Virus record (IMG/VR): IMGVR_UViG_3300029267_004162
Location: 62,001 to 126,000 of that record
Strand: one strand, 5' to 3'
DNA length: 64,000 nucleotides
The position numbers and the translations under genes are program-made. Below are positions 1 through 64,000 of this stretch, in pieces. Below the pieces are notes generated by a model. The model had not been told where the DNA came from and did not search any database. It worked only from the letters and a program-made list of their open reading frames with translations. Every line of letters starts with the position of its first letter. Position 1 is the stretch's first letter.

Positions 1-570
1 GCTAGCAGCTTTTTCACTAGGTGATCCGCTGTTGTTAACTTCCATATACAACTTACTGGCCACACTATCGTACCAGGTAACAACGAAGTACCAAGTCGTA
101 GCATCTATCAATCCCCCAACATTGAGGTCACAACGAAGGGTACCGCCGCCATTCATCAGATACATACGGAGGGCGGCTTCACTGGGACCTTCCCCAATAG
201 CCCAGAAAAATTCATTATCTTTGAAGGCGAAAATTTGCCAATCTGTACTGGTGCCGCTAGTATGAAGAACATCAGCGTATATCCAGCAAGCCATGGTGAA
301 GCTGTCGCCACCACAGTGAATGTTATCAGCACTAGGGCAACTCAGATAAGATCCATCGCCCTCTGAGGTGTGAACGGCAAAATCTAGTTTACCGCTAGCT
401 CTAGTTGGGTTATTAGTAGGCGATAAATCGTTGCTACCATAACTGTCGGCTCTTGTACCGCTAGCTTCTTCGAACTTCCAATAGGAAGATAGACTATCAG
501 TGGGGAATAATGGGGGTGGGGTATCAACGAATAATTTGTTCAAATAGGGTGGTGGGTCTCCCCATGGCAT
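1..570 (-). CDS. LamG/concanavalin A-like domain virion protein (3' end runs off the window)
   Basis: Not in the ORF track; translated by hand from ATG at 570 with SD CAGGAG: MPWGDPPPY...SYWKFEEASGTRADSYGSNDL...SFTMACWIY...TWYFVVTWYD...KLYMEVN, a typical LamG-like jelly-roll pattern; open to position 1. Confidence 0.75.
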   Translation of the reverse strand, partial: MPWGDPPPYLNKLFVDTPPPLFPTDSLSSYWKFEEASGTRADSYGSNDLSPTNNPTRASGKLDFAVHTSEGDGSYLSCPSADNIHCGGDSFTMACWIYADVLHTSGTSTDWQIFAFKDNEFFWAIGEGPSEAALRMYLMNGGGTLRCDLNVGGLIDATTWYFVVTWYDSVASKLYMEVNNSGSPSEKAAS

Positions 571-584
571 ATCAAATCTCCTGT

Positions 585-759
585 CTAGTAGTCGAGGCCA
601 CTACCTTCGTTCCAAAGGGTAGTTCGTTCTGAAGTGGTAAGTGCTTTTTTTCCAAAAACTGAATCCGTCAACGAGACTTGTGTAATACTGATCAGTTCCT
701 GTCGCTGCTCCTATCAAGAAAGGACAAATTAGGCTTCCCCTGTCTTTATACGGCTGCAT
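585..759 (-). pseudogene. Frameshifted C-terminal fragment of a LamG-like domain
   Basis: Hand translation gives PFLIGAATGTDQYYTSLVDGFSFWKK, then a +1 shift at an A7 run (645-651) gives ALTTSERTTLWNEGSGLDY*, matching the usual LamG C-terminal motif. Confidence 0.6.
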
Positions 760-761
760 GG

Positions 762-1085
762 TTAATAAAGGCCCCTTTGATGGGTATCAAATTTCAGACT
801 AGCAAAAGTGCTGCTGACACCAGAGTGGGTGGTTTTTTTGAGGGCACGAAATTGAGACAAGGAATCAGCTACTGCCGCACAAAAACGAATTCCTTTCTTC
901 TCCATGTGTGCCTCCACACCGATGCACACTCCAGGTTTAGAAGCGTAAACCCCCACTAGTAGACCAATTTCTGGGGGTTCGGTGGAAGGATGAAAATGAT
1001 GCACATGAAAACACCCGCTTGTGGGAAGTTGAGCTAAAAACCGTCTGGTTAAATCTCTCGATAATTCCAAGATGAGTTTGTTCAT
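762..1085 (-). CDS. Hypothetical protein
   Basis: ORF track; 5' end lies inside the 79-bp direct repeat. Confidence 0.55.
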   Translation of the reverse strand: MNKLILELSRDLTRRFLAQLPTSGCFHVHHFHPSTEPPEIGLLVGVYASKPGVCIGVEAHMEKKGIRFCAAVADSLSQFRALKKTTHSGVSSTFASLKFDTHQRGLY

Positions 1086-1103
1086 AGCCTATTTCCATCC
1101 CGC
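1025..1103. repeat. 79-bp direct repeat, copy 1
   Basis: 77/79 identical to 2144-2222; both mismatches are synonymous in the MNKLILELSRDLTRRFLAQL frame. Confidence 0.95.
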
Positions 1104-1119
1104 GTTTTCATAGCCTCGT

Positions 1120-2121
1120 TTAGCCCCAGTACCAATCGACAAGTCCTTCAAAGGTCTTAGAGGCAGTTTTGATAGTCCCCCTCGACGGAAGATAGGGTTT
1201 TAAGGGTTTTACAGAGTTGTAAGTCCGTGCTGGGGTAGTACGAATGGTGACTCCACCTACTGCATCGATAGCAGAATCATGCAGCATTTTCTCTGCCTTC
1301 TTTTTGCTAATAGGACTCCGCGCTACCCTCTTTTTATACAAGGCCTCAATTTTCTTACCCTCAACCTTTATCTTGTTAGCTTCTTTTTTATCCCTAGCAA
1401 CGGCTACAAAAACAAGGCTGGTCCCTTTGGGCGTTCGCTTACGAATTTGCGGTCTTCCCGGACCACCCTGAGCATTACTCGTTTTTTTGCCGTCGAGCCT
1501 AACAAACCATTTAAGGGTCTTATTCAAAGCAGATATAAAAGGTCGGTCAAATTCATGAGGGTAACCACTCTGTATAAACATGGTAGTTACACTGGCCCCG
1601 GTAGATACAGAAAGGTCTTCCTCCACCCTCATCTTATTCACTATCGCCTTGGGTGCCCCTTTTCCTGGAGCCCAGTCTATATCTACACCTTCAACCAATG
1701 TCAGCAAAGTATCGAGAACATTATTGAAATTACCGGGACCCTTTGTTCCACTAAAGGTGTAAGTATCAAAATCTATTGATCCTACCTGGTCATCGGTAAC
1801 TGAATCATAGAAACCAGCAAAACGGCTTTTCATTGTTTTAACTTCAGTCTTCTTCTTACCACGAGCGAACAGAGGTAGAAGTTCCTTATAGGCCTCCTCC
1901 GTCAAACTAGCAGAGTGTTTAATTCTACCCTTTAGAATTAATATATATTCGCCAGAATAGGATATTGTACCACCGCTTTCATGCATCTCATCAACCGAGC
2001 TAGTCTCTGGAAAGACCTTTATTGTAAGTTCATCGGTAGATGCGGAACGGAGGGCTTCTGCCTTGCTAAATAAGTCAGCGGCCTTTTGTTCAAAAAAATC
2101 AGCTAAAAGTTCGATATTCAT
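1120..2121 (-). CDS. Hypothetical protein, candidate internal head protein, flanked by direct repeats
   Basis: 333-aa ORF with SD AGGAG; N-terminal LADFFEQKAADLFSKAEAL motif shared with two other ORFs; basic C-terminal half. Confidence 0.7.
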   Translation of the reverse strand: MNIELLADFFEQKAADLFSKAEALRSASTDELTIKVFPETSSVDEMHESGGTISYSGEYILILKGRIKHSASLTEEAYKELLPLFARGKKKTEVKTMKSRFAGFYDSVTDDQVGSIDFDTYTFSGTKGPGNFNNVLDTLLTLVEGVDIDWAPGKGAPKAIVNKMRVEEDLSVSTGASVTTMFIQSGYPHEFDRPFISALNKTLKWFVRLDGKKTSNAQGGPGRPQIRKRTPKGTSLVFVAVARDKKEANKIKVEGKKIEALYKKRVARSPISKKKAEKMLHDSAIDAVGGVTIRTTPARTYNSVKPLKPYLPSRGTIKTASKTFEGLVDWYWG

Positions 2122-2143
2122 GTTAACTCCTACTTTCTTTCAT

Positions 2144-2222
2144 GAAGTTGAGCTAAAAACCGTCTAGTTAAATCTCTTGATAATTCCAAGATGAGTTTGT
2201 TCATAGCCTATTTCCATCCCGC
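2144..2222. repeat. 79-bp direct repeat, copy 2
   Basis: 77/79 identical to 1025-1103; overlaps a 24-aa truncated ORF (2130-2204) whose TAG overlaps the SD of the 333-aa gene. Confidence 0.95.
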
Positions 2223-2459
2223 TTGTTGTAATGTTTGCATGGCCTTCTGCCGGGTCTTATTATTCTTCTGATGTTTGGGGTCGGTAAATTCGATATCAAC
2301 AACCCGTTTTCCTGGCTTGGAAAGCCCAGCACAGATCACGTCTTTCCCTCGGTATACTTTTACGTAGCCATCCTCTTCAACCACTTTCCAAATAGTAGAT
2401 TCGAGAGAATAGAGAAGTTCTGTCCAACTCTTCTTCATGGTAGCGAATCCTAACCCCAT
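2208..2459 (-). CDS. Hypothetical protein (start may be 2438)
   Basis: ORF track; packed in the minus-strand operon. Confidence 0.6.
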   Translation of the reverse strand: MGLGFATMKKSWTELLYSLESTIWKVVEEDGYVKVYRGKDVICAGLSKPGKRVVDIEFTDPKHQKNNKTRQKAMQTLQQAGWK

Positions 2460-3538
2460 CGAGGGATATGGGCCTTTCTGGTTCTAACAGCTACTACCGC
2501 TTGAATTCCCGTGTCATATCGGTATTGTTTCTTGGCTGCTGGTAGGGTGCCGGCGGCTCCACCTCCCCCACCATCGGCTCCAATGTCCCTCTCTAATCGA
2601 CCAAGCTCTTCACTGAGAAAACTCAGGTGATCATATTCGAGGGTGATGGTCTGACCACCATACGAAAATTGCATGTCACCTTCGAGTAGATACTGCGTTC
2701 TGAGAGTCCACCACGCAGCGGCTTCCACGAGAAAATGCTCGAACCATTGCCAGGGGAAATTGCTGAAAGTCCAAGTGCTAAAGGGGTGTACGCGATTTAC
2801 ATAATTGAGAGCCTTTACATAATTGTTGCATAGCTCTCCATCGCTATACGCTTGGATAATCCCAGCCTGTTTTTGGATTTTGTCTACGTAAACTCGCAGT
2901 TGTTTGATCAGACTGAACATAACGTGAGGTGCTGACCAGACGATATCGACTACCCGTTCAAAAGGCTTTCCGGTGAGTGGACGGTACTTCCAATAGATGA
3001 GGTATTCACCTCGCGTCAAACCAGGCAGTGAAAGCGTATAGCGGTACTGATCGGGTTCCTGTACTTCAATAACCTTGTTGCTGATTGCGTAGGTACCGAT
3101 TGAAGTAGGTGTTGGGAACTTGATGCCTTCCAAACTGCCGATGTATTCCACTTGAACAGATAAATCCACCACTGGAAAATCAGAGAACATTTCCCAGACG
3201 TCGGATTCGTTTTCCATCACGAAACCAACTTGCTTGTACTCTTCTGTTATGGGGTGGGCTACTACCACGAAAAAGCGAGAGATGGTATCCGTGTGGTCCC
3301 CACCACCGTATGTATAGGTCCACTCTATTTGGTGAGCCCCGAAAGTGGGATAACTGGGAACAGTCCAATCAAAAGCATACGCCTGAGGACCGGCCAAAGT
3401 GGCGGGGCCTTGCGTCAGGGTAGTGGTATTGGGATCCCGAATTACTACCTGCACCGCCCCATCTGGTACATGGGGAAGCGTTTCCCGAAAAGTAGTCTCC
3501 TTTTCGGGGAGTAGATTAGGTATGATTTGGTGAGCCAC
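2450..3538 (-). CDS. Putative neck / head-tail adaptor protein
   Basis: 362 aa, GTG start with GGAG SD; beta-rich N-terminus and helical C-terminus (LRVYVDK...YSDGEL...ALNYVN...QFSYGGQTITLEYD) resembling large-phage neck proteins. Confidence 0.5.
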   Translation of the reverse strand: MAHQIIPNLLPEKETTFRETLPHVPDGAVQVVIRDPNTTTLTQGPATLAGPQAYAFDWTVPSYPTFGAHQIEWTYTYGGGDHTDTISRFFVVVAHPITEEYKQVGFVMENESDVWEMFSDFPVVDLSVQVEYIGSLEGIKFPTPTSIGTYAISNKVIEVQEPDQYRYTLSLPGLTRGEYLIYWKYRPLTGKPFERVVDIVWSAPHVMFSLIKQLRVYVDKIQKQAGIIQAYSDGELCNNYVKALNYVNRVHPFSTWTFSNFPWQWFEHFLVEAAAWWTLRTQYLLEGDMQFSYGGQTITLEYDHLSFLSEELGRLERDIGADGGGGGAAGTLPAAKKQYRYDTGIQAVVAVRTRKAHIPRWG

Positions 3539-3553
3539 CTAAATCTCCTTGGG

Positions 3554-3736
3554 TTAGCGATCAAGACCGCCCCGACGACGTTTTCGTTTATTCTGCTTAA
3601 TAAATTTCCTCACCAGAGGATCCTTACTAAGTTTGCGCATCCGCCGTTCGGCTTCCTCCAAGACTTCCTCGGTGATTTCCCCACCCAATCCCATAGATAC
3701 ACTAACTTCTTCAGCAAAGCGCTTGATAGCACTCAT
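3554..3736 (-). CDS. Small basic hypothetical protein
   Basis: 60 aa, SD GGAG, KRKRRR tail. Confidence 0.55.
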   Translation of the reverse strand: MSAIKRFAEEVSVSMGLGGEITEEVLEEAERRMRKLSKDPLVRKFIKQNKRKRRRGGLDR

Positions 3737-3755
3737 CTTTTCTTCTCCGGTTGTG

Positions 3756-4574
3756 TCAGTCGTTCATCGTATCAAAAACTTCTTTGACCATTAGGGAAGC
3801 CTCAACATCAGAGACTACTTTACCTGTCGGTTTAGTCATTTGATACGCCTTATGAATAGTCCATTGCTCCCCGGTTGCGTGGGGTACTAGGCAAACTCCC
3901 CTTTTCTTGGGGAAAACTACCAAGATTTTGTTGTGATCGGATTGAATTTGAACTGGGCCTCCAAAGCGCTTTGTGCGATGGCGGTTGTCCCAAATAGCCT
4001 GAGCAACGGCAGTATCTGCTAATTGAGGCTTTTTGTTCGGGGGATCATCACCCCCACAAGAGGCTTCCCCTGAATTATACAAAGGGCTAGGTGATTGAAA
4101 CCGGCTATCACGACCTGTGCCCTGTGGTTGGGGGTTGGTTTGCCAATGAGGGGGATTGCCCCGGCCAGGACCAAATGGTAGAGGACTACGCCACCGCCAA
4201 GGAGCGGTTTGAGTATCATTATCGACGCGTGGACGGCGATACCAAGGTTTAGTGAAGTGCCAAGGCATCGCACCAGATGGATCCAAAATAGATTTGGCCA
4301 AGAGAGCAGCTAGACGCGATCTACATCGTTGCTTTCGTTGTTCTTGACGACTTTCTAGTGAAGCAGCCAGTTGTTTTGCAGTTTTGATCCATCGTGGAGC
4401 ATGAAGATCATCCATGGCCTCTTTGATTACTTTACAAATTCGCAAAGCAGCCTTACGCTTGGATGGACTTGTTGAGGGATTTCTAGCGAGTTTGTACAAA
4501 CCCTGAGAGGTTTGATACAGGATGGTTTGCGCCTCGACTAGATCTTTGATAATATTACTCATCAGCATTCTCAT
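3756..4574 (-). CDS. Hypothetical protein
   Basis: 272-aa ORF, Pro/Arg-rich middle segment. Confidence 0.65.
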   Translation of the reverse strand: MRMLMSNIIKDLVEAQTILYQTSQGLYKLARNPSTSPSKRKAALRICKVIKEAMDDLHAPRWIKTAKQLAASLESRQEQRKQRCRSRLAALLAKSILDPSGAMPWHFTKPWYRRPRVDNDTQTAPWRWRSPLPFGPGRGNPPHWQTNPQPQGTGRDSRFQSPSPLYNSGEASCGGDDPPNKKPQLADTAVAQAIWDNRHRTKRFGGPVQIQSDHNKILVVFPKKRGVCLVPHATGEQWTIHKAYQMTKPTGKVVSDVEASLMVKEVFDTMND

Positions 4575-5664
4575 CCAATTCAGTAACTTCAGGGTCCGGT
4601 GACGCTGCCGCCCTTTGCTTTTTGGTATTGGAAATGGCTTTGACTAAGCAACCATTAGCTACTGTGAAGAAGGGGTCTTCAGCCAGGCGGACTACCTTGG
4701 CTTGGAAAGGCAGACTAAATTGAGACAGTACCTCACGGAAACGCTCAATGAAACCAGGTACACAAGCCGTTCCCCCGGCTACTACAATTTCAAGCGGGCT
4801 ATCTATCTGAGTTTCCAATTTGTTGAATTCATTGGAGAGCTGTTTCAAAACCCCCTGGATCATCTCGGTATACGCATGGGTCAAGGCTAGTTTCTTGAGG
4901 TCTGTTGGATTCTTCTCTCGAAGATCAAGTTCTTTTTCTTTGAATCGCTGTAAAACCGAGACTTCCATGTCCAGCATGTTGGCTGCTTGCTGATCAATCC
5001 AATCACCAGATTGAGCAATCGAGAACATAATCAATGGCAGTTTTTTCCATGCCATACATATATTAACCATCCCAGCTCCGCACGAGATAGAAATCCCGGA
5101 GAAGGGGTGTTCACCCTCTTCATCCTCAGCCACGGGGCACTCACTAAAGATGATAGCCAGTGCTTCCGGAATGCACTCAACCTGGTAACCCAGGCTCATA
5201 AAGAACCCAGTCATGATAGCCTGGTGAAAAGTGACCGTGATATTGGGGTTATCAATGGGTTGGGCGGGAGCGCAATACACCAAGTGTTGGTTCTTGCAGG
5301 GCTGACCGAGCAAATTGCGGAGAATTTGCTGGATAATGGCGATACTGAGTTTTTCTCCACCTGTGTTCAGGATTCCATGACGCATAGGACGGCGAAGAGC
5401 ACCTACTCGGGTAGCAACGATATCAGTAGCATCACCCCCCAGGGACAGAGTGTTTTTCAGGCGAATAGCGTCCTCCCCTACCACATAGTAGTCGCCATCT
5501 TGTTGAACAAAGGACCAGTCGTTTTCACGCAGAAACTCCTCCGTGTCAACGGTAGACGCTGCCTGTAAAAAACAGTTGCGTTCTTGGGTGAATTCTGTAT
5601 CCCCTTCGTCAGACAATTTGCTTTTGACTAAAAAGGCGGTACCTACATCTAATCCAATGGCCAT
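4555..5664 (-). CDS. Actin-like ATPase (MreB/MamK/ParM/FtsA superfamily)
   Basis: All five actin-fold motifs in order: IGLDVGT (phosphate 1), IPEALA (connect 1), ISCGAGMVN (phosphate 2), VVAGGTA (adenosine), PFFTVANG (connect 2). Confidence 0.85.
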   Translation of the reverse strand: MAIGLDVGTAFLVKSKLSDEGDTEFTQERNCFLQAASTVDTEEFLRENDWSFVQQDGDYYVVGEDAIRLKNTLSLGGDATDIVATRVGALRRPMRHGILNTGGEKLSIAIIQQILRNLLGQPCKNQHLVYCAPAQPIDNPNITVTFHQAIMTGFFMSLGYQVECIPEALAIIFSECPVAEDEEGEHPFSGISISCGAGMVNICMAWKKLPLIMFSIAQSGDWIDQQAANMLDMEVSVLQRFKEKELDLREKNPTDLKKLALTHAYTEMIQGVLKQLSNEFNKLETQIDSPLEIVVAGGTACVPGFIERFREVLSQFSLPFQAKVVRLAEDPFFTVANGCLVKAISNTKKQRAAASPDPEVTELDENADE

Positions 5665-5673
5665 CTTAGCTCC

Positions 5674-6225
5674 TTATAGTTCGTCAGCCAAATCCGCTGC
5701 CCGGCTTTTCTTCTTTGTTTTTTTCTTCTTCTTTTTACCCTGACCCTTGAGGCCCGATTGATCAATGGACTTCTGGGTAATTTCAGCTAACAGATGTGGG
5801 TCAACGGAAGTACCACTTTCCAGAGCACCTTCTACTGATCCACTTGTTACCGTTGTTGTAGATTGACCGATTTGGTTTTTGATACCCAGCAAGAGGTCTT
5901 TCAACTCAGCTACTTGGGCATTAGCTTTTTCTTCGGCTCTTTTGTCGATTATTGTTGCCAACTTATCCAAATCAATTTCGGCTGAATGGTTATGTTGATG
6001 GGTTACTTTTCTTCCAACGACGGTTTTTGGTTTTTGATCTACTACCAGACGAAGTTTTTTCTCTCGGATCAAACGACGAAGTGTTTCGCTCGCACGAAGC
6101 TTCTTCCGAGAGATAAACTCTTCCAGATCTACGGTACGATTTTGGCCGATCTCTACATTCAATTCGGGAATGAAGACCGGACCAGGATTGGGATTGAAAA
6201 TGGTGTACAAGCCACTCGTCCTCAT
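5674..6225 (-). CDS. Hypothetical protein, candidate actin adaptor
   Basis: 183 aa, 9 bp upstream of the actin gene; small N-terminal domain resembling ORF 11151-11408, a helical segment and a poly-Lys tail. Confidence 0.65.
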   Translation of the reverse strand: MRTSGLYTIFNPNPGPVFIPELNVEIGQNRTVDLEEFISRKKLRASETLRRLIREKKLRLVVDQKPKTVVGRKVTHQHNHSAEIDLDKLATIIDKRAEEKANAQVAELKDLLLGIKNQIGQSTTTVTSGSVEGALESGTSVDPHLLAEITQKSIDQSGLKGQGKKKKKKTKKKSRAADLADEL

Positions 6226-6548
6226 TAGTATTCTTCAGTAGCCAGGTTGGATCGAATTCTAGTGACCAATTCGCCAATTTCCCGCAAAACACATTCTAGT
6301 CGATGAAAGGAATCTGCGTAACCATGTTCTGCTTCATATTCAGCGGCTTTCCGGATGATTTTCTCAGATTCATCCAATATGGACTTGGAATCGCACAATA
6401 ATTGTCTTGCACGTAAAAGACCAGAACGAACTGCTCTTTCTCCCACTAGTGTTCGGTTTCCCAAAGAAACCGATTTGGCCCATACCCTCTTTGCCTTCTG
6501 TAAAAGCAATCCCGCAGCAGACAGCAGAGACATTTCCGCTGGAGTCAT
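6225..6548 (-). CDS. Hypothetical helical protein
   Basis: ORF track; TAATG coupling to the next gene. Confidence 0.6.
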   Translation of the reverse strand: MTPAEMSLLSAAGLLLQKAKRVWAKSVSLGNRTLVGERAVRSGLLRARQLLCDSKSILDESEKIIRKAAEYEAEHGYADSFHRLECVLREIGELVTRIRSNLATEEY

Positions 6549-6603
6549 GGGGACACCATTTTCACCCCGGAGCGATAACGCTGGCTAGGGTTCCACAATC
6601 CTC

Positions 6604-7056
6604 TTATGGTAGGGGCCAGACTACGGTCCCGTCAACTAATTTGACCTCGTCAGTGGTCTCCCAATTGACATTGAAAAACACCTTCACTGGGTCTCCACCA
6701 TCTTCAACAACGTCCATATTACAATCTATCTTGTCCTCACCGCTAGGTTTATCAAAGGTGAGAGTTATTTCTGAGGCGGTTACGTCAACCTGACAGTCGG
6801 TTGCTGATGACTTAGCAATGTTATCAGCGGTCAGATTGGTTCCTGTGATGGTGATTATCTGCTGAGTGGCTATCCCATAGAAAGGGTCATGTATTAGAAA
6901 ATCGTTTGGTGATTTTTCAAACAAGACACCACACTTATCAAAGAAATCAAAGGCTTCTGCGAGAACAAATTCCTCCTCATCACTTATTGCCGGTACGTTA
7001 GGGTATTGATCATTTGTCTGCCGCATACTCGAAGCGGTTAAAGATTGAATATTCAT
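6604..7056 (-). CDS. Hypothetical virion-associated protein
   Basis: 150 aa acidic, beta-rich; SD AGGAG; follows a fibre gene. Confidence 0.6.
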   Translation of the reverse strand: MNIQSLTASSMRQTNDQYPNVPAISDEEEFVLAEAFDFFDKCGVLFEKSPNDFLIHDPFYGIATQQIITITGTNLTADNIAKSSATDCQVDVTASEITLTFDKPSGEDKIDCNMDVVEDGGDPVKVFFNVNWETTDEVKLVDGTVVWPLP

Positions 7057-7064
7057 AATTGCTC

Positions 7065-8669
7065 CTATGTCGCAAAATTGCCATGTGATACATTACCAGG
7101 AAAAGTCCCATCCGCAGGGGAGAAGTTAAAACTAGAATATGCACTAACGGTACTGTTGGATATCGTGATAGTACAGTTGGAACCTGCCGGTCCTTGGTAC
7201 CCTGTTCCTCCGGTTAGATAGATACTAGTACCACCTCGGGAGTGTCCAAACAGCGGAAGACTAGATGTACCGGATCCATTTTGAATTACCTGTCCACCCC
7301 AGGTTAGGGTGGATTGTTGAGCAACATGGGCAAAGCCATCGTATTGGTTGACTCGGAGACTACTGAATGAACAACTAGCTCGGTTGATGATATACAAGAA
7401 TATAGACGATAGCGTCCCAGGACCTTGCACACGACCACTAAAGGTAAAATTGCCTTGGCTAGAATCAAGCTGAATGAAGTAGCCTGAACTAGAAAAGGGG
7501 ATTGTGGCGGTACTTGAAATACCAACTTCAATACAACTCGCTGAGTAACCATAGAACATCTTCATAGAACCGGGTGTGGTAACTGTTAAAGAACCTAGTC
7601 CAGCTCGGTAATAAGAACCCATGGATACTTTGACCCCATATGCACCAATCGAGGTTAGTGACAGGTCACCACTCTGTTCCAGATAGGATCCGTATTGAAC
7701 ATCCAACGCGTTTGTGACATCGCTAATAGTAATGTCACACAGGAGGAAAGCTCGCGAACGTTTCACCACGAAGCCCACAGTGTTAGCAACACCAGGCCCG
7801 GTGAAATTTAAATCCTGTTGGATATTAGCAGAGGAAAACTCATTTACCCAAAATCCTACCCACCCGGTGATACCACCATTATGAGTAATGGTGATGGTAG
7901 TTGAATCATCTTCACCATAAAAACAACTACCGTTGATTACCTGAATACCTGTTTTGTCTGTGGGTACCCGGACTTGAAGATTGTCCTGAATAGTGAAAAC
8001 GGAGTTTTTATCAACTTGGATACCAAAAGTAGGAGATGAAGTCTGTCCTACTCGAAGTTCAGTGAGGGCTGTGTATCGACTGTTTTCACATAGTATGCCC
8101 ACTGCTGAAGTGTCAACCTCTACGATTCCATCACTTTGTACTACCGCACCATGATTGAGGACAAAAGCGTTGGCAGCACCGGTATTGGCGTAAAGATCCT
8201 TCAAAATCACGTTACAGTTTGCGAAGGTCGATTGAGAATTGAGAACAGTGCCACTGCCTCCAAAACTGGTGTAGTTACCTTCGATTGTAAGAGAGCCATT
8301 TGGTCCTACTGGAATACCCTGAAGATCAAATCCCGCAAAGGAAGCAGTTTCTTTGATATCAATGAGCACAGCAGCATCTATGCATCTGCCTTGTAGGTCT
8401 TGGATCGCCCTGTTGATGGTAGCATAGGCGGTTCCAGAAGTAGAGCCATCACCAGTGGTATCATTACCAGCCGCTCGGACATAAATGGTGAGAGCGGTAC
8501 TAATCGCACCTTCATTGGCCCACACTGATCCATCGTAAACGCGAAGACCAGCTACATTCTGGTTGAAGTACACCCTTCCTGCGGTTCCAACTGGATCAAC
8601 CGCCAAATTTTCGAATCGGGGGTTTATTAGATAACCCCCAGCTAATTGAAGATCACCATTCAAAAGCAT
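7065..8669 (-). CDS. Tail fibre / tailspike with pectin-lyase-like beta-helix
   Basis: N-terminal GRVYFNQ...LRVYDGSVW anchor motif, IYVRAAGNDTTGDGS...YATINRAI beta-helix cap, then repetitive G/S/V/I-rich strands. Confidence 0.7.
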   Translation of the reverse strand: MLLNGDLQLAGGYLINPRFENLAVDPVGTAGRVYFNQNVAGLRVYDGSVWANEGAISTALTIYVRAAGNDTTGDGSTSGTAYATINRAIQDLQGRCIDAAVLIDIKETASFAGFDLQGIPVGPNGSLTIEGNYTSFGGSGTVLNSQSTFANCNVILKDLYANTGAANAFVLNHGAVVQSDGIVEVDTSAVGILCENSRYTALTELRVGQTSSPTFGIQVDKNSVFTIQDNLQVRVPTDKTGIQVINGSCFYGEDDSTTITITHNGGITGWVGFWVNEFSSANIQQDLNFTGPGVANTVGFVVKRSRAFLLCDITISDVTNALDVQYGSYLEQSGDLSLTSIGAYGVKVSMGSYYRAGLGSLTVTTPGSMKMFYGYSASCIEVGISSTATIPFSSSGYFIQLDSSQGNFTFSGRVQGPGTLSSIFLYIINRASCSFSSLRVNQYDGFAHVAQQSTLTWGGQVIQNGSGTSSLPLFGHSRGGTSIYLTGGTGYQGPAGSNCTITISNSTVSAYSSFNFSPADGTFPGNVSHGNFAT

Positions 8670-8684
8670 ATTTTTCTCCTGGGT

Positions 8685-9251
8685 TCAATGACCGGAATTT
8701 TCAAGTCCATGGAAGTTCCTCTCAGGATCGGATCCGACAGGAAACAAGAAACTCTCTTCATGAAGAGAGGGAGCAGCGGATAAACCTGATTCACCACATG
8801 CTGAATTCAAACCTCTTGAAACAGCCCGAGCAATGGCCAACACTGCACGAGCTTCATCCTTTTCTATCAATCCTGAGTAGAAAGTATTGAAATAACCCAC
8901 GGTACTGGTCATAACCCCATCTACAACCACCACAACGACGGGCTGAATATTGGGTGTAAGAGGGAGTTTATCCAAAGCTTCCAGAGTTAGCTGACGGAGT
9001 TGTTCAAACGTAGCATTGGGATCATCCCAGTCTTCCAACGCCTCCGCCACATAACTCACCCCCATACAAATTTCTGGCTTATGATTGGCCACTTCCGGGG
9101 AAGTAAAGGCTATGCGAGCACCAGTTGCACTGACGTGTTCAATGATGGGGCTAACTACGGTCCAATTGGTGGAAGCACAGCCACCACTTAGACTAATCAG
9201 TCCGAGCAATAGAGCAGTTACAATAGCATGAGATACAGTAGGTATTACCAC
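8685..9251 (-). CDS. Putative lipoprotein
   Basis: Hydrophobic N-terminus ending LSGGC (lipobox-like). Confidence 0.55.
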   Translation of the reverse strand: MVIPTVSHAIVTALLLGLISLSGGCASTNWTVVSPIIEHVSATGARIAFTSPEVANHKPEICMGVSYVAEALEDWDDPNATFEQLRQLTLEALDKLPLTPNIQPVVVVVVDGVMTSTVGYFNTFYSGLIEKDEARAVLAIARAVSRGLNSACGESGLSAAPSLHEESFLFPVGSDPERNFHGLENSGH

Positions 9252-9262
9252 GATAAACTCCT

Positions 9263-9742
9263 TTAGACAACCAGTCCGGCATGTTTTAGTATCTGAGAAT
9301 CCCGAAACGTCAAACCTGTTAATTCACCTAGTATCAATGCCCCCTCGGTAGCATCCATCTCTTCCGTGTATTCAAACCCAAGAAAATACTGGGGTGCGTC
9401 TGGATTAATATCCACTGATCCTGGAATCTGAATGGACAGCATTTGTCCAGCAACGACTGAGAAGCTCTTGACAGTGCATGATATCCCCTCATCAGGAGTT
9501 TGAGAAGCAGCCTTCTTTTCTTTGTAGTGCCACACTAGTTTTCCTGGTACGGTCCCATTGCCGCCGGCATGAATCAGATTCAATCTAGGCTGGTGAATTG
9601 AAGTCAGCTTTCGTAGGCTAAGAGAGTCGGACAACGGAGCCCACTGTTCATTACCTAAGTTAATGTCCTTGTTAACCGGGAGTTTCATAATGAGTGATAC
9701 TGGTAGTAACTGTAGATCTGACAAACCATTTCCTCCTACCAC
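9263..9742 (-). CDS. Hypothetical protein
   Basis: ORF track; operon packing. Confidence 0.6.
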   Translation of the reverse strand: MVGGNGLSDLQLLPVSLIMKLPVNKDINLGNEQWAPLSDSLSLRKLTSIHQPRLNLIHAGGNGTVPGKLVWHYKEKKAASQTPDEGISCTVKSFSVVAGQMLSIQIPGSVDINPDAPQYFLGFEYTEEMDATEGALILGELTGLTFRDSQILKHAGLVV

Positions 9743-9744
9743 CG

Positions 9745-10119
9745 TTAGTTATTAACGTCGGGTTCCTCTAACACGAGGGATGCTCTTCCATCATGGGTCG
9801 CATCCTTGTATAATTCCCTATCTAAGACTTCGGGCTGTATGATCCCCGAATACTGCCCCGAATTAACATCAACAAAAATAGAAATGTCATCAAAGTTTTC
9901 TACCTTAAGACGATGGAAGTAAATCCGGAATACGTTATCACTATTAACTTGTTGGGGATAGAAGTACATCTCTGCTATGGGTAATTGACCCCGCCGAACC
10001 TGAACTAAGCCCAAAGTAACTAGAGAGGAGACGAAAGCACCATCTTCCATCAGGTAGGTGTAAACCGCCACTTCCTTACTTTGAGGGTGGATTTCAGCAG
10101 TACCATGCAGAGTGGCCAT
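9745..10119 (-). CDS. Hypothetical protein
   Basis: ORF track; TAATG coupling. Confidence 0.65.
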   Translation of the reverse strand: MATLHGTAEIHPQSKEVAVYTYLMEDGAFVSSLVTLGLVQVRRGQLPIAEMYFYPQQVNSDNVFRIYFHRLKVENFDDISIFVDVNSGQYSGIIQPEVLDRELYKDATHDGRASLVLEEPDVNN

Positions 10120-10385
10120 TACAAAATACTTCCATCGGGATTAGCTCGGGTGTATTCTACCCTCAGTGGTTGTAGGCGTTGTTCTATGTCCATTTTTACC
10201 ACGGCGGGAATGATTCCCCCAGAATACCTGACTTCAACCACCCTAGATGATTGGCCATGTACGATAGCCAATATATGATGACGGCCCACATATTGCTGGG
10301 CCAATAACACTAGTATGGTGTCATCTTCAGGAAATTCTTGACGTAGAGCCACATCAACCTCGACTAAGCATACTGTTTGAACCAC
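10119..10385 (-). CDS. Hypothetical protein
   Basis: ORF track; operon packing. Confidence 0.55.
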   Translation of the reverse strand: MVQTVCLVEVDVALRQEFPEDDTILVLLAQQYVGRHHILAIVHGQSSRVVEVRYSGGIIPAVVKMDIEQRLQPLRVEYTRANPDGSIL

Positions 10386-10726
10386 GCTAGGGCTTCACGA
10401 CAGGCCTCATTATGATGTTTAATTTCAAAATCTTGAACCACCATATCTTGAGGTGGCTTAAATCTCCCGATGGTTTCAACACCATTATAGACCCCAAAGA
10501 TCATCGTGACTATTTCATTCGCAAATTCTGTAGCTGATCGAAGGCCTTCGCCATGGAAAACTTCCATGTAGAAAGTCTTATCAACACCATCATGTGTTTT
10601 GGAAGCGGTCACATTGATGAAGGAGGAATCCACTTCTCTTTGGAGCCTGTATCCCCGACTCTTAAGGAGTTGTGAAACATCCCTTAGGAAAGTCCCAGCA
10701 AACTGGGTAACGATTTGAAGACTCAT
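10364..10726 (-). CDS. Hypothetical protein
   Basis: ORF track; ATGA coupling to the HNH gene. Confidence 0.65.
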   Translation of the reverse strand: MSLQIVTQFAGTFLRDVSQLLKSRGYRLQREVDSSFINVTASKTHDGVDKTFYMEVFHGEGLRSATEFANEIVTMIFGVYNGVETIGRFKPPQDMVVQDFEIKHHNEACREALAWFKQYA

Positions 10727-11151
10727 AATTTTCTTCCAATTTGAAGGTTAGCCTGTCGATCTAGGATAGCCTGGATAAACCGAACATAGCTGGTTTCTCC
10801 AGCCGCCCTGGATTGTTCCTTCAACTTGAGGATTGTTCCAGGAGATAGGTTCAAACGAACTTGTTTCGTCTCGACCTCATCTGGTTCAATTATCTTATCA
10901 GCGATCGTCCGGGCCAAACTGAAACACAGTTGATATTTGGGTGATCCTGGCATCCATTTGGTACTGACCAGGGAAGAAGCGGCTCCAGAATTGCTGATCA
11001 ATTTTAAAGCCACGGCATGAATCAACCGATGACAATTGGGGCAAATATCGGTTAGATTGTGTTGCTCATCGGATCCCCCAAAAGCCTGGGGGATCTTGTG
11101 ATGTTCTTCACCAACCGGACAAAGTTCGGTACAGAGACCGCACCGAATCAT
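10723..11151 (-). CDS. HNH endonuclease with C-terminal ribbon-helix-helix-like segment
   Basis: CGLC...HHKIPQAFGGSDEQHNLTDICPNCHRLIH; start moved to the ATG at 11151 (TGATG overlap). Confidence 0.85.
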   Translation of the reverse strand: MIRCGLCTELCPVGEEHHKIPQAFGGSDEQHNLTDICPNCHRLIHAVALKLISNSGAASSLVSTKWMPGSPKYQLCFSLARTIADKIIEPDEVETKQVRLNLSPGTILKLKEQSRAAGETSYVRFIQAILDRQANLQIGRKL

Positions 11152-11408
11152 CAGACGATAACTAGTTGACGCGACAGGATGGCGTCTTTTAGTTTCTTGT
11201 TGCCTTTGAGGACACCGCCTGGGGCTTTCTTGCACAAATCTACAGATTGACCGGATTGAATTATGATCCGGGTCTTCTTAAATTCACCACCTTTTTTATG
11301 GTCAATGAACTCAACCGGGATAGAAATCTCACCAGCTACGGTACTACGAACGGTGCAAGCACCAGCGTTCAACTTCTCAACTAATTTGCCAAACATTGAA
11401 GTTGCCAA
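11151..11408 (-). CDS. Small hypothetical protein downstream of tape measure
   Basis: 85 aa, TTG start with AGGAG SD; IQSGQSVDL...LKDAILSRQLVIV resembles the N-terminus of ORF 5674-6225. Confidence 0.6.
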   Translation of the reverse strand: MATSMFGKLVEKLNAGACTVRSTVAGEISIPVEFIDHKKGGEFKKTRIIIQSGQSVDLCKKAPGGVLKGNKKLKDAILSRQLVIV

Positions 11409-11419
11409 GGTACATCTCC

Positions 11420-14400
11420 TTATATACGAGTCTTCTTGGAATTCTGCTGAATAAAGTCGTTAGTTTTACTTAGAGTGTGTGGGAAATTCTTGACCTTAAT
11501 GACCAATTTTCCGTTCTCAAACGTGGCTTCTCCATCCACACCTTCTCCTCCTCTTTGTACTGATCCAGCGGAGGTTTCTTTAGGAGGTATGTACATTGTT
11601 GGAGGTTGATTATACGTGGTGGCTTCTCCGAATGGCCTGTCAGGCTTAATACTCGGATTAGGTGCCAAGGGTGACCCCGACAATGCTCTAGCTCGTAATA
11701 GATAAGCCTGGCTTTCCTCTCTGGCTTTTTCCAGATTCTCCTTGACTTTGCGAACCCATTCACTGTCCTTATTTTCATCCCCTTCCAATTCACCGAGAAG
11801 CTTTCTTTTTCTCTCGGCTATGGCTTCACGTTCTTTGGCATTGAGAGTATTGACATTCTCATCGGCCTTCATGTAACGTTCTTCCGCAGTCTGGGATTTT
11901 TCGGCTTGTTCTTGTAAACCTTGCAATCGATCAAACTGCTCAGAACGGAATTGCTGCTCATTAGCTAACAGCGATTGAGCCTTGTCCTCGCCAAACACGG
12001 TAGCAAAATATTTCTTGACTATCTCCGGATCAGCCCCTTCAGCCAACATCCCTAGGGCTTCATCGGTCATCCTAACCAATTCCTGCTGTTGCTTGAGTTC
12101 CTTTTCGGCTATCGCTTTCTTTTCCTTAGACTCAGTTATGCGAGTTGTTAATTCCTTAGCAGTAGCCACCCCAGCGTTTTTGAGCAGTTCCAATCGCTTT
12201 CTTTCGAAATCTCTCCTGATTCCGAAAGTAGCCTCATAGATCAAACTCTCTTCGGCTTCACCCAAGGCACGTTCACGCGTATCCTCTATTCGACGCTGTT
12301 CTCTATCTGCCTTCTTTTGAACCCCGGCTGCTTGACGACGACCCATTATGAGTTTCTGACCTTTTTCATACGCGGCTTTACGACCTAGAAGAGCATGCAC
12401 CTCTCCGGTTTCAGCTATTAACAGGGAACCCTTGGAGGTATACTCATTGATAGTCTGAATGGATTGCAATTTTTTCTGAAGTTCTTCATCGGTCAGTTCG
12501 GCTTCTTTCTTTCCTTTCAACGCCCCCAGTGTTCGGAAAGCAGTTTGTAGCATCAGCATTTTGTCATCAAGTTCGGTTACTTCTCTAAGGCCTTCATCAG
12601 TCCTAACCGTTTTAGAAAGGCCCCTTTGTTGTAACAGAATTCCAAATTGATCGGCTGACATCCGAGCGGATTCCTGTACCAAATCTTGGATGTCTTGATT
12701 ATATTTTTCGATTTCTCGCTTGGCTGTAGTTTTTCTACTACCATACGAATCCCCCTGCCAATCCTCCATAGCCGATTTACCCAATCCTGTGATAGATCCC
12801 TTATCCAGATACAAGTGTTCAAATTGGGCGGCTAATTCCAAACGTCGAGCGGCTGCTAGGGTTTCCTCTGCCAAAGCTGAATTACCAGCTTCTGCGGCTG
12901 CACGAAGTGAAGTGGAAAGGTCCATCAATTTCTGCTGAGTAATGGTAGTCTGTTCATTGGTTGCTATTTGAGCGGTAATTTTCTTTTGCTCATTTTCCAG
13001 ATATTGACGAGTTAGATCGTCGTTGTACCCGGCCAAACGTTGAGATACTTCGGCTTCTCTTATACGAAGCCGGGCCAAATCACGTTGGGCTTTTTTGGAT
13101 TTCTCTACGGCTTTGAGTTCAATCAAATCCGCTTCGGTTCGCATATTTTCTAGTTTAGCAGCTCGTTTGGGATCAGCCATGACATCCATAAATGCATCAG
13201 CGGCTGAGCCTCCCATTTTATGCCCCAATGCACCCCCACCAAAACCACCGATAATTCCACCGACCACACCACCAATAGCTGTTCCAATGATGGGGACCAC
13301 CGATCCTACAGCAGCCCCGGCCATAGCTCCAGTAGCCATTCCACCCATTCCGCCAATAACCCCACCTGCTGCACCCCCTACACCACGAGCAGCTCCACCA
13401 TATTGAGCGGTTGCTAATTCGGTCAACCCTGCGGTAGCCTCTTTCTTCTGATCTTGTAGAGTTCGCAAGAGTGCCAGATTACCATCGGCCTTGGCTTGTT
13501 CGATATCCAGATTGAGTTGAGAAACTTCTCTCTGCTTGATGGTGATTTGTTCGGTATCACTCAAAGCATCGATCACACCTTTAGTGGCTACGCCCATTTC
13601 CACTAGTCCCAATGCAAGTCCAATTGGTCCTAGAGCTTTACCGGCCCCTTTCAAGCCCACGGCGGCTCCACCTTGTAGTGCTCCAGCACCAGCTTTAGTC
13701 GCTTGTAAAGCTTTACCAGGTATCTGACCAGCGCCACGAATACGCGAGCCCCAACGAGCAGCAAAACCACCAGTTTTTGTTGCGGCTCCTGTTGCAGCGG
13801 CTCCCCCACCTCGACCACCAAGTTTACCTGCTAGACCCGGTATCCCACCGGCTTTTTGCAACAAAGCAGTCCCGGCCACAGTGGCAATTAGAGCATACAG
13901 TATACCCGTATGGCTCTTTAGTTCCTCCCAAATGGATTCCAGGTACATACCTGGTTTGGCTCGTCGGAGAATATCCGCGACTTCCTCCATAGGCTCAATA
14001 ACTTCTTCACGAGCCTCATCTCCCAGCAAACCCATGTCCTTGATGTGTTTTGTGAAATCCTCCCGGCCGTACTCAGCTACTTTGGCCAGCTCTAAAGCGG
14101 TTTCTTCAGTACCACCAATCATGGCTTTGATAGCCCGGACATTACTTTGCTGGGCGAATCCAAAGATTTCATCCAGCCACGTTCTATTTTCACCCATCAA
14201 TTGTTGTTGGGTCTTTTGATTCTTGCGAACTAGATCAAAATTAGCCTGACTGATCGTGTACATGTCTGCACGACCTTCCTTCATCAGGCCAGTTTGCATA
14301 GCCAACTGTTTAGCGACTATCAATTGCTGATTATATTCTTCAGTACCAGCCTTTAACCCAGCGGTAAGTTTGGTAACCAACACAGATTCAATTTCTGTAC

Positions 14401-15787
14401 GATCAGTCAAACCACTCGTAATCTGGTTAATTTCCCTTTGCATCTGTAAGGCATACCGAATGCCCATAGGCATTTCTTTAGCAGAATCTCCCAGTAACAT
14501 TTCGGTCAGATCACGAGCACGTTTAAGAGCTGTCTCCTGGCTATACCCGAATTCCTTTAGTTGACCAGTAAAACCAGTAAAGATACGAGAAACGGTCTGA
14601 GTGCTAGAACCAAAATCACCCATCGTTTGAACGAGATCAAACAATACCTTATTGACAGCATCGATCTCCATGCGTCTAACACCCGTCTCCTGTAGACGGT
14701 CGTTCATTTGAGTCACAGAGTTAGATATAGCAAATAGATTACGAGAAGCATCGGTAGCTGACATCCCAACAGTGTTTTTGAGATGCGCTAATAGATCCAC
14801 CATCGTATCTGTCTCGGTTTGGAACGTCCGAGACAGTAAGATTACGTCTTCAGTCAAGCTTCTCAGTTCTGATCGTGTTGCTGGAATGATCTTATCCCAC
14901 ACACTCTTTTGAATCTCGGAAACCTTATCGAACTCCATTCCCCAAGTTCGCGTTAGTTCAGCGGCATCAGCCCGGAGTTTATCGGTTCGACCAAACACTC
15001 CAGATGACATATCATAAAAATCAGCAGTGGCCTCTCGGAGGCGGGTGGCTGCTGCTTCAGGGTCACTAAATTCTTGACCGCTAATGCCGAACGCCATGGC
15101 TCCCCCAATTCCAAATTCGGCTGCCTTGCCACGGGTCTCCAGAGCGGTACTAATAGCTCCGGCTACAGTCATAACCTGCAACAGGGGTCCTGTTAGCTCT
15201 CGGAGGTAAGAACCAATTTCTTGGGAAGCGCGTCCACCACCCCCACCACCATATCCCCCACCACCACTGTCGTAATCATCTCCCCCGCCACCAGCACCCC
15301 CTGCACCTGCCCCAGCACCTATACCCTCAACAAATCGACCTTTAGTGTCACGACTCCGAGAAGACAGATCCTCACGTCGTAAACGTTTGCGAAGTTTGTG
15401 CTCATCCATCATAGTATTGATGATGGAACCACGGGCTCGAATTTCTTTCCCTGTTGAGTCTACTTGCCTCTGCTGAATTTTGATCCCGGCCTGATCCAGT
15501 CTCATAGACCGGAATCCTAATGCCAAGGCAGTACGCCCCATCATCAGACGGGTTTGATCTAGTTTTCTCCCAGCTTCTCCATATTGAGCCGCTGTAGCTG
15601 ACATTTGGTCAAAGGCAGCAGAGACCCCCATGGTTCGGCTAGAAAGGAGATCTAGATTATTCCATAGCTGATCAACCGCCGTTCCTGGGGCTCCTCCGGG
15701 ATCAACTGAATAACGAGTTGCACCGGGTACATCCCCACCACCAGACGGGGTATTCGGTAATTCAGGTTCTTTGGGGTGCATTGGCAA
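11420..15787 (-). CDS. Tail tape measure protein
   Basis: 1455 aa, long helical/coiled-coil sequence with Gly/Ala-rich hydrophobic block (GAAVGSVVPIIGTAIGGVVGGIIGG) in the tail module. Confidence 0.8.
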   Translation of the reverse strand: MPMHPKEPELPNTPSGGGDVPGATRYSVDPGGAPGTAVDQLWNNLDLLSSRTMGVSAAFDQMSATAAQYGEAGRKLDQTRLMMGRTALALGFRSMRLDQAGIKIQQRQVDSTGKEIRARGSIINTMMDEHKLRKRLRREDLSSRSRDTKGRFVEGIGAGAGAGGAGGGGDDYDSGGGGYGGGGGGRASQEIGSYLRELTGPLLQVMTVAGAISTALETRGKAAEFGIGGAMAFGISGQEFSDPEAAATRLREATADFYDMSSGVFGRTDKLRADAAELTRTWGMEFDKVSEIQKSVWDKIIPATRSELRSLTEDVILLSRTFQTETDTMVDLLAHLKNTVGMSATDASRNLFAISNSVTQMNDRLQETGVRRMEIDAVNKVLFDLVQTMGDFGSSTQTVSRIFTGFTGQLKEFGYSQETALKRARDLTEMLLGDSAKEMPMGIRYALQMQREINQITSGLTDRTEIESVLVTKLTAGLKAGTEEYNQQLIVAKQLAMQTGLMKEGRADMYTISQANFDLVRKNQKTQQQLMGENRTWLDEIFGFAQQSNVRAIKAMIGGTEETALELAKVAEYGREDFTKHIKDMGLLGDEAREEVIEPMEEVADILRRAKPGMYLESIWEELKSHTGILYALIATVAGTALLQKAGGIPGLAGKLGGRGGGAAATGAATKTGGFAARWGSRIRGAGQIPGKALQATKAGAGALQGGAAVGLKGAGKALGPIGLALGLVEMGVATKGVIDALSDTEQITIKQREVSQLNLDIEQAKADGNLALLRTLQDQKKEATAGLTELATAQYGGAARGVGGAAGGVIGGMGGMATGAMAGAAVGSVVPIIGTAIGGVVGGIIGGFGGGALGHKMGGSAADAFMDVMADPKRAAKLENMRTEADLIELKAVEKSKKAQRDLARLRIREAEVSQRLAGYNDDLTRQYLENEQKKITAQIATNEQTTITQQKLMDLSTSLRAAAEAGNSALAEETLAAARRLELAAQFEHLYLDKGSITGLGKSAMEDWQGDSYGSRKTTAKREIEKYNQDIQDLVQESARMSADQFGILLQQRGLSKTVRTDEGLREVTELDDKMLMLQTAFRTLGALKGKKEAELTDEELQKKLQSIQTINEYTSKGSLLIAETGEVHALLGRKAAYEKGQKLIMGRRQAAGVQKKADREQRRIEDTRERALGEAEESLIYEATFGIRRDFERKRLELLKNAGVATAKELTTRITESKEKKAIAEKELKQQQELVRMTDEALGMLAEGADPEIVKKYFATVFGEDKAQSLLANEQQFRSEQFDRLQGLQEQAEKSQTAEERYMKADENVNTLNAKEREAIAERKRKLLGELEGDENKDSEWVRKVKENLEKAREESQAYLLRARALSGSPLAPNPSIKPDRPFGEATTYNQPPTMYIPPKETSAGSVQRGGEGVDGEATFENGKLVIKVKNFPHTLSKTNDFIQQNSKKTRI

Positions 15788-16733
15788 TTAAATCCGCTTT
15801 ATTGGCTCGACCATCAGCATCAAAAGACTTTTGTGTGGTAGCCTGATCTTGTGGTGTCCCGACTGGAACCGATTGCATAATTTGCACGAAGGTGCGTTTA
15901 TCCAAGTTCCAGAGTTCTACCAAACCAGGCTTATCTGAACCACGGTACATTTGGTGTTCACTAACTGTGTGAGCTTGTTCAACTGTCAAGGTACGATCCT
16001 GAGTAGCCTTCACTACCTCGGCTTGTTCTCGAACTTCAGGATCTTGAGAAAGAGAGGCTTGTTTGACAGCTACTTGCTGATCTAACTGTCTTTGTTCTTT
16101 GGCTTCCGCGATCTTAGGAGCTAGTGAACGTTTGATTTCCTTCAGAATGCGGGGCTCAATAACTTGTGCCAGAGGAACTCTGATTTCACTAGTAGATTCA
16201 ACGATATTGGCTCCCTCACTAGCGGCTAGATCATCAGCACTCCACAATACTCCAAGAGATTTTTCTAACCGCTCCATTTGCTGAGCACTTTGATAACTCT
16301 GGAAGATAGAGCGAAGTCGGTTGGTTAGATAGTTGACTCGGACTGGATCTCCTAGACCAGCAAAACTTTTGCTGATCTTCCAAGCCGAATCCAGTATCTG
16401 TTCATAGTCAGGTAAAGGAAACACTTGGAGCAGAGCCAACGAAATGCCTGTTACCAATGCATAGGGAACCTGATAGTACGAATTAGCCAGGTCCAAAAAA
16501 CTTTGCGGACCGGTTACGATTTCTGGCCCAATGGAATAAGTTAGAGCGCTACAAACAGCACACTCTCTATCAGGGGCGGAGTAAAACAGATCAGAGTAGG
16601 TGGAAAACCGATCAAAAGTCCATTCCGTGAAAACTATGCCCTTCCAATTCCAACGACGGGGGTTAATGCCCCCAAATTCCAAGAGAACTTGTCGTTGGAG
16701 AGCCTCAGTAGTAGTGGTAGGGGCGGTGGTCAC
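15762..16733 (-). CDS. Putative tail assembly chaperone
   Basis: Position immediately upstream of tape measure; GTGA overlap with preceding ORF. Confidence 0.45.
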   Translation of the reverse strand: MTTAPTTTTEALQRQVLLEFGGINPRRWNWKGIVFTEWTFDRFSTYSDLFYSAPDRECAVCSALTYSIGPEIVTGPQSFLDLANSYYQVPYALVTGISLALLQVFPLPDYEQILDSAWKISKSFAGLGDPVRVNYLTNRLRSIFQSYQSAQQMERLEKSLGVLWSADDLAASEGANIVESTSEIRVPLAQVIEPRILKEIKRSLAPKIAEAKEQRQLDQQVAVKQASLSQDPEVREQAEVVKATQDRTLTVEQAHTVSEHQMYRGSDKPGLVELWNLDKRTFVQIMQSVPVGTPQDQATTQKSFDADGRANKADLIANAPQRT

Positions 16734-17374
16734 AGGTTACCACGTTGTAGAATTTCTTTCTGGCTAGCTACTTGAGCCGAGTGATCTTCAGGATGTTGGG
16801 ATGGTGGTGTTTGGTCACTCGCCTCGCTCAGTTGAGCCTTAACTTCCTCTCGTGTAGCATCCTCTTCTGTCGGTTGAGCGGGTGCTGCGGCGGCGGCTTC
16901 AGATTCTACTTTCGTTTGCAGAGAGTCTAAAAACTGCGTATCCATGAAGGTCTTATGACCATCCATCATCATGTTGTAGGCTGCAACTACTACATCGACG
17001 GGAAGTTGATCAACCACGTCCAGTAGATTATTAGCGATGACATGACGAAGGTTGGTATGCCAGACCCAAAAGTCCAGTTTGGTATAATCACCCGGATAGC
17101 CAAGTTCGACGGGATCGATATCCAATTCATCAAATATCAAAACCGGTTCTTCATCGCGAAGACGAACCTGATAAGTAGCCATGGCTAAAGTTCTACGGGC
17201 GGCTGATTGGATTTGACTCATCCGGCTGGTACCATCCACACCAGCAGCCACCCAACGAGCAGGCTCTCCACTGAGAGGGTAGCAGTTGAAGAAATACCCC
17301 GGTAAAATTTCTACCCATACGAAAGCTGCTTCACCGTTGAGTCGGTTTACTAGATCATCTAGTATGCGTGGCAC
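16730..17374 (-). CDS. Putative tail assembly chaperone
   Basis: Acidic 214-aa ORF two genes upstream of tape measure; SD GAGGAG. Confidence 0.45.
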   Translation of the reverse strand: MPRILDDLVNRLNGEAAFVWVEILPGYFFNCYPLSGEPARWVAAGVDGTSRMSQIQSAARRTLAMATYQVRLRDEEPVLIFDELDIDPVELGYPGDYTKLDFWVWHTNLRHVIANNLLDVVDQLPVDVVVAAYNMMMDGHKTFMDTQFLDSLQTKVESEAAAAAPAQPTEEDATREEVKAQLSEASDQTPPSQHPEDHSAQVASQKEILQRGNL

Positions 17375-17392
17375 AACCTTACTCCTCTGTGT

Positions 17393-17968
17393 TTACCGGT
17401 CTAAAGTTTTGTTGTACTGAGCGACTTCTTTTTTTAGTCTCTCATAATCCTTCCGCGTGTTTTTTACGATTACCTCATCATCAGCCGTCTTTTGAGATTT
17501 TTGCATCCTCCTCAATAGCTGACTCATTCCGTGGACCATCTGATTGATGTCTTCTAGCACCTCAGGAGATGGTCCCTTGGCCTTTTTCTTGGCCTTTTTA
17601 CCCTTCTTGGCTACCTGGGGCTTACTCTTGGTCTTCCTAGCCTTCCTGGGGGTTTTCTTGACCTTCTTTTTGACCTTTTTCTTGGCTGCTGCCAAAGCAA
17701 AAGATTCGACATCAGTGATAGCGGTGGCGCCCGGAGAGGGGCCGAAAAGCTGCCAAGGAGCCCGCTTTCGCTTCTTGGCGAAACGAACCACCTCAGCCAA
17801 AAACTGCTTCATGCGGTCACCGGATAGTTTCCGCGTAACCGGGTCACCCTCAGATCGTTGGAGGGTGACCCGGACAGAATGGGGATCGAGAGTCTGGATT
17901 AGACAGGAATTCTTTTGATCCCCAAATAAGACTCGTTGATTAGAACTTCTAACCCAGTAGTAACTCAT
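17393..17968 (-). CDS. Lys-rich (histone H1-like tract) hypothetical protein
   Basis: AAAKKKVKKKVKKTPRKARKTKSKPQVAKKGKKAKKKAK; start moved to MSYYW. Confidence 0.65.
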   Translation of the reverse strand: MSYYWVRSSNQRVLFGDQKNSCLIQTLDPHSVRVTLQRSEGDPVTRKLSGDRMKQFLAEVVRFAKKRKRAPWQLFGPSPGATAITDVESFALAAAKKKVKKKVKKTPRKARKTKSKPQVAKKGKKAKKKAKGPSPEVLEDINQMVHGMSQLLRRMQKSQKTADDEVIVKNTRKDYERLKKEVAQYNKTLDR

Positions 17969-18040
17969 AGCAATCTCTATCAAACATGTTCTTCTAGTCA
18001 GCGATAAGACCACCTAGTTTACTCACGGTTTTCTCCAATT

Positions 18041-18523
18041 TCAAAAGATGAAAGCGTACCCATCTTGGGCACCCGCAAAATCAATTTCCAGGGTGTCAGG
18101 ACCCATAACTCGTATGGCGTTGGGGAACAACAAAGTATCTGCGTTGTCATAGACCGCCACGTCTGCGAACTGCTGGCCCAGACCATGTGAAATTGTCCAG
18201 GTAGTAGCGGCTGCGCCTTGTATGTGATGATACGTAGGAACGGATGATCCAACGATGTCAATCACAAATACCGTTCCTGCCTGGGGCGAGGAGAAGGTAG
18301 CAACTGAATTGTTGACTGTTAGCACCAACGAATTGGGGTATAGCTCTTGGAATGCCGAATCAAAGAAACGGCAAACCACCTCTTTACCTAGATGGTGAAC
18401 GATATTCCATGTGGGCGATGGGGTAGTAAATTCGTATCGCTCCAGGAAGATACCTTCGGCCAGATGATGCTCACCTAATACTAGGTTGTATCCGGGATAA
18501 GTTGTATGAACGCGATTTAGCAC
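18041..18523 (-). CDS. Tail-fibre-associated protein with two TW-x-I-x-H-x-LG modules
   Basis: TWNIVHHLG...QAGTVFV and TWTISHGLG...QDGYAFI; a third copy (VWTITHGFG...QAGRATL) lies in the 1007-aa protein. Confidence 0.7.
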   Translation of the reverse strand: MLNRVHTTYPGYNLVLGEHHLAEGIFLERYEFTTPSPTWNIVHHLGKEVVCRFFDSAFQELYPNSLVLTVNNSVATFSSPQAGTVFVIDIVGSSVPTYHHIQGAAATTWTISHGLGQQFADVAVYDNADTLLFPNAIRVMGPDTLEIDFAGAQDGYAFIF

Positions 18524-18532
18524 GTTGATCTC

Positions 18533-19228
18533 CTAGTCGTAAGGGTCAAATGATACATCATAAGCGTAGAAGCACCAATCGACGTTTACCTTTTGGTATA
18601 GTAGGTTCTTAAAGGTAACCACAAAACCACAAACGTTGGGGTCGCAGTAAGGCACAACCTCTGATCTGGTTATGGAATCATCGTCGGTAATTATTACGAG
18701 GTCTGCCTCGGTGAAGTTTTGTGGGAACTCATATCCCTCAAACGCCACCCCATACACACCATTTTCTAATTGACCTACTACATAGCCATAACCATTGAAG
18801 GCGGTTCCGTCGTTATTGACACACCCTAGGGCTACAGCATAAAGGTCTTCGCCATCAGCGCCATCGGTACCATCAGCGCCATCTGTTCCATCAGCGCCAT
18901 CTGTTCCATCAGCGCCATCTGTTCCATCAGCGCCATCTGTTCCATCTGTTCCATCGGTACCATCTGTTCCATCAGCACCATCAGCACCATCAGCACCATC
19001 AGCACCATCAGCACCATCAGCACCAGTTTCACCCTGGGGTCCTGCTTCACCTTGAAGGCCGGGCAGGCCCTGAAGAAGAGGTGGTCTATTAGCCTCTTGG
19101 GCATTATCGATTACTTCACTAATGAATGCGGCAGTTCCGACTCCTAATAGGTCTACACCAGAGACGGGGCATCCCCCGCTAAGAACCGGAATAAGAACAA
19201 GTGCCAATACAATACAATAACGTTTCAT
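18533..19228 (-). CDS. Collagen-like lipoprotein
   Basis: Signal peptide MKRYCIVLALVLIPVLSGGC, 25 Gly-X-Y triplets, small C-terminal beta domain. Confidence 0.8.
   Translation of the reverse strand: MKRYCIVLALVLIPVLSGGCPVSGVDLLGVGTAAFISEVIDNAQEANRPPLLQGLPGLQGEAGPQGETGADGADGADGADGADGADGTDGTDGTDGTDGADGTDGADGTDGADGTDGADGTDGADGEDLYAVALGCVNNDGTAFNGYGYVVGQLENGVYGVAFEGYEFPQNFTEADLVIITDDDSITRSEVVPYCDPNVCGFVVTFKNLLYQKVNVDWCFYAYDVSFDPYD
18845..19069 (-). repeat. 9-bp-periodic collagen-coding repeat (mostly GAD/GTD)
   Basis: CCATCAGCA / CCATCTGTT / CCATCAGCG units on the plus strand; 225 bp = 25 triplets. Confidence 0.9.
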
Positions 19229-19239
19229 TGCGGATTCCT

Positions 19240-22200
19240 TTAGTAAACACCCTGTTCATCCGGGACCAAATAACGACCCAGGACCGGTGCGATGAACGCT
19301 TGAGCAGGAGTAATCTCTCCAAAACCAGACCGATTTACACCGGTAAACAATTTGAGGACACCTGCATCATTGACCAGGTTAACCAAGGCGACTAGACCCG
19401 AAGTAATAGGAGGTAGACCAGTGAGAGTAGCCCTACCAGCCTGCGGGGTAGACCAAGTAACACGAGTTACTGATTCGTCTATGTTTTCCACAGAGTTGGG
19501 GAATACATCGGTCCAGGTACCCATGACATCTTCATAGAACTTGGCAGTCACAACACGTGTGCCGAATCCATGTGTGATGGTCCATACGGTAGATGGAATG
19601 GTTTGATTATGAACCAATTGACTACCGGTGTCACTCTTAGGCTCAAGCAAGTCACCCTTGGGATAAGCAAGAGCGGTTACCTTATCGATCCACACCCCGG
19701 CTATAGGAATATCTGACACGAAGGGATAAGACTTCAAGTCCATGACTGCGGTATCACCACGCACATACAGGGATGGGTCAAGAGCAGCGTTGCGACCAGC
19801 ATCACCAATGATGTGTTTAACACCACCGAACTGAGGGAAGACCTGACCAATGGGGGTCAAGTAATTGGCACCCGGATTAGCTGTACCATCTGTTGTGGCT
19901 ATAAAGCGACCTTCAGATAAGAAGTAAAGCTGATCAGCGGTAGCTGTGGAGAGAAGCTGGAATTGTTCTTGTCTGGGCAACATGTTGTACCAGACTCGAA
20001 TTATATCTGATTGATCCAGGTGACGGCTTTGGATTACACCTAGGTAAGCACTAGGTGCCACACCTGTTACCAGACTACCGTTTCGTGTTCCCGTGGTGGT
20101 TTGATAAACAAAGCTGCCTACCTCCAAGTTGCCTCCGGCTGGAACCGGACCAACTCGATCACGGGTTAACATGCGAACGAAGCCACGCATTCCCGGACGC
20201 CAATCAAGATAAACCTGACCTGGTTCCATGGGATGAATGGTCAGGGTATCGCCCGGATTAATGGCTCCACTAAAAGCACTATCAACCTCGACTTCTTGCG
20301 TGGTGTGATCATAGGCAATGATGAGACGAAGCTCTCCAGCCGAACCGGTAGACGAGCCAATAACCTGTAACCATTCACCCACGTACGATCCAGCAACAGT
20401 AGAACCGCTGGTCAAGATGACATGCGTAGGAGCACCACCGGGTGTGGAGCTAGTGGCAACGCCATTGAAAGTAAAGTTATCCAGATTAACCAAGTCCCCA
20501 TCGATAAGGGGATAAGCAGTAGAACCATCTTCAGCTAGAAGGGGCAGGCCCTCGGTAACGTGGCGGAAACCACCGCCAGCGGGATAAAGAATTTGACACC
20601 AGATTACGCAAGTTTCACCGGAGTGAGCAGCGTGATCAGTTACATCGACCACACAAGCTGCTGAACTAGTGCCCAGGCCGCTCCAAGGAGTTGACAGAAC
20701 CACTGACGAAATGTTACCTGATGCGTCCACCCAATGCATAATTGGGGCTGTAGTATGGACATATGGGTCTCCGCTCAGAGAAGTTGTATTCAGAGTAACT
20801 GCTCGACTGGAGGGGTCATATGTCAGGAGATTAGCGGGATTTTCTGAGCCAGGTAGACCTTGAGTAAAGCGGCTCACCATATCCATGAGATTAGCTTTAT
20901 CTGACCAGTGATTTCGGCAGTTGTCTGGGAACATGGTCAGAGAAGCATCATTACCCTCATCCAGCCAAACACCGACTTGGTGTCCAGCACCGAAAGGATT
21001 GTTAGTCCCAATGCCCCCGCCTGTTAGCATGTTGGTACCTCGGATACCATTTCCAGAGATGGCACCAGAAGCAACACCAAACTCATCCTCTCCCCAATCC
21101 ACCACGTTTTGGCCAGACAGTAAAGCCTGCGACATGGATTCCATGATAGTTGAAAGGCCATTCAACAGCACTGTATGACGGAAGTCACAAATGTCCTGAG
21201 GATAGACCACATCAAAGAATTGGGCGTCTGGACGACCGTTCTGGCCACCACCACCGGCTAGACTGCCTTGGGTACCATCAGCGGTATTCAGGGCAGAACC
21301 ATTGCCATTGGTATGACTCCAAATGTCTTGGTTACGACGGTGGATACCACACAGAGGAATAGCGTAGACAAAACCATCGACAGTTTCTAGACCAGAACCA
21401 GTTTTGTCTCCAGCCCCACCAGTACCAGCCCGGAATAACATGGTATCACCCAACAGTTCATTCATCTGCTGGAAGATTTTACCAGAGACGGGTGCGCCAG
21501 TTGCGCCACGTGCCTCAACGGCTGCGTTATCGATACCGAATGGTGTAGCACCGGCTGGATCGAGCCAATCAGCACTGGCTGGACCATCAATTACACGAAC
21601 ACGATATCGGATTTGGAAATATTGGCCATTGGTTTGGTGGCCAATGGTACTTACTACGGCAGGATCCACAGGATCAGCAACTGAGCCACCAACGTAATCA
21701 ACGTTGCCATACGGGAAGAACGTTGGACTGGTAGTGCTGACTTCTTCCATCCAGACTTCTAGGAAGACCAAGTCCTGCCGATACCCAGTTCCAGGGGCGG
21801 CTGACAAAGTAATAGGGAATTCCCAACCGCTGGTATCGTCTTGAATCAACGACAGAAGAGTGCCATTGACCAGAGCCAATGGTGCTTCTCGGCCAATATC
21901 GTGGCGAGCGAGCAGGAATTGATTGGCGACGGTTAGATCACAATAGACACCAGGGAATGCGGGAGTAAGACCAGCAAAGGGTCTACGTGAACCCAAATTA
22001 GTGAAACCGCTCTTACCAAGTGCTTGGGCCAAACCGCGAAGACGACCCAAGGCGTTTTCACCACTAGCAAGTAAACTACTAGCAGAGGAAACAGGTTCCC
22101 AGGCGGAATTGCCACCCACATAGAAAACACCTGCACCAATGTCATACAGGAGCCTACCTAGATCGGCAGGATTACTGTAGGTAGGGAGAGAATTAGGTGG

Positions 22201-22263
22201 AACGGAAGTATCCACCCTCTGGACGATGATTGGCCCAGTTGCTTCAATTTTATGAAACTTCAT
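19240..22263 (-). CDS. Large tail fibre / baseplate-associated structural protein
   Basis: 1007 aa, G/S/T/P-rich; RQDLVFLEVW...YRVRVIDG and YAIPLCGIHRRN...RPDAQFFD motifs typical of myovirus fibre/baseplate proteins. Confidence 0.7.
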   Translation of the reverse strand: MKFHKIEATGPIIVQRVDTSVPPNSLPTYSNPADLGRLLYDIGAGVFYVGGNSAWEPVSSASSLLASGENALGRLRGLAQALGKSGFTNLGSRRPFAGLTPAFPGVYCDLTVANQFLLARHDIGREAPLALVNGTLLSLIQDDTSGWEFPITLSAAPGTGYRQDLVFLEVWMEEVSTTSPTFFPYGNVDYVGGSVADPVDPAVVSTIGHQTNGQYFQIRYRVRVIDGPASADWLDPAGATPFGIDNAAVEARGATGAPVSGKIFQQMNELLGDTMLFRAGTGGAGDKTGSGLETVDGFVYAIPLCGIHRRNQDIWSHTNGNGSALNTADGTQGSLAGGGGQNGRPDAQFFDVVYPQDICDFRHTVLLNGLSTIMESMSQALLSGQNVVDWGEDEFGVASGAISGNGIRGTNMLTGGGIGTNNPFGAGHQVGVWLDEGNDASLTMFPDNCRNHWSDKANLMDMVSRFTQGLPGSENPANLLTYDPSSRAVTLNTTSLSGDPYVHTTAPIMHWVDASGNISSVVLSTPWSGLGTSSAACVVDVTDHAAHSGETCVIWCQILYPAGGGFRHVTEGLPLLAEDGSTAYPLIDGDLVNLDNFTFNGVATSSTPGGAPTHVILTSGSTVAGSYVGEWLQVIGSSTGSAGELRLIIAYDHTTQEVEVDSAFSGAINPGDTLTIHPMEPGQVYLDWRPGMRGFVRMLTRDRVGPVPAGGNLEVGSFVYQTTTGTRNGSLVTGVAPSAYLGVIQSRHLDQSDIIRVWYNMLPRQEQFQLLSTATADQLYFLSEGRFIATTDGTANPGANYLTPIGQVFPQFGGVKHIIGDAGRNAALDPSLYVRGDTAVMDLKSYPFVSDIPIAGVWIDKVTALAYPKGDLLEPKSDTGSQLVHNQTIPSTVWTITHGFGTRVVTAKFYEDVMGTWTDVFPNSVENIDESVTRVTWSTPQAGRATLTGLPPITSGLVALVNLVNDAGVLKLFTGVNRSGFGEITPAQAFIAPVLGRYLVPDEQGVY

Positions 22264-22270
22264 CTAGTTT

Positions 22271-22321
22271 CTCCTTCGTGGTAACTTGTCCCGATTCAAC
22301 ACCATGTTGAATCGTCGAAGG
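22271..22321 (-). promoter_or_regulatory. Structured 5' leader occluding the SD, copy 1
   Basis: CCTTCG-A-[CGATTCAACA TGG TGTTGAATCG]-GGACAAGTTACCA-CGAAGG-AG, 7 nt before the ATG of the 1007-aa gene. Confidence 0.75.
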
Positions 22322-22330
22322 TACATAGAC

Positions 22331-23371
22331 CTAATGGACTGGTTTTTGTTGCCCCTTCCGACGAATAGCTTGATTCAAGGCTTTGTTCTGTGTGACGAGT
22401 TTACGAATTTCAGTTTGTCCGCTTGCTAGACCTTTGAGTATTTCCAGCATCCTATCGATAGATTTCTCCAATCTCTTGATGTCACCCTTACCCCGGAGAA
22501 AATCAAAGAGCCCCGATTGAATAGGAGTGCTTTCTACTATTTCTGATACCGTGGCTAGTTCAGCGTAGATTCGATCCCACGGATCTGGATGGCATTCGGC
22601 CAGCAACAAACATTGTGAGGCCAATACTGATTTGATAGGCCCGGACTGATTACCAATTACTTGAACTGGGCAATTTAGGGCCATGGCTACGTTTTGTGGA
22701 GCTTGTTGTTCAAATGGGCTACTGTGCCACTTCCAATACAAAGACCCCGACCCAGGCTGACTGAGCGTGTCCCTGATCTTCTGGCCATTATCTCGATAAG
22801 GGATTTTCTGGGAGCCAAACCAGAATTCGGCGATTTGGGATCCAGTTTGGCCTCGCCAAACATCAAACCCTTTCTTCCTGATTTCCTCTAGATCGGGGGT
22901 TTGATTGAGGAGGTGATAGGTAGCTTGGCTTGGGGACTCCATCACCTCTAGTACAATGGCATCCCCAGGTAAACCGGGGAATTCGACCAACAAACGATTT
23001 GGGAACCCTTTGGTTTTCTGTCCCAGAAACCTGGACTCCCGAAGTGGTTTCGGACCGATCATCTGTCTAACTGATTCAATAATCGGGGTTGCCCAGTTTT
23101 TTGGATTGGAAGAGACCACACGGCGCTGCTCACCAGCCAAAGTGATAACAGCCGAAAGGCTTTTATTTTTTTGTAATAGAACAACCAAATCACTAGGACG
23201 AAAATGGACACCAACTTCAAAAGGTTTCTTGCCCACAGCCGCTTTGTATAGCAGAGTGAGTATCCCTTTGTTTTGTTTAGCAGAATAAATCTCGGCTTGG
23301 TTAGTGACCAGCCTTATTTCGCGGAGCAAGGGCTTGACTAAATTGGTTTTGATTCGCTTTAAGACAGTCAT
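22331..23371 (-). CDS. Hypothetical protein
   Basis: 346-aa ORF, C-terminal coiled coil. Confidence 0.7.
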   Translation of the reverse strand: MTVLKRIKTNLVKPLLREIRLVTNQAEIYSAKQNKGILTLLYKAAVGKKPFEVGVHFRPSDLVVLLQKNKSLSAVITLAGEQRRVVSSNPKNWATPIIESVRQMIGPKPLRESRFLGQKTKGFPNRLLVEFPGLPGDAIVLEVMESPSQATYHLLNQTPDLEEIRKKGFDVWRGQTGSQIAEFWFGSQKIPYRDNGQKIRDTLSQPGSGSLYWKWHSSPFEQQAPQNVAMALNCPVQVIGNQSGPIKSVLASQCLLLAECHPDPWDRIYAELATVSEIVESTPIQSGLFDFLRGKGDIKRLEKSIDRMLEILKGLASGQTEIRKLVTQNKALNQAIRRKGQQKPVH

Positions 23372-23379
23372 TATAAGAC

Positions 23380-23961
23380 CTACTTATTGGGGGTACCGAT
23401 TGGACCCTCGGTCCGTTCCCTTGCCCATTTTCCACTATAACCTTTACCCCAGGTATTAGTGCCTTGGCGGAAAGTACGTCCACCCATTGTACGAACTTGC
23501 ATCCGACGATCACGAGCAGACATACCCGCCATGCCTTTGCCAAAACGACCCTGAGGACTGGTATTCCATCCGCGTCCCAAGTAGCTACGTTCGAATGGCT
23601 GGTGGGGCATGGTAGCTACGAATCCAATATAATGTAATTGGTTATCGAATAGCCCCTTTTCAATACCCACTCGAAGCTTGTCATACAACAGAGCAATTTT
23701 GTTGAGAGGATTCATGCCCACTTCGATCACAATAGGATCTGAAGCGAACTGGACTGCTGCTCTTGCTGGCCACGGCATAGTTCCGTGCTCAAATCGCATA
23801 GCAGACATCCAGTGGTGTGGAATGTCCTTGAATTGCGCACTGAGAGTATACTGCGGCATCATCAGATAGAAGATACCCCAGTCATTATGGAATCCCTCAA
23901 ATATGGGATTCGGAATATGCTGTAGTTGCAAATCAGGACGAATAGTGAGGGTCTGTGACAT
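23380..23961 (-). CDS. Hypothetical protein with Arg/Gly-rich tail
   Basis: Start moved to MSQTL (SD AAGGAG inside the structured leader). Confidence 0.7.
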   Translation of the reverse strand: MSQTLTIRPDLQLQHIPNPIFEGFHNDWGIFYLMMPQYTLSAQFKDIPHHWMSAMRFEHGTMPWPARAAVQFASDPIVIEVGMNPLNKIALLYDKLRVGIEKGLFDNQLHYIGFVATMPHQPFERSYLGRGWNTSPQGRFGKGMAGMSARDRRMQVRTMGGRTFRQGTNTWGKGYSGKWARERTEGPIGTPNK

Positions 23962-23969
23962 ACTAAAAA

Positions 23970-24015
23970 CTCCTTCGTGGTAACTTTGTCCCGGCACCAC
24001 TTAGCCGTCGAAGGA
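23970..24015 (-). promoter_or_regulatory. Structured 5' leader occluding the SD, copy 2
   Basis: TCCTTCG-A-[CGGC TAAGTGGT GCCG]-GGACAAAGTTACCA-CGAAGGA-G, 8 nt before the ATG at 23961. Confidence 0.75.
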
Positions 24016-24020
24016 AAGGG

Positions 24021-25289
24021 TTATTGTGATTGTTGTTCTATATAAGTCTTAATTCTGTTTACAAATTGCTTATAATTGGTCTTCCCCTCCGTAAAGACAA
24101 ACACTCTATAGCCTGCTTTTTTCAATTTCGACATTTTAGTTTTAATAGCCTGTTGTCTTTTCTTATCCCCATAGAGGAAATCGGACTGGTGCGCGGTTCC
24201 ATCATACTCCACCACCAGGTTTAATTTGTGATTAATGGCATCTACGACTGCCCGAAGATTATCTATGCCAGGGGATTTCCTTCGTTCAAAAAGAACACCT
24301 GTATCACGTTGCAAAGTGCTGATAAATGTTTCTTCGGCTCCACTACTAATCTTGGTCAGACCTAATCGCCGAATAAACTCTGACCAATTCCCAAAGACAT
24401 GTTCTGCATGGGCAGCAGTGTACCGTTTACTATGTTTGTTAAAGAGGGGACGAGTCAAGAACTCTCTTCCCGTGTCTTGCTTGATCAGTTTTACGATCCG
24501 GCGACCTTCCAACATCAAAGCCATATCTGGCTTCACCAAGGAACGGTCCATAATTTTGTGTGTTTTGACATCTTGAGTTTTGGTGATATAAGTGGTGTGT
24601 TGTTCCGGTACAAAAACATCTTCCCACCCCTTAGTGGTTTTACACCGAAAAATGTACCCCAACCGAGCGTGGCCATCTAGTAGAACAACTGAGTGTTTCT
24701 CATCAGCTTTCTTAGTTTTACGAAGTTTATGGCCTTTTCGTAAACTTAACTTGGTTTGAATCCGGTCACGACCCGTATTGAGGCCATAAGCGATAGCCTC
24801 TGGTACCCACACCTTAATTTTGTCGTCTACGAATTGAACTTGAACCAAACCACGTTTGGGATTAAAATCAATTGTCTTTGCCCAGAACCATGCTAATCCA
24901 CCTGTCTTAGCAGCTACGGGATTGTCATTTTTATCGAGCCAGATTTTGACCTTCTTATTTAAGGATCGTTTAAGAGTCCACTTACGGGCCTTGTCTTGAA
25001 CTACTCGATAAACTGTCATAGGACGAATAGTAGAGTATTCACCACCAGGACTAGCCATTCCTACTGCCATCGCTTGGAGATCATGGCGAGTATAAAATCC
25101 TGGAGCAGGACCAAGCCCAATCTTCTCTAAAGCCTCGACAAACCGAGAGAATTGACTCCGCTTGGGAAACCTATGCACATATTCTGGCCAAGTAGTAGAG
25201 GTGGTGGGTCGACCTTTTCCCGGCCAATCCAAAAACTCTTCTAGGTGAATACTGGTACCTATGCGTTGTAGTAGCTGAGTGAAAGTCAT
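24021..25289 (-). CDS. Protein with C-terminal Vsr/DUF559-like PD-(D/E)xK nuclease domain (homing-endonuclease-like)
   Basis: AEHVFGNWSEFIRRLGL repeat-like segment, then SSGAEE...VDAINHKLNLVVEYDGTAH...K...LKKAGYRVFVF. Confidence 0.65.
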   Translation of the reverse strand: MTFTQLLQRIGTSIHLEEFLDWPGKGRPTTSTTWPEYVHRFPKRSQFSRFVEALEKIGLGPAPGFYTRHDLQAMAVGMASPGGEYSTIRPMTVYRVVQDKARKWTLKRSLNKKVKIWLDKNDNPVAAKTGGLAWFWAKTIDFNPKRGLVQVQFVDDKIKVWVPEAIAYGLNTGRDRIQTKLSLRKGHKLRKTKKADEKHSVVLLDGHARLGYIFRCKTTKGWEDVFVPEQHTTYITKTQDVKTHKIMDRSLVKPDMALMLEGRRIVKLIKQDTGREFLTRPLFNKHSKRYTAAHAEHVFGNWSEFIRRLGLTKISSGAEETFISTLQRDTGVLFERRKSPGIDNLRAVVDAINHKLNLVVEYDGTAHQSDFLYGDKKRQQAIKTKMSKLKKAGYRVFVFTEGKTNYKQFVNRIKTYIEQQSQ

Positions 25290-26164
25290 TAGTACATCAC
25301 ATCAATAGGAACATCGAATTCGTCTTCCAGAGCGATTTTGAGACGACTGTCTCGATACCCGGAAATCCAGTAGAGATAGACGACTTCATTCTTTCTCTTC
25401 AACCATCGCTTGATTTGATCTAGTTTAACCAAGCGATGTTGGGATTTACCAAAGAAAATTATTGCACGAACTGCGTGCCCACCCGTACTAAGTTGAAGTT
25501 TTTCAATTCCCTCGTAATCTTCTATGATGGTTTGTGGATCGTAGTGATCACCCATCAAAGCATAGCTGTGTCCACCGGCTAAGCCCTTTTTGAAAGGGGG
25601 CGCACCTTTAATTTCAATCCAGTGAGAATCAATTGTCTTAGGAAGACGGGTGGCAAAAGCCCGAGGGACCCTAAAAGTCTGATAAGACCTACCGTCTTCG
25701 GCTTTGTTGCCCCTCCTCAGAGGCTTCTTAACGACCGCCGATGCCGTTGTATCTAGTTTTTTAGTTAAACTTTCTACCTCTCGAAAGAGGGTGGGGAGAA
25801 AAGCCCGTTTGTCTTTGGGTTTGATCACCCTCTTTTGAGTATTAATAGAAATTACAGCCTTAGTGATTTTAGGATCACCACGAGAAGGATGACGCATTTC
25901 TGCCCGTGACACGTGGATGTGAAATTCGATGAGTTGAATTCGCTTACGCCATTCTGCTTTTAAGTAAGCAGAAAACACCCTGCCATCGTATTCCAAAGGA
26001 TCCCGAATATCGATATCCTGAAACCCAAGTCTCTGTAATTCAATAACTAATGGTCGCAAATAGTCAAGAGTGTATTGTTCCAGTAAAGACTCAATAAGGT
26101 TTTCCACCGTTTGAGTCGTAGCGGTCAGATAAGCAACGGCTGTACTAAACATACTAAACCCCAA
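25289..26164 (-). CDS. Hypothetical protein (start may be 26152)
   Basis: 291-aa ORF; TAATG coupling. Confidence 0.65.
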   Translation of the reverse strand: MGFSMFSTAVAYLTATTQTVENLIESLLEQYTLDYLRPLVIELQRLGFQDIDIRDPLEYDGRVFSAYLKAEWRKRIQLIEFHIHVSRAEMRHPSRGDPKITKAVISINTQKRVIKPKDKRAFLPTLFREVESLTKKLDTTASAVVKKPLRRGNKAEDGRSYQTFRVPRAFATRLPKTIDSHWIEIKGAPPFKKGLAGGHSYALMGDHYDPQTIIEDYEGIEKLQLSTGGHAVRAIIFFGKSQHRLVKLDQIKRWLKRKNEVVYLYWISGYRDSRLKIALEDEFDVPIDVMY

Positions 26165-27497
26165 TTACGAATCCGGAGTCCGTGACCCCAATGTCAGAGT
26201 GTAAGTAGCCCTCATTAACATGTGGCCAATAAGGTTTCATGATAGGTGGCTCAAACAGAATGTCATAGTCCTGCCACAACCGATCATCATTAGCCACTAA
26301 CAGGACACTGAATTGCATATACCCGAGGGGTAAACTAGGTTGCAATCCCGAAATAGCAACTGGGGCTCCTGTTTCACTGCGAATAGTTACCCGAATTGAT
26401 TCAACGGGTTTCTCCAATAGGGAAGGCCCTAAAAACCGCAGAACCTCTTGCCCAGAAAAGGTTCTCTCTTGTATGGGATTGGGATAGAACTGTACCTGGA
26501 TACTAGCAGTCTGATTACAACGAACGCTGGCCAGGTAGTAATCTACCTGATGATTAGGCCAAACAGGATTACAAGTAGTTTCGATTGTACAAGAGTGATC
26601 TGTAGTGGTAGCGGGATGCATCCACAAGTTGCTACCATCAAAGTCCAGTTCACCCCGAAGTAAATCCCAAAGAAGCATGTTTCCTGCATCGATGGGTTGG
26701 TTTAAAACGACCAACTCTTGCTTGGTACCTGGCGGTGTTAATTCCTGCTCAAAGAACAGGGCTTTAGTGGGACTGTATAAGCGAACAGTCCAGTAGCAGG
26801 TATAGTCCAGTTTCAAGTGGGTAGCTATCGGCAATTCCAAAATGAAGGGACTCTGCGGCAGGTTATTCATCAACAGAAACTGTTCGCTCTCATAGTAAGG
26901 AGAGGCTAACAGATAAACCTCTTGGTCTAAATCCTTGTTGTGGATGATCTGCCGAACTATCAGTTCTGTTTCATCTTCCCCATAGTTGACCCGCTCGACT
27001 TCAAAAATTGAATCCCCGATTTGGACTCGGTCATGGCGAATGAAAGGATAACCACCATCAGACAGAGAAGGACGCACTCGAAAAGCGTGGTCCGAGATGA
27101 TGTCTACCAATTCTAGGGGGGCGGCTGCTAAGTTAGCCCAAAACTGGTTACTAACTTCCTCTCTTAAGCCTGGGGTAATCACACAAGCCCCGGTGGAATC
27201 AGTCCCCTCATAGGTGTGTTGATTACCGTTGATGTCCAAAATCGAGCCTGGGTCAGCCCCACAACTATTGAAAAAACGGACTGTGGAATTACCCACGGGA
27301 TACATGGCGTCAAAACGATTGCTAGTTCCTGGCCCCATCACGATAGGATTAGACCCCACCGTTTTCAGAAACCTCCCTCTTGTAAGAGAGAAATCCGAAA
27401 TACACAGTTGGTGGAAGTTACCCCGGTAAATGGGTAAAACTTCCACCAACGGTATAACGGATTGGTCTAATTCTTTCTTAAGAAAAGAAGAAGGCAA
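26154..27497 (-). CDS. Hypothetical, probably tail/baseplate structural protein
   Basis: 447-aa beta-rich ORF directly downstream of tail tube gene. Confidence 0.55.
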   Translation of the reverse strand: MPSSFLKKELDQSVIPLVEVLPIYRGNFHQLCISDFSLTRGRFLKTVGSNPIVMGPGTSNRFDAMYPVGNSTVRFFNSCGADPGSILDINGNQHTYEGTDSTGACVITPGLREEVSNQFWANLAAAPLELVDIISDHAFRVRPSLSDGGYPFIRHDRVQIGDSIFEVERVNYGEDETELIVRQIIHNKDLDQEVYLLASPYYESEQFLLMNNLPQSPFILELPIATHLKLDYTCYWTVRLYSPTKALFFEQELTPPGTKQELVVLNQPIDAGNMLLWDLLRGELDFDGSNLWMHPATTTDHSCTIETTCNPVWPNHQVDYYLASVRCNQTASIQVQFYPNPIQERTFSGQEVLRFLGPSLLEKPVESIRVTIRSETGAPVAISGLQPSLPLGYMQFSVLLVANDDRLWQDYDILFEPPIMKPYWPHVNEGYLHSDIGVTDSGFVIGV

Positions 27498-27505
27498 AAT
27501 GGATC

Positions 27506-28096
27506 CTATCCATTGGATGTGAGATGACGAACCACATAGTTAATAGTAACCGAAGCTCGAACGGCGGGGTCAGATTCTGCCCCAAATTCATCGAGGGTCT
27601 TTTCTGTAAACCAACAACCACGATAGGTCCAAACACGATGATTGCCGTTTCCGCGCATCCAGACTTCATTACACTGGAAAGCTTGGGTTTGATCGCAAAG
27701 GTCGGACCATTCGACTGTCGGGTTGTCACGACCTTGGCCAACTGGGGCAAACCCCTGATCAACCGAGGCACCAAAAATGGTTTCTACTTCAGACAACCAG
27801 GTTTCAACGCGAGTACAAGTAATCTGACGACCAGATTCTTTACCAGGAACATAATCGATTGGACGGCCCCACGTTTGACTATTCAGCTCGTAAATGTGTA
27901 TACCTTCACGAGAAGCAAACGTAGGATTCCACCCTTGAATCCGACCAATGATCTCACCAGCCGCACCATTGGCCCCAACTTGAATGGAGATGCCGTGGTA
28001 AGTTTTGGTCATGTCCAGAACAACAGTCTGGTCAGCGGCGCCAGTTTGGACACCAAAAGTATTGGCTGCTGGATGCGGTGTGGCTTGAGCTGCCAA
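27506..28096 (-). CDS. Tail tube protein
   Basis: 196 aa, SD AGGAGG; IGRIQGWNP...IYELNS...IDYVPG...ITCTRVETW...WTYRGCWF pattern of contractile tail tubes. Confidence 0.7.
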   Translation of the reverse strand: MAAQATPHPAANTFGVQTGAADQTVVLDMTKTYHGISIQVGANGAAGEIIGRIQGWNPTFASREGIHIYELNSQTWGRPIDYVPGKESGRQITCTRVETWLSEVETIFGASVDQGFAPVGQGRDNPTVEWSDLCDQTQAFQCNEVWMRGNGNHRVWTYRGCWFTEKTLDEFGAESDPAVRASVTINYVVRHLTSNG

Positions 28097-28126
28097 GGTA
28101 CACCTCCTTATTCTAGAGAACTAACC

Positions 28127-28342
28127 TTATTTCGTAGGCATCCCGGTTGTCGCGTGGGGCGAATATCCGGCTGCTAGAAGACGGCTAATAGAAATCGCTA
28201 CGTCAGCGGGAATTTCTGCGTAATTACTCTTTTGCAAAGTATCAGTCAAAACACAATTGGTAGGTGGAGTATATGGGCTACCGTCGTCATATACAACATG
28301 ACCAACCCATTCGATATTAACGGTATTGAAAATTAGTCGCAT
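28127..28342 (-). CDS. Small hypothetical protein
   Basis: 71 aa with AGGAG SD. Confidence 0.55.
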   Translation of the reverse strand: MRLIFNTVNIEWVGHVVYDDGSPYTPPTNCVLTDTLQKSNYAEIPADVAISISRLLAAGYSPHATTGMPTK

Positions 28343-28411
28343 CCATTTTCTCCTGTTATTGAATTAGCGACTGGAACTAGTAAATTTCCTAAATACGCTA
28401 CGACCGAACTC

Positions 28412-28996
28412 TCAACTGTTCGATGCCCTCAACTCATCTCGCAAAGCAGTGTCGCCGTATTCTTTTTCATCCTGAGCCAATGAGGCTTGGATTACCAACT
28501 GAGATGGACGACCCGTTTGCTTGAAGTGTTGCAGCTTAGTTAGGAAATTGGTAAACCGGGATACATCTAGAGTGGGCGATTTCTCGCCTAGTCCAAGAGC
28601 ATACCGCAAAATGGTCTCGGGAGTCACATCCATACGCTCTTGTGGGGAAGTATATGGTGCTGTTCGTTCTCCCTGTGATCGTAATTGATCGGCTTGGGAA
28701 AGCAATTTTGCTGCTTTCTTTTCCATCGCACTGGCGAGTTGCAATAATTTGCTGGACATTCGAATATTCTCCGATTTAATTTTAGGTTGTGACCAACCCT
28801 GGGGAAGTTCCCTATTTCTTGATACTTCAATTCGTTTGTAGATATCAGTAGCTAAGCCATAGGCGTTGGCCTTTTTTAAGACCTGCTTGGCTTCTTCATG
28901 GGAAAGAATCTTACGTTTAGCGATGGAAGAAGCAGCAGCCTTAACTGCTTTTTTCCAACTCTCCTCGTTTCTTTTTGTTTTGACAAATGCTGGCAT
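28412..28996 (-). CDS. Hypothetical two-part protein (ChaB-like N-terminus; internal start at 28759)
   Basis: MPAFVKTKRNEESWKKA...AYGLATDIYKRI, then in-frame ATG with GGAG SD starting MSSKLLQLASAMEKKAAKLLSQADQL. Confidence 0.6.
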   Translation of the reverse strand: MPAFVKTKRNEESWKKAVKAAASSIAKRKILSHEEAKQVLKKANAYGLATDIYKRIEVSRNRELPQGWSQPKIKSENIRMSSKLLQLASAMEKKAAKLLSQADQLRSQGERTAPYTSPQERMDVTPETILRYALGLGEKSPTLDVSRFTNFLTKLQHFKQTGRPSQLVIQASLAQDEKEYGDTALRDELRASNS

Positions 28997-29015
28997 ATAC
29001 TTTCAGATTTTAAAA

Positions 29016-29106
29016 GGGGGCGAAGAGAGATTCGAACTCCCACGGCCCGTTCAACTAACGGGGTGCTACCCAAGTCGCTTTTCAACACGATTACATCATT
29101 CGCCCC
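29016..29106 (-). tRNA. Atypical tRNA-like element (8-bp acceptor, 5-bp T stem, no canonical D/anticodon arms)
   Basis: GGGGCGAA/TTCGCCCC stem, GGGAG-TTCGAAT-CTCTC T arm, CCCGTT/AACGGG hairpin; intergenic; no encoded CCA; anticodon not assignable. Confidence 0.5.
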
Positions 29107-29108
29107 AG

Positions 29109-29768
29109 TTAGACGATTCCAGCACGCTTATTTAGGATATACAGGGCTGATCTAGCTTTTACCATGTTCTTAGTGCCTTCAACTAGTTTGCGAACGACAG
29201 CAATAAGCCATTTGACTGCAGCTTTTGCCATGTCTCGCAATCCGGATTCTACACTAACTTCCAATCTGGTAAATTCGGTTGTTTTTTCCAGACTAGCGTG
29301 CAGAGCATCCATGATTTGTCGTTGGGCAGCACTCAGTTTATTGAAGGCTTTTTCATAGAGAGACTTCCAAGAAACGGTGGTACGCGAGTTTGTTTTGATC
29401 GCGACCAATTGAGAATCAGTTTTGAAGGTTTCAACCTCTGCTTTATCAGCGGCTTTGAGAATTTTGGCCTCTACAGTATCTCGTCTCGCAATCGCTTCTT
29501 CTAGATCCGCTTTCATCTTCCGAATCTTCTCGTTAAAACTTAAAAACTCATCACACAGTTTTTCGACACCCTTCGCATTCTTAATCTTCGTAACTTTGGG
29601 AACTTTTGGTTTCGGAGCCTTGGTAATCTTTTTCTGCACACTTTCGATGTCCAGATCAGATTCCAATTCCTCATCGTCGGGTCGTATCCATTTTGCACGA
29701 TCCCCCTTCTTCTTGGGCTTAACGGCGGATTTGAGCAAAAAACCATTTGTGTCTGAGTATCGAATCAT
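29109..29768 (-). CDS. Basic coiled-coil hypothetical protein (candidate internal head protein)
   Basis: Lys-rich; start moved to MIRYSD. Confidence 0.65.
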   Translation of the reverse strand: MIRYSDTNGFLLKSAVKPKKKGDRAKWIRPDDEELESDLDIESVQKKITKAPKPKVPKVTKIKNAKGVEKLCDEFLSFNEKIRKMKADLEEAIARRDTVEAKILKAADKAEVETFKTDSQLVAIKTNSRTTVSWKSLYEKAFNKLSAAQRQIMDALHASLEKTTEFTRLEVSVESGLRDMAKAAVKWLIAVVRKLVEGTKNMVKARSALYILNKRAGIV

Positions 29769-29772
29769 TTGT

Positions 29773-30135
29773 TCACCTAATAGACCCAAATTCTTTTAGT
29801 TGAACAGCCGCATCAAGATGCTGCTGCATAATCTGAAGGTTACGCATCCCTCTTTCTGTGTAGCTATCTCGATCACGAGATGAAGCCAGCTTAAGTTGCT
29901 TTTCTACTAGCGTTTGTCGCCTTCGAATTTCTGGAAGGTCTAACTTCGCGAGCCAAGCGATCAGCTTTTTGTGCTGGCCCTGAGTGAGTTTCTGAAGATC
30001 ATGCGGATAGTTCCCCCGAGACCAGATCCCCTTGTAAGTCTTGACCGTAATGCCATCTTCAGTTAGCTTAGCGGCAGCACTGAGAAGCAGATGGGCCTTA
30101 GCTTCCAGTTTATCAGCGAGATTATGATGTCGCAT
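29773..30135 (-). CDS. Hypothetical protein with shared N-terminal motif
   Basis: Start moved to MRHHNLADKLEAKAHLLLSAAAKL (SD GAGGA). Confidence 0.65.
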   Translation of the reverse strand: MRHHNLADKLEAKAHLLLSAAAKLTEDGITVKTYKGIWSRGNYPHDLQKLTQGQHKKLIAWLAKLDLPEIRRRQTLVEKQLKLASSRDRDSYTERGMRNLQIMQQHLDAAVQLKEFGSIR

Positions 30136-31126
30136 AAACTTCCTCTCTACACATTCTTTCATCAGGGAAATTGTCGCAGTACCATCCAACATGGCCAGCC
30201 ATTTCTCCGCGACTTAACTCCTTGGGGAGGTTCACCTTGAATATCTTTTTGAAGATAAGCGGATAAATGGTAACTTCAGTTGGAAAAGCCGATCCCACCC
30301 ACGCCAAAGAGGGCATTCCTACTCCAATCATGATAGCGGGAATAACCGCGTTCTCTATGGTTTCAACAATGGCGATGGCCACCCCAATTTTCCAACCGTG
30401 AATCTTAACCATCTCTTTGACATATTTGTAGATGGTCTTGGGATTCATACCATGGATAACCCCTTTACCCACATGCATGATCGTTTCTTCTGTGATTTTG
30501 TGTTCGACTTGGTCGTGAACTCGTCGAATTAGGAGTTTACGTTCAAAGTTGGTTGGTTGTCGCCCCTTCTTCTCTGCAAACTTGTCCACGGCCTCTTGGA
30601 TCTCATTATTCATCACCGCCTTGATCACCTTGGGGGCAACGTGTTCGAGAACTTCATCCATAGCATCATCAATATCCTTGCGGAAGAACTTGACGAATTG
30701 CTTAAGGGCCAGAGGTAACGGTAAGGAAAGAGTCTTCCATAACCGTTTTACAGCTTTGTTATGCTGGAATTTCCTCCCCAGCGTACCTAATTTTCTCTTT
30801 CCTGTCCTAGCCCAATCCCGTAGACCAGCCTCCAGTTCAATCTCTTCTATTAAAGAAACCAATTCTGGAGTCATTTTTATCGACGCATCTACGTCGGCCG
30901 GTTTTTTGTCTAGAATGGCCCGGAGTTTCTTGGAGAGACCCTTCATAAAAGCCTTTAGAACTAGAGAACGGATCTGTTTTGAGTCTAAATCAGTCCCCTC
31001 CTTAAGAATCCTTGCCTGATCAGCAACAGCGTTAACCGCAGCTTGAACCACCTCTTTTTCAATCATATCCGCTGGTTTGTCAGTAGTCTCGGATGTGGCT
31101 TTGGTTTTAGCTTTGCTTTGTGACAT
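30122..31126 (-). CDS. Hypothetical protein with C-terminal hydrophobic hairpin
   Basis: Start moved to MSQSKAK (SD AGGA); IGVAIAIVETIENAVIPAIMIGVGMPSLAWVG; directly downstream of capsid gene. Confidence 0.7.
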   Translation of the reverse strand: MSQSKAKTKATSETTDKPADMIEKEVVQAAVNAVADQARILKEGTDLDSKQIRSLVLKAFMKGLSKKLRAILDKKPADVDASIKMTPELVSLIEEIELEAGLRDWARTGKRKLGTLGRKFQHNKAVKRLWKTLSLPLPLALKQFVKFFRKDIDDAMDEVLEHVAPKVIKAVMNNEIQEAVDKFAEKKGRQPTNFERKLLIRRVHDQVEHKITEETIMHVGKGVIHGMNPKTIYKYVKEMVKIHGWKIGVAIAIVETIENAVIPAIMIGVGMPSLAWVGSAFPTEVTIYPLIFKKIFKVNLPKELSRGEMAGHVGWYCDNFPDERMCREEVYATS

Positions 31127-31140
31127 GTGTGTTTCCTGAT

Positions 31141-31174
31141 AAAATAAAGACCGGTGGGGCCGAAGCCCCACCAG
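31141..31174 (-). terminator. Rho-independent terminator after major capsid gene
   Basis: GGTGGGGC-TTCG-GCCCCACC stem with cUUCGg tetraloop followed by TCTTTATTTT. Confidence 0.9.
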
Positions 31175-31199
31175 TCCAGGGGGAGGAGGAAGGTCTGGT

Positions 31200-32315
31200 C
31201 TAGATCTTCACCCCGCGAGCAATCGCATTGACATTAGGCAGACACGTCGCGTAGATTGACGAGAGGAACCAACCCTTGGCGGGACGACCAATATTGTACT
31301 GGTCAACGGGCTCACTCTTCAATGGCTGACGCACAAAGTGCTTGCCAAGTGACTTCGGTGTACTGAGGAAATAGGTTTCACCCGGACGCAAGACGCGGAG
31401 GTCATGATTGACGAACGCATCAGTAATCAGGGTAACACCCAAAATCGAACCCAAAACACCAGTCAGAACCAACTCATGCTTAGTCACTGGATCGAACCAG
31501 TTGGCGAAATCCGTTTGACCAATGATGTCATTCCAAAGGTCTGAAGCCAGCAGGGCTGTGCTGACAGGCAGACCACGAGACGCGATTAGGTTGCGCAACG
31601 TTTGGAAGAACGCCGGGGTAAAGGTGGAGAAGAAAATTTGGTTTCCACTAGCGCTAACCGCAACATTCAAGAGGCGACGCAATACCGCGTCTTCCTGAAC
31701 CTGCACACGCTCTTGGCCATCTTCCAGGCGCTCGGTGAGGAGATCACCAGCAACTTGGCTGATTTCCTTGTCTTCCACCAGTACATGACTGGTGATGTAA
31801 TACTCTGGCGGGTAGAAATACTGCTCACGAGGAGTGGTAACGAATGGCTTAAAGCCACCCTGACCCTCGACGTGGGCTACCGCCCAATTCTTCCGAATAC
31901 GAGCGCGAGGAAGCTGACCAGCCGCCAATTCAGATTCATCGATGACCCGACGCAGGAAACCCTGACGACGAACGTGATCATAGATCAAATCCGAAACTTC
32001 TTCACCCAAGAGACGCCACTTTTCCCCAGTCGTATCACTGAGTGCTTCAGAAAGCAACTCGATACGCTCTTCCGAAAGAGTTTGAGGGGTCTGTTCCATG
32101 ACTTCGCCGCGAGCGGCCATGTCAATTAGACCATTAATGGCAGAAAGGAGTTCAGTGCGATTACCGGCATTGAATTCGCCATTAGCACCCACCATCGCGG
32201 TGGCTGATTGGCGAACCTTGCCAGTCTTTGGATCCCTGAAGGTACCCTTCAGGGAAGTAACGGGTTCGCCCTTTTTGGTGACGAACTTACGACGATATGG
32301 ATTGTTCACTTTCAT
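31200..32315 (-). CDS. Major capsid protein (HK97-fold, large-phage type)
   Basis: 371 aa from MKVNNPY (SD GAGG); RRQGFLRRV...PPEYYIT...QVQEDAVLRRLL...LGSILGVTLITD pattern; follows scaffold/decoration genes and has its own terminator. Confidence 0.8.
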   Translation of the reverse strand: MKVNNPYRRKFVTKKGEPVTSLKGTFRDPKTGKVRQSATAMVGANGEFNAGNRTELLSAINGLIDMAARGEVMEQTPQTLSEERIELLSEALSDTTGEKWRLLGEEVSDLIYDHVRRQGFLRRVIDESELAAGQLPRARIRKNWAVAHVEGQGGFKPFVTTPREQYFYPPEYYITSHVLVEDKEISQVAGDLLTERLEDGQERVQVQEDAVLRRLLNVAVSASGNQIFFSTFTPAFFQTLRNLIASRGLPVSTALLASDLWNDIIGQTDFANWFDPVTKHELVLTGVLGSILGVTLITDAFVNHDLRVLRPGETYFLSTPKSLGKHFVRQPLKSEPVDQYNIGRPAKGWFLSSIYATCLPNVNAIARGVKI

Positions 32316-32398
32316 ATCCTCACAGTTGTTGGTTAATCGTTCACTAGGTACACGGGTGTGAATCAGTAACAACAGTGAAATTACAGCAGAGATAAATA

Positions 32399-32446
32399 GC
32401 GGGATGAGGATTCGAACCTACGAATAGACCCAGAACATCTTCCCGC
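32399..32446 (-). ncRNA. 48-nt mini tRNA-like element (acceptor + D-like hairpin + T loop, no anticodon arm)
   Basis: GCGGGA/TCCCGC stem enclosing AGAT-GTTCTGG-GTCT and AGG-TTCGAAT-CCT. Confidence 0.45.
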
Positions 32447-32451
32447 GATAC

Positions 32452-32477
32452 AGGTGGGGGCAAAATTGCCCCCACCT
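32452..32477. terminator. Strong GC-rich hairpin (terminator or processing stem)
   Basis: AGGTGGGGGCAA-AA-TTGCCCCCACCT perfect inverted repeat; U-tract weak. Confidence 0.6.
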
Positions 32478-32488
32478 TAAAGTCTTGA

Positions 32489-33040
32489 TTAGTCGTCTTT
32501 TTCCAGCAGCGCTTTCAAAGCCGCTGCAACAGGACGATATCGTTTACTATACTGCTTGATCTTGGCCTTGTTACGCTTGCGGCGTAATTTAGCCAAACGG
32601 TAAGCTTTGGGATCAGTGCGCTTCAGCCCACCACGAGCCGCAGTGCGCTTACGCTTTCTGGCGGCGGCTGCTTTTGCTTTGGCAGAACGTCGTTTGACGC
32701 TCTCCAGACCACTCAGCCAGGTAGCGACTTCCTGAGCGTCGTCTTCGCTACCATCGCTCAGAACATCCAGTACATCGGTAAGGCTGTAATTACTTTCCAA
32801 TTCATCATCACCAGGACTGTCCTGATCATCACCACTGGTAAGATACTCGATGAGATCATCCATCATCTCTTCGTCAGCCATATCGTCGTCGTCGTCTTCA
32901 TCACTGGTCTCTTCTTCATCACGGTTCAGAAGATCCTTGATGTCTTCCTCGTCTAGACCCTCGATGAGTTCATTAACCTCATCCGATGAATCATCCAGAT
33001 CCAGATCGCCGAGAAGTTCCTGCAACATTTCCATATCCAT
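32489..33040 (-). CDS. Acidic/basic bipartite protein (scaffold or internal head protein)
   Basis: Asp/Glu-rich N-terminal two thirds, Lys/Arg-rich tail after LES; SD AGGAG; directly upstream of capsid gene. Confidence 0.65.
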   Translation of the reverse strand: MDMEMLQELLGDLDLDDSSDEVNELIEGLDEEDIKDLLNRDEEETSDEDDDDDMADEEMMDDLIEYLTSGDDQDSPGDDELESNYSLTDVLDVLSDGSEDDAQEVATWLSGLESVKRRSAKAKAAAARKRKRTAARGGLKRTDPKAYRLAKLRRKRNKAKIKQYSKRYRPVAAALKALLEKDD

Positions 33041-33049
33041 GGTTATCTC

Positions 33050-33727
33050 CTATTCATCGTCTTCGTCGTCTTCGTCCTCTGCGTTGAGGAGATTTTGAAG
33101 AATCTCAAAGTCCTCTTCCGCAGAGTCATCATCCGACAAAGCAGCTATTAGGTCGTCTTCAACGGCTTCTAAGGCAATGGATTGACTGTTTTCAACAATT
33201 ACCTTAACTAAGGATTCTTCTCCATCGGCTGAAAGAACACTAGCAATAATGTAACCATCACCCGTAGCCGAATCCAAATTGATGAAGTGAGGATCAACTG
33301 ATTCAGTTAGATTGTCTGGGTTCTTTTCGTCCCAACTTGTCGAAATTAAACCAGCGATAAGGGGGTCTTCTTCAGAATGAGTCTCAAGATCCTCGGAAAT
33401 ACCAAGATCTTCATTAAACTTGAGACTAATTTCCTCGATTTGAGCAGTAATCGTTCCAACCTTGGTGAGTAGTTGCTCTAGTTGTTTAAAAGGAACCGCT
33501 TCAATTGCATTGGCGGCTCTACAAAGAGCACCAGCTTCAAGCTGAATGTCTTCGCTTTCCTTATCATCATTATCTAGAGTATCCCTAGCGGCCGTTAGGA
33601 AGGCGGCTATCGGATTCAAGGCTTCGGATTGCAACTCCTGTACCGCTTTGATAGAGCTTTTTACAACTTTATCGAGGCTGAGAAGAAGGTCCAACTTTGG
33701 TGCAACTCGTTTCATATCGTCGTTCAT
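33050..33727 (-). CDS. Acidic head-assembly/scaffold-like protein
   Basis: 225 aa, helical, acidic tail; SD AGGAGG. Confidence 0.6.
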   Translation of the reverse strand: MNDDMKRVAPKLDLLLSLDKVVKSSIKAVQELQSEALNPIAAFLTAARDTLDNDDKESEDIQLEAGALCRAANAIEAVPFKQLEQLLTKVGTITAQIEEISLKFNEDLGISEDLETHSEEDPLIAGLISTSWDEKNPDNLTESVDPHFINLDSATGDGYIIASVLSADGEESLVKVIVENSQSIALEAVEDDLIAALSDDDSAEEDFEILQNLLNAEDEDDEDDE

Positions 33728-33751
33728 ACTGACCTCCTTTTCTACTACTAA

Positions 33752-34498
33752 TTAGTAGTTGGTGTCGTAAGCAACGCCGAGGAAAGGGTCACCTGCGGTT
33801 GGAAGTTTGATGATCTGCGCATCTGCCCAAGTCCAACCAGTACCGGTTTGAGTTAGAATGGCACCAGCAGTGATCTTAACAGCGGTGTTAAGAGCCCACT
33901 CGGAAGCGGTGTCATACTGTAGTGTGTAAATTTCACACTTACCGGCAAGAATGGGTACCTGCTGGAAGATGTCAGAGGCGTTACGGAAGTCGAACGACTC
34001 GCCGAACAAACTGAGAACCTCAGCCATGGTGGGCTCGTAACGATAAGCAATAACTAGCTCATCATCGGCACTGAATCCACCAAGCAGAGTAATTACACCA
34101 GTTGCGGGGACAAAGGTGAAGTTACCTGGAGGAACCAGGTAAGCTGCAGTGGTCTTGTTGTAGATACTAACCGAACCCACAACAATGTTGGTGTAAGCCA
34201 ACTGAATTACAAACGGAGCAACCGAAGGAACCTGCGCCGTTTCACCAGCTACAGGAACATAAACGGCGGAGGGCTTGTCCACTTGGACCATGCCCAGAAC
34301 TTCTTTGCTGGAGTTGTCAAATGGCTCGACTAGACTACCACCATCTGGGGCGGCGGTACTGGAGCGTTGGGCAACGAGCAAGTCTTGAGTAAATGCGGCT
34401 GAAGAAGCTAGAGGCAATTCATACTTCGCACCAATACGTGAACGAACTGTGTCTAGCATGTATGGGGCGGTATTATACGGGGGCTGTCCACCTGCCAT
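33752..34498 (-). CDS. Head decoration / minor capsid protein
   Basis: 248 aa beta-rich; YTLQYDTASEW...PTAGDPFLGV ending; between scaffold and capsid genes. Confidence 0.6.
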   Translation of the reverse strand: MAGGQPPYNTAPYMLDTVRSRIGAKYELPLASSAAFTQDLLVAQRSSTAAPDGGSLVEPFDNSSKEVLGMVQVDKPSAVYVPVAGETAQVPSVAPFVIQLAYTNIVVGSVSIYNKTTAAYLVPPGNFTFVPATGVITLLGGFSADDELVIAYRYEPTMAEVLSLFGESFDFRNASDIFQQVPILAGKCEIYTLQYDTASEWALNTAVKITAGAILTQTGTGWTWADAQIIKLPTAGDPFLGVAYDTNY

Positions 34499-34508
34499 GT
34501 GTTATCTC

Positions 34509-35360
34509 CTAGTCTTGGGTACCACGAAGAGTTTGACGGAACCGATCACGCACATCTTGCGGTTGCCCGCCGTTTCCAGTTGTCAAACTAACAGAATTGT
34601 CCTCAAGTTGAGAAGCCAGACTCTGAGTATCTTCATTGCCCTCTTCGAGGACAGCAGCACTCATGTCTTTCTTCTCTAACATCCCAATTTGAGATTCCAA
34701 TTCACTCAATGCATCCTCGGACAAATTCATCCATTCTACGGCCTTAGAGACCAGAGTTTGGAGAGTTTCCTGACCACCTTCTTCAAATATACTTTCCACG
34801 ATGGTGTAGGGGTTAGCCACCCCATTGCTGGAAAGGACATCAAAGAAGTGGGCCTTGAGCGGATTGTCCACCAAGTTCTTGGCCATTGCTGAGTTGGCCA
34901 TCTCGGCCGCTCGCGTAAACCGCTTGATGAAGGTGTCCCTAATTTGGCCTTCGTCAACGCCAGATTTTTCAATCTGAACTACATGGCCATTACTGATGAT
35001 ATTCGCCTTAACTGATTCTAAAGCATTCTTCCAAGTGTTCTGAGTCTTGACGGCTTCCAATACCGCCGATTTGTACTCAGAACTGGAAAAATACGAAGCG
35101 ATCGCATCTGAATTGTCCTGATCAGATAGACAGATAGTGGCAACTGGATCAACACCTTCGCAGATGACCCAGGAGACATTTCCATCCTGTGAACGGACCA
35201 TAAACATATCGGTCGATTCGCTGGTATCCAACCGCTTTACTACTTCCGAAAGCAGATTAGTGTCATCGCCTAGTGGGGGTGATCCCACTGGTTCTGCGTC
35301 TGCCTTGATAGCACTAAGACGGCCTTCTACCTCTTCCCGAAGGGCAGAAATATTCGGCAT
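34509..35360 (-). CDS. Putative prohead scaffold/core protein
   Basis: 283 aa acidic helical protein, first gene of the head operon; SD AGGAG. Confidence 0.55.
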   Translation of the reverse strand: MPNISALREEVEGRLSAIKADAEPVGSPPLGDDTNLLSEVVKRLDTSESTDMFMVRSQDGNVSWVICEGVDPVATICLSDQDNSDAIASYFSSSEYKSAVLEAVKTQNTWKNALESVKANIISNGHVVQIEKSGVDEGQIRDTFIKRFTRAAEMANSAMAKNLVDNPLKAHFFDVLSSNGVANPYTIVESIFEEGGQETLQTLVSKAVEWMNLSEDALSELESQIGMLEKKDMSAAVLEEGNEDTQSLASQLEDNSVSLTTGNGGQPQDVRDRFRQTLRGTQD

Positions 35361-35708
35361 TTCAACGCTCCTAACATGGTAACAATTTTTGATGTATGCT
35401 TATATCGCCAAAGAAAATTGGCAGCTAATATCGCCAAAGGAAATTGGCAAGCTGTTACCAGCTCGTGGTAACAAACACTAAAGTTGTATCATCAGGAGAT
35501 GATCTGCGTCGTCTGAGTCGGTCTATCTGACCTCCCAACGATGCAGAAATGGGGAGGGATCACTAAAATTACACCTCTAAAAGAGGCTCACTTCTATTTA
35601 CGAGTGTGTTACAGGAAGGAAATTTGAGGCTAATTGGTAGGCTAAAAACCTACTTGGTACACCGCCGCCTCTTCTTTTCGGGAGAGATTAAGTGGAGCAC
35701 GTTTCTTC
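35361..35708 (-). promoter_or_regulatory. Hairpin-rich non-coding region upstream of the head operon
   Basis: Longest intergenic gap; 22-bp tandem repeat (35402-35423, 35428-35449), TGTTACCA-N5-TGGTAACA palindrome (35453-35473), further short stems. Confidence 0.65.
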
Positions 35709-36407
35709 TTAGCCATTAACCGACTCAATCAAGATATGTAGGTCATTGAGATCGGTGAATTCATGATCTGGCCTGTGGGTGCCAATATCATAAATGCGGT
35801 TGGCTCTATTTACCCACCCACTACAAATACCCGCCCGAATTGCGCCCCCTACGTCACTATATAGTGAATCACCAACATGAATGACGTGTTCACGTCGCCA
35901 GCCAGTAAATTCAAGTGCATCCTCGAAAATGCGTGGATTGGGCTTGTAAGAACGAGAGTCCTCGGATGTTACCACCCCAGTTACTTGAATATCATGCAGT
36001 GCCAACGCCTGATCCACATCGGCTCGGTCAGTATTTGATACTATGCAAATAGGCGTGCAAAAATTCGCCAGAAAAGACCTCACTTCTGGCTGCAACGGTG
36101 GATTCTTACAAGACACGACTAAGGTTTTGACGTATGGAACTGGATCAAGATCAACGATACCTATCGCTGCCATCGTTTCCCGTAACGTTTGCACCTCGAT
36201 CTCGAATAGCGTCAGGAAGTTGCCATCGTTATGATAGTCTACGGCCCTCAAAAACTTTTCACCCCAGGCAACACTAAGCTTGGATGGTGACAATTCGATG
36301 CCCGTATCTCTAATGATGGTGGCACATACCATCTCAACAGCGGCGCGATCACCAGCCGTGAGCGTCCCATACATATCCATGAATACGCCATCAAATCTCG
36401 TCATCAT
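35709..36407 (-). CDS. HAD-superfamily (subfamily IA) hydrolase
   Basis: DMYGTL, VSN, YKPNPRIF, HVGDSLYSDVGGA motifs. Confidence 0.9.
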   Translation of the reverse strand: MMTRFDGVFMDMYGTLTAGDRAAVEMVCATIIRDTGIELSPSKLSVAWGEKFLRAVDYHNDGNFLTLFEIEVQTLRETMAAIGIVDLDPVPYVKTLVVSCKNPPLQPEVRSFLANFCTPICIVSNTDRADVDQALALHDIQVTGVVTSEDSRSYKPNPRIFEDALEFTGWRREHVIHVGDSLYSDVGGAIRAGICSGWVNRANRIYDIGTHRPDHEFTDLNDLHILIESVNG

Positions 36408-36427
36408 CTCGTCATCATCTCGTCATC
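36395..36427. repeat. Three exact 11-bp tandem copies (ATCTCGTCATC) across the HAD start codon
   Basis: Read directly: 36395-36405, 36406-36416, 36417-36427. Confidence 0.9.
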
Positions 36428-36437
36428 GAGTAACAGT

Positions 36438-36812
36438 TTATGGTCTGGATTCATCAATTGCCTTTTGTTCTACCACTTGCGGACCTTTGTTGACTAGACG
36501 AATGCAACACTTTTTAAATTTCTTTCCGCTACCACAGGGACACGGGCGATTACGCAAACAATTCTTAACCTGTCTTATCTCGGTTACATCTTTATTCTGA
36601 CAAGCCTTGTCATATGCTTTCTGTAAACGAGGCTTTAAAGCCCCCTCGTCTTCTTCCCCTATAAACTCTCTCGTTACCCTTTTGGCTTCTGTTATATTTC
36701 CGGCGACTTCACTTTCAGAGGTGGTACCGCCCGGACTGGTTCTGTCAACGCTGGTTTCTTCATGCATTTTTGTTGTTCCTTTATTCGTTGTTTTTCTGCT
36801 TGTTTTAACCAA
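36438..36812 (-). CDS. SEC-C motif protein (start uncertain; overlaps TGT 3' end)
   Basis: RNRPCPCGSGKKFKKCC. Confidence 0.75.
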   Translation of the reverse strand: MVKTSRKTTNKGTTKMHEETSVDRTSPGGTTSESEVAGNITEAKRVTREFIGEEDEGALKPRLQKAYDKACQNKDVTEIRQVKNCLRNRPCPCGSGKKFKKCCIRLVNKGPQVVEQKAIDESRP

Positions 36813-38560
36813 ATTTTCTTGGCTTTTTGCTGCAGAGTCTTCTGTACCTTGGCATTCCCTTTTCCTCTACCGGTTCGTCCCCTCTTTTTCTCCACTTCTC
36901 TTTTAGAGAATTTGTGTTTAGTGGATAATTTACCAGTTGCAGTGGCCCGCAAATCCTGGATGTATGCCAAATAGCCCTTGTTATTTTTAACCTCTTTCCA
37001 CCAATTTTGGACTAACGGAGGAAACTGACCTAAAACTGCCGGGTCATCCATATTCATATAGAGAGGCATCAATTCTAAATTACTTCCCTCCCTAACCCCC
37101 GTCATCACTGGGTCTCCATCTTCATCCATTAAGTCCCGATCTTCACTAAACACGATATCAGGTTTTAAACTAGACTTCTTTCGAGTTTCAGCGTAATACA
37201 AACTACGAAATTCCTGAAAACCCGCATCCACCCCATATTCGATGGTGTGTTCTACATAAGCCACTAATTTGGCTGAACTAGTCCCGAAAGTCTTTTTGAC
37301 CCATTGATAATAATCTTCATAATCACTTTTTTTGGCCGTCTCATGAAGTAAGTTAGTGAAATTATTTAATGCCCAGATGTTATGAATAGCTAAATACGGA
37401 CCAATTTTAGTATTCTCGCTCCAGAAGGGGTCCATAAATCCAAGAGAGGAACAAACAGGACAAGCACATGTGGTTGGCAACCGACCCATGTGAGCAAAAT
37501 CATTCAGCGGAACTCCGTGGTTGTTTTTCTTGGTTTTTCCGTCTAGATGAAATTCAGTTCCAATCCGATCCGTTGAAATATATCCAGAGGGGTGTTGGAT
37601 GAGTATTTTACGGTGACCTACCCCTAGAAACTGACTGCTGGAATCGCAAGTAACCCGAATTTCCATTCGTTTAGCGAACCACGCCATAGCAGGCATAATC
37701 TTGATTCCCGATACTCCCAGGACATGGACCCATTTGGCCTCTCTTTCTGTTGCTACCAAAAGGGCTCCTCTTAGGGCGGAAGCAAAATCTTGAGAATCCC
37801 CAGAACCTGCACTAGCCCACCCAAAGAATTGTGGGCGATCAACCACATCAATCCATCGCCTTTGATCATCTGGGGTACAACTATGCACGATGTTAAAGAC
37901 CTTTAGATCAGGTCTCATGTTAGCAGTGTAACAATCAGCGAATTGCGATTGTAAATGAGAGAGGGTAGAAAAAATATCTTTTTGTCCAAAATCAGTTCCC
38001 TCTCGGGGAGGCGCGTCCAAAATCAAAGCATAGTCAGAGGTTTGGTTTTGCCATTCAATAACTGCCTTCGGATCAAGATAATCAACTGTTCTAACTCGAA
38101 GTTGATACCCTCCGGAATCCGTCATATGCACCAGGCCTGATGTCTTAGCCCAGTTGGTTCTCTGGTTTTTTCTAATTCCATATGCAGCAGAACTAAGAAT
38201 GATCCCGACTTGCCTGTTAATAGATCCTTCTTCACAGAAAGGGTCTAATTCATGAACTACGTCAAAATCCCGTGGGTCAAACGGAGCCATGGAAGGGTAA
38301 GAAACAGAACTCCGACCAAAATTGTTTAAGAACACGGTGCGATCGGGAAGATCGTATATTTGAATTTGGTTGTTTAGTTTATGATAACCCACTCCGAACC
38401 GAGAAACATGATCTATTTGTTTCTTAAACCGTACTCCAATAGACGGGTGAAAGGAAACTTCCGCTCCAGCCATGATCCAAGTAAGTCCACCCGGATCGGC
38501 GTCAGTGCCAAAAGTCCCTAGGATTTCGTCTCGTCGAGAAGTCAAAATTACTGCCTGCAT
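36692..38560 (-). CDS. TGT/DpdA-like 7-deazaguanine transglycosylase
   Basis: HMTDSGGYQ, ILDAPP, WVHVLGVSG, VTCDSSS and zinc site CACPVC...HN; N- and C-terminal extensions. Confidence 0.85.
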   Translation of the reverse strand: MQAVILTSRRDEILGTFGTDADPGGLTWIMAGAEVSFHPSIGVRFKKQIDHVSRFGVGYHKLNNQIQIYDLPDRTVFLNNFGRSSVSYPSMAPFDPRDFDVVHELDPFCEEGSINRQVGIILSSAAYGIRKNQRTNWAKTSGLVHMTDSGGYQLRVRTVDYLDPKAVIEWQNQTSDYALILDAPPREGTDFGQKDIFSTLSHLQSQFADCYTANMRPDLKVFNIVHSCTPDDQRRWIDVVDRPQFFGWASAGSGDSQDFASALRGALLVATEREAKWVHVLGVSGIKIMPAMAWFAKRMEIRVTCDSSSQFLGVGHRKILIQHPSGYISTDRIGTEFHLDGKTKKNNHGVPLNDFAHMGRLPTTCACPVCSSLGFMDPFWSENTKIGPYLAIHNIWALNNFTNLLHETAKKSDYEDYYQWVKKTFGTSSAKLVAYVEHTIEYGVDAGFQEFRSLYYAETRKKSSLKPDIVFSEDRDLMDEDGDPVMTGVREGSNLELMPLYMNMDDPAVLGQFPPLVQNWWKEVKNNKGYLAYIQDLRATATGKLSTKHKFSKREVEKKRGRTGRGKGNAKVQKTLQQKAKKIWLKQAEKQRIKEQQKCMKKPALTEPVRAVPPLKVKSPEI

Positions 38561-38571
38561 TGGTTCTTGCT

Positions 38572-39189
38572 TCAGCGACCAGAGTTAACCAGATCAATTC
38601 TAGATGATCCGGCCAGAGCACCGGTCTCCACAAGCGTAAATTCCCGAGCGGCCCTCGGTATACAAAGATTGTGTGCCGCATTACCATCGCGATCCAAGAC
38701 CGCGTGGCAATTGGGGCACGTCCATTTCCTCATACATAACGATAAAGAATCAACTTTAAACCCACAGTGATGACAAATCTTACTGGAGGGGTAAAACCGA
38801 TCCCGAACTACGAGAGATGATCCAGAGGCTTCGCATTTGTAAATTAATTGCCTGCGGAATTCACTCCAAGAGGCATCACTGATATGGCGGGCTAGAGCGT
38901 GGTTTTTGATCATGCCGGCCACGTTTAGGTCCTCGATGCAAATCTCTTGGAACATGTTGGACAACTGAGTAATCAGTTTGTGCAGGAAGTCTTGGCGGTG
39001 ATTGGTGATTCGCCAGTGATGACGAGCCAGTGTCGCTGCTGATTTCCTTCTGTTGTTAGAACCTTTTTGTTTACGGCTATGACGGCGAGACAACTTACGA
39101 AGTTTAGTCAAACCCTTGCCTAAAGCTTTGATGGGTTTCTTCTTGATGAACCTCCGAAAAGATGGGGTCGGAAAGTCTCTCGTTTACAT
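38572..39189 (-). mobile_element. tnpB: Truncated TnpB (IS200/IS605/IS607 OrfB) remnant
   Basis: SRKQKGSNNRRK, ICIEDLNVAGM, FYPSSKICHHCG, WTCPNCHAVLDRDGNAA; RuvC-I and N-terminal domains missing; in-frame ATG-TAA at 39189-39184. Confidence 0.85.
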
Positions 39190-39222
39190 TTGAACCCTCC
39201 TCGGCTAATTCTGGCACCCCAT

Positions 39223-40485
39223 TTACGCAACCACGCCTTGGCACATTACTGATTTGATTGGATTCCAGTCAGCCCCAACATCCGTCAGGTAGTACACTCC
39301 CGCTCCTTCAATCTTTGTTGTACATTCATACAAATTTTTAACGGATTCAGGGATGTCCTGACCAAAAGCTGTTACAAGGCAAATATCTTCGGAGGCTTCG
39401 GATGCCAAGAAATGGCCGTTTTTTGTTATCCCGGCGGTATTGGAAATTGCCCATTTATTTGTATCTTGGGGTGGAGTGCTCACTAAATATTGTAAGGCTG
39501 GGATACCATTTTTGATCAAAACCGAAGCAAAATACTTCGAGCGAACCGGGAATTCCTTCATGCCCTCCCATAACCCAAAGAGCAATTCAGTATAACTAAA
39601 AGCGCAAGCCGCCACCTGGGCTTCAGTAGGATGTGGCATACGGGTAGTGTATTCTAAGAAATACATTTCCCCATCCGGAGTAACCATACAGTTGATATCG
39701 AAAAACCCTACGTGTCCTCTTATTTTGACCTCATGTGCTCGCATGAGATCGCCAATCGGAAAGGACAGTTGATCCAATTCCGTCCAGGTCATAAATTGAC
39801 CACAAGATCCTGATTCCCCAGTCATCTCAGTGGACCTGATCTGTTTAGGGTACCGTCGCTTGTATTCTTGAATCATGGTAAAAGGTTGTAGGAATTTGCC
39901 CTCTGCCCCCATGAACCCACCGAATCCAACTTCTTCACCTTCTATAAACTCTTGGTATACGGCACCCTGAAAATTAGTGGTCTTCAAAAACAAATCGCGT
40001 TTGTACAGCACCATTGTTCGGATAGAATTGCCCGGAAATCGTTGCTTAACCACATACTGATTTTCATCGAACTTAACCACTACTTTATCACCAGGAAACA
40101 TTTGTGCTTTATCTGGATCAGTAGTCGTCCGAGGAATTTTTATCCAGGGAGCCAACTTTTTGATAAACATAGCAGCAAACCCACGATCTAGTTCTAGTCT
40201 AGCACCAAGATCAACTGCTCGAATTTGCTGAGCTTCCCCCAGATTTGAAAAATGGTCTACGTAAAAAATCAAATCCGAAGGTCGGGAAATCTCTTTTACG
40301 CCCTCCCCCAACTGCCGCCAAGTCGAATACCACCGGATAGACATTCCAGGAGGTAAAACTTTTTCTTCGTCTGGGGGTTCGGGGGCCACTACATGAAAAA
40401 ACACCTCCACCGTGTCTTTAATCAAAGCAATAGCCAAAGCAAAGGGACACCAGTCCCCCACGAAATGAACTCTCCGAGTAGTCAT
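39223..40485 (-). CDS. PurD-like ATP-grasp amine ligase
   Basis: LELDRGFA, VVVKFD, QEFIEGEEVG, QEYKR, TGESG, GFFDINCM, YFLEYTTRMPHPT: divergent GAR-synthetase pattern. Confidence 0.8.
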   Translation of the reverse strand: MTTRRVHFVGDWCPFALAIALIKDTVEVFFHVVAPEPPDEEKVLPPGMSIRWYSTWRQLGEGVKEISRPSDLIFYVDHFSNLGEAQQIRAVDLGARLELDRGFAAMFIKKLAPWIKIPRTTTDPDKAQMFPGDKVVVKFDENQYVVKQRFPGNSIRTMVLYKRDLFLKTTNFQGAVYQEFIEGEEVGFGGFMGAEGKFLQPFTMIQEYKRRYPKQIRSTEMTGESGSCGQFMTWTELDQLSFPIGDLMRAHEVKIRGHVGFFDINCMVTPDGEMYFLEYTTRMPHPTEAQVAACAFSYTELLFGLWEGMKEFPVRSKYFASVLIKNGIPALQYLVSTPPQDTNKWAISNTAGITKNGHFLASEASEDICLVTAFGQDIPESVKNLYECTTKIEGAGVYYLTDVGADWNPIKSVMCQGVVA

Positions 40486-41216
40486 ACCAATTCCTTTGGT
40501 TTAACATCATACTCAGTTGAATCCTGGCCTTCAGCAGTCATAAAAGCCCAGTGCCTACCTCGACAAGCAAAACAACCACCACAATGATCTGATTTGCTAT
40601 TTTGAAAACAAGACACCGTCGTTTCCAATGGAGCCCCCAATGCTCTACCCAAACGAACAACTGCGGCTTTGTCTAGCCCAGCTAACGCATCGATCATTCC
40701 AAAATGGACTGCTGTTCCAGGGTGATTTTCGTGATAAGGTGTAAAATCGTTGTACAAAGAGCCGATTTCTCCACGGAATTCACTAGAATCCATAGTATCA
40801 AACACACCCCCAAGAAATTCATTCGTAAAATCTTTAGTGGCCGGGTCATTCATTCCAGAACCCCCAGTATCAGCATCCATCTCGCCAGTGTATACTTTTT
40901 CCACACCTATCTTTTCAGCCATCGCCAAAGCAAGGGAGTATTGAAATAACTTGAACCCAGGAATGTAATTACTTCCTGGAATTTGCAACTTGTCCAAAAC
41001 ATCCCGCATATCCACACGAGTCAATTTAAGACCAAGAAGACATGCAATTCTATTCTGCGATTCAACGACCTTTTCTTGTCCCCATAAATTCAGCGATAAC
41101 AATAGGGGGTAGGCCCCGGCTTTCTGGAGCATAGCAGCTACCACAGTGGAATCCAAACCGCCGCTAAAAAGTACCAGAGATTTGTAAACTTGCGTATGTG
41201 TATGCGTGTGGGTCAA
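40482..41216 (-). CDS. Divergent QueC paralogue (PP-loop ATPase)
   Basis: SGGLDS and SCF...HCGGCFAC retained; canonical VPxRN replaced by IPGFK and YPDCR absent. Confidence 0.8.
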   Translation of the reverse strand: MTHTHTHTQVYKSLVLFSGGLDSTVVAAMLQKAGAYPLLLSLNLWGQEKVVESQNRIACLLGLKLTRVDMRDVLDKLQIPGSNYIPGFKLFQYSLALAMAEKIGVEKVYTGEMDADTGGSGMNDPATKDFTNEFLGGVFDTMDSSEFRGEIGSLYNDFTPYHENHPGTAVHFGMIDALAGLDKAAVVRLGRALGAPLETTVSCFQNSKSDHCGGCFACRGRHWAFMTAEGQDSTEYDVKPKELV

Positions 41217-41932
41217 ACGAGAGCCTCCGGAGTATCTTTACTCTTCTTAACCATAGCGATGAAATGCAAACAGCATTCTATTTGATTACGGGGAAACCCC
41301 AAGTGTTCAACACAATACCGAATTACTTGATCGGAATCTAAAGATTTAGTGTGCGTCCCAGCGCGACCCATGATGGTAAGTTTACCTCCACGAGTACCAG
41401 CCACCAACTGCTCCATGGATTCCTTCACAAGTCTCCTGGTGAAAATAAACCGGGAAGTGATGTGTTCTTGGGTTAGACAATAGGCCAGTTGTTTTCCATA
41501 CACTTCAGCATCAAAAGAATCGGCGTGAAATTTGTACAGGGTTTGGGGTGTAGTCGCAACACCCTGACGAATAACAGCACCATTGCATAGGGAAGCCCTC
41601 CCCGGAATAGAATAATCTTGTTCGACGCCCCAAAGATCAAAAGCAAGGAACATAAAAGAGGGGTCGATAATCCAGCGGTGGTCCACCAGCAAAATTGAGT
41701 GGGTCAATTGCCCCTTCACTTCCACAACTACTAGTTGGCCTTGTCCCAACAGTTGTTGTGCCTGTCGGGCTAAGTGAAAGCAGTTTCCTGATTTGGCCCC
41801 GTAGGCCAAATCTTTTTGAGGATAATCCGGGGTGCCTCTTCCCTTGGCAAGAGCCGTGATCTTAGAGATGGTCTCAAATAACCAGGTTTGAGGATTCAGT
41901 TTTTCTACGGCCTGTTGCAAAAAAGAAGTCAT
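41213..41932 (-). CDS. Arylamine N-acetyltransferase / transglutaminase-like Cys-His-Asp protein
   Basis: SGNCFHL...THSILLVD...WIIDPSF triad spacing like the NAT family. Confidence 0.6.
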   Translation of the reverse strand: MTSFLQQAVEKLNPQTWLFETISKITALAKGRGTPDYPQKDLAYGAKSGNCFHLARQAQQLLGQGQLVVVEVKGQLTHSILLVDHRWIIDPSFMFLAFDLWGVEQDYSIPGRASLCNGAVIRQGVATTPQTLYKFHADSFDAEVYGKQLAYCLTQEHITSRFIFTRRLVKESMEQLVAGTRGGKLTIMGRAGTHTKSLDSDQVIRYCVEHLGFPRNQIECCLHFIAMVKKSKDTPEALV

Positions 41933-41936
41933 GGTA

Positions 41937-42398
41937 TCACCTCAAATGAGGTTCGAGGGTGGGGAAAGTACCAAATCTATCTGATGCCCATTGTGCCCAC
42001 TCCTCACTGTGTCTCTGTGCGAATGGTTGGATGGCTATGCCCCCACGAGAATTAAAACACCCAATTACTTCAACATACTTGGGGGTCAACAAACTCATCA
42101 AATCTTCGACTATGACGTTGACAACTGCTTCGTGGAAAGCTCCATGATTTCTAAAACTGCCCAGGTAAAGCTTCAGAGCTTTGCTCTCGACTAAACGCTC
42201 CTGAGGAACATAATTGATGTAGATCGTACCCCAATCAGGTTGACTGGTGACGGGACAAATACTGGAGAATTCTGAACAGATCAAGCGAATCCAAAATACC
42301 GACTCCCGTGATGGGCTGGGTACATGTTCTAGAAGTTCAGGATTGTACTGTTGAGTCTGGGAACCAAATCCGGAATTACCTGAGCCTAAATGATTCAT
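41937..42398 (-). CDS. queF: NADPH-dependent preQ0 reductase (type I QueF)
   Basis: EFSSICPVTSQPD, QueF motif ESKALKLY, FHE, FNSRGGI. Confidence 0.93.
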   Translation of the reverse strand: MNHLGSGNSGFGSQTQQYNPELLEHVPSPSRESVFWIRLICSEFSSICPVTSQPDWGTIYINYVPQERLVESKALKLYLGSFRNHGAFHEAVVNVIVEDLMSLLTPKYVEVIGCFNSRGGIAIQPFAQRHSEEWAQWASDRFGTFPTLEPHLR

Positions 42399-42717
42399 TA
42401 TCTTCTGCCAACCTTTCCACTAAACTAGCGACTCGTTTGCAAATCCATTGAATATCATGATCAGTTAACTGCGATGGATCAGCTCGACCCAGTAAAAGCA
42501 GTTTTTGAAGTCGCTGCCATATAGCTTTATGAACAGCGGACTCAACGTGTTCTGAAAGCAGACGGATACTACCGGCTTCCCCCGGAACCATGTCATTACA
42601 GGTGAATAGGCAGTCCTTGTACAGACACCCGTAGTATTCACCACGTGGATTCCATGCGAAATGATCCCGGTTACAAATTGGACAACTAACAGCGGTCATT
42701 TCAGTCCTGATTGACAA
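42376..42717 (-). CDS. Small zinc-ribbon protein
   Basis: CPIC...YYGCLYKDC. Confidence 0.55.
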   Translation of the reverse strand: MSIRTEMTAVSCPICNRDHFAWNPRGEYYGCLYKDCLFTCNDMVPGEAGSIRLLSEHVESAVHKAIWQRLQKLLLLGRADPSQLTDHDIQWICKRVASLVERLAEDNESFRLR

Positions 42718-42750
42718 GAGGGATTGTTGTGATACATCAACTTCCTTTTA

Positions 42751-43539
42751 CTAACGATTAGGACACAAAATCAGACCACTGCGAATCTCCAGTTCTTCCA
42801 GCGTAACAGTGTAGTTCTGAAAGTTGGCCTTGCGAGGTGTATCCTGGGGCAAAAGATAAGCTGTCGGAGTTTCCCCTCTGATCATCACGATTTTCCAAAA
42901 AGCGGAGGGAACACAGTGGGGTTCATCTGCTCCAGGTAATTGAGGCATGCTATCGTCTTCGAATAGTGGGCCGGTGAGAATCCAGGTTTCCCCATGTTCC
43001 CATGTCAGTTCTCGCACGTAGATTTCCAATCCTAGCCAAGTTCCCTGATTGAGACCAGGATACTGAGGTGCGATGTTGCTCAGATAGTTTACTTGAGAAG
43101 CATCTTTGGACCCCCGGAAAGAAGCCAATGGAGCTAGGTGACCCCGATCAAAATCACTGGCTCCCTTGTAGTCGGCTGGTTCCAAAGTTTCAGCCGGATC
43201 CAATAGAGGATCACTTCTCCACACCCGAGCTAAATCCAGTGTTCCTCTTGTTTTACTGGGGGTTAAGTGATAAGCCACCCAGTCTGCTAGCTTGGTTTCG
43301 ATGTTAGCACTAAGGGCGTAAGATTCACGCACAACAATGACATTGGTTTCGGGGGTGCCGATTGGACAACCAAAAAGGAAATGTTCACATCGAATCTGAC
43401 CGGTGGGGAAGGGGATGGGAGCAACAGCCATTAAAGGCTTGGGGGTAGAAACGGTGAGCGTCAAGAATGCCCGGATGAGGATGATGAGACAAATCGAGCA
43501 CACAATCCACGTACAAGTCCGACGGGGTTTAGTCGACAT
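42751..43539 (-). CDS. DNA/RNA non-specific endonuclease (NucA/EndA family) with N-terminal membrane anchor
   Basis: ADWVAY, FDRGHLAP, NYLSNIAPQ..LNQGTW..LE, VPSAFWK; start moved to MSTKPRR. Confidence 0.9.
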   Translation of the reverse strand: MSTKPRRTCTWIVCSICLIILIRAFLTLTVSTPKPLMAVAPIPFPTGQIRCEHFLFGCPIGTPETNVIVVRESYALSANIETKLADWVAYHLTPSKTRGTLDLARVWRSDPLLDPAETLEPADYKGASDFDRGHLAPLASFRGSKDASQVNYLSNIAPQYPGLNQGTWLGLEIYVRELTWEHGETWILTGPLFEDDSMPQLPGADEPHCVPSAFWKIVMIRGETPTAYLLPQDTPRKANFQNYTVTLEELEIRSGLILCPNR

Positions 43540-44068
43540 GAAGTTTCTCCCAACCGGTTTCTGGATAGTACACGCGATTGCCATCAAAAATGTAAATTAG
43601 CATATAGTCGTCCCCCAAGTTGCTATTGGTGAAACATCTGTGTCCGCCTTCATAAATCAACAGGTAATTCCCACCGCCAATCCACATCCAGCTATCAGTC
43701 ACGAAATTCCACAGATACAGTTCTTTGCTAAACCACGTGTAATAGCTGTATTTCTTGCATTTTTTATAACCCGGCGGTATTACATATACTGAATCATCCC
43801 TGGTCACTTCTAAAACTGGAGTCGTTTCTATCTTTTGACACTTCCTCATTTTCAGACACTGTTTACAGGTAACGCGCTGCCAATGGGGGCTGGTACGACT
43901 CTCACTTGCCCAAAACTCCAACCCACATACCGCAAAATCATACGAGCCATAATTAACTACCCTCCCGCCTTGATATCCTCGGTCTCTACGTTTCCGCTTA
44001 TGTATAATCTTTCGCTTCTCTAAAGGCTGCGGGCTACTTACCGTCATCTCATTTCCTAACCGGGCCAT
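43529..44068 (-). CDS. Hypothetical protein
   Basis: ORF track; VTCKQC. Confidence 0.5.
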   Translation of the reverse strand: MARLGNEMTVSSPQPLEKRKIIHKRKRRDRGYQGGRVVNYGSYDFAVCGLEFWASESRTSPHWQRVTCKQCLKMRKCQKIETTPVLEVTRDDSVYVIPPGYKKCKKYSYYTWFSKELYLWNFVTDSWMWIGGGNYLLIYEGGHRCFTNSNLGDDYMLIYIFDGNRVYYPETGWEKLHVD

Positions 44069-44717
44069 AGACGGTAGGATCGGTTACCTCGGCTAACCGA
44101 AATGCCTCTCGTCGTTCCACACAGGTTCCACATTTACCGCAATGAGTGACTTGTCCTTTGTAGCATGACCATGTCTCCCCGAAGGGCACGTGTAATTCAT
44201 GACCGAGACGGCATATCCTGGTTTTATCATACCGAAGAAAGGGAGTCCAAATAGGTACCGGATAATAATGACACACATCAGCGATCTGAGACAAGGCTAT
44301 CACAAAGGCTGGTCTACAGTCTGGGTAGATGGAGTGATCCCCAGCGTGAGCAGCATAAGCCACGGCGTCATATTTCTCATTGATGCAACACCCAATAGCG
44401 ATCGATAACATGATCATATTACGATTGGGAACTACCGTGGTCTGCATATTCTTGTCAGCATAATGCCCCTCCGGCACCACCGTTGCTGAATCCATCAAAG
44501 CGTTATCGCCCAAGAGTTGACCCACGGAACGTAAGTCTAAGATATGATGGGGACACTTATACTCGATTGCCAAAGCGGCTGCGGCTTCGATCTCCCGTCG
44601 TCCGTGTTTCTGACCGTAATTGAAGGTCAAACACTGACAAGTATGGCCTTGTGCCAATAAACTGGCCAGAAGTACAGTAGAATCCATCCCACCGGATAGG
44701 GATACAATCACTTTCAC
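44049..44717 (-). CDS. queC: 7-cyano-7-deazaguanine (preQ0) synthase
   Basis: SGGMDS, YGQKH, VVPNRN, YPDCR, TWSCY...HCGKCGTC; GTG start at 44717 with GGAGG SD. Confidence 0.95.
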   Translation of the reverse strand: MKVIVSLSGGMDSTVLLASLLAQGHTCQCLTFNYGQKHGRREIEAAAALAIEYKCPHHILDLRSVGQLLGDNALMDSATVVPEGHYADKNMQTTVVPNRNMIMLSIAIGCCINEKYDAVAYAAHAGDHSIYPDCRPAFVIALSQIADVCHYYPVPIWTPFLRYDKTRICRLGHELHVPFGETWSCYKGQVTHCGKCGTCVERREAFRLAEVTDPTVYGPVRK

Positions 44718-45658
44718 TGGGGTGCCTCCGCCAACATCGGAATTTCCGAGGACACGGCTCGAAGAATATCGCGTTTGTATTCCCCTGCCACATCGGGAGT
44801 CCCCAGGGACAAAGATTTGCACTGCTTTTCATAAGCGGTTTGCATCAGAAACAGGATCATCAACGTTATGGGATCAAACTTCTTAAATCCAGGTAGGGAC
44901 CATACTTCTACCAGACGTAGTTGGTCCGTCTCCTGGAAATATAAGATCAACCCCAGTGGTTTGCCCTCGAATTCGAGTACCAGAGCCTCTGCGTGAATTC
45001 CGGCCAGAATCAAATAGTCCCAACGTGATTTGTTGGTCGTCGCCCATTTGGTAAGAGGGGTCTCTTTTAGAGGCGAAGTAAGATGTTGCAATTCCCCAAA
45101 CCAAAAATCTGGGGTCTTTGGCTGACTTACCACCTTGGGGCTAAACTTTCGCCAGGTCGTTCGAGTATAACGACAATCAGTACCTTTCAAGTGGCTCTCA
45201 AAATCAGAAGCGGCAAGAGGTAAAATCAATTCTGTCTGAGTCGGAATCCCCTCCCCATACAGCAGCTTGATCAGAGATTCAAAATCGGGGCCACTTAAAG
45301 CCAGGAGGTTTCTAGTCAAGCCGAGGTTGTTCAAAGGAAAGACTAGCAGTGGAGTGTAGCCATCATCCTTCATCTCTGATACACGAACAATGCCACTCTG
45401 CTCCCGTTTAGCAATTAGATGAAGGATACCGGGTGGAACATCCAAATTAATAGGGTTTAGGCCCTGAATTCCCCTCATTAAAACATCAGACCATTCTTGG
45501 TGGTGTTCAACCAAAAAACACCGGCCATCACGTTCTACTCGTGTACCTAGCTGGGGACGAGGGGGTTTATCCCGTTTAACAACCAATCGTTTAGATCGTG
45601 TTTTCTTCTTAACGGCTGGTTTTGATGGTAATGACGACGACGTCATGTTATCTCTCAA
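44714..45658 (-). CDS. GNAT/Fem-like acyltransferase-domain protein
   Basis: C-terminal LVLEFEGKPLGLILY...LMILFLMQTAYEKQCKSLSLG...EYKR; GTGA-coupled to queC. Confidence 0.55.
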   Translation of the reverse strand: MRDNMTSSSLPSKPAVKKKTRSKRLVVKRDKPPRPQLGTRVERDGRCFLVEHHQEWSDVLMRGIQGLNPINLDVPPGILHLIAKREQSGIVRVSEMKDDGYTPLLVFPLNNLGLTRNLLALSGPDFESLIKLLYGEGIPTQTELILPLAASDFESHLKGTDCRYTRTTWRKFSPKVVSQPKTPDFWFGELQHLTSPLKETPLTKWATTNKSRWDYLILAGIHAEALVLEFEGKPLGLILYFQETDQLRLVEVWSLPGFKKFDPITLMILFLMQTAYEKQCKSLSLGTPDVAGEYKRDILRAVSSEIPMLAEAPQ

Positions 45659-45718
45659 TATGGAGGTGTGGAGCAGAGCAGAGATAAGGGATTTCCCTAC
45701 CCTGCCCCACGGAGCGGG

Positions 45719-46012
45719 TCACGTTGTAGGAGACGACTGGTGTTGAAGTTCCCTATCCCAGAGTAAAATCTCAGACAACCATTGCCATTGTTGTTTCGGA
45801 TCGAGACGATCTAAAACCGATTGCGTTATTTCGGAACAAACAACAGTAATACCGAAGGCGAGGAATTCCTTACCATCCTGGTTCTTCACAAGTGGAACCC
45901 CCTTTCTTCCACCAGCTTTTCCATACATCTCAACGAAGGTTCCAATCACATATCCCTCAGTGAAATCATTTGAGCGGACGATTACTTTTGAACCAACGAG
46001 TAGTTCCATCAT
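45719..46012 (-). CDS. Hypothetical protein
   Basis: ORF track; TAATG coupling. Confidence 0.6.
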   Translation of the reverse strand: MMELLVGSKVIVRSNDFTEGYVIGTFVEMYGKAGGRKGVPLVKNQDGKEFLAFGITVVCSEITQSVLDRLDPKQQWQWLSEILLWDRELQHQSSPTT

Positions 46013-48237
46013 TACTTCCCTGAAATTGGAATAACGCGATGGACATGTTTACCCCTCAACATCTGCTTGTCCATCTCTATCGGAGTGTGCAACCCATCTT
46101 TTTGGACCAAATAGTTCTCTGCCGGGGCAAGAACGTCCAAGCGGAATCTCCTGAACTTCCAGGTATCAATAATCTTGGGATCATCCCCATCCTGTACCGT
46201 GTTGATAATTGATTTTGAAGCCTTGACTTCTGAAGTACCAGAAAACATCTTCCATCCCTGCGGGACTACAGTTACGTCTTTAATGGGATTTTTCCTGCCA
46301 TTCAATTGATGGCTCCACCCGCGAAATAGTCCCTCAGAGAACCGGTGTTTCCTCAACCACTCGTAGGTCATCATGGTGGTTGAACCATCTTTATACCGGA
46401 TGACTACCAATGCCTTTGGTCTAATACCAACTGCGAAAGTAATTGTCTTATTCTTAGGATACACCTTTTCAAAATAATTACTCTCAACATGGGGGTAACA
46501 GACCAGGTAATTGTCCTCGGAAATCAATAATACCAAATCATCTGCATCGGATATCAGATTCACCGGACACATGGCTTCGTGAGTGGAAAAACCAGGACAC
46601 TCAAAACTGAAGTGTTGTTCCTGGTACCCATCCGAGTGTATAATGCTGAAGAACCTAGCGGCTCGAATTATATGATAATCATTCACTTTCTTCTTGGTCT
46701 TGAAGGAAGTAAACTCATCAGTCGTAGACCTCAATTTCCCATCGACTAAAACAATTCCATAGCTAATCATCCGGGTGTCTAGACCAGTTTCTTCGTTTCC
46801 ATCAAAATCCACCCCCAGAATTTTAGTTCGCCTTTCATCTCCAAATTTCTTAGTGAATTCCTTAAGTTCACGAATGATAACACCAGGAATATCTTGTAAA
46901 TCAATTTGGTAGGATTTTAGTTCCTGCAAAAACCCATCCCGTTTGTCGGTTAAAGATTGTTTGTTCCCTTTTAGGATAGAACGAATTTGACAAGTTAAGA
47001 TGTACTCAGCCTGACGCAGGTTCAATCCAATAGACTTAAGCCACTCAATGGCCGTCTTTTCTGTCCCCTGAGTAAGCTTATCCAATTCAGTTCTATTGGC
47101 GATGACAGCTAAAACTGCTTCTACCTTTTCGATTTCCCACTGAATCTTTGTAATCCAGTCCTCAAGCCGGGTTCGAACTACCCGTCGCCGGAACCGATAC
47201 CAATCTTTTAACAGCCCCTGCAGACCAGCGTACCGGATGCGAGCAGTTTTTCCATTGGCTTGGGACCGATCAAACACTGTAAATTCATAGTGTTCTTTAT
47301 ACCCTCGAAGCATGGGTTCTATTTTAGTGGACAGAACCTGGGGATCATCGGCCATAATGATCAGTTTGATAGTGGTAGTGCTTTGATCCAAGACTGAGAT
47401 AATCCCCTGCTCAGCCATTTCTTTAATTTCGGAGTTATCAATCCATTTATTAAGATTGGTACCCGGTGGGAATCCAGTAATTACTAACGCTTGGGTACCA
47501 TCATTCATGTCCTCGTAATGATAGTTAGCGTTATAATAACACGTTCCTTTGCCCTTCTTGTACAAGGCGGGTAGGATTTCTGGATTGGTAAGCACTCCAC
47601 CCGTCGATTGGTCTGGCCCCCGAAGAACTCTTAGTAAGGATTTGGTCTTAGCCTTAGGGTTCTTAACAAATAAAATGCAAGTACGACAAACATCGCGCAA
47701 GTTGTGAGAAGGAATCGACCCTGCCACCCCCACGGCTATACCAGTGTAACCGTTCAACAACAACAGAGGAACAGGAGCAGGGAGGACAGTTGGCTCTTTG
47801 TCGGTTTGATCATAGTTGTTTGCCATACGCACATACTGGATGTCTCGAAATAGTTCCCACCCAAACTCGGAGAGCTTAGCTTCTATGTACCTAAACGCTC
47901 CATGAGGTTCCCCATGAGGACTACCCCAATTCCCCTGCCCTTCGAACAGAGGGTATCTGGTTTTCCAGTGCTGTGTTAATACAGCGAGAGCTTCCCCGAT
48001 TGACAAATCCCCATGGGGGTGGTAATTACCCATGGTTTCACCGATAATCTTGGCCGATTTCCGGAAATAACCAGAGGGTCTCAAACCCAGTTTAAAAGCG
48101 GCATAAGCTACTCTACGTTGAACGGGTTTCAATCCATCTCTTACATCAGGAATAGCCCGTTCTTCGGCCACATACAAAGCGTAATCTCTTAACCCGGTTT
48201 CCACAACAGCGGTCAAGGGTTTTTGTTGGGTTTTCAA
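46012..48237 (-). CDS. gyrA: Type IIA topoisomerase subunit A (GyrA/ParC)
   Basis: RAIPDVRDGLKPVQRR, KSA..IGETMGNYHPHGD, GQGNWGS, catalytic RY; divergent C-terminal domain. Confidence 0.92.
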   Translation of the reverse strand: MKTQQKPLTAVVETGLRDYALYVAEERAIPDVRDGLKPVQRRVAYAAFKLGLRPSGYFRKSAKIIGETMGNYHPHGDLSIGEALAVLTQHWKTRYPLFEGQGNWGSPHGEPHGAFRYIEAKLSEFGWELFRDIQYVRMANNYDQTDKEPTVLPAPVPLLLLNGYTGIAVGVAGSIPSHNLRDVCRTCILFVKNPKAKTKSLLRVLRGPDQSTGGVLTNPEILPALYKKGKGTCYYNANYHYEDMNDGTQALVITGFPPGTNLNKWIDNSEIKEMAEQGIISVLDQSTTTIKLIIMADDPQVLSTKIEPMLRGYKEHYEFTVFDRSQANGKTARIRYAGLQGLLKDWYRFRRRVVRTRLEDWITKIQWEIEKVEAVLAVIANRTELDKLTQGTEKTAIEWLKSIGLNLRQAEYILTCQIRSILKGNKQSLTDKRDGFLQELKSYQIDLQDIPGVIIRELKEFTKKFGDERRTKILGVDFDGNEETGLDTRMISYGIVLVDGKLRSTTDEFTSFKTKKKVNDYHIIRAARFFSIIHSDGYQEQHFSFECPGFSTHEAMCPVNLISDADDLVLLISEDNYLVCYPHVESNYFEKVYPKNKTITFAVGIRPKALVVIRYKDGSTTMMTYEWLRKHRFSEGLFRGWSHQLNGRKNPIKDVTVVPQGWKMFSGTSEVKASKSIINTVQDGDDPKIIDTWKFRRFRLDVLAPAENYLVQKDGLHTPIEMDKQMLRGKHVHRVIPISGK

Positions 48238-48291
48238 TTTCTCTGCCTTACCTGTGTTGTTGTTTTTCTCTCTCTTTTAATAACGAAATTC

Positions 48292-48975
48292 CTAGCCCGC
48301 ACGCCAAAGGGAGCCGTGTTTGAAAGGTCGTTTCAAAAACTCCGGAAAAAGACCTTGACCGAATAATATCCGATGGAAACACTCTGCTTCCATCTTAGCC
48401 CCGGTCAAAGCATTGTGGGGACGCGGTTCTGGACTCAAACCACACCAGGTAATTGTATCGTTGGAGTTGATATCGCTTCGATCTCCACGAAGAGGAATTC
48501 TTTGACCCAACCCTCTTCGAATTACATAGGAAGTGGAATGCAGATCAACTGATCTATAACCCGTGTGAAAACGCAGCCCACAACGAGTCATGGCATTCAT
48601 CATGAATTCAATATCGAACATAGGGTTTTCACCCGCGATAGTACGATCTTTTATAGGTTGAACCCATTCTATGAAGTGTTCGAGAACATCCTGTAGGAGA
48701 GGCAACTGAGGACTTCTGATCTGCTTTATTGTGAATCCGTTGATTTTCATCGCCTCTTTTGTAATCTCAACCGGACCCGAATACAAGTGGGGTGATTTGT
48801 ATTTTTGTACTATTCCTGGAATGGGCTCAGGCTTTGGAACGGGTTCCCACACTTCAGGAACCCGAACCTCTGCGTAGAAGAGACGGGAGGGGTTTTCAAA
48901 ATCTACCGCACCTATTGAGACCATGGCGCATTTTTGCCGATCTACTCCAGTCGTCTCCACATCAAGCACAATCAT
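48292..48975 (-). CDS. DEDDh 3'-5' exonuclease (DnaQ-like)
   Basis: LDVETTG, GENPMFD, HNALTGA; start moved to MIVLD. Confidence 0.85.
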   Translation of the reverse strand: MIVLDVETTGVDRQKCAMVSIGAVDFENPSRLFYAEVRVPEVWEPVPKPEPIPGIVQKYKSPHLYSGPVEITKEAMKINGFTIKQIRSPQLPLLQDVLEHFIEWVQPIKDRTIAGENPMFDIEFMMNAMTRCGLRFHTGYRSVDLHSTSYVIRRGLGQRIPLRGDRSDINSNDTITWCGLSPEPRPHNALTGAKMEAECFHRILFGQGLFPEFLKRPFKHGSLWRAG

Positions 48976-48976
48976 G

Positions 48977-49333
48977 TTATAGCTTCCACCAAAGACCTTC
49001 CCCGTCAATGCGCATCACAGTCGCCGTTCCTTCCAACCCAGAGACAGTGCTTAATTCAAAAGTGTCTCCTGAGTTAAGACCTTCCATTGCAAAATTAGGT
49101 TTAGTGAGGACTCCACGAGTTACTAAAGACGTGGGATAACGAAGCGATCCACAATTCAAACAACGATTCTCTATGATAGCGACATGTTCACAACCTCTGG
49201 CTGGCGCTCCCGCCACTTGCCCAGGACATTTAATCCATTTGTAAAGAAGATATGACCAGTAACGACCTTGCGGAAATGTGCCTGTTGCTACAATCATGTT
49301 GCACCTCTCATCGTATGAGTAGTTAGGATGCAA
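48977..49333 (-). CDS. Hypothetical protein with Cys cluster
   Basis: ORF track. Confidence 0.5.
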   Translation of the reverse strand: MHPNYSYDERCNMIVATGTFPQGRYWSYLLYKWIKCPGQVAGAPARGCEHVAIIENRCLNCGSLRYPTSLVTRGVLTKPNFAMEGLNSGDTFELSTVSGLEGTATVMRIDGEGLWWKL

Positions 49334-49652
49334 TTTTCTCTAAGGTCGCATCCATAGAACCCTGACATCCCAAAACACGATCATCAGCCCCATAGGAAGT
49401 GATTTGATCTTTCTTCCACTCGGCTTTTTCAAAGTGACTACGATAGACAGCCGCTTTACCGGTCTCATCCACTAGCTTCGCTAGTTGAAAAGCTTCTTCC
49501 CTACTGTGACCACAGGTTTCAGCCAGCATCCGAACCACATACTCATACGTGTGGTAGTCATCGTTCCACAGGATAACGGTCCATTCGGGAGATAACTGGG
49601 TTTCAACAACGGGAACGGGAGCGAGAGTGGGGGTGGCGGCTGATGAAGTCAT
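49323..49652 (-). CDS. clpS: ClpS N-end-rule adaptor
   Basis: VILWNDDYHTYEYVVRML...EEAFQLA..VDETGKAAV. Confidence 0.9.
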   Translation of the reverse strand: MTSSAATPTLAPVPVVETQLSPEWTVILWNDDYHTYEYVVRMLAETCGHSREEAFQLAKLVDETGKAAVYRSHFEKAEWKKDQITSYGADDRVLGCQGSMDATLEKIAS

Positions 49653-50737
49653 TTGATTCTCTCCAACATTGACATAGGCTTATCTTGAGCCCACACCTCC
49701 AGGAAATAGGTCAACACGAAGATGCTGAAACCATTTCTCTCGAAGTGATAATGAGCGGCGTGAAACAGACTGTTTAGCTCAATCAGAGTACCCACCCCAG
49801 CTTTGGGGAAATAGGCCTTTTCTTTGTCTTTCTTGGTGCCATGACACTGGCGGTTAATTTCTGCTCGTAGGATTATCAAGATAGTTCGAATCACCCGAAC
49901 CGGATCTTCCAGGATGCCTTTACATACGTCGTAGAGTTCTTGATTGCTCTTAGTCAAGAAAGCAACAATTACTGCCCGCGATTTGGCTTGATCGTAATAC
50001 CCTGAACTATCCAGGATTGCTTTGGTCTTGACTGTCTTCCCACCCGAATACAACCAGCAAGTCTCCAACAACTGCAAGGCGTCCCTGCAGTGACCGCGAG
50101 ACAGGGTAACGATCATCCTGACCGCTTCCTTAGTTATCTTGATCTTCTCTTTAGCGGCGATCTTAGAAATGTGAGCCATCAAGTCTTCTTCATTCAGAGT
50201 ATTGATCTGAATGGGGATAGCCCGAGATTTGATGGTGTCTAGAACTTGGTGGGCTTCCGTGGTACATAGTACGAAAACATCACTGGTTTTTCTTCCACCA
50301 CGTTCTTCTTCAAAGACCTTTAGTAGTGCAGCAGCCCCATCTTTGGTCAAGGCATGACATTCATCCAAAACGACGATTCTTTTGGGCCACCGGCATTTAA
50401 AATTCAACTTGGCCTTGAGGTCCCGAACATCATCGATACCTCGATTAGAAGCGGCGTCTATTTCGAGCAGCCCATCTGAAGCATCTCGATCTACTGCCTT
50501 ACAATGATCACACTTTCCACAAGCAACCAGTGGACCCTTATCGCAATTCAAATAGCGAGCCAACAGACGAGCACTGGTAGTCTTTCCGCTTCCGTGACTA
50601 CCATAGAACAAGAACATTCTAGGTAAATCGTCGAACTCAGCATACCTGCTGAGGACACCCTTTAGGATTTTCTGTACATGTGGTTGCCCGGCCAGATCAT
50701 CTATTGTTTTTGGTCTGTAATCAAGTGCTAATGGCAT
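49649..50737 (-). CDS. dnaX: DNA polymerase III gamma/tau clamp-loader subunit
   Basis: YRP, GSHGSGKTT, CGKCDHC, EIDAASNRGIDDVR, LDECH, TIKSR, GHCRDA. Confidence 0.92.
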   Translation of the reverse strand: MPLALDYRPKTIDDLAGQPHVQKILKGVLSRYAEFDDLPRMFLFYGSHGSGKTTSARLLARYLNCDKGPLVACGKCDHCKAVDRDASDGLLEIDAASNRGIDDVRDLKAKLNFKCRWPKRIVVLDECHALTKDGAAALLKVFEEERGGRKTSDVFVLCTTEAHQVLDTIKSRAIPIQINTLNEEDLMAHISKIAAKEKIKITKEAVRMIVTLSRGHCRDALQLLETCWLYSGGKTVKTKAILDSSGYYDQAKSRAVIVAFLTKSNQELYDVCKGILEDPVRVIRTILIILRAEINRQCHGTKKDKEKAYFPKAGVGTLIELNSLFHAAHYHFERNGFSIFVLTYFLEVWAQDKPMSMLERIK

Positions 50738-50762
50738 CGCTCCTCCTCCTCAGTCTATCCGA

Positions 50763-51173
50763 TTATGTTTGAAGCTCGGGGAAGATACAGAATCCTGCTT
50801 TGAGAAGGTCATTCTGTGTAGCAGAGACCCCCGACTCTATAATTGCGTGATCTAAATGCACGTGGATTTCATGTTGTGAATCTTGCCAAGTTACGGAAGA
50901 TATTTCACAAAACACAACTACCCCAAGCGATTCAAAGGCGATTAACGTTTCTTCGTTTGGAAATCCAGGTAACGTCCCTTCTTTAGCCAATAGTATTCCA
51001 CCGGATTCAACGAGATACAAACATTTTACCACTGGTTGCTGCTTTTCAATTTGTCGGGTTTGCACCATAGGTGTCTTTTGAATTAGCGGCAAGAATGTCA
51101 AAAACAGTATGACGATGATGCCGACTACGATTAGAACTTCAACAAAGGACATTCCCTTTACCATTACTTTCAT
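50763..51173 (-). CDS. Prepilin-type N-terminal cleavage/methylation protein
   Basis: KG|MSFVEVLIVVGIIVILF: Gly-1, Glu+5 and hydrophobic helix. Confidence 0.65.
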   Translation of the reverse strand: MKVMVKGMSFVEVLIVVGIIVILFLTFLPLIQKTPMVQTRQIEKQQPVVKCLYLVESGGILLAKEGTLPGFPNEETLIAFESLGVVVFCEISSVTWQDSQHEIHVHLDHAIIESGVSATQNDLLKAGFCIFPELQT

Positions 51174-52216
51174 CTATTCTCCTTGCAATCCGCCACGCAA
51201 GACACGTCTACTTCCAGGGCCGTGCATAGCCTGTCCTTTAGCGTAGCTAAGTTTACACCATAGTGGGCGGCTAACTCTTGTATCGAGTCCTGCCTTCCAC
51301 CAGTGTGTTCTAGGGGAAATGCCAGCCGCCCGTTGATCACATCACACAAGAATTTATTCTCTGGGGAATTGGCTCCAAATTGACCACGAAGTTCATCGAT
51401 CATATCGACTATTCTAAAACCTTCTTCAGCGGTAGAAGGGAGAATCTGACTATGGGTACACTGTTCTTGTGGTGAGTGAGTGGCATCGATTGATTGAGTT
51501 CGAACGCGGAATCCATTTGATCTACTATAGGTATGGTAAGACCGTTTAACAGCACTGTAATAACGCGCCCGATCACACATATGAGAGTTAGCTACAAAAG
51601 TGATGATTTTTTGACCTTCGGTCATTCCCGCCCAGTGCCGCCAAAACAAATTAACGACTGCTTTATACCGAATTTCTCCTATGAAATCATCGGCACAACA
51701 ATACATATCAATCAAATATTTGTATTTATGACCCCGACAAAGGGACATGGTGATCTGAGTTATATATGGGTCATACCGGGTAACCAAATCATGATAAGTG
51801 GGAGCCGGTTGAATCATCATCTCAGGATCGGGGTAGTAGAGAATCTTGGGACAACCCTGCTTTACCCACCAGTGGGCAAGGATATCGAAATCTTGAGGTT
51901 TGGCTTGGAAAAACCGTACGGCCCGCGAAGGGGTCATGGATTCATAATAGAAGACAGCAAAAAAAGCCATACTGGCCCGGAGAGATGACTCAGAAGTGGT
52001 GATACCCCTCTTAAAATCACTGGTAGATTCCCAGACCACCCCATTCTTACCAAGAAATTTGCTCCTTAGGTTAGCAAAGCGGACCCCAGTTTGTCCTAGT
52101 CCACACGCCTCGCAAAACATTAGATTGACAAATTTTTGGATCTCACCCCTAGGGGCCGCCCCCACCACTTCTGCCCTAAATTTCCGCAACGCCTGGACGA
52201 TCAAGGTAACCCTCAC
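51170..52216 (-). CDS. Putative phage sigma-factor-like protein
   Basis: YDPYITQI...ADDFIGE...DRARYY..VKR (region 2-like) and SIQELAAHYGVNLATLKDRL (region 4 HTH); preceded by a consensus promoter. Confidence 0.45.
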   Translation of the reverse strand: MRVTLIVQALRKFRAEVVGAAPRGEIQKFVNLMFCEACGLGQTGVRFANLRSKFLGKNGVVWESTSDFKRGITTSESSLRASMAFFAVFYYESMTPSRAVRFFQAKPQDFDILAHWWVKQGCPKILYYPDPEMMIQPAPTYHDLVTRYDPYITQITMSLCRGHKYKYLIDMYCCADDFIGEIRYKAVVNLFWRHWAGMTEGQKIITFVANSHMCDRARYYSAVKRSYHTYSRSNGFRVRTQSIDATHSPQEQCTHSQILPSTAEEGFRIVDMIDELRGQFGANSPENKFLCDVINGRLAFPLEHTGGRQDSIQELAAHYGVNLATLKDRLCTALEVDVSCVADCKENR

Positions 52217-52254
52217 TTTCGCCTTGGCTCTGATTTATCCCTTACTCCATCCCC

Positions 52255-52283
52255 ATTATATCAGATGGGAACCCTTTTGTCAA
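52255..52283 (-). promoter_or_regulatory. Consensus sigma70 promoter with extended -10
   Basis: TTGACA-AAAGGGTTCCCATCTGA(17)-TATAAT. Confidence 0.9.
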
Positions 52284-53205
52284 GTAGTCTAGACAACTTC
52301 TTTGAGACTTCTTGTAGGATTTCTTGGGTACCCTCAGTTGGCTCATTTCCTAGGAGGATTTCTTCCCACAATGGGCTGGAAAGAGCGTCCAAAACACCTC
52401 CGGGGAGCTGCCTCCCTGGACGACCACTAAACATCCGGGGAGTGCCTTCCACAGTCGAGGCGCCGCAGAATACTAACACTTCGCCGTACATCTTCATGTC
52501 TAAACCCAAAGAAGTGGCTTGGTCTTGAAAAGTTTGGTGTAATTTTTTAACCCCCTGTACTAAATCCCGAATTGGAATTAAGAATTTCCGCTCTAACATG
52601 ATACAGGGTGAAGGCTGATCCGTGGTGATTGATTCTGGTATAAGGGTGGGTTCTATCCCTAAGATAGATTGGATCAATCCAGATTCAGCAGACCCAAGGA
52701 ATTGAATGGCTTCTTCATAGTGGTGTCTGGCTTCCCCAGCGGTTATGTTTAAAGCAGTAGCTATGGATTCAATGGACCGATGTTCATCAATATCACAATG
52801 TGATGCTTTGTATTTGGTATAGCCCGGACATTCCGTTTTCTGACATGGGGTTATCATGATAATTTCCCCAAGGGGAGGACAAAAAAACCATTCTTCTCTT
52901 GGTAAAATACTCTGCCCGATTTTTACCAAGTATTTGCATAATCTAGGATAGTATTCGTAAAGAGAAGACACTGTCTCTGCAACACTTGGAGTCAATTCAT
53001 CTAGAAAATCAAAGAATTCATCCGAGAATAAAGCCCAGAAATCATATTTGTACAATTTACTTTTGGGGATAGTCAGAGAGGGTAAATCATATGTTTTTGC
53101 GATCTGATTGAAAGCTCGCATGTCCAAGTTGATCAGACACATGAAGACAAGAATATCTAGACGATTTCCAGGTACGTCATACTTTTTATACAGATCATCA
53201 AACAC
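52261..53205 (-). CDS. Hypothetical protein with sigma region 4-like HTH
   Basis: SIESIATALNITAGEARHHYEEAIQFL preceded by a Cys cluster. Confidence 0.6.
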   Translation of the reverse strand: MFDDLYKKYDVPGNRLDILVFMCLINLDMRAFNQIAKTYDLPSLTIPKSKLYKYDFWALFSDEFFDFLDELTPSVAETVSSLYEYYPRLCKYLVKIGQSILPREEWFFCPPLGEIIMITPCQKTECPGYTKYKASHCDIDEHRSIESIATALNITAGEARHHYEEAIQFLGSAESGLIQSILGIEPTLIPESITTDQPSPCIMLERKFLIPIRDLVQGVKKLHQTFQDQATSLGLDMKMYGEVLVFCGASTVEGTPRMFSGRPGRQLPGGVLDALSSPLWEEILLGNEPTEGTQEILQEVSKKLSRLLDKRVPI

Positions 53206-53208
53206 CGA

Positions 53209-54012
53209 TCACCTCGTACTGGTTGTTCCACTTTTCAGAATACGAAATGGAGGGGTTGTTATGCCCTTTGGATAATACCGCGAGAGAATAGAATAGAATT
53301 GATCTTCATCAGCGTCCCCCTCAATTCTTTCCCCGCCCTTAGAGGTAGTCATTGTGAATGTACCCACATCGGGGTGTTGTATCTCGATTATGCCATCGAA
53401 GAAAACGATGGTTGTGTTTTCTATGGCCATGTCGGCGATATGAATGGCCAGGGGTACCATATCATCAGGGAAGAGTCCAATGATACGGTAGATTCCAAGA
53501 GAGAGCGTTTCAATCCCTGAGCCTAGTTGCTTTTCTCCCTGCGGTCCAACCACCTGAGAGTGAGAAGCAAATGCACGGGTAAACCGGCGGGAAGGAAAAG
53601 TGGTGCCATCCTCTCGAATAGGCTCCACCAGTTTAAAGCTCTCTTCCAACTCGGCATCCGTAATATCTGGCTCGTAAAACCGGGCTCTGAGTTCTTCACT
53701 ATCAGTGGAGTAAAGATCATACTGAATCGTCACTTCAGGAATTTCTTGATCAGGTTCAAGTGGAACTCGATCAAGTGTACAACGATAAATCTGCACCCCC
53801 TTATCGTCGGTGGTTCTTCCAACTGATACACGATAGGTCGGCACCAAGCAATACTCAATTATCTTCTTGAGTAAATGAGCGGGGTTATCCTCCACCACCC
53901 TTGCTTCTGAACGGCTCAGAATCATTCCAGAATCCGTCAACAACCATGGAACTAAAATCATTGCATTTCCTACCCTATAGAGAGATAAACCCGACAGATT
54001 TATACCATTCAA
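53209..54012 (-). CDS. Hypothetical protein (start uncertain)
   Basis: 267-aa ORF. Confidence 0.6.
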   Translation of the reverse strand: MNGINLSGLSLYRVGNAMILVPWLLTDSGMILSRSEARVVEDNPAHLLKKIIEYCLVPTYRVSVGRTTDDKGVQIYRCTLDRVPLEPDQEIPEVTIQYDLYSTDSEELRARFYEPDITDAELEESFKLVEPIREDGTTFPSRRFTRAFASHSQVVGPQGEKQLGSGIETLSLGIYRIIGLFPDDMVPLAIHIADMAIENTTIVFFDGIIEIQHPDVGTFTMTTSKGGERIEGDADEDQFYSILSRYYPKGITTPPFRILKSGTTSTR

Positions 54013-54976
54013 CAGTAGAGATAACTCCTGCTGAGAGGGGCGTCTTTGGTTGATACCCCAATTGAAGTTTAGCTTTACTAATGTCGGCTATGTAATAAGT
54101 TACTTCACCACGAAGAGGATCAGTGAACGTAACGACTGGTTCTTTACCAATGGAGAGACTAAGTAAATTCACCAGATCCCACAAGGTACTACCCCGCCCA
54201 TAGGCAAGGTTGAACGTAGCACCAACTACAGTGCCATGTCTTTTATGATTGGCCAGAAGTGCTCGCATTGCTCTGGTCAACCCATCAATGGCGTCATCGA
54301 TGTAAGTAAAGTCCAAAGTCTTGTTTTTTCCAAAGACTTCGATTGGTTCTCCCTTACTAATTCTCTTAGCAAAGAGGGGGATAACTCGTTCCATTCGTTC
54401 TAAGTCATTGTCATATCGACCATAGACGTTACTGAAACGAACGATAACAAAAGGCAGATCGTAACTCTTATGACAAGCATGGAGCATAGCCTCTCCAGCT
54501 AGTTTGGTAGCCGAGTAGGGACTTTCCTGAGCTTGAATATGAGCGTCGTCTTCCCGAACAGACCTCACTTCAAATTCTGGCTTATTTCCATACACCTCCC
54601 GGGAACTAGCAAAGACAACCGGCGTGTTATGACGACGACACGCCTCGGCCACCCGATAAATAGACATGAAATTAGACACTGCTCTATCAGGATATTCTAC
54701 TAATTCGTGAACTTTGGCATACGCGGCTAAATGAATCACCACGTCAGCCCATTCCATTAGGGGGCTGAGATCAAAAGAGGACTCAGCAATATCGCCTCTG
54801 TAAAAATCTTTTACGACAGCGGATTGGGATAAATCCCACCAAGGAAAACTGTTTTTATCGATACCAATAGCCTGGTATTTCTCCGGACCTTGTTGTTCCA
54901 ACCACCGAATAAGGTTACTACCAATTTGCCCGCTAGCCCCGGTTATCACTACTTTAGTTGGTTCCACTACATTCAC
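53975..54976 (-). CDS. NAD-dependent nucleotide-sugar epimerase/dehydratase (extended SDR)
   Basis: ITGASGQIG, SSREVYG, PYSATK (YxxxK), RFSNVYG, DFTYIDD; start approximate. Confidence 0.9.
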   Translation of the reverse strand: MNVVEPTKVVITGASGQIGSNLIRWLEQQGPEKYQAIGIDKNSFPWWDLSQSAVVKDFYRGDIAESSFDLSPLMEWADVVIHLAAYAKVHELVEYPDRAVSNFMSIYRVAEACRRHNTPVVFASSREVYGNKPEFEVRSVREDDAHIQAQESPYSATKLAGEAMLHACHKSYDLPFVIVRFSNVYGRYDNDLERMERVIPLFAKRISKGEPIEVFGKNKTLDFTYIDDAIDGLTRAMRALLANHKRHGTVVGATFNLAYGRGSTLWDLVNLLSLSIGKEPVVTFTDPLRGEVTYYIADISKAKLQLGYQPKTPLSAGVISTVEWYKSVGFISL

Positions 54977-54978
54977 CC

Positions 54979-55644
54979 TTAAATAGCGCCCCATTTTTGT
55001 AAGCGAACAAACGCATATAAAGCAATGCAACCGGCATCAGCTTCGTGATCCGTTTGGGCTTCAGGAAAGTAATCTCTACTAGTCATTTCATATTGATTTA
55101 GGATCACTGTCTTCCACATAGCGGCTGTGAAGACATCGACAGGTCTTTTAGAAGTGGCTACTATCGCACCAATTAACAGATTAATTGGTTCAATGTCCCC
55201 CGTTGCTTTACCCCGCTTAGAATATCGTTCGATAGCCAATAACTGCGGATTTTGAGCAGTGTGTTTAACACACTTTTTTAACTCTTCCTGGACAACCCGA
55301 AAACCATCATGACAAATGCTTTTCTTAAATTTTTTAGTGGTCTTTAATAAGCCAGAAGCCAAACTCCGGTATTGGTCACTTTCGAAATCCGTGACCTCAA
55401 CCATGTGCCAACCAAAATGTTTAGTACCAGGATCCAATCCCAGAATAATCGTAGGCACCAAAAATTCAACACCTTCCCATAAACCGCGAGAAGGTTGTTC
55501 AGAAGGGGCTGGAAGGTTTAACTCTGATTGCGACTTCGTTTTCTTCTTTACCTTCCCCATGTTACCTTTCTTTTTGGCGAGTTTTTTTGCAGTAAGTTTC
55601 TTTCTTGGTTTGTCTAATTTGTCCTTCGCACCCTGTGGTGGCAC
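54979..55644 (-). CDS. RuvC-like Holliday junction resolvase
   Basis: ILGLDPGTKHFG, LAIE, DHEADA; Lys-rich N-terminal extension. Confidence 0.8.
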   Translation of the reverse strand: MPPQGAKDKLDKPRKKLTAKKLAKKKGNMGKVKKKTKSQSELNLPAPSEQPSRGLWEGVEFLVPTIILGLDPGTKHFGWHMVEVTDFESDQYRSLASGLLKTTKKFKKSICHDGFRVVQEELKKCVKHTAQNPQLLAIERYSKRGKATGDIEPINLLIGAIVATSKRPVDVFTAAMWKTVILNQYEMTSRDYFPEAQTDHEADAGCIALYAFVRLQKWGAI

Positions 55645-55665
55645 TCTACACCTCGATTACCCAGA

Positions 55666-56652
55666 CTATTTCACTCGGGCAAGGGGTTCGTCGGTTTGAA
55701 TCATTCTGACTTGTACATCATCGAATATTCGCCCACCATCAGTGGTTCTATCTCCCCATTGCGATTCGAGAGGATGCAAAGGCATTCCTCCGGTCAACAA
55801 TGGTTGCAGAGGCTCGTGTGATACGATTTTGAAGCGATAGTCGGTTCCACCGTTGGCATCGATGTGTTCAAAGAAATCATTTAGTCTGACATCTGGAGTC
55901 TCAGAATAGTTGATAGCCAGATTGTATGTCTCTAAAATTGGTACGATTCCTAGATCATCTCGTTCTCGGGAGAAGTTAAACTTGGGTATGTCTCCCCGAA
56001 TAGCTGGGAATTCAACATTCTGATACCGGAATTTCAAACCTGAGATTTCAGGTCTTGGATGAGTGGCATCACTGCGAGCCATAGTAACCATGAACTTGAC
56101 TCGAGTAGCCTGCCGGAATGCATCGACAAAAGTATCATCTAAAACATCCAGCCAAGTAACCCCATCGAATGTAGCCTCAACCGTGACTCCCCCCGAGGTC
56201 AACACATCCACCAAGTCCAAACCCCAGTTGTTAACCAGCGGAACCCAATCAGATTGAACCGTCGTCAAAACGGCAGTGGAATCCATACGGAATGATGGAT
56301 GGTGCTTCCCTTGACTATAATCCCATTTCCCATTAACCGAATAAGTGGTCGTGTTGGGTTGAATAGGTAGGATGGTTTTGAATCCTCGTTTAGAATACCC
56401 TGGAAGTATCCCTACCCCATGACATAGTTGACAAGTATCGGGGGTATCAAATTCAGCCTCCTTACACGGACAAGGTTCCTGTTGTTGAATAGTCCAAACG
56501 TAAAACCATTCAGGAAGCACACGAGCTGCCTCATCCAGATTGGCTCGAATTCGCTCCATCAAAAATTTGCTGGTATTGGTTACATGGACTCTCTTTTGCT
56601 GAGTCCCATGGTGGTGCTCGTTGTGTCGTTGACGACTAGTTCGTGCGGGCAT
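55666..56652 (-). CDS. Putative neck/head-closure structural protein with zinc finger
   Basis: PCPC...CQLCHGVG..PGY then beta-rich body; coupled to the hub gene. Confidence 0.45.
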   Translation of the reverse strand: MPARTSRQRHNEHHHGTQQKRVHVTNTSKFLMERIRANLDEAARVLPEWFYVWTIQQQEPCPCKEAEFDTPDTCQLCHGVGILPGYSKRGFKTILPIQPNTTTYSVNGKWDYSQGKHHPSFRMDSTAVLTTVQSDWVPLVNNWGLDLVDVLTSGGVTVEATFDGVTWLDVLDDTFVDAFRQATRVKFMVTMARSDATHPRPEISGLKFRYQNVEFPAIRGDIPKFNFSRERDDLGIVPILETYNLAINYSETPDVRLNDFFEHIDANGGTDYRFKIVSHEPLQPLLTGGMPLHPLESQWGDRTTDGGRIFDDVQVRMIQTDEPLARVK

Positions 56653-59294
56653 TAGTATCTGCTCCCTATTGCGGAGATCATATCTTTATCCTGCCGACTC
56701 AAATTCTCCAGCAACAGTTTGACAGCAGCCATTATGCGAGATCGCCAGACAGAAGTAGAAGTAACATCGTCTGGGCCATGCCCATATTGATCCATGATCT
56801 GGGCCATTGACTCAGTGGGAACATACCCATTTAGAGCGTATAGGAGTTCATCTATTTCTTCACTAGCGATACCTGATTGCTCCAGCAATTGGGTGGTTTT
56901 AGCCGTAGCCAATTGGATTGCTGAATCAACCATTGCTCTGGGGTCTCCCAATTCTCTGGCTCGATCCATCGTCTGGTTCATCAATTCGACCCCCAATTCG
57001 GGGGTGTAAGAACCAGCTACTTTAGCCTCATCAATGAGACCAGTCAGCACATCAACAGTGTCTCCCACAACCGTTGATCCTGCAAATGAATCAGGATATG
57101 CATCCACGAGAGATTGGGCTGTTTGATTGTCCATGGCCGTCAAACCCATGCGATCGTTACCCACAGTACCAGAATCAGGAGACAAAGCGGTCCAATTGGG
57201 GTTCCCGCCACTAGTAGCTTGTATTACTTTTTTCAGGGGATCAGTCGCCTTTTGGGGTAATCCTGCGTTCTCTACAGATTTTGCAGTATCTGATGATAGG
57301 GGTGTGTCAAAATTAGAACTAGGACCACCCCCGGTGTACCCAGGAAAAGAAGCTACTGCATCGGCGGGGTTTAAGGAGCGTGCTGCCCCCAGTTCCCCCG
57401 GAGAAACCAGTCCTACTTTTTGGAGGTCTTTAGAAGCAGACCACAAAATCCCCGGCGTGGGGTCGGCGCATAAACCATTTTCAGTGTTTTGGCCGATCTC
57501 GAAATCTTTGAAGCTGAAAATTTCAGTAAATCCAAAGGGGGAGCCGTCCGTATCCATCCCAATCAATGTGTGCATCTTTTCTCTGGGATTGTAGGTGCGG
57601 AGATTACTGATGGACAGCCCACTAGTCAAGGTTCCACTAGTCATGTCAATCGAATCTTCTACGGAAGTGATGATCCCATAAGTGTTCACCCATTCCAAGA
57701 AAACAGGCTTGTTGGGCAAGAACAATCGCCAAGGTAAGGTACCAACATCATAGGTAAAAGCGTTGGAAATGGATTCGGATAACCGCAACATTCCCACCCG
57801 GCGTAAAATGTCACAGTCAAAAACGTAGGGGAATGAATAAGTGTCCTGGTTAACTCCATACCTCAAAATCAAAGAAGGAATATGAATGATGACCCGCTTA
57901 AACTGAGTAGCCTCTTGTCCACTCTCATCGGTCAGATAATTCAGCATTCCTCCAGTGACAATAACTGACGTGCGCACATTGTCTGGAGTCTCGGTGTATT
58001 TGATCGCATCTTCTTGATCAGGTCTTCCAATTATGAGGGTATCTTGATAACCTGCATACAACTGCGGATAAATGTCCCACTGAGGATATTCAAATACTGG
58101 ATCTCCTAGAGGACTGATCCAAAACCGATACATCAAACGTTCGATGTACCCCTCGATTATATCCAAACGAGTCGCCCAATCAACCTCTTCTCTGTTAACT
58201 CCAGAAACATCCCCAATATTCCGGAACCCAAAGGAGTTCTTGGGGTAGAGCACTCTAGGACGAATGTTCTCACCATGAGGGCTCCAACTCCCACCATAGT
58301 AAGAATTTTCCCCGATTTCTTTAACCTCGGATAGCGTTAAGGCTTGAGATTGATCTCCAGTCAAAAGGCGGTCATACCAAGGAGTCCAATCTGAGCTTAG
58401 ATCGGGGGTAAAAACGTCAACCTTTTCCCCATCGGCGTATGCTTGAGCAATCCGGCCAACCCCATCTAGGATGATTTCCCCTGCCCCCGTTTCTTCAGCG
58501 GCTTTTCTCCCCTGAGTTACCTTACCTAGCAGGATTAACTCTACCACCCCGAGTAAGGTGAGAGTGGTAACAATGCTAGAAAAGCTATGGCCCTCCTGTA
58601 CAAAACGAGTATCACTGAACAAAGACTCGGTTAAGAACTCTGCCGCCGGCCCCTCGTCCATCACCTTTTGGAAAGAGACTGCACTCCCCGGTGCAAAAAC
58701 AGGACTTCCCCCTCGGACCTCCTCAGCAGTGAGAACTGGATTTTGGGCCACTCTTTGTTTTTGTAAGATACCACGAAGGTCAATACAAGTCAGTGTCAGG
58801 GGTTCTGCTTTCTCGGAGATTTCCCCAGAGACCTCATTGACATAACCGCAGAAAAAAGGAATCCAGACACGATCTGATTCAGATTTGAACCTATCCCCTA
58901 CCCAGGGCAATCTCATGAAAACCCTAACCGTGTCGTTCTTGTGGAGAATGAAATTCCACTCGTTTAAGGACCAACGACTAGTCCGGTATTTGGGATCATA
59001 GAAATTGTTGATGGTCTTGTACTGATAGAGACGATATTTGGTGGACTCATCTACTTGAGGGTCAGTGTGATTACGGAACTTTCCCTGTAAATTATCCGGT
59101 GTTAAAACCCACCCGTAATTAGCATTGGCAATCGAAATGGAACAACTACCAATGTCCCCATCAGACATGGTTCGAGATACAGTTTGGATGTAGGGTGTGA
59201 TGTCAATTCCTTGAACATACACCCGAACATCCAATAACTGTACGATGGAACCTAGTTCTTGTTCAGCAAGAACTGTCCGCTGAGGTATGGCCAC
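56652..59294 (-). CDS. Putative baseplate hub protein with degenerate lytic-transglycosylase-like C-terminus
   Basis: VRVYVQGIDIT...FFCGYVNEV...LTCIDLRGIL...TRLDII...FWISPLGDPVFEYP...RYGV hub pattern; VIQATSGGNP...MGL. Confidence 0.6.
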   Translation of the reverse strand: MAIPQRTVLAEQELGSIVQLLDVRVYVQGIDITPYIQTVSRTMSDGDIGSCSISIANANYGWVLTPDNLQGKFRNHTDPQVDESTKYRLYQYKTINNFYDPKYRTSRWSLNEWNFILHKNDTVRVFMRLPWVGDRFKSESDRVWIPFFCGYVNEVSGEISEKAEPLTLTCIDLRGILQKQRVAQNPVLTAEEVRGGSPVFAPGSAVSFQKVMDEGPAAEFLTESLFSDTRFVQEGHSFSSIVTTLTLLGVVELILLGKVTQGRKAAEETGAGEIILDGVGRIAQAYADGEKVDVFTPDLSSDWTPWYDRLLTGDQSQALTLSEVKEIGENSYYGGSWSPHGENIRPRVLYPKNSFGFRNIGDVSGVNREEVDWATRLDIIEGYIERLMYRFWISPLGDPVFEYPQWDIYPQLYAGYQDTLIIGRPDQEDAIKYTETPDNVRTSVIVTGGMLNYLTDESGQEATQFKRVIIHIPSLILRYGVNQDTYSFPYVFDCDILRRVGMLRLSESISNAFTYDVGTLPWRLFLPNKPVFLEWVNTYGIITSVEDSIDMTSGTLTSGLSISNLRTYNPREKMHTLIGMDTDGSPFGFTEIFSFKDFEIGQNTENGLCADPTPGILWSASKDLQKVGLVSPGELGAARSLNPADAVASFPGYTGGGPSSNFDTPLSSDTAKSVENAGLPQKATDPLKKVIQATSGGNPNWTALSPDSGTVGNDRMGLTAMDNQTAQSLVDAYPDSFAGSTVVGDTVDVLTGLIDEAKVAGSYTPELGVELMNQTMDRARELGDPRAMVDSAIQLATAKTTQLLEQSGIASEEIDELLYALNGYVPTESMAQIMDQYGHGPDDVTSTSVWRSRIMAAVKLLLENLSRQDKDMISAIGSRY

Positions 59295-59306
59295 CTCTAT
59301 CTCCGG

Positions 59307-60380
59307 TTAATCGTCATCATCTTCTAGACCTGGGAGCACGCCGCCAGGGGTTGCAGGTGCCAAAGAGGTCTTCTTTTTCTTTTTCTTCTTATCACTTTTC
59401 TTGGTGATTTTCTTACCACTCTTGCTGCTTTTCTTACTACTCTTACTGCTTTTCTTTTTTCTCTTGGGCGGAGTCTCTTCTGTTTCCTCGGAGTCTTCGT
59501 CTTCGTCGCCCACGAAATGATAATCGGGTTTCTTGTGAATGGTATGAACTGCCTTTAAGGTGGGATCAACTTGATCCTTAGTCATGAGATTCGCGGCAGT
59601 TGCCCAATCCACAATCTCTGGCACAAGTTTGAACGGAACATACCCATTTGCAAACATGGAGATAAGGGTATCTCTGTAATCCCCGGTAGTGGTCTTAGCA
59701 TTGTGGGTACCAGGAATCAGGGCAGCATACACCTTACCCAAATCGATCAGTTCATATTCACATTCTTCTTCAGTAAGAGCACAATTGGGATCAGGTTCAG
59801 AACCGGCCGGACACAACGCGATAGACACATTCTTACGCGATGTTTGGTCCAGGCCAACCGTCAATTCCAGATCATAACCCTTCTTCTTACCAGTGGGCTT
59901 ACGCCCCTTGATACGATTCATGGCCTTGTTCAACTCTTTGACATTGTACCAGTTAAGCCACAAGAGTTGAATTGGGTCTGCCGCCCCCGAGTCTTGTAAT
60001 TCTCGGTTGATCATGTTGATAACATCAGCAACCGATGGCTTAGACCTCTTAGCAGGAAGAAAAGCACACGCCAGGCAATGCCATTCGTGTGTCTCATCAT
60101 CCATCCGTTCAGCTTCAGGATCCCAACGAGAACAAATGAGTGGGAATACTTTGTTGTTTTTGGTGGTAATCCAATGCCGCCGAAGCGGTAGGATATTCCC
60201 CAGCAGTCTGATACGAATGACCGTATCTACAGCGTGATCGTGAAGATTGAAAACTCTCCCACCATCCCGAAGCTCATCCATGTAAGTGGGCTGACGATTC
60301 TCGTCCTGAGTCCCTTCCTTGGTTTTGGACACATCTTTCCCAGCGTAGGCACCTGATGATGCCGAAGTCTTAAATGCCAT
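59307..60380 (-). CDS. Single-stranded DNA-binding protein (gp32-like)
   Basis: IRIRLL...RRHWI...PLIC...CLAC...GYDLEL; acidic DDDD terminus. Confidence 0.65.
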   Translation of the reverse strand: MAFKTSASSGAYAGKDVSKTKEGTQDENRQPTYMDELRDGGRVFNLHDHAVDTVIRIRLLGNILPLRRHWITTKNNKVFPLICSRWDPEAERMDDETHEWHCLACAFLPAKRSKPSVADVINMINRELQDSGAADPIQLLWLNWYNVKELNKAMNRIKGRKPTGKKKGYDLELTVGLDQTSRKNVSIALCPAGSEPDPNCALTEEECEYELIDLGKVYAALIPGTHNAKTTTGDYRDTLISMFANGYVPFKLVPEIVDWATAANLMTKDQVDPTLKAVHTIHKKPDYHFVGDEDEDSEETEETPPKRKKKSSKSSKKSSKSGKKITKKSDKKKKKKKTSLAPATPGGVLPGLEDDDD

Positions 60381-60446
60381 CAGATCTTCTCCTATTGGCC
60401 TCTACACGTCCATATCAGGACTCTAAACGGCCATAGATGGCGTAAT

Positions 60447-60893
60447 TCACTCTGATATTGTCTTAATTCTTTGTACTAGTTTGCGGTTGGTCTGGGCTTG
60501 AAGGATAAACTCCCTCAGTTTTTTAGAATTAGCAGCTTTCCTAATTTTAGGAACGAACCCACAAAGCATAGCAAGTCTAAGCAGTTCCTGAGGGTGAAAA
60601 CGCGATAACTGAGCACGCTTGTAAGGAAACCCCTTACGGCGGTGTAAGTCCAAAACCTCATTATAGCATTCGGTTTGTTGAGCGATTGCGCACAATTGAC
60701 AAAAGGTGTCCTTAAGAGTGTTTAGACATTTAGAAGCACGCAGTGTTTCCCGGAATGGCTTGTTTCTCCTAGCCTCTTGTTTGATAATCTCTTTCAATTC
60801 AAAGATGGCTACTGGAGGATCGGGGGATTTCCCCAATAATCTGGCTTTGATCCCTTTTACATCGGCCTCTAGCGACTTGAGTCTTGATTCCAC
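60447..60893 (-). CDS. Hypothetical basic protein
   Basis: 148 aa with Cys cluster; directly downstream of consensus promoter. Confidence 0.6.
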   Translation of the reverse strand: MESRLKSLEADVKGIKARLLGKSPDPPVAIFELKEIIKQEARRNKPFRETLRASKCLNTLKDTFCQLCAIAQQTECYNEVLDLHRRKGFPYKRAQLSRFHPQELLRLAMLCGFVPKIRKAANSKKLREFILQAQTNRKLVQRIKTISE

Positions 60894-60932
60894 AGCAGTG
60901 TCCCCAAAAAAGCCACGTTACCAAAAAACCCC

Positions 60933-60961
60933 ATTATACCACAAAAGAGTCCCTTTGTCAA
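60933..60961 (-). promoter_or_regulatory. Consensus sigma70 promoter with extended -10
   Basis: TTGACA-AAGGGACTCTTTTGTGG(17)-TATAAT. Confidence 0.9.
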
Positions 60962-61407
60962 GTATTTCTCTTGGGTATTAGCATCCAGCCAAGAATGAGA
61001 GGGGCCAAACAGATTAGTAACATGCCACGATTCACGATGAGAGTCCAGATAACAAGCTCATGCATAGCTTTCCACGTCTGAATCACGTTGTTATCGTCGC
61101 GGATTTTAACTTGGTGGATTCTCTGCCAAATTTCTCGTTCAATACAAGTGAATTCTTGCTCAGTCCAAATTTGCGTCGGAGACGGGGTATTGGCGCATAA
61201 CGCAATCGCAGCGTTAATGGAATCCTCTATAATCGCAAACGTTTTATCGTCTATGGATTCCGGAAATTCAATTTTTGCATTACGGATCTCATCCCGTTGT
61301 TCAAACATCTTAAAACGGATGCGGTATCGCAGGAATGGAGCCAGTACGCTTTCGTACAAATAACACACCAACATGTACACACCGATGAAGGCGATAACAA
61401 TGGTCAT
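60958..61407 (-). CDS. Membrane protein
   Basis: Hydrophobic helices at both termini; ATGA coupling. Confidence 0.65.
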   Translation of the reverse strand: MTIVIAFIGVYMLVCYLYESVLAPFLRYRIRFKMFEQRDEIRNAKIEFPESIDDKTFAIIEDSINAAIALCANTPSPTQIWTEQEFTCIEREIWQRIHQVKIRDDNNVIQTWKAMHELVIWTLIVNRGMLLICLAPLILGWMLIPKRNT

Positions 61408-62510
61408 TGCCGCCCCTCCTCGTTTGCAACTCCAAGTAAGGTTGCAATGCGAGTCGCGGCCTTACCATCCCCAAAAGTAGTAACAGGGGTGGTGTATTGT
61501 TGCCGGTCTCCTAAGATGCTCTCAAAAACACTTACTATCTCATCCTTGCCCAAGGCCGGATCAACTAATTTCCCGCATTGCAAAGCGGCCGGTCGTTCAG
61601 TGGCCGCTCGAAGCACGACAAAGGGTACACCCAAACACGCGCATTCTTCTTGTATTCCCCCGCTGTCGGTTAAGACCACATAACTTGCTAACATGCTTTG
61701 AACAGTTTCGCGATACGACAAGGGTTCAGTTAGTGTGACCCCATATCGAGCACGATCTGCGGGAGAGATTATGGCCTTAACTTCTTGTCTAATTGCGGGG
61801 TTGGGATGAAGAGGCCACACGAATTCTACATCATGGTATTTTTGGGCCAACTGTTTCACTGATTCGGCAATGGTCCTCATGAACGGCCAGTTTTCCCTAC
61901 GATGGGCAGTTATAAGAGCTTGGTTTAGTTCTGGTTCCTCAGTGATTTCGCTCCGCATCAAAAAGAGTGCGTCAACGACTGTGTTCCCCACTACTTCGAT
62001 TTTACCCTTTACGCCTTCTCTGATTAACTGCGTTTTCTCAACTTCACTAGGACAAAAATGGTGGGTGGCTATATCTGCCATCAGAACCCGGTTCAGTTCT
62101 TCAGGAAAGGGATTGTGCTGATAAGTTCGTAAACCAGCTTCAACGTGTCCAACAACTTCGATCCCGGCCAACTTAGCAGCAAGCCCCATTGCTAGTACAG
62201 TTAGTGTGTCACCTTGAACCAGAACCGCATCGATGGTGCCAATGAGTGAAGCTAAGAAATTGGAGCACAAGCGAAGCATTTCACCAAACTGGTGAGCAAG
62301 AGTCGGGCTATTCTGATATTGTCTATTCGCTCGGGCATTCAGATAAAAACTTTTAGGTGACTGAATACTGAATTCCTTCAGGAAACTATCCAAATCATCA
62401 TGCTGGCCAGTATTCACAAAAGCAACATCGGCACCCCGTTCTTGCAAGGCCAAGTAAACCGGAATCATCTTGATTGCTTCTGGTCTTGTCCCAATAGTAA
62501 CTAGAATCAT
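61404..62510 (-). CDS. wecB: UDP-N-acetylglucosamine 2-epimerase (non-hydrolysing)
   Basis: GTRPEAIKM, TGQH, VQGDT, HVEAGLRT, PFPEELNR, GNTVVDAL, TAHRREN, TDSGGIQEE, TERP, FGDGKA. Confidence 0.93.
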   Translation of the reverse strand: MILVTIGTRPEAIKMIPVYLALQERGADVAFVNTGQHDDLDSFLKEFSIQSPKSFYLNARANRQYQNSPTLAHQFGEMLRLCSNFLASLIGTIDAVLVQGDTLTVLAMGLAAKLAGIEVVGHVEAGLRTYQHNPFPEELNRVLMADIATHHFCPSEVEKTQLIREGVKGKIEVVGNTVVDALFLMRSEITEEPELNQALITAHRRENWPFMRTIAESVKQLAQKYHDVEFVWPLHPNPAIRQEVKAIISPADRARYGVTLTEPLSYRETVQSMLASYVVLTDSGGIQEECACLGVPFVVLRAATERPAALQCGKLVDPALGKDEIVSVFESILGDRQQYTTPVTTFGDGKAATRIATLLGVANEEGRQ

Positions 62511-62519
62511 CGAACTTCC

Positions 62520-62822
62520 TCAATACACACATACCGTTTTGGGGGAATGGATGGGAACAAGGATAGATGTAGCTCGTTCAGCCGAAGTCAAGGCAGTCTC
62601 TTGATGCTGAACCAGTTTCTCGGGGTCTCTCGATGCCACAATTTGGATTTTTTGGCCATTCCAATAAGCTAAGGCGGCACCACCAGGAACTCGTTTTTCC
62701 AACTCATCCCGTTGAAACTCAATTACCTCAAGTCCGTAATTGGCATATTCTAAATCATTCATACAACACCTATTGATGCCATTTAATGGCTTGCAATACG
62801 GCTTCAGATAAATCCTGATCAA
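62520..62822 (-). CDS. Hypothetical protein
   Basis: ORF track; start uncertain. Confidence 0.45.
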   Translation of the reverse strand: MIRIYLKPYCKPLNGINRCCMNDLEYANYGLEVIEFQRDELEKRVPGGAALAYWNGQKIQIVASRDPEKLVQHQETALTSAERATSILVPIHSPKTVCVY

Positions 62823-64000
62823 AGGTGGGGTTCAAGTCCACCGATTCTCGGACGGTCATATGCATGTTAGTATGACATCGTTCCATAGCCTCAGCAATCG
62901 ATTCCACTGACACAACAACTTCGGGAAAGATAATACCATCTTCACGAGTAACCAGTTTGTCCACTTTGATCAACTCCCCATACTTGGGGGTGATGAATTC
63001 GTTCATAGGAGGATGGTCTGTTGTCACCGTAGGAATACCGGCGAATATAGCTTCAGGTAAACACAGTCCCAAACCATCTAATTTAGAGGGGTATACGTGA
63101 ATAGCACCTAAGTTATATGGAAGCAAAAGGTCATCTTCCGTACTCTCTTCTATCCAGGTGATGGAGGAATCGCGTTCGTTCAATACTCGTTGACACTCCA
63201 AAGGTAGTTTGTCTCTGCTGGTCTGACACCAAATTCCCAATGTCCATTCGGGGTGTTCCTGGAGCAGTTTATCAAAAGCTAAGATCAGTTTATCTGTTCC
63301 CTTGCGGTAATTGATTCCTAACCAACCAGCATTGTGAACAAAAGTAAACCTCCTATTACGAGTCACACGTTCGAGGGGTGTGTAATAGCCCTCAAGGCCC
63401 TGGGCATCAAACCGCCAGTCCAGTTTGACATAATTGCACAGTCCTTTGATTTGAGCGGAAGCCCATTCAGTGGAGGTCAACACCAGATCATAGATGTTGA
63501 GAGCGGGCTTCCAATCCTCCTTGAAATAATCCAAGTAGGTCATAACCAAACAGTGGCCACGAAGCACAAACGGCAAGGAGAAATCATACTCCTCGTTGAA
63601 TATGACCACATCGAGGTTGTTTGCTTTCACCCAATTCAACAAATCCGTTGGCTTGATCTGATACTGGGGATAAGACGTAATCCTGGGATGTGCCCATTTA
63701 CCTGTGGTTATCGGTGGTTTGTCCTCACCATGCACACCTCCGGTTCTGGCCAAGATGTAGGTTTCAATCTGAGGGTGTCTCTCCAAAGCGCCCGCCATCA
63801 TCCTAGCTACATAAGATTGGCCACGTTCAAACCAGATGTTCACAAACCCTACACGATAAGGAGTGTTTCGACGCGATAAAAGAGGCTTGCGTCTCTTGTA
63901 TGAGGATACGACACGACCAGCATGAGCTAACTTGGTAATATTAGAACCCATTACCGCAGCTTGAACGATGTTCTCTACTTCAGCAGGACTCTCCGTAAAT
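62770..64000 (-). CDS. GT-B (GT4-like) glycosyltransferase, 5' end beyond the window
   Basis: RKGTD...YPSKLDGLGLCLPEAIFAGIPTVTTD..PMNE; frame stays open upstream of 63951 (FTESPAEVENIVQAAV) to the window edge. Confidence 0.85.
   Translation of the reverse strand, partial: FTESPAEVENIVQAAVMGSNITKLAHAGRVVSSYKRRKPLLSRRNTPYRVGFVNIWFERGQSYVARMMAGALERHPQIETYILARTGGVHGEDKPPITTGKWAHPRITSYPQYQIKPTDLLNWVKANNLDVVIFNEEYDFSLPFVLRGHCLVMTYLDYFKEDWKPALNIYDLVLTSTEWASAQIKGLCNYVKLDWRFDAQGLEGYYTPLERVTRNRRFTFVHNAGWLGINYRKGTDKLILAFDKLLQEHPEWTLGIWCQTSRDKLPLECQRVLNERDSSITWIEESTEDDLLLPYNLGAIHVYPSKLDGLGLCLPEAIFAGIPTVTTDHPPMNEFITPKYGELIKVDKLVTREDGIIFPEVVVSVESIAEAMERCHTNMHMTVRESVDLNPTFDQDLSEAVLQAIKWHQ

What the first reader, a model, noticed from the sequence alone, without database searches (positions are those of the whole stretch)
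40482..41216. Second QueC with remodelled substrate motifs
Seen: PP-loop and zinc ligands intact, but VPxRN is IPGFK, YGQxH is LWGQE and YPDCR is replaced by an acidic insertion, while a canonical queC sits 3 kb away. Established: QueC paralogues act in archaeosine synthesis (Gat-QueC) and in defence systems (QatC, type IV CBASS), where they can attach deazaguanine to protein amines. Inference: it adenylates a carboxylate and transfers it to an acceptor other than ammonia, either a base or a protein.
Basis: partly seen in the sequence, partly recalled or inferred. Interest (0 to 1): 0.7.

Follow-up and report, generated by a model that had tools for sequence, protein, structure and literature searches.

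The report
Phage-only QueC paralogue, remodelled pocket
A 262-kb marine or sediment phage carries, beside a normal queC, a second QueC-like enzyme that keeps its ATP and zinc sites but has lost the residues QueC needs to make preQ0; it belongs to a small, undescribed, phage-only branch of the family that sits among 7-deazaguanine and amide-bond-forming genes, so it probably helps build a new DNA base modification.

Summary
Window 40482-41216 (-) encodes a 244-aa QueC-fold protein. The SGGLDS PP-loop and the C-x8-C-x2-C-x2-C zinc site are intact. The other motifs are changed: YxQxHxxE reads WGQEKVVE, VPxRN reads IPGFK, YPDC is unrecognisable, and an acidic insert of about 25 aa precedes it. A canonical queC lies 2.8 kb upstream.

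It is not decaying. It belongs to a supported clade (SH-aLRT 97) of 32 representatives among 1.84 billion proteins. Every context examined is phage-like, and no cultured phage has a member. The clade keeps the ATP and Zn residues, but the invariant Arg of VPxRN is always an aromatic residue.

In 6 of the 15 distinct contexts examined, clade members lie beside a QueC-type paralogue. They also recur with queD/queE/folE, a TGT/DpdA-like gene, PurD-like ATP-grasp ligases, FemAB-like transferases and AdoMet decarboxylases.

Here the gene is translationally coupled in queF–orf239–queC-L–purD-like, next to the genome's only TGT/DpdA-like gene.

Best reading (about 0.45): an adenylate-forming amide ligase in a 7-deazaguanine DNA hypermodification pathway. 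Neither the substrate nor the acceptor amine is shown. It fails the membership tests for QueC, QatC, Cap9 and Gat-QueC. I rate it a new variant of a known kind.

The parts
40482..41216 (-). QueC-L: 244-aa QueC-fold PP-loop ATPase with a remodelled substrate pocket (the finding)
   Evidence: Searches give the family scores and motifs. The AF2 model has pLDDT 87. Foldseek ranks QueC 2pg3/3bl5 first, then Cap9, then QatC.
41224..41228 (-). Shine-Dalgarno GGAGG, 7 nt before the TTG start (41216-41214). The start overlaps the upstream TGA (41215-41213).
   Evidence: Read directly from the sequence.
39223..40485 (-). PurD-like (GARS N/A/C) ATP-grasp carboxylate-amine ligase. Its ATG overlaps the QueC-L stop (ATGA).
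   Evidence: TIGR00877 E 1e-9. PDB PurD 2yw2 E 3e-5. ESM Atlas structure TM 0.73-0.80 to PurD over about 380 residues, with viral PurD-like clusters. Overlap seen.
41213..41932 (-). 239-aa orphan ORF, possibly an arylamine-N-acetyltransferase/transglutaminase-like Cys-His-Asp enzyme (low confidence)
   Evidence: No homologue among 5.8 billion proteins and no Pfam hit at E<=10. The ESM Atlas model (pLDDT 0.55) matches PF00797 clusters at TM 0.61-0.64. The C51/H78/D90 pattern is read from the sequence. The AF2 single-sequence model was unusable.
41937..42398 (-). Unimodular QueF (preQ0 to preQ1 reductase)
   Evidence: TIGR03139 139 bits against a cut-off of 86.9; PF14489 E 1.5e-32. The CPVTSQPD and ESKALKLY motifs are read.
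44049..44822 (-). Canonical QueC (YGQKH, VPNRN, YPDCR all present)
   Evidence: TIGR00364 183 bits against a cut-off of 150. Alignments.
36692..38560 (-). TGT-superfamily protein, the only one in the genome, and the candidate DNA transglycosylase (DpdA-like)
   Evidence: Its family profile hits archaeosine TGT 1iq8 at E 6.6e-10. DSGGFQ and CxCxxC...H are invariant. It is the only PF01702-like locus in the genome. The homologue in Achromobacter phage Motura lies between QueC/AsnB-like and QueE/FolE genes.
38572..39111 (-). Truncated IS605-type TnpB lying between the ATP-grasp and TGT-like genes. It is an insertion remnant, not part of the pathway.
   Evidence: phrog_506 E 4e-58, covering profile positions 214-360 of 403.
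35709..36407 (-). HAD-family phosphatase (YjjG/nucleotidase-like). The same family recurs near QueC-L in locus L015.
   Evidence: PF00702 E 4.7e-16. NCBIfam hits. L015 context.

Best explanation
QueC-L is an active, zinc-containing, ATP-dependent adenylate-forming enzyme. It belongs to a previously undescribed, phage-restricted clade of the QueC family.

It probably no longer makes preQ0. I propose that it adenylates a carboxylate on a 7-deazaguanine, and an amine other than ammonia then captures the acyl-adenylate to form an amide. The carboxylate would most simply be 7-carboxy-7-deazaguanine (CDG), or a carboxyl-bearing side chain built on preQ1.

In this phage it would work with three neighbours. 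QueF supplies the aminomethyl base preQ1. The PurD-like ATP-grasp ligase forms a second amide bond. The 239-aa ORF is possibly an acyl transferase. Together they would build an amide-linked side chain on the deazaguanine, which the TGT/DpdA-like enzyme then puts into phage DNA.

Shown: the fold, the intact ATP and Zn sites, loss of QueC-specific residues, clade-wide conservation, gene coupling and the recurrent neighbourhood.

Inferred: that it is catalytically active, that its substrate is a deazaguanine carboxylate, that the acceptor is not ammonia, and that the product ends up in DNA.
For: 1. Fold and cofactor sites. The AF2 model has pLDDT 87. The nearest solved folds are QueC 2pg3/3bl5 (E about 5e-9), then Cap9 9nto and QatC 9y01. 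The PP-loop and all four Cys are kept in nearly every clade member, alongside R221 in 31 of 32 and K183 in 28 of 32.

2. Probably not a preQ0 synthase. Arg of VPxRN is aromatic in 32 of 32 clade members against Arg in 29 of 29 canonical sequences. The Tyr of YPDC is lost. The Tyr after the first Zn Cys is Phe. The equivalent E. coli residues R99, Y131 and Y189 are each essential (PMC13329287). TIGR00364 scores 53 bits against a cut-off of 150.

3. Probably still a deazaguanine binder. In Cap9 the base stacks on the RN Arg and the YxDC Tyr and hydrogen-bonds the Asp (preprint 10.1101/2025.04.06.647259). The clade keeps an aromatic residue at the Arg position. It keeps an acid at or beside the Asp position: E in 18 of 23 inner members, D in 8 of 9 outer members, and M142-D143 here.

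4. Under selection as a family. It is a distinct clade of 32 representatives (SH-aLRT 97), with an inner-clade-specific Glu in TGE in 22 of 23 members.

5. Context in this phage. The genes queF, orf239, queC-L and purD-like are joined by 4-nt overlaps or a 4-nt gap and have their own SD sites. Canonical queC is 2.8 kb away and the only TGT-like gene 1.9 kb away. folE, queD and queE lie elsewhere in the genome.

6. Context elsewhere.
- QueC-type paralogue beside it in L015, L103, L106, L112 and L113.
- queD, queE and folE in L112; queE in L106.
- TGT-like gene and folE in G001.
- PurD-like ATP-grasp in L015 and L113.
- FemAB/ATE-like transferases in L007, L011 and L112.
- AdoMet decarboxylase, with or without spermidine synthase, in L007, L011 and L103.

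7. Precedents for the chemistry. Cap9 and QatC adenylate CDG and pass it to an amine. Phage CmoY, another PP-loop enzyme, ligates a DNA-base carboxylate to glycine (PMC12783734).
Against: - There is no biochemical evidence.
- No clade member is in a cultured phage, so no DNA chemistry is known for any host genome.
- The neighbours differ between loci. No single partner is universal. L012 and L111 show no deazaguanine gene within 8-10 kb on either side.
- The PurD-like and HAD genes belong to large viral families that are common in big phages. Their proximity may be incidental.
- The window protein has Met at the clade's conserved Glu/Asp position.
- The predicted heterodimer with QueC would also fit a role inside preQ0 synthesis.
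- The protein is acidic (pI 5.45), so action on DNA rather than on a free base is not favoured. This does not argue against the ligase idea itself.
Confidence: 0.45

Rival explanations
1. QueC-L still works inside preQ0/ADG synthesis with ammonia as the acceptor. It could be a specialised half-reaction enzyme (CDG to ADG only, like the proposed phage 'QueC*', or ADG to preQ0). Or it could be the second subunit of a QueC/QueC-L heterodimer.
For: - It lies beside a QueC-type paralogue in 6 of the 15 distinct contexts examined.
- In L103, L106, L112 and L113 neither adjacent paralogue is fully canonical. The pair might share the work.
- Complex prediction for QueC-L with the window's QueC scored 0.63, against a best of 0.37 among 3 controls. 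That mark was reached by 58 of 80 solved complexes and 2 of 110 mismatched pairs; the counts hold only roughly because my own alignments were used. The runs agree in at least 84% of contacts and the partner's pLDDT is at least 72.
- The phage 'QueC*' is a proposed ADG synthase (PMC10516641).
Against: - This phage already has a canonical QueC that passes the equivalog cut-off.
- The residues needed for E. coli QueC activity are replaced.
- The predicted interface uses the same helices in both chains (85-102 and 142-163 against 131-148 and 166-185). It therefore looks like a symmetric paralogue dimer. From memory, solved QueC is a homodimer; if so, the pass may be memory of that and cannot separate heterodimer from homodimer.
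- No Campylobacter phage appeared among the best tblastn hits. No QueC* sequence was tested directly.
Confidence: 0.2
2. QueC-L attaches 7-carboxy-7-deazaguanine to the N-terminal amine of a protein, as Cap9 and QatC do. The phage might use this for regulation or counter-defence, with the TGT-like protein acting as a Cap10-like reader.
For: - phmmer against PDB sequences aligns it to QatC 9vlk over residues 13-238 in one stretch (E 1.2e-5), on a par with QueC 3bl5.
- PADLOC QatC scores 42 bits, above the Cap9-type QueC model at 27.7 bits.
- A QueC-like gene paired with a TGT-like gene echoes Cap9/Cap10.
- QatC also lost YxQxH, VPxRN and YPDC yet still uses CDG.
Against: - NF041925 QatC scores 39.7 bits against a cut-off of 280.
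- It has no QatC N- or C-terminal extensions (244 aa against about 400-465).
- No qatA/B/D or CD-NTase gene is nearby.
- No neighbouring ORF begins Met-Gly, unlike the N-terminal-glycine acceptors CdnD and QatB.
- The phage carries the full preQ1 pathway and this is its only TGT-like gene. That fits DNA modification better.
Confidence: 0.08
3. QueC-L adenylates a substrate unrelated to 7-deazaguanine, such as another nucleobase, nucleotide or cofactor carboxylate or carbonyl. Other PP-loop enzymes do this (GMP synthase, TilS, NAD synthetase, LarE). Its position near the que genes would then only reflect a general nucleotide-metabolism module.
For: - L007/L011, L012, L016 and L111 put clade members among replication genes, with no que gene within the few kilobases visible.
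- The inner clade has lost the Tyr of YPDC and gained an insert and an invariant Glu.
- The PF06508 superfamily is known to have diversified to other substrates.
Against: - 7 of the 11 loci with at least 4 kb of context show deazaguanine-pathway genes.
- The outer clade keeps [FY]xD at the YPDC position.
- The closest folds are QueC and Cap9, not GMPS, TilS or LarE.
Confidence: 0.15
4. QueC-L is a decaying duplicate with no function.
For: The canonical motifs are lost while a canonical copy remains nearby.
Against: - The frame is open, the SD site is strong, and the gene is translationally coupled.
- The ATP and Zn residues are almost invariant in a clade whose members share only about 30% identity.
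- The model is confident.
- The sequence is identical in the contigs of four metagenome runs. Those runs may not be independent.
Confidence: 0.03

Closest known systems
Canonical QueC (7-cyano-7-deazaguanine synthase, PF06508 cluster 1, TIGR00364)
   Same: Same fold, same SGGxDS PP-loop and same C-x8-C-x2-C-x2-C zinc site. It is the closest structural match (2pg3, 3bl5). The genomic setting is the same pathway.
   Different: - The Arg of VPxRN is Phe.
- The Tyr of YPDC is lost.
- YxQxH reads WxQxK.
- The Tyr after the first zinc Cys is Phe.
- There is an insert of about 25 aa and an inner-clade-specific invariant Glu (TGE).
- It scores below the equivalog cut-off and forms a separate clade on the tree.
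Cap9 (type IV CBASS) and QatC (QatABCD): QueC-family protein deazaguanylases
   Same: Both are QueC-fold enzymes that adenylate CDG and give it to an amine other than ammonia. QatC likewise lost the canonical substrate motifs but kept the PP-loop and zinc site.
   Different: - No defence-system partners are present.
- It lacks QatC's extensions and Cap9's retained Y/FxQ, RN and YxDC motifs.
- It scores far below the QatC cut-off.
- It is encoded by a phage inside a DNA-modification cluster.
- No candidate protein acceptor is evident.
CmoY of Synechococcus phage S-B43 (asparagine-synthetase-like amide ligase)
   Same: Functional analogy only. It is a phage PP-loop-type adenylating enzyme that turns a carboxyl 'handle' on a DNA base into an amide with glycine.
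   Different: It belongs to a different family (AsnB-like), acts on a different base (5-carboxymethylcytosine) and works on DNA. QueC-L shows only a trace Asn_synthase match at the P-loop (E 0.007).
Gat-QueC (archaeosine/dG+ synthesis, phage 9g)
   Same: It is a QueC-family paralogue used by phages to go beyond preQ0.
   Different: Gat-QueC has an N-terminal class-II glutaminase domain, and its QueC domain falls within canonical QueC on the tree. QueC-L has a single domain and lies in another clade.
Phage preQ1-modifying enzymes DpdM and DpdN (methyl- and formyl-dPreQ1)
   Same: They share the pathway logic: QueF makes preQ1, whose amine is then decorated, and a DpdA inserts the base into DNA.
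   Different: The folds and chemistry are unrelated (methyl or formyl transfer). No PF06508 or ATP-grasp enzyme has been implicated there.

Membership tests
Canonical QueC (preQ0 synthase) | SGGxDS PP-loop | tested here: met
   S18-G-G-L-D-S23.
Canonical QueC (preQ0 synthase) | C-x8-C-x2-C-x2-C zinc site | tested here: met
   C203, C212, C215 and C218.
Canonical QueC (preQ0 synthase) | VPxRN with the essential Arg (E. coli R99) | tested here: not met
   It reads IPGFK. The Arg column is R in 29 of 29 canonical sequences and aromatic in 32 of 32 clade members.
Canonical QueC (preQ0 synthase) | YxQxHxxE (E. coli Y35 essential) | tested here: not met
   It reads W45-G-Q-E-K-V-V-E52. Gln and Glu are kept; Tyr is Trp and His is Lys.
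Canonical QueC (preQ0 synthase) | YPDC (E. coli Y131 essential) | tested here: not met
   The place reads DTMD or SSEF, depending on the aligner. There is no aromatic residue at the Tyr column.
Canonical QueC (preQ0 synthase) | Score above the TIGR00364 equivalog cut-off | tested here: not met
   53.1 bits against 150.3. The neighbouring queC scores 183.2.
Canonical QueC (preQ0 synthase) | Restores queuosine in a queC mutant | not testable with these tools
   This needs a complementation assay.
QatC (QatABCD) | Score above the NF041925 cut-off; N- and C-terminal extensions (about 400 aa or more) | tested here: not met
   39.7 bits against 280. PADLOC QatC 42 bits, mainly over the P-loop region (best stretch residues 6-63). 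The protein is 244 aa.
QatC (QatABCD) | Operon with qatA, qatB and qatD | tested here: not met
   None of the ten ORFs in 35.7-45.7 kb scanned against Pfam hit the QatA ATPase (PF07693) or TatD DNase (PF01026) family. The five cluster proteins scanned against PADLOC gave only QueC/QatC-type matches.
Cap9 (type IV CBASS) | Minimal QueC of about 185 aa that retains Y/FxQ, RN and YxDC | tested here: not met
   RN and YxDC are absent. The PADLOC Cap9-type QueC model scores 27.7 bits, against 105.8 for the window's canonical QueC.
Cap9 (type IV CBASS) | Adjacent CD-NTase and Cap10 | tested here: not met
   No CD-NTase was found among the cluster ORFs scanned. The TGT-like neighbour was not tested against Cap10.
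Gat-QueC | N-terminal class-II glutamine amidotransferase domain fused to QueC | tested here: not met
   The protein has a single domain. The phage 9g Gat-QueC C-domain groups with canonical QueC, away from QueC-L.
QueC-L clade (defined in this report) | P-G-[YFHW]-[RK] in place of P-x-R-N, with the PP-loop and zinc site kept | tested here: met
   It reads IPGFK. Gly and the aromatic residue are present in 32 of 32 members, and Arg or Lys follows in 24 of 32. The clade has SH-aLRT 97.
QueC-L clade (defined in this report) | Inner clade: invariant Glu in (Y)TGE after beta4, and an insert before the YPDC position | tested here: met
   Y109-T-G-E112, with Glu in 22 of 23 inner members. The insert is residues ~113-137.
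DpdA-dependent 7-deazaguanine DNA modification system (context) | The genome encodes FolE, QueD, QueE and QueC (with or without QueF) plus a TGT-family transglycosylase | tested here: met
   Whether the TGT-like protein acts on DNA is not testable here.

The most novel reading that the evidence does not exclude
QueC-L defines a phage-only enzyme family that uses the carboxyl group of 7-carboxy-7-deazaguanine as a handle. The base may be free or already in DNA. The family would ligate the carboxylate to amino acids or polyamines, giving a whole new class of N-substituted 7-amido-7-deazaguanine DNA hypermodifications. The side chain would vary with the accessory genes: PurD-like ligase and a possible acyltransferase here, and FemAB-like transferases or AdoMet decarboxylase with spermidine synthase in relatives.
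Probability: 0.3. Interest if true: 0.8.

Novelty: new variant of a known kind. Interest (0 to 1): 0.62.

Why it matters
Eight 7-deazaguanine derivatives are known in phage DNA. All carry small groups at C7: nitrile, amide, amidine, carboxyl, H, and aminomethyl with or without methyl or formyl.

A conserved, phage-only QueC branch that sits among amide-ligase, aminoacyl-transferase and polyamine genes points to larger, amide-linked side chains that have not been seen. Such bases would affect restriction, CRISPR and glycosylase-based defences. They would add enzymes for site-specific DNA derivatisation.

It would also give a third independent case, after QatC and Cap9, of the QueC scaffold being turned from nitrile synthesis to amide ligation, this time on the virus side of the arms race.

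The 2026 survey of PF06508 (PMC13329287) analyses seven major clusters in detail and sets three small archaeal ones aside. The motif sets it gives do not match this clade.

Tried and rejected
- **AF2 of the 239-aa ORF** without an alignment gave pLDDT 36 and was not used. The NAT-like reading rests only on an ESM Atlas match and a sequence pattern, so it is a lead.
- **The 314-aa ORF (44714-45658)** has a weak Acetyltransf_6 hit (E 0.03). It is not related to the FemAB-like neighbours of other clade members by hhalign (probability 0.07%). Dropped.
- **The 643-aa ORF in L112** is not demonstrably TGT-like (hhalign probability 1.4%).
- **QatC and Cap9 were not placed on the tree**, because no sequences of them were obtainable through the tools. 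HMM cut-offs, PDB sequence matches and fold ranks were used instead.
- **No neighbour protein is shared** between this window and other clade loci at BLAST or phmmer level, except QueC-L itself and the TGT-like gene of G001. The resemblance of the PurD-like and HAD genes to those of L015 is at family level only.
- **No clade member occurs in 50,697 isolate phage records.** The best hits are canonical QueC at 30% identity or less, and Vibrio phage VH7D QueC was checked and is canonical.
- **Read laying** showed identical contigs in four DNA runs, with no variants and no RNA run. It gave no test of selection or expression. The 90% cluster's second member differs only in how the start codon is written.
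- **Complex prediction** passed for QueC-L with QueC, but through the paralogous dimer surface. I do not treat it as evidence of a specific heterodimer.
Full report
**Setting.** The window is bases 62001-126000 of a 262,650-bp IMG/VR virus record that CheckV rates complete. All genes in the region lie on the minus strand. The same sequence is present, letter for letter over 39200-42400, in the contigs of four sediment and seawater metagenome runs. Those runs may not be independent, and no RNA run holds it.

**The observation.** ORF 40482-41216 (-) encodes 244 aa.
- Its TTG start overlaps the TGA of the upstream ORF, and GGAGG lies 7 nt before it. Its stop overlaps the ATG of the next gene (ATGA).
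- It matches Pfam QueC at 77 bits, but the QueC equivalog model at only 53 bits against a cut-off of 150. The queC at 44049-44822 scores 183 bits.
- Profile-profile alignment to canonical phage QueCs is unambiguous (hhalign probability 99.95%).
- Intact: SGGLDS (18-23) and the four zinc cysteines (203, 212, 215, 218).
- Changed: YGQxHxxE reads WGQEKVVE, VPxRN reads IPGFK, and the Tyr after the first zinc Cys is Phe.
- An acidic segment of about 25 residues (113-137, pI 4.05) is inserted before the YPDC position. That position reads DTMD or SSEF depending on the aligner.
- The E. coli equivalents Y35, R99, Y131 and Y189 each abolish QueC function when changed to Ala (PMC13329287).

**Fold.** With a 15-sequence family alignment, AF2 gives pLDDT 87 and pTM 0.87. 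Foldseek against the PDB ranks QueC first (2pg3 and 3bl5, E about 5e-9, TM 0.65-0.67 by query). Cap9 follows (9nto_B, 3e-7). GMP synthase, ThiI and TtuA come next, with QatC (9y01_B) at 1.4e-5.

**A clade, not a one-off.**
- A word-indexed search of 5.8 billion proteins found only the protein itself, plus hits at about 30% identity or less.
- The exhaustive HMMER search of 1.84 billion representatives found about 15 full-length relatives at 29-40% identity over the matched stretches.
- On a tree of 111 QueC-family sequences, these and 16 further representatives form a clade of 32 (SH-aLRT 97). The other 79 rows hold canonical bacterial and phage QueC, the phage 9g Gat-QueC C-domain and two other divergent phage subfamilies. 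This was a quick search, and QatC and Cap9 are not on the tree.
- The window protein falls in an inner clade of 23 (support 91).

Column counts:

| Position | Canonical (29) | Clade |
|---|---|---|
| PP-loop and four Cys | kept | kept in nearly all |
| Arg of VPxRN | R 29/29 | Y/F/H/W 32/32 |
| Residue before that Arg | variable | Gly 32/32 |
| Asn of VPxRN | N 29/29 | mostly Arg/Lys |
| Tyr of YPDC | Y 29/29 | lost in inner clade; F or Y in 4 of 9 outer |
| Asp of YPDC | D 29/29 | Glu in 18/23 inner, Asp in 8/9 outer; M142-D143 here |
| Glu in (Y)TGE | absent | 22/23 inner clade only |

Conservation of the catalytic scaffold at about 30% identity argues against neutral decay.

None of the 50,697 isolate phage records holds a clade member. 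The best hits are ordinary QueCs at 30% identity or less, and the VH7D QueC, checked directly, is canonical.

**What the pocket changes suggest.** In the Cap9-CdnD structure the conjugated deazaguanine stacks between the RN Arg and the YxDC Tyr and hydrogen-bonds the Asp (preprint 10.1101/2025.04.06.647259). The clade keeps a stacking-capable aromatic residue at the Arg position and an acid at or next to the Asp position. It remodels the other face with the insert. This fits a substrate that is still guanine-like, held differently, with room for a larger second substrate. That is an inference, not a result.

**Local context.**
- The order on the coding strand is: queC (canonical), a 179-aa ORF, an Endonuclease_NS nuclease and a 113-aa ORF. 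Next come queF (unimodular, 139 bits against 86.9), orf239, queC-L and a PurD-like ATP-grasp. A truncated TnpB, a 622-aa TGT-superfamily protein, a SEC-C-motif ORF and a HAD phosphatase follow.
- The four genes from queF to the purD-like gene are separated by a 4-nt gap or by 4-nt overlaps.
- The ATP-grasp protein resembles PurD along its whole length (TIGR00877 E 1e-9; PDB 2yw2 E 3e-5; Atlas TM 0.73-0.80 over about 380 residues). It belongs to large, mostly viral PurD-like clusters.
- orf239 has no homologue anywhere. A low-confidence ESM Atlas model matches arylamine N-acetyltransferases at TM 0.61-0.64. The sequence has a Cys51...His78...Asp90 pattern. AF2 failed on it, so this stays a lead.
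- The 622-aa protein is the genome's only TGT-like gene. A profile of it and five jumbo-phage homologues hits archaeosine TGT 1iq8 at E 6.6e-10, with invariant DSGGFQ and CxCxxC...H. The Achromobacter phage Motura homologue lies between QueC/AsnB-like and QueE/FolE genes.
- folE, queD and queE lie elsewhere in the genome.

The phage thus has everything needed to make preQ1 and a candidate enzyme to place it in DNA.

**Context in relatives.** All contexts examined are phage-like.
- A second QueC-family gene lies directly beside the clade member in L103, L106, L112 and L113, and 2.4 kb away in L015. These partners are themselves non-canonical. One type is a 318-373-aa 'QueC-X' with a YG[CAG]G[IV]DST loop that keeps PxRN. 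The other is a shorter type of 192-213 aa.
- L112 adds queD, queE and folE in the same 10 kb. L106 has a QueE-like radical SAM gene.
- G001, a distantly related jumbo-phage fragment, has the TGT-like gene 9 kb from its QueC-L, and also folE.
- PurD-like ATP-grasp genes recur in L015 (with a HAD gene) and L113.
- FemAB/Arg-tRNA-transferase-like GNAT genes recur in L007, L011 and L112.
- AdoMet decarboxylase recurs in L007, L011 and L103, and L103 also has a spermidine synthase.
- L012 and L111 show no such genes within 8-10 kb on either side.

No single partner is universal. The repeated theme is deazaguanine synthesis together with enzymes that make amide bonds or supply amines.

**Mechanism proposed.** QueC-L adenylates a carboxylate on a deazaguanine and an amine other than ammonia takes the acyl group. 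The carboxylate would be CDG, or a carboxyl on a side chain attached to preQ1. Two sets of precedents exist:
- Cap9 and QatC do this with CDG and a protein N-terminus.
- Phage CmoY, an AsnB-type PP-loop enzyme, ligates the carboxyl of 5-carboxymethylcytosine in DNA to glycine (PMC12783734).

In this phage the PurD-like ligase could acylate the preQ1 amine, by analogy with glycine plus phosphoribosylamine, or could extend a carboxylate. orf239 could cap or transfer an acyl group. These step assignments are speculative.

The protein's pI (5.45) is like that of canonical QueCs (median 5.6). It gives no hint of DNA binding, so a free-base substrate is slightly favoured.

**Rivals.**
1. *A role inside preQ0/ADG synthesis, possibly as a heterodimer with QueC.* The complex test scored 0.63, against a best of 0.37 among 3 controls. 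That mark was reached by 58 of 80 solved complexes and 2 of 110 mismatched pairs; the counts hold only roughly because my own alignments were used. The runs agree in at least 84% of contacts and the partner's pLDDT is at least 72. The interface uses equivalent helices of both paralogues. It therefore looks like a symmetric paralogue dimer and may be recalled from solved QueC homodimers (their oligomeric state is from my memory). It cannot separate heterodimer from homodimer.
2. *Protein deazaguanylation.* There is no positive evidence, and the defining partners and cut-offs are not met.
3. *An unrelated substrate.* This is possible for the inner clade, but the recurrent que context counts against it.
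4. *Decay.* This is disfavoured.

**Comparison with the literature.** The 2026 PF06508 survey covers these clusters: canonical QueC, QatC, LarE, a PfkB-associated group, WbpG-like, GMPS, Cap9 and three small archaeal groups, which it sets aside without detailed analysis. None of the motif sets it gives matches P-G-aromatic-R/K with TGE. The 2023 catalogue of phage deazaguanines lists QueC, QueC*, Gat-QueC, ArcS2, QueF and DpdL/M/N, but no ATP-grasp or second QueC of this kind. Full-text searches found no paper linking preQ1 or DpdA to an ATP-grasp or hypermodifying ligase.

**Verdict.** The feature is real, conserved and under constraint. It is a member of the QueC superfamily but not of QueC proper, QatC, Cap9 or Gat-QueC. 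It is best described as a new, phage-restricted QueC variant, and probably an amide ligase of a deazaguanine hypermodification pathway. Its substrate and acceptor are unknown.

Noticed in passing
window 38572-39111 (-) and 39200-39238: A truncated IS605-type TnpB lies inside the deazaguanine cluster, between the ATP-grasp and TGT-like genes. The 39 bp at 39200-39238 recur on another contig of the same phage in all four runs. Relative L012 has a full-length TnpB at the equivalent place.
   Followed up: partly
L103:9294-10298, L106:6790-7746, L015:4515-5636: These form a second divergent phage QueC subfamily, 'QueC-X' (318-373 aa). It has an N-terminal extension and a YG[CAG]G[IV]DST loop in place of SGGxDS, and it keeps PxRN. 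All three lie beside or near a QueC-L gene. It is not clear which of the pair, if either, makes preQ0.
   Followed up: partly
L112:10618-11196 and L113:6679-7320: A shorter QueC-type partner (192-213 aa, with GGGLDS, DYGQ/DYGH and GRN) lies directly beside outer-clade QueC-L genes. In L112 it is followed by queD, queE and, about 5 kb further on, folE.
   Followed up: partly
L108:3977-7281 (Achromobacter phage Motura): The Motura QueC belongs to yet another subfamily by motif (NPFPDA instead of YPDC, shared with P0002, P0004, P0005, P0007, P0012 and P0015). On the tree, however, it sits apart from those six, on a long branch. It lies next to an AsnB-like amide ligase and the TGT/DpdA-like gene. 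This is another uncharacterised deazaguanine variant in a cultured jumbo phage.
   Followed up: no
window 42751-43587 (-): A DNA/RNA non-specific endonuclease (PF01223, E 9e-40) with a hydrophobic N-terminal segment sits between queC and queF. It may degrade unmodified host DNA.
   Followed up: no
window 36438-36812 (-) against 36692-38560 (-): A 124-aa ORF with a SEC-C zinc motif overlaps, by 121 nt, the Lys-rich C-terminal tail of the TGT-like ORF. One of the two gene boundaries is probably miscalled.
   Followed up: no
window 44714-44822: The longest queC ORF (GTG at 44822) overlaps the 314-aa upstream ORF by 109 nt. It also gives a 36-aa leader before the PP-loop region. The true queC start is probably further downstream.
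   Followed up: no
L103:2899-4556: A phage contig carries two AdoMet decarboxylase genes flanking a spermidine synthase gene, near a UDG-fused family-A DNA polymerase and the QueC-L/QueC-X pair. This hints at polyamine-derived DNA or base chemistry.
   Followed up: no
window 39223-40485 (-): The PurD-like ATP-grasp belongs to large, mostly viral clusters in the ESM Atlas, one of which is tagged PF26092 (T4_Y16D). A widespread phage PurD-like family of unknown function therefore exists beyond this cluster.
   Followed up: partly
window 41190-41216 (-): QueC-L begins MTHTHTHTQ, a (Thr-His)3 repeat ahead of the PP-loop strand. It is absent from all relatives. It may be a metal-binding tail or only a short repeat.
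   Followed up: no
L105:1266-2141 and L016:10764-11705: A 291-313-aa protein with no family match lies immediately downstream of QueC-L in two otherwise different phage contigs (a jackhmmer search started from the L105 ORF finds the L016 ORF at E 3e-67). It is a candidate dedicated partner in that sub-branch.
   Followed up: partly

Follow-up and report, generated by a model that had tools for sequence, protein, structure and literature searches.

A jumbo phage known only as a metagenomic contig was found to carry a diverged paralogue of the purine-synthesis enzyme PurD inside its predicted operon for replacing guanine in DNA with 7-deazaguanine bases. We tentatively read this protein as an ATP-grasp amide ligase that tailors a 7-deazaguanine, most likely by acylating the aminomethyl nitrogen of preQ1, which would be a DNA modification not yet described.

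A PurD fold without the PurD signatures

The ORF lies at exactly 39223–40485 on the minus strand of the analysed window (the 64,000-nucleotide stretch at positions 62,001 to 126,000 of IMGVR_UViG_3300029267_004162) and encodes a 420-aa protein, with an ATG start and an AAGGAA ribosome-binding site 8 nt upstream. An earlier note, made from the sequence alone, had described it as a PurD-like ligase with GAR-synthetase-type ATP-grasp motifs, lacking the GxGGRE loop, with RFGDPE changed to RMPHPT, overlapping queC2 and without any other pur gene in the window; this observation was confirmed. Thus, a phmmer search of the PDB found only PurD (2yw2, E 3.2e-5, residues 94–404), a profile built from seven family sequences found only PurD chains (E 5e-11 to 2e-4), and the NCBIfam purD model TIGR00877 gave E 1.1e-9. 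Moreover, the AlphaFold2 model (pLDDT 89.5, pTM 0.90) showed the four-domain PurD fold, its 15 best PDB matches being all PurD (E 5e-20 to 5e-17, TM 0.63–0.69), ahead of biotin carboxylase, PurT and PurK. The ORF is not regarded as an artefact, because divergent homologues exist with invariant catalytic residues.

Nevertheless, the protein is not a canonical PurD. It scored 37.7 bits against the curated equivalog cut-off of 288 bits (some 250 bits below it), only model positions 98–422 being matched, and there was no Pfam GARS_N, GARS_A or GARS_C match at E ≤ 0.01. The N-terminus reads HFVGDWCPFALA where PurD has GxGGREH (the loop itself reading VGDWCPFA), the Arg and Glu of which (Arg13/Glu14 of human GARS) contact the acyl phosphate and the PRA ribose; no family member has this loop, whereas it is present in 4 of 5 canonical controls in the alignment, the fifth reading GSGARE. 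Residues 282–287 read RMPHPT where PurD has RxGDPE (R[LF]GDPE, PS00184), so that the Asp proposed as the base for the PRA amine (PMC2978367) is His (Phe or Tyr in relatives) and the Glu that holds the glycine amine is Thr, which is invariant in the family.

By contrast, the ATP-grasp catalytic residues are retained. E98, R101, K138, E185, E207, K209, D263, N265, E278, T280 and R282 are conserved in the family, and the ATP- and Mg-binding residues together with the Arg that stabilises the acyl phosphate map onto Aquifex PurD E100, K103, K143, E192, K214, E283 and R287 (residue roles from PMC8880213). In particular, K138, E185, K209, E278 and R282 align to Aquifex K143, E192, K214, E283 and R287 and are conserved in 7 of 7 family members, except K138, which is Gln in one. 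Because of this exception, and because the Mg-binding Asn of ExN is Thr, activity is only likely on present evidence.

Placement in a distinct paralogue lineage

In a quick-search tree of 87 rows, canonical PurD sequences were separated with 99% SH-aLRT support from a lineage that we informally call T-type, which is characterised by ExTxRxGxPT, DxN on the preceding strand, QE[YH]K, a TGE loop, the R of LExDR and the absence of GxGGRE. All these features are present in the phage protein, except that Gly284 is Pro, and it falls inside a phage clade (clade A) with 98% support. Nesting within canonical PurD, which had been set beforehand as a condition against the recruitment reading, was therefore not observed. 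A widespread cellular branch (clade B), found from CPR bacteria to Thaumarchaeota, is the sister of clade A, and in 5 of 5 cellular genomes tested the T-type paralogue coexists with a canonical PurD. No conserved neighbours and no link to Que genes were found for this cellular clade across 160 loci, so that it gives no functional hint. These results show that the gene belongs to an old, large paralogue lineage and is not a fresh recruitment of PurD by this phage, contrary to what the earlier note had implied.

The protein and its closest relatives form a rare family within clade A, with 7 clusters among 1.84 billion representatives. No cultured or catalogued phage with the family was found by tblastn of the protein against 50,697 GenBank phage records, by megablast of the region, or by an IMG/VR scan with the family profile, and a fold search of BFVD gave no full-length match (best TM 0.47). 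A distant fused version occurs, however, in cultured Pseudomonas putida jumbo phages; Pseudomonas phage vB_PpuM-Lauda carries a DpdA-like gene, two QueC-like genes and a 694-aa protein with a T-type PurD-like domain.

Linkage to 7-deazaguanine genes

The ligase gene is the last of four minus-strand genes separated by a 4-nt gap and two 4-nt overlaps. The first, at 41937–42398, encodes a unimodular NADPH-dependent QueF, the preQ0 reductase that makes preQ1 (TIGR03139, 139.1 bits against a cut-off of 86.9; Pfam QueF, E 1.5e-32), with the QueF motif ESKALKLY and the catalytic Cys context ICPVT. The second, at 41213–41932, is a 239-aa ORFan translationally coupled between QueF and QueC2, without a Pfam, PHROG or NCBIfam match and without a homologue in a word search of 5.8 billion proteins; a weak structural lead to the arylamine N-acetyltransferase fold (TM 0.64) rests on a low-confidence model made without an alignment of homologues. 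The third, at 40482–41216, encodes QueC2, a diverged QueC-family PP-loop ATPase of 244 aa (Pfam QueC, E 1.6e-21; weak QatC match), which keeps SGGxDS and the CxxCxxC zinc motif but lacks the YxQxHxxE, VPxRN and YPDC signature of canonical QueC (compare PMC13329287). Its stop overlaps the start of the ligase by 4 nt (ATGA). Prediction of a complex between the ligase and QueC2 returned no answer (score 0.00), which is not evidence either way, and promoter and terminator scans of the cluster gave no more sites than in shuffled sequence.

Upstream lie a DNA/RNA non-specific endonuclease inside the cluster at 42751–43587 (minus strand; Pfam Endonuclease_NS, E 9.2e-40) and a canonical QueC, the preQ0 synthase, at 44049–44822 (minus strand; TIGR00364, 183 bits against a cut-off of 150), in which all canonical motifs are present. 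Downstream, at 36692–38560 (minus strand), a putative 622-aa TGT-superfamily, DpdA-like transglycosylase is encoded, which matched by blastp a protein carrying Pfam TGT in L016, the locus of a relative (E 8.7e-28), and in a profile search ArcTGT 1iq8 (E 9.7e-6), with DSGGFQ and CxCxxC...H motifs invariant in the alignment, but gave no match to Pfam TGT itself at E ≤ 0.01. Between this gene and the ligase is inserted the C-terminal remnant of a TnpB/OrfB_IS605 gene (38572–39111, minus strand; Pfam Cas12f1-like_TNB and OrfB_IS605), which matches only positions 214–360 of the 403-position phrog_506 profile. A HAD-family hydrolase or nucleotidase at 35709–36407 (minus strand; Pfam Hydrolase, E 4.7e-16; NCBIfam matches to YjjG-type nucleotidases, all below cut-off) lies downstream, its membership of the cluster being uncertain. 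The remaining genes for preQ0 synthesis, FolE (116 bits), QueD (96.9 bits) and a radical-SAM QueE-like gene (47 bits), lie elsewhere in the genome.

All 10 clade-A relatives with usable flanking sequence sit beside QueC, Gat-QueC, ArcS2, QueE, FolE or TGT genes, although the ligases themselves are only 22–37% identical and gene order differs; the co-occurring contigs are not fully independent samples.

These data leave little room for a functional though odd GAR synthetase that boosts purine synthesis during infection as an auxiliary metabolic gene. The overall PurD fold, the PurD family as the only significant sequence match, and a SAICAR-synthase-like gene on one relative's contig speak for it, but the replaced PRA and glycine residues, the low equivalog score, the placement outside the canonical clade, the coexistence of T-type paralogues with true PurD and the linkage to Que genes make it very unlikely. 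Indeed, Pfam scans of 40 window ORFs showed no other pur gene, and PF00551 (PurN/DpdN), PF01259 (PurC) and PF00586 (PurM/PurL) gave no match in the whole 262,650-bp phage genome, a search that did not separately cover PurF, PurE, PurK, PurB and PurH.

It is likewise improbable that the protein serves another pathway, such as thymidine hypermodification, or is an inactive relic whose position among the Que genes is incidental. Related contigs carry a UDG-fused family-A polymerase of the kind reported for phages with T-modified genomes (PMC13697223), this genome has ThyX-like and dCMP-deaminase-like genes, and a transposon remnant lies next to the gene. However, the gene is translationally coupled to QueC2, the linkage to Que genes is conserved across very divergent loci, and the invariant catalytic residues argue against a relic.

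Proposed function and alternative substrates

We propose that the protein is an ATP-grasp carboxylate–amine ligase of a PurD-paralogue lineage that has lost the phosphoribosylamine and glycine contacts of PurD, and that it acts as a tailoring enzyme of a 7-deazaguanine DNA-modification pathway. In this view, host or phage GTP would be converted by FolE, QueD and QueE to CDG, by QueC to preQ0 and by QueF to preQ1; the ligase would phosphorylate a small carboxylate (an amino acid or short acid) with ATP to form an acyl phosphate and transfer the acyl group to the aminomethyl nitrogen of preQ1, giving an N-acyl-preQ1; and the DpdA-like transglycosylase would put the base into DNA in place of guanine, before or after acylation. 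The predicted fold, the retained catalytic residues, the lost PurD substrate residues, the placement outside canonical PurD, the operon structure and the conserved linkage to Que genes are established by the present analysis, whereas the enzymatic activity (including any lack of GAR synthetase activity), the identity of both substrates, action on the free base, the activity of the DpdA-like protein on DNA and the occurrence of a 7-deazaguanine in virion DNA are inferred. The interpretation of the earlier note, a parallel recruitment from the purine pathway that ligates a carboxylate to the preQ1 aminomethyl group, is thus partly supported: a PurD-derived ATP-grasp ligase working outside purine synthesis, in a 7-deazaguanine operon containing a genuine preQ1-forming QueF, is supported, but preQ1 as the acceptor is inferred only.

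In favour of preQ1, QueF is genuine, and in PurD, PurT and PurK the larger substrate is the amine nucleophile and the small carboxylate is the one activated. The same nitrogen is methylated or formylated in known phages (PMC10516641), although the formylation by DpdN, which the earlier note took as established, is described there (Cui et al. 2023) as that of a 'proposed' preQ1/dPreQ1 formylase. The acidic nature of the protein (pI 5.5, net charge −8) also fits a small-molecule substrate better than DNA. On the other hand, three of the six closest relatives lie next to Gat-QueC or ArcS2, which make amide or amidine derivatives, with no QueF in the ±10 kb seen, whereas the family-specific residues H251, E288 and L400 are invariant across all seven members. 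This argues for a substrate common to all these phages, such as CDG, and the family's common substrate may therefore not be preQ1. Moreover, QueC2 and the 239-aa ORFan could equally be the enzymes that act on preQ1.

A serious rival, though less likely in our view, is that the ligase activates the carboxylate of CDG (7-carboxy-7-deazaguanine) as an acyl phosphate and joins it to an amine (amino acid, polyamine or amino sugar), giving an N-substituted 7-amido-7-deazaguanine, with preQ1 not being its substrate. CDG is the only carboxylate in the pathway and is common to every context, whichever tail enzyme is present (QueF here, Gat-QueC in the relatives' loci L002, L011, L017 and L019, and ArcS2 in L009), and amide formation on a base carboxylate has precedents in Cap9 and QatC, which ligate CDG to a protein N-terminal amine (PMC13329287), and in CmoY, which ligates 5-carboxymethylcytosine to glycine in DNA (PMC12783734). 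Against it, the activated acid in PurD, PurT and PurK is small and the bulky partner is the amine; a diverged QueC paralogue, the enzyme type already known to adenylate CDG, lies next to the ligase in most loci and would be redundant; and in this phage a complete route past CDG to preQ1 is encoded in the same operon.

It is also conceivable, but more doubtful, that the ligase works further out on a larger side chain, acylating an amino sugar or extending an aminoacyl group already attached to the deazaguanine, as MshC does after the PIG-L-type deacetylase MshB in mycothiol synthesis, or that it builds the amine that QueC2 attaches. The relatives' loci repeatedly carry glycosyltransferase-like genes, PIG-L deacetylases, FemAB/GNAT-like acyltransferases, a methyltransferase-like gene, an arginase-like gene and a lysine-aminomutase-like radical-SAM gene; two loci, L016 and probably L018, carry two PurD-like genes; and the natural amine substrate of PurD is itself a glycosylamine. 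However, none of these accessory families was detected in this phage genome by BLAST or HMM searches, which gave only weak QueC-like matches, and here the cluster is small and centred on QueC, QueF, QueC2 and the transglycosylase.

More broadly, it is slightly more likely than not that PurD-derived ATP-grasp ligases define a previously unrecognised class of tailoring enzymes for 7-deazaguanine DNA, making amide-linked (aminoacyl- or acyl-preQ1, or N-substituted amido) hypermodified guanine replacements in many uncultured large phages. Eight 7-deazaguanine derivatives are known in phage DNA, and the tailoring enzymes described so far are a decarboxylase, a methyltransferase, a formyltransferase and amidotransferases; no paper in the library searched links a PurD-like or ATP-grasp ligase to 7-deazaguanine DNA modification. 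An ATP-dependent amide ligase in these clusters predicts new, bulkier guanine replacements, which would affect restriction, CRISPR and glycosylase defences and would also hamper sequencing of these genomes. It would be a second case, after PurN to DpdN, of a purine-pathway fold reused on deazapurines, and it gives a functional handle on a very large PurD-paralogue lineage of unknown role.

Comparison with known systems

With PurD (glycinamide ribonucleotide synthetase, EC 6.3.4.13), the phage protein shares the predicted four-domain N-B-A-C ATP-grasp fold, homologous motifs throughout (LExxR/K, VVK, EEFxEGxE, QxxK, ExxxR and the C-terminal DxG) and presumed acyl-phosphate chemistry joining a carboxylate to an amine. 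It differs, besides the loop, score, clade and gene context described above, in that RxGDPE reads RxxxPT, SQDHK reads QEYK (Asp to Glu) and the Mg ligands are rearranged (DxN on the preceding strand and ExT instead of ExN). The 'extra' PurD-like proteins of haloarchaea (rrnAC0307 and Hlac_1553), for which, with these defects, Brown et al. 2011 (PMC3261824) reached the same verdict that they are not PurD, and the cellular T-type clade found here resemble it in having no GARS_N match, a divergent N-terminal loop and a non-conserved GDPE Asp, and in coexisting with a true PurD, their function being unknown; the cellular clade is, however, the sister of the phage clade and not the same group, in a tree that did not include the haloarchaeal proteins themselves.

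DpdN and DpdM, the proposed preQ1/dPreQ1 formyltransferase and the methyltransferase of phages (Cui et al. 2023), are, as proposed here for the ligase, tailoring enzymes encoded next to QueF in phage 7-deazaguanine clusters that decorate the aminomethyl nitrogen of preQ1, and DpdN is also a paralogue of a purine-pathway enzyme (PurN), but their folds and chemistry are unrelated, the present enzyme being predicted to be ATP-dependent and to form an amide from a free acid. PurT, the formate-dependent GAR transformylase, is an ATP-grasp enzyme that acylates an amine using a free small acid and ATP, and shows that this fold can do with ATP what a PurN-type enzyme does with formyl-folate; it is among the structural matches but ranks below all PurD structures, with no sequence-level match found. 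Finally, CmoY and Cap9/QatC provide precedents, in the phage–host conflict setting, for ATP-dependent amide-bond formation on a modified nucleobase, that is, for amide-linked base hypermodification and for CDG amides, but these are AMP-forming PP-loop enzymes of the asparagine-synthetase or QueC type, not ADP-forming ATP-grasp enzymes, and are relatives of the neighbouring QueC2 rather than of the ligase.

Genome setting and kinship of the predicted ligase with PurD

The window covers bases 62001-126000 of an IMG/VR virus record. The virus genome of 262,650 bp, which is rated complete by CheckV, belongs to a jumbo phage, and almost every long ORF in the window lies on the minus strand, whereas no GenBank phage record resembles the region at the DNA level. 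The ORF at 39223-40485 (-) encodes a protein of 420 aa, for which neither Pfam nor PHROGs gave any match. Its kinship with PurD is nevertheless secure. Thus, a phmmer search of the PDB found only PurD (2yw2, E 3.2e-5), a profile built from the seven members of its own family found seven PurD chains and nothing else, and the NCBIfam purD model was matched with an E value of 1.1e-9, although with only 37.7 bits against a cut-off of 288. Moreover, an AlphaFold2 model built on 95 aligned relatives was confident (pLDDT 89.5, pTM 0.90), and its 15 best PDB matches are all PurD, across all four domains, followed by biotin carboxylases, PurT, and PurK; a comparison with AlphaFold DB clusters gave the same answer. 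The observation made in the earlier note is confirmed by these results: both of the motif changes that it described are present, that is, the absence of the GxGGRE loop and RMPHPT in place of RxGDPE, and the start of the ORF overlaps the stop of the upstream QueC paralogue (ATGA).

To compare individual residues, the protein was mapped onto Aquifex PurD using the HMMER alignment, with residue roles taken from PMC8880213 and PMC2978367. The residues for ATP, Mg, and the acyl phosphate are kept (E100 to E98, K103 to R101, K143 to K138, E192 to E185, K214 to K209, E283 to E278, and R287 to R282). In contrast, the substrate contacts are changed: glycine-binding D212 becomes E207 and E292 becomes T287, the Asp proposed to act on the PRA amine becomes His (Phe or Tyr in relatives), and Arg13/Glu14 of the N-terminal loop are gone. 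A site-by-site table over 86 sequences showed that these switches are fixed in a whole lineage, which also carries a new DxN pair on the preceding strand, ExT for ExN, and a Glu in the TGxxG loop. The seven-member family of the query adds invariant H251 and E288, and replaces the Arg of the C-terminal YRxDIG motif with Leu, although that Arg is kept in every other group including canonical PurD.

Placement in a lineage of PurD paralogues

An exhaustive profile search of 1.84 billion representatives gave 407 hits at E ≤ 0.001, of which seven (P0001-P0007, the query family) scored E ≤ 1e-64, followed by a gap to 1e-24. Of the best 150 hits, one is a canonical PurD, and nearly all the rest carry E[FYW]TxRxGxPT and lack GxGGRE (hereafter designated T-type). 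In a maximum-likelihood tree of 87 sequences, canonical PurD and the T-type proteins are split with 99% support; the T-type proteins divide into clade A and clade B, each at 98%, and the query family is monophyletic (100%) inside clade A.

Clade B is cellular and very widespread, with at least 600 hits each in JGI metagenomes (sampled as loci L021-L100) and in GTDB species genomes (L101-L180), from DPANN archaea and CPR bacteria to Omnitrophota, Acidobacteriota, Gemmatimonadota, Thaumarchaeota, and others. These proteins (EFTxRFGYPT), to which no function has been assigned, are about 40% identical to one of the profile hits, P0029, and no conserved neighbours were found around their genes, which always sit beside unrelated ones. 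In 5 of 5 genomes tested, the T-type gene sits alongside a separate canonical PurD, and T-type proteins are therefore paralogues with another job.

Gene context in the phage

Reading down the minus strand, the cluster consists of a canonical QueC with all signature motifs, a 179-aa unknown, an Endonuclease_NS nuclease, a 113-aa unknown, QueF, a 239-aa ORFan, a diverged QueC paralogue (QueC2), the predicted ligase, a TnpB C-terminal remnant, a 622-aa protein, and a HAD hydrolase. QueF scored 139 bits against a cut-off of 86.9 and contains the NADPH "QueF motif". QueF, the ORFan, QueC2, and the ligase are separated by a 4-nt gap and two 4-nt overlaps. FolE, QueD, and a QueE-like radical-SAM gene lie elsewhere in the genome, whereas searches of the genome for PurN/DpdN, PurC, and PurM/PurL domains found none.

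QueC2 (40482-41216, minus strand) keeps the ATP PP-loop and the zinc motif, but lacks the YxQxHxxE, VPxRN, and YPDC residues shown to be essential for preQ0 synthesis (PMC13329287). It has a weak QatC match and may ligate CDG to something other than ammonia; a second, diverged QueC occurs in most related loci as well. The ORFan (41213-41932, minus strand), translationally coupled between QueF and QueC2, has no detectable homologue anywhere. A low-confidence ESM model of it resembles arylamine N-acetyltransferases (TM 0.64), which would make it another candidate for acting on the preQ1 amine. The nuclease in the middle of the Que gene cluster (42751-43587, minus strand; Endonuclease_NS, E 9e-40), a non-specific DNA/RNA endonuclease, may degrade unmodified host DNA while the phage's own DNA is protected.

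The 622-aa protein (36692-38560, minus strand) is a TGT-superfamily, DpdA-like member, with DSGGFQ and CxCxxC...H motifs, a match at E 8.7e-28 to a protein carrying Pfam TGT, and a profile match to archaeosine TGT. It has homologues annotated as hypothetical proteins in cultured jumbo phages of Pseudomonas putida, Xanthomonas, Erwinia, Vibrio, Achromobacter, and Burkholderia (24-25% identity, E to 1e-25; locus L020, 9226-10596). Wedged between this gene and the ligase is a 179-aa ORF (38572-39111, minus strand) that is only the C-terminal half (RuvC and zinc-finger part) of a TnpB/IS605 OrfB and looks like a decayed transposon insertion inside the modification operon. About 13 kb upstream of the cluster, among unknown ORFs, lies an NAD-dependent sugar epimerase/dehydratase (53975-55030, minus strand; Pfam Epimerase, E 2.7e-48).

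Gene context of the clade-A relatives

Every clade-A member for which usable flanking sequence was available lies beside 7-deazaguanine genes. In the loci of the relatives (L numbers; the ligases are designated by P numbers), P0002 in L002 neighbours Gat-QueC, QueC, and radical SAM genes; P0003 in L009, an ArcS2-type DUF5591 gene and two QueC; P0005 in L011, Gat-QueC; P0006 in L013, a QueE-like gene; P0008 and P0010 in L016, TGT; P0009 in L017, radical SAM, QueC, and Gat-QueC genes; P0017 in L018, FolE and two QueC; P0025 in L019, FolE and Gat-QueC; and P0038 in L186, a QueC fragment at the contig edge. With the window itself, this makes 10 of 10, whereas three short contigs (2-5 kb) show nothing either way. 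The ligases are 22-37% identical and gene orders differ, so that the linkage has survived long divergence, although the contigs are not fully independent samples. Homologues of the DpdA-like protein recur in L016, L018, and L019.

Many of these loci add glycosyltransferase-like, PIG-L, FemAB/GNAT-like, and methyltransferase-like genes, none of which was detected in the present phage. Some carry two PurD-like ligases in one cluster (L016, 6998-8311 and 10001-11275; and probably L018, 12344-13522), which hints at stepwise building of a side chain. The L011 contig, which has Gat-QueC and the ligase, also contains a SAICAR-synthase-like (PurC-like) gene (2837-3550), which may be another purine-pathway amide ligase put to a new use. 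Furthermore, related contigs encode family-A DNA polymerases with a Pfam UDG domain (L002, 1-2896; L009, 5256-7961; L013, 1203-4007; L017, 7194-10004), a type recently tied to phages with thymidine-hypermodified DNA. The present phage has a homologous polymerase (215357-218284 of its own genome) as well as ThyX-like and dCMP-deaminase-like genes, and these phages may modify more than one base.

Inferred function and the candidate substrates

The retained catalytic core, the altered substrate residues, and the operon position point to an active amide ligase that tailors a 7-deazaguanine; while the residue changes, the placement outside canonical PurD, and the linkage to Que genes are direct results of the sequence comparisons, the enzymatic activity and both substrates are inferred from them. 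For this phage, we tentatively favour acylation of the preQ1 aminomethyl nitrogen by an ATP-activated small acid, because a genuine QueF is co-transcribed with the ligase, because in PurD, PurT, and PurK the bulky partner is the amine, and because the same nitrogen is the known site of methyl and formyl decoration (PMC10516641). The acidic nature of the protein (pI 5.5) suggests action on the free base before transglycosylation. The main rival is activation of the CDG carboxylate, which is favoured by the finding that close relatives sit with Gat-QueC or ArcS2 rather than a visible QueF, while keeping the same family-specific residues, and which has precedents in CDG- and carboxymethylcytosine-amide ligases (PMC13329287, PMC12783734). 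A complex prediction of the ligase with QueC2 gave no answer, and the choice between the two substrates remains a preference on present evidence.

Collectively, the interpretation given in the earlier note is supported in part. Its general idea, a PurD-type ligase repurposed for deazaguanine chemistry, is well supported, and the specific substrate that it proposed, the preQ1 aminomethyl group, is plausible but unproven, whereas its evolutionary account of a recruitment from the purine pathway needs amending.

Relation to known systems

None of the papers found with the search terms used describes a PurD-like or ATP-grasp enzyme in 7-deazaguanine DNA modification, and no cultured phage was found to carry the query family. 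A distant relative does exist, however, in a cultured phage, Pseudomonas phage vB_PpuM-Lauda, which has a DpdA-like gene and two QueC-like genes. Three genes downstream of the two QueC-like genes, it encodes a 694-aa "hypothetical protein" (Lauda_00191; 11771-13855 of locus L188), whose C-terminal 345 residues (residues 334-678) match the T-type profile by hhalign (probability 99%, E 6.6e-18). Although a literature search found no DNA-modification data for these phages, this is a cultured system in which the modification could be measured. As to its origin, the ligase belongs to an old paralogue lineage and is not a direct recruitment of PurD. Brown et al. 2011 (PMC3261824) likewise concluded, for two haloarchaeal "extra" PurD-like proteins with the same defects, that such proteins are paralogues with another job.
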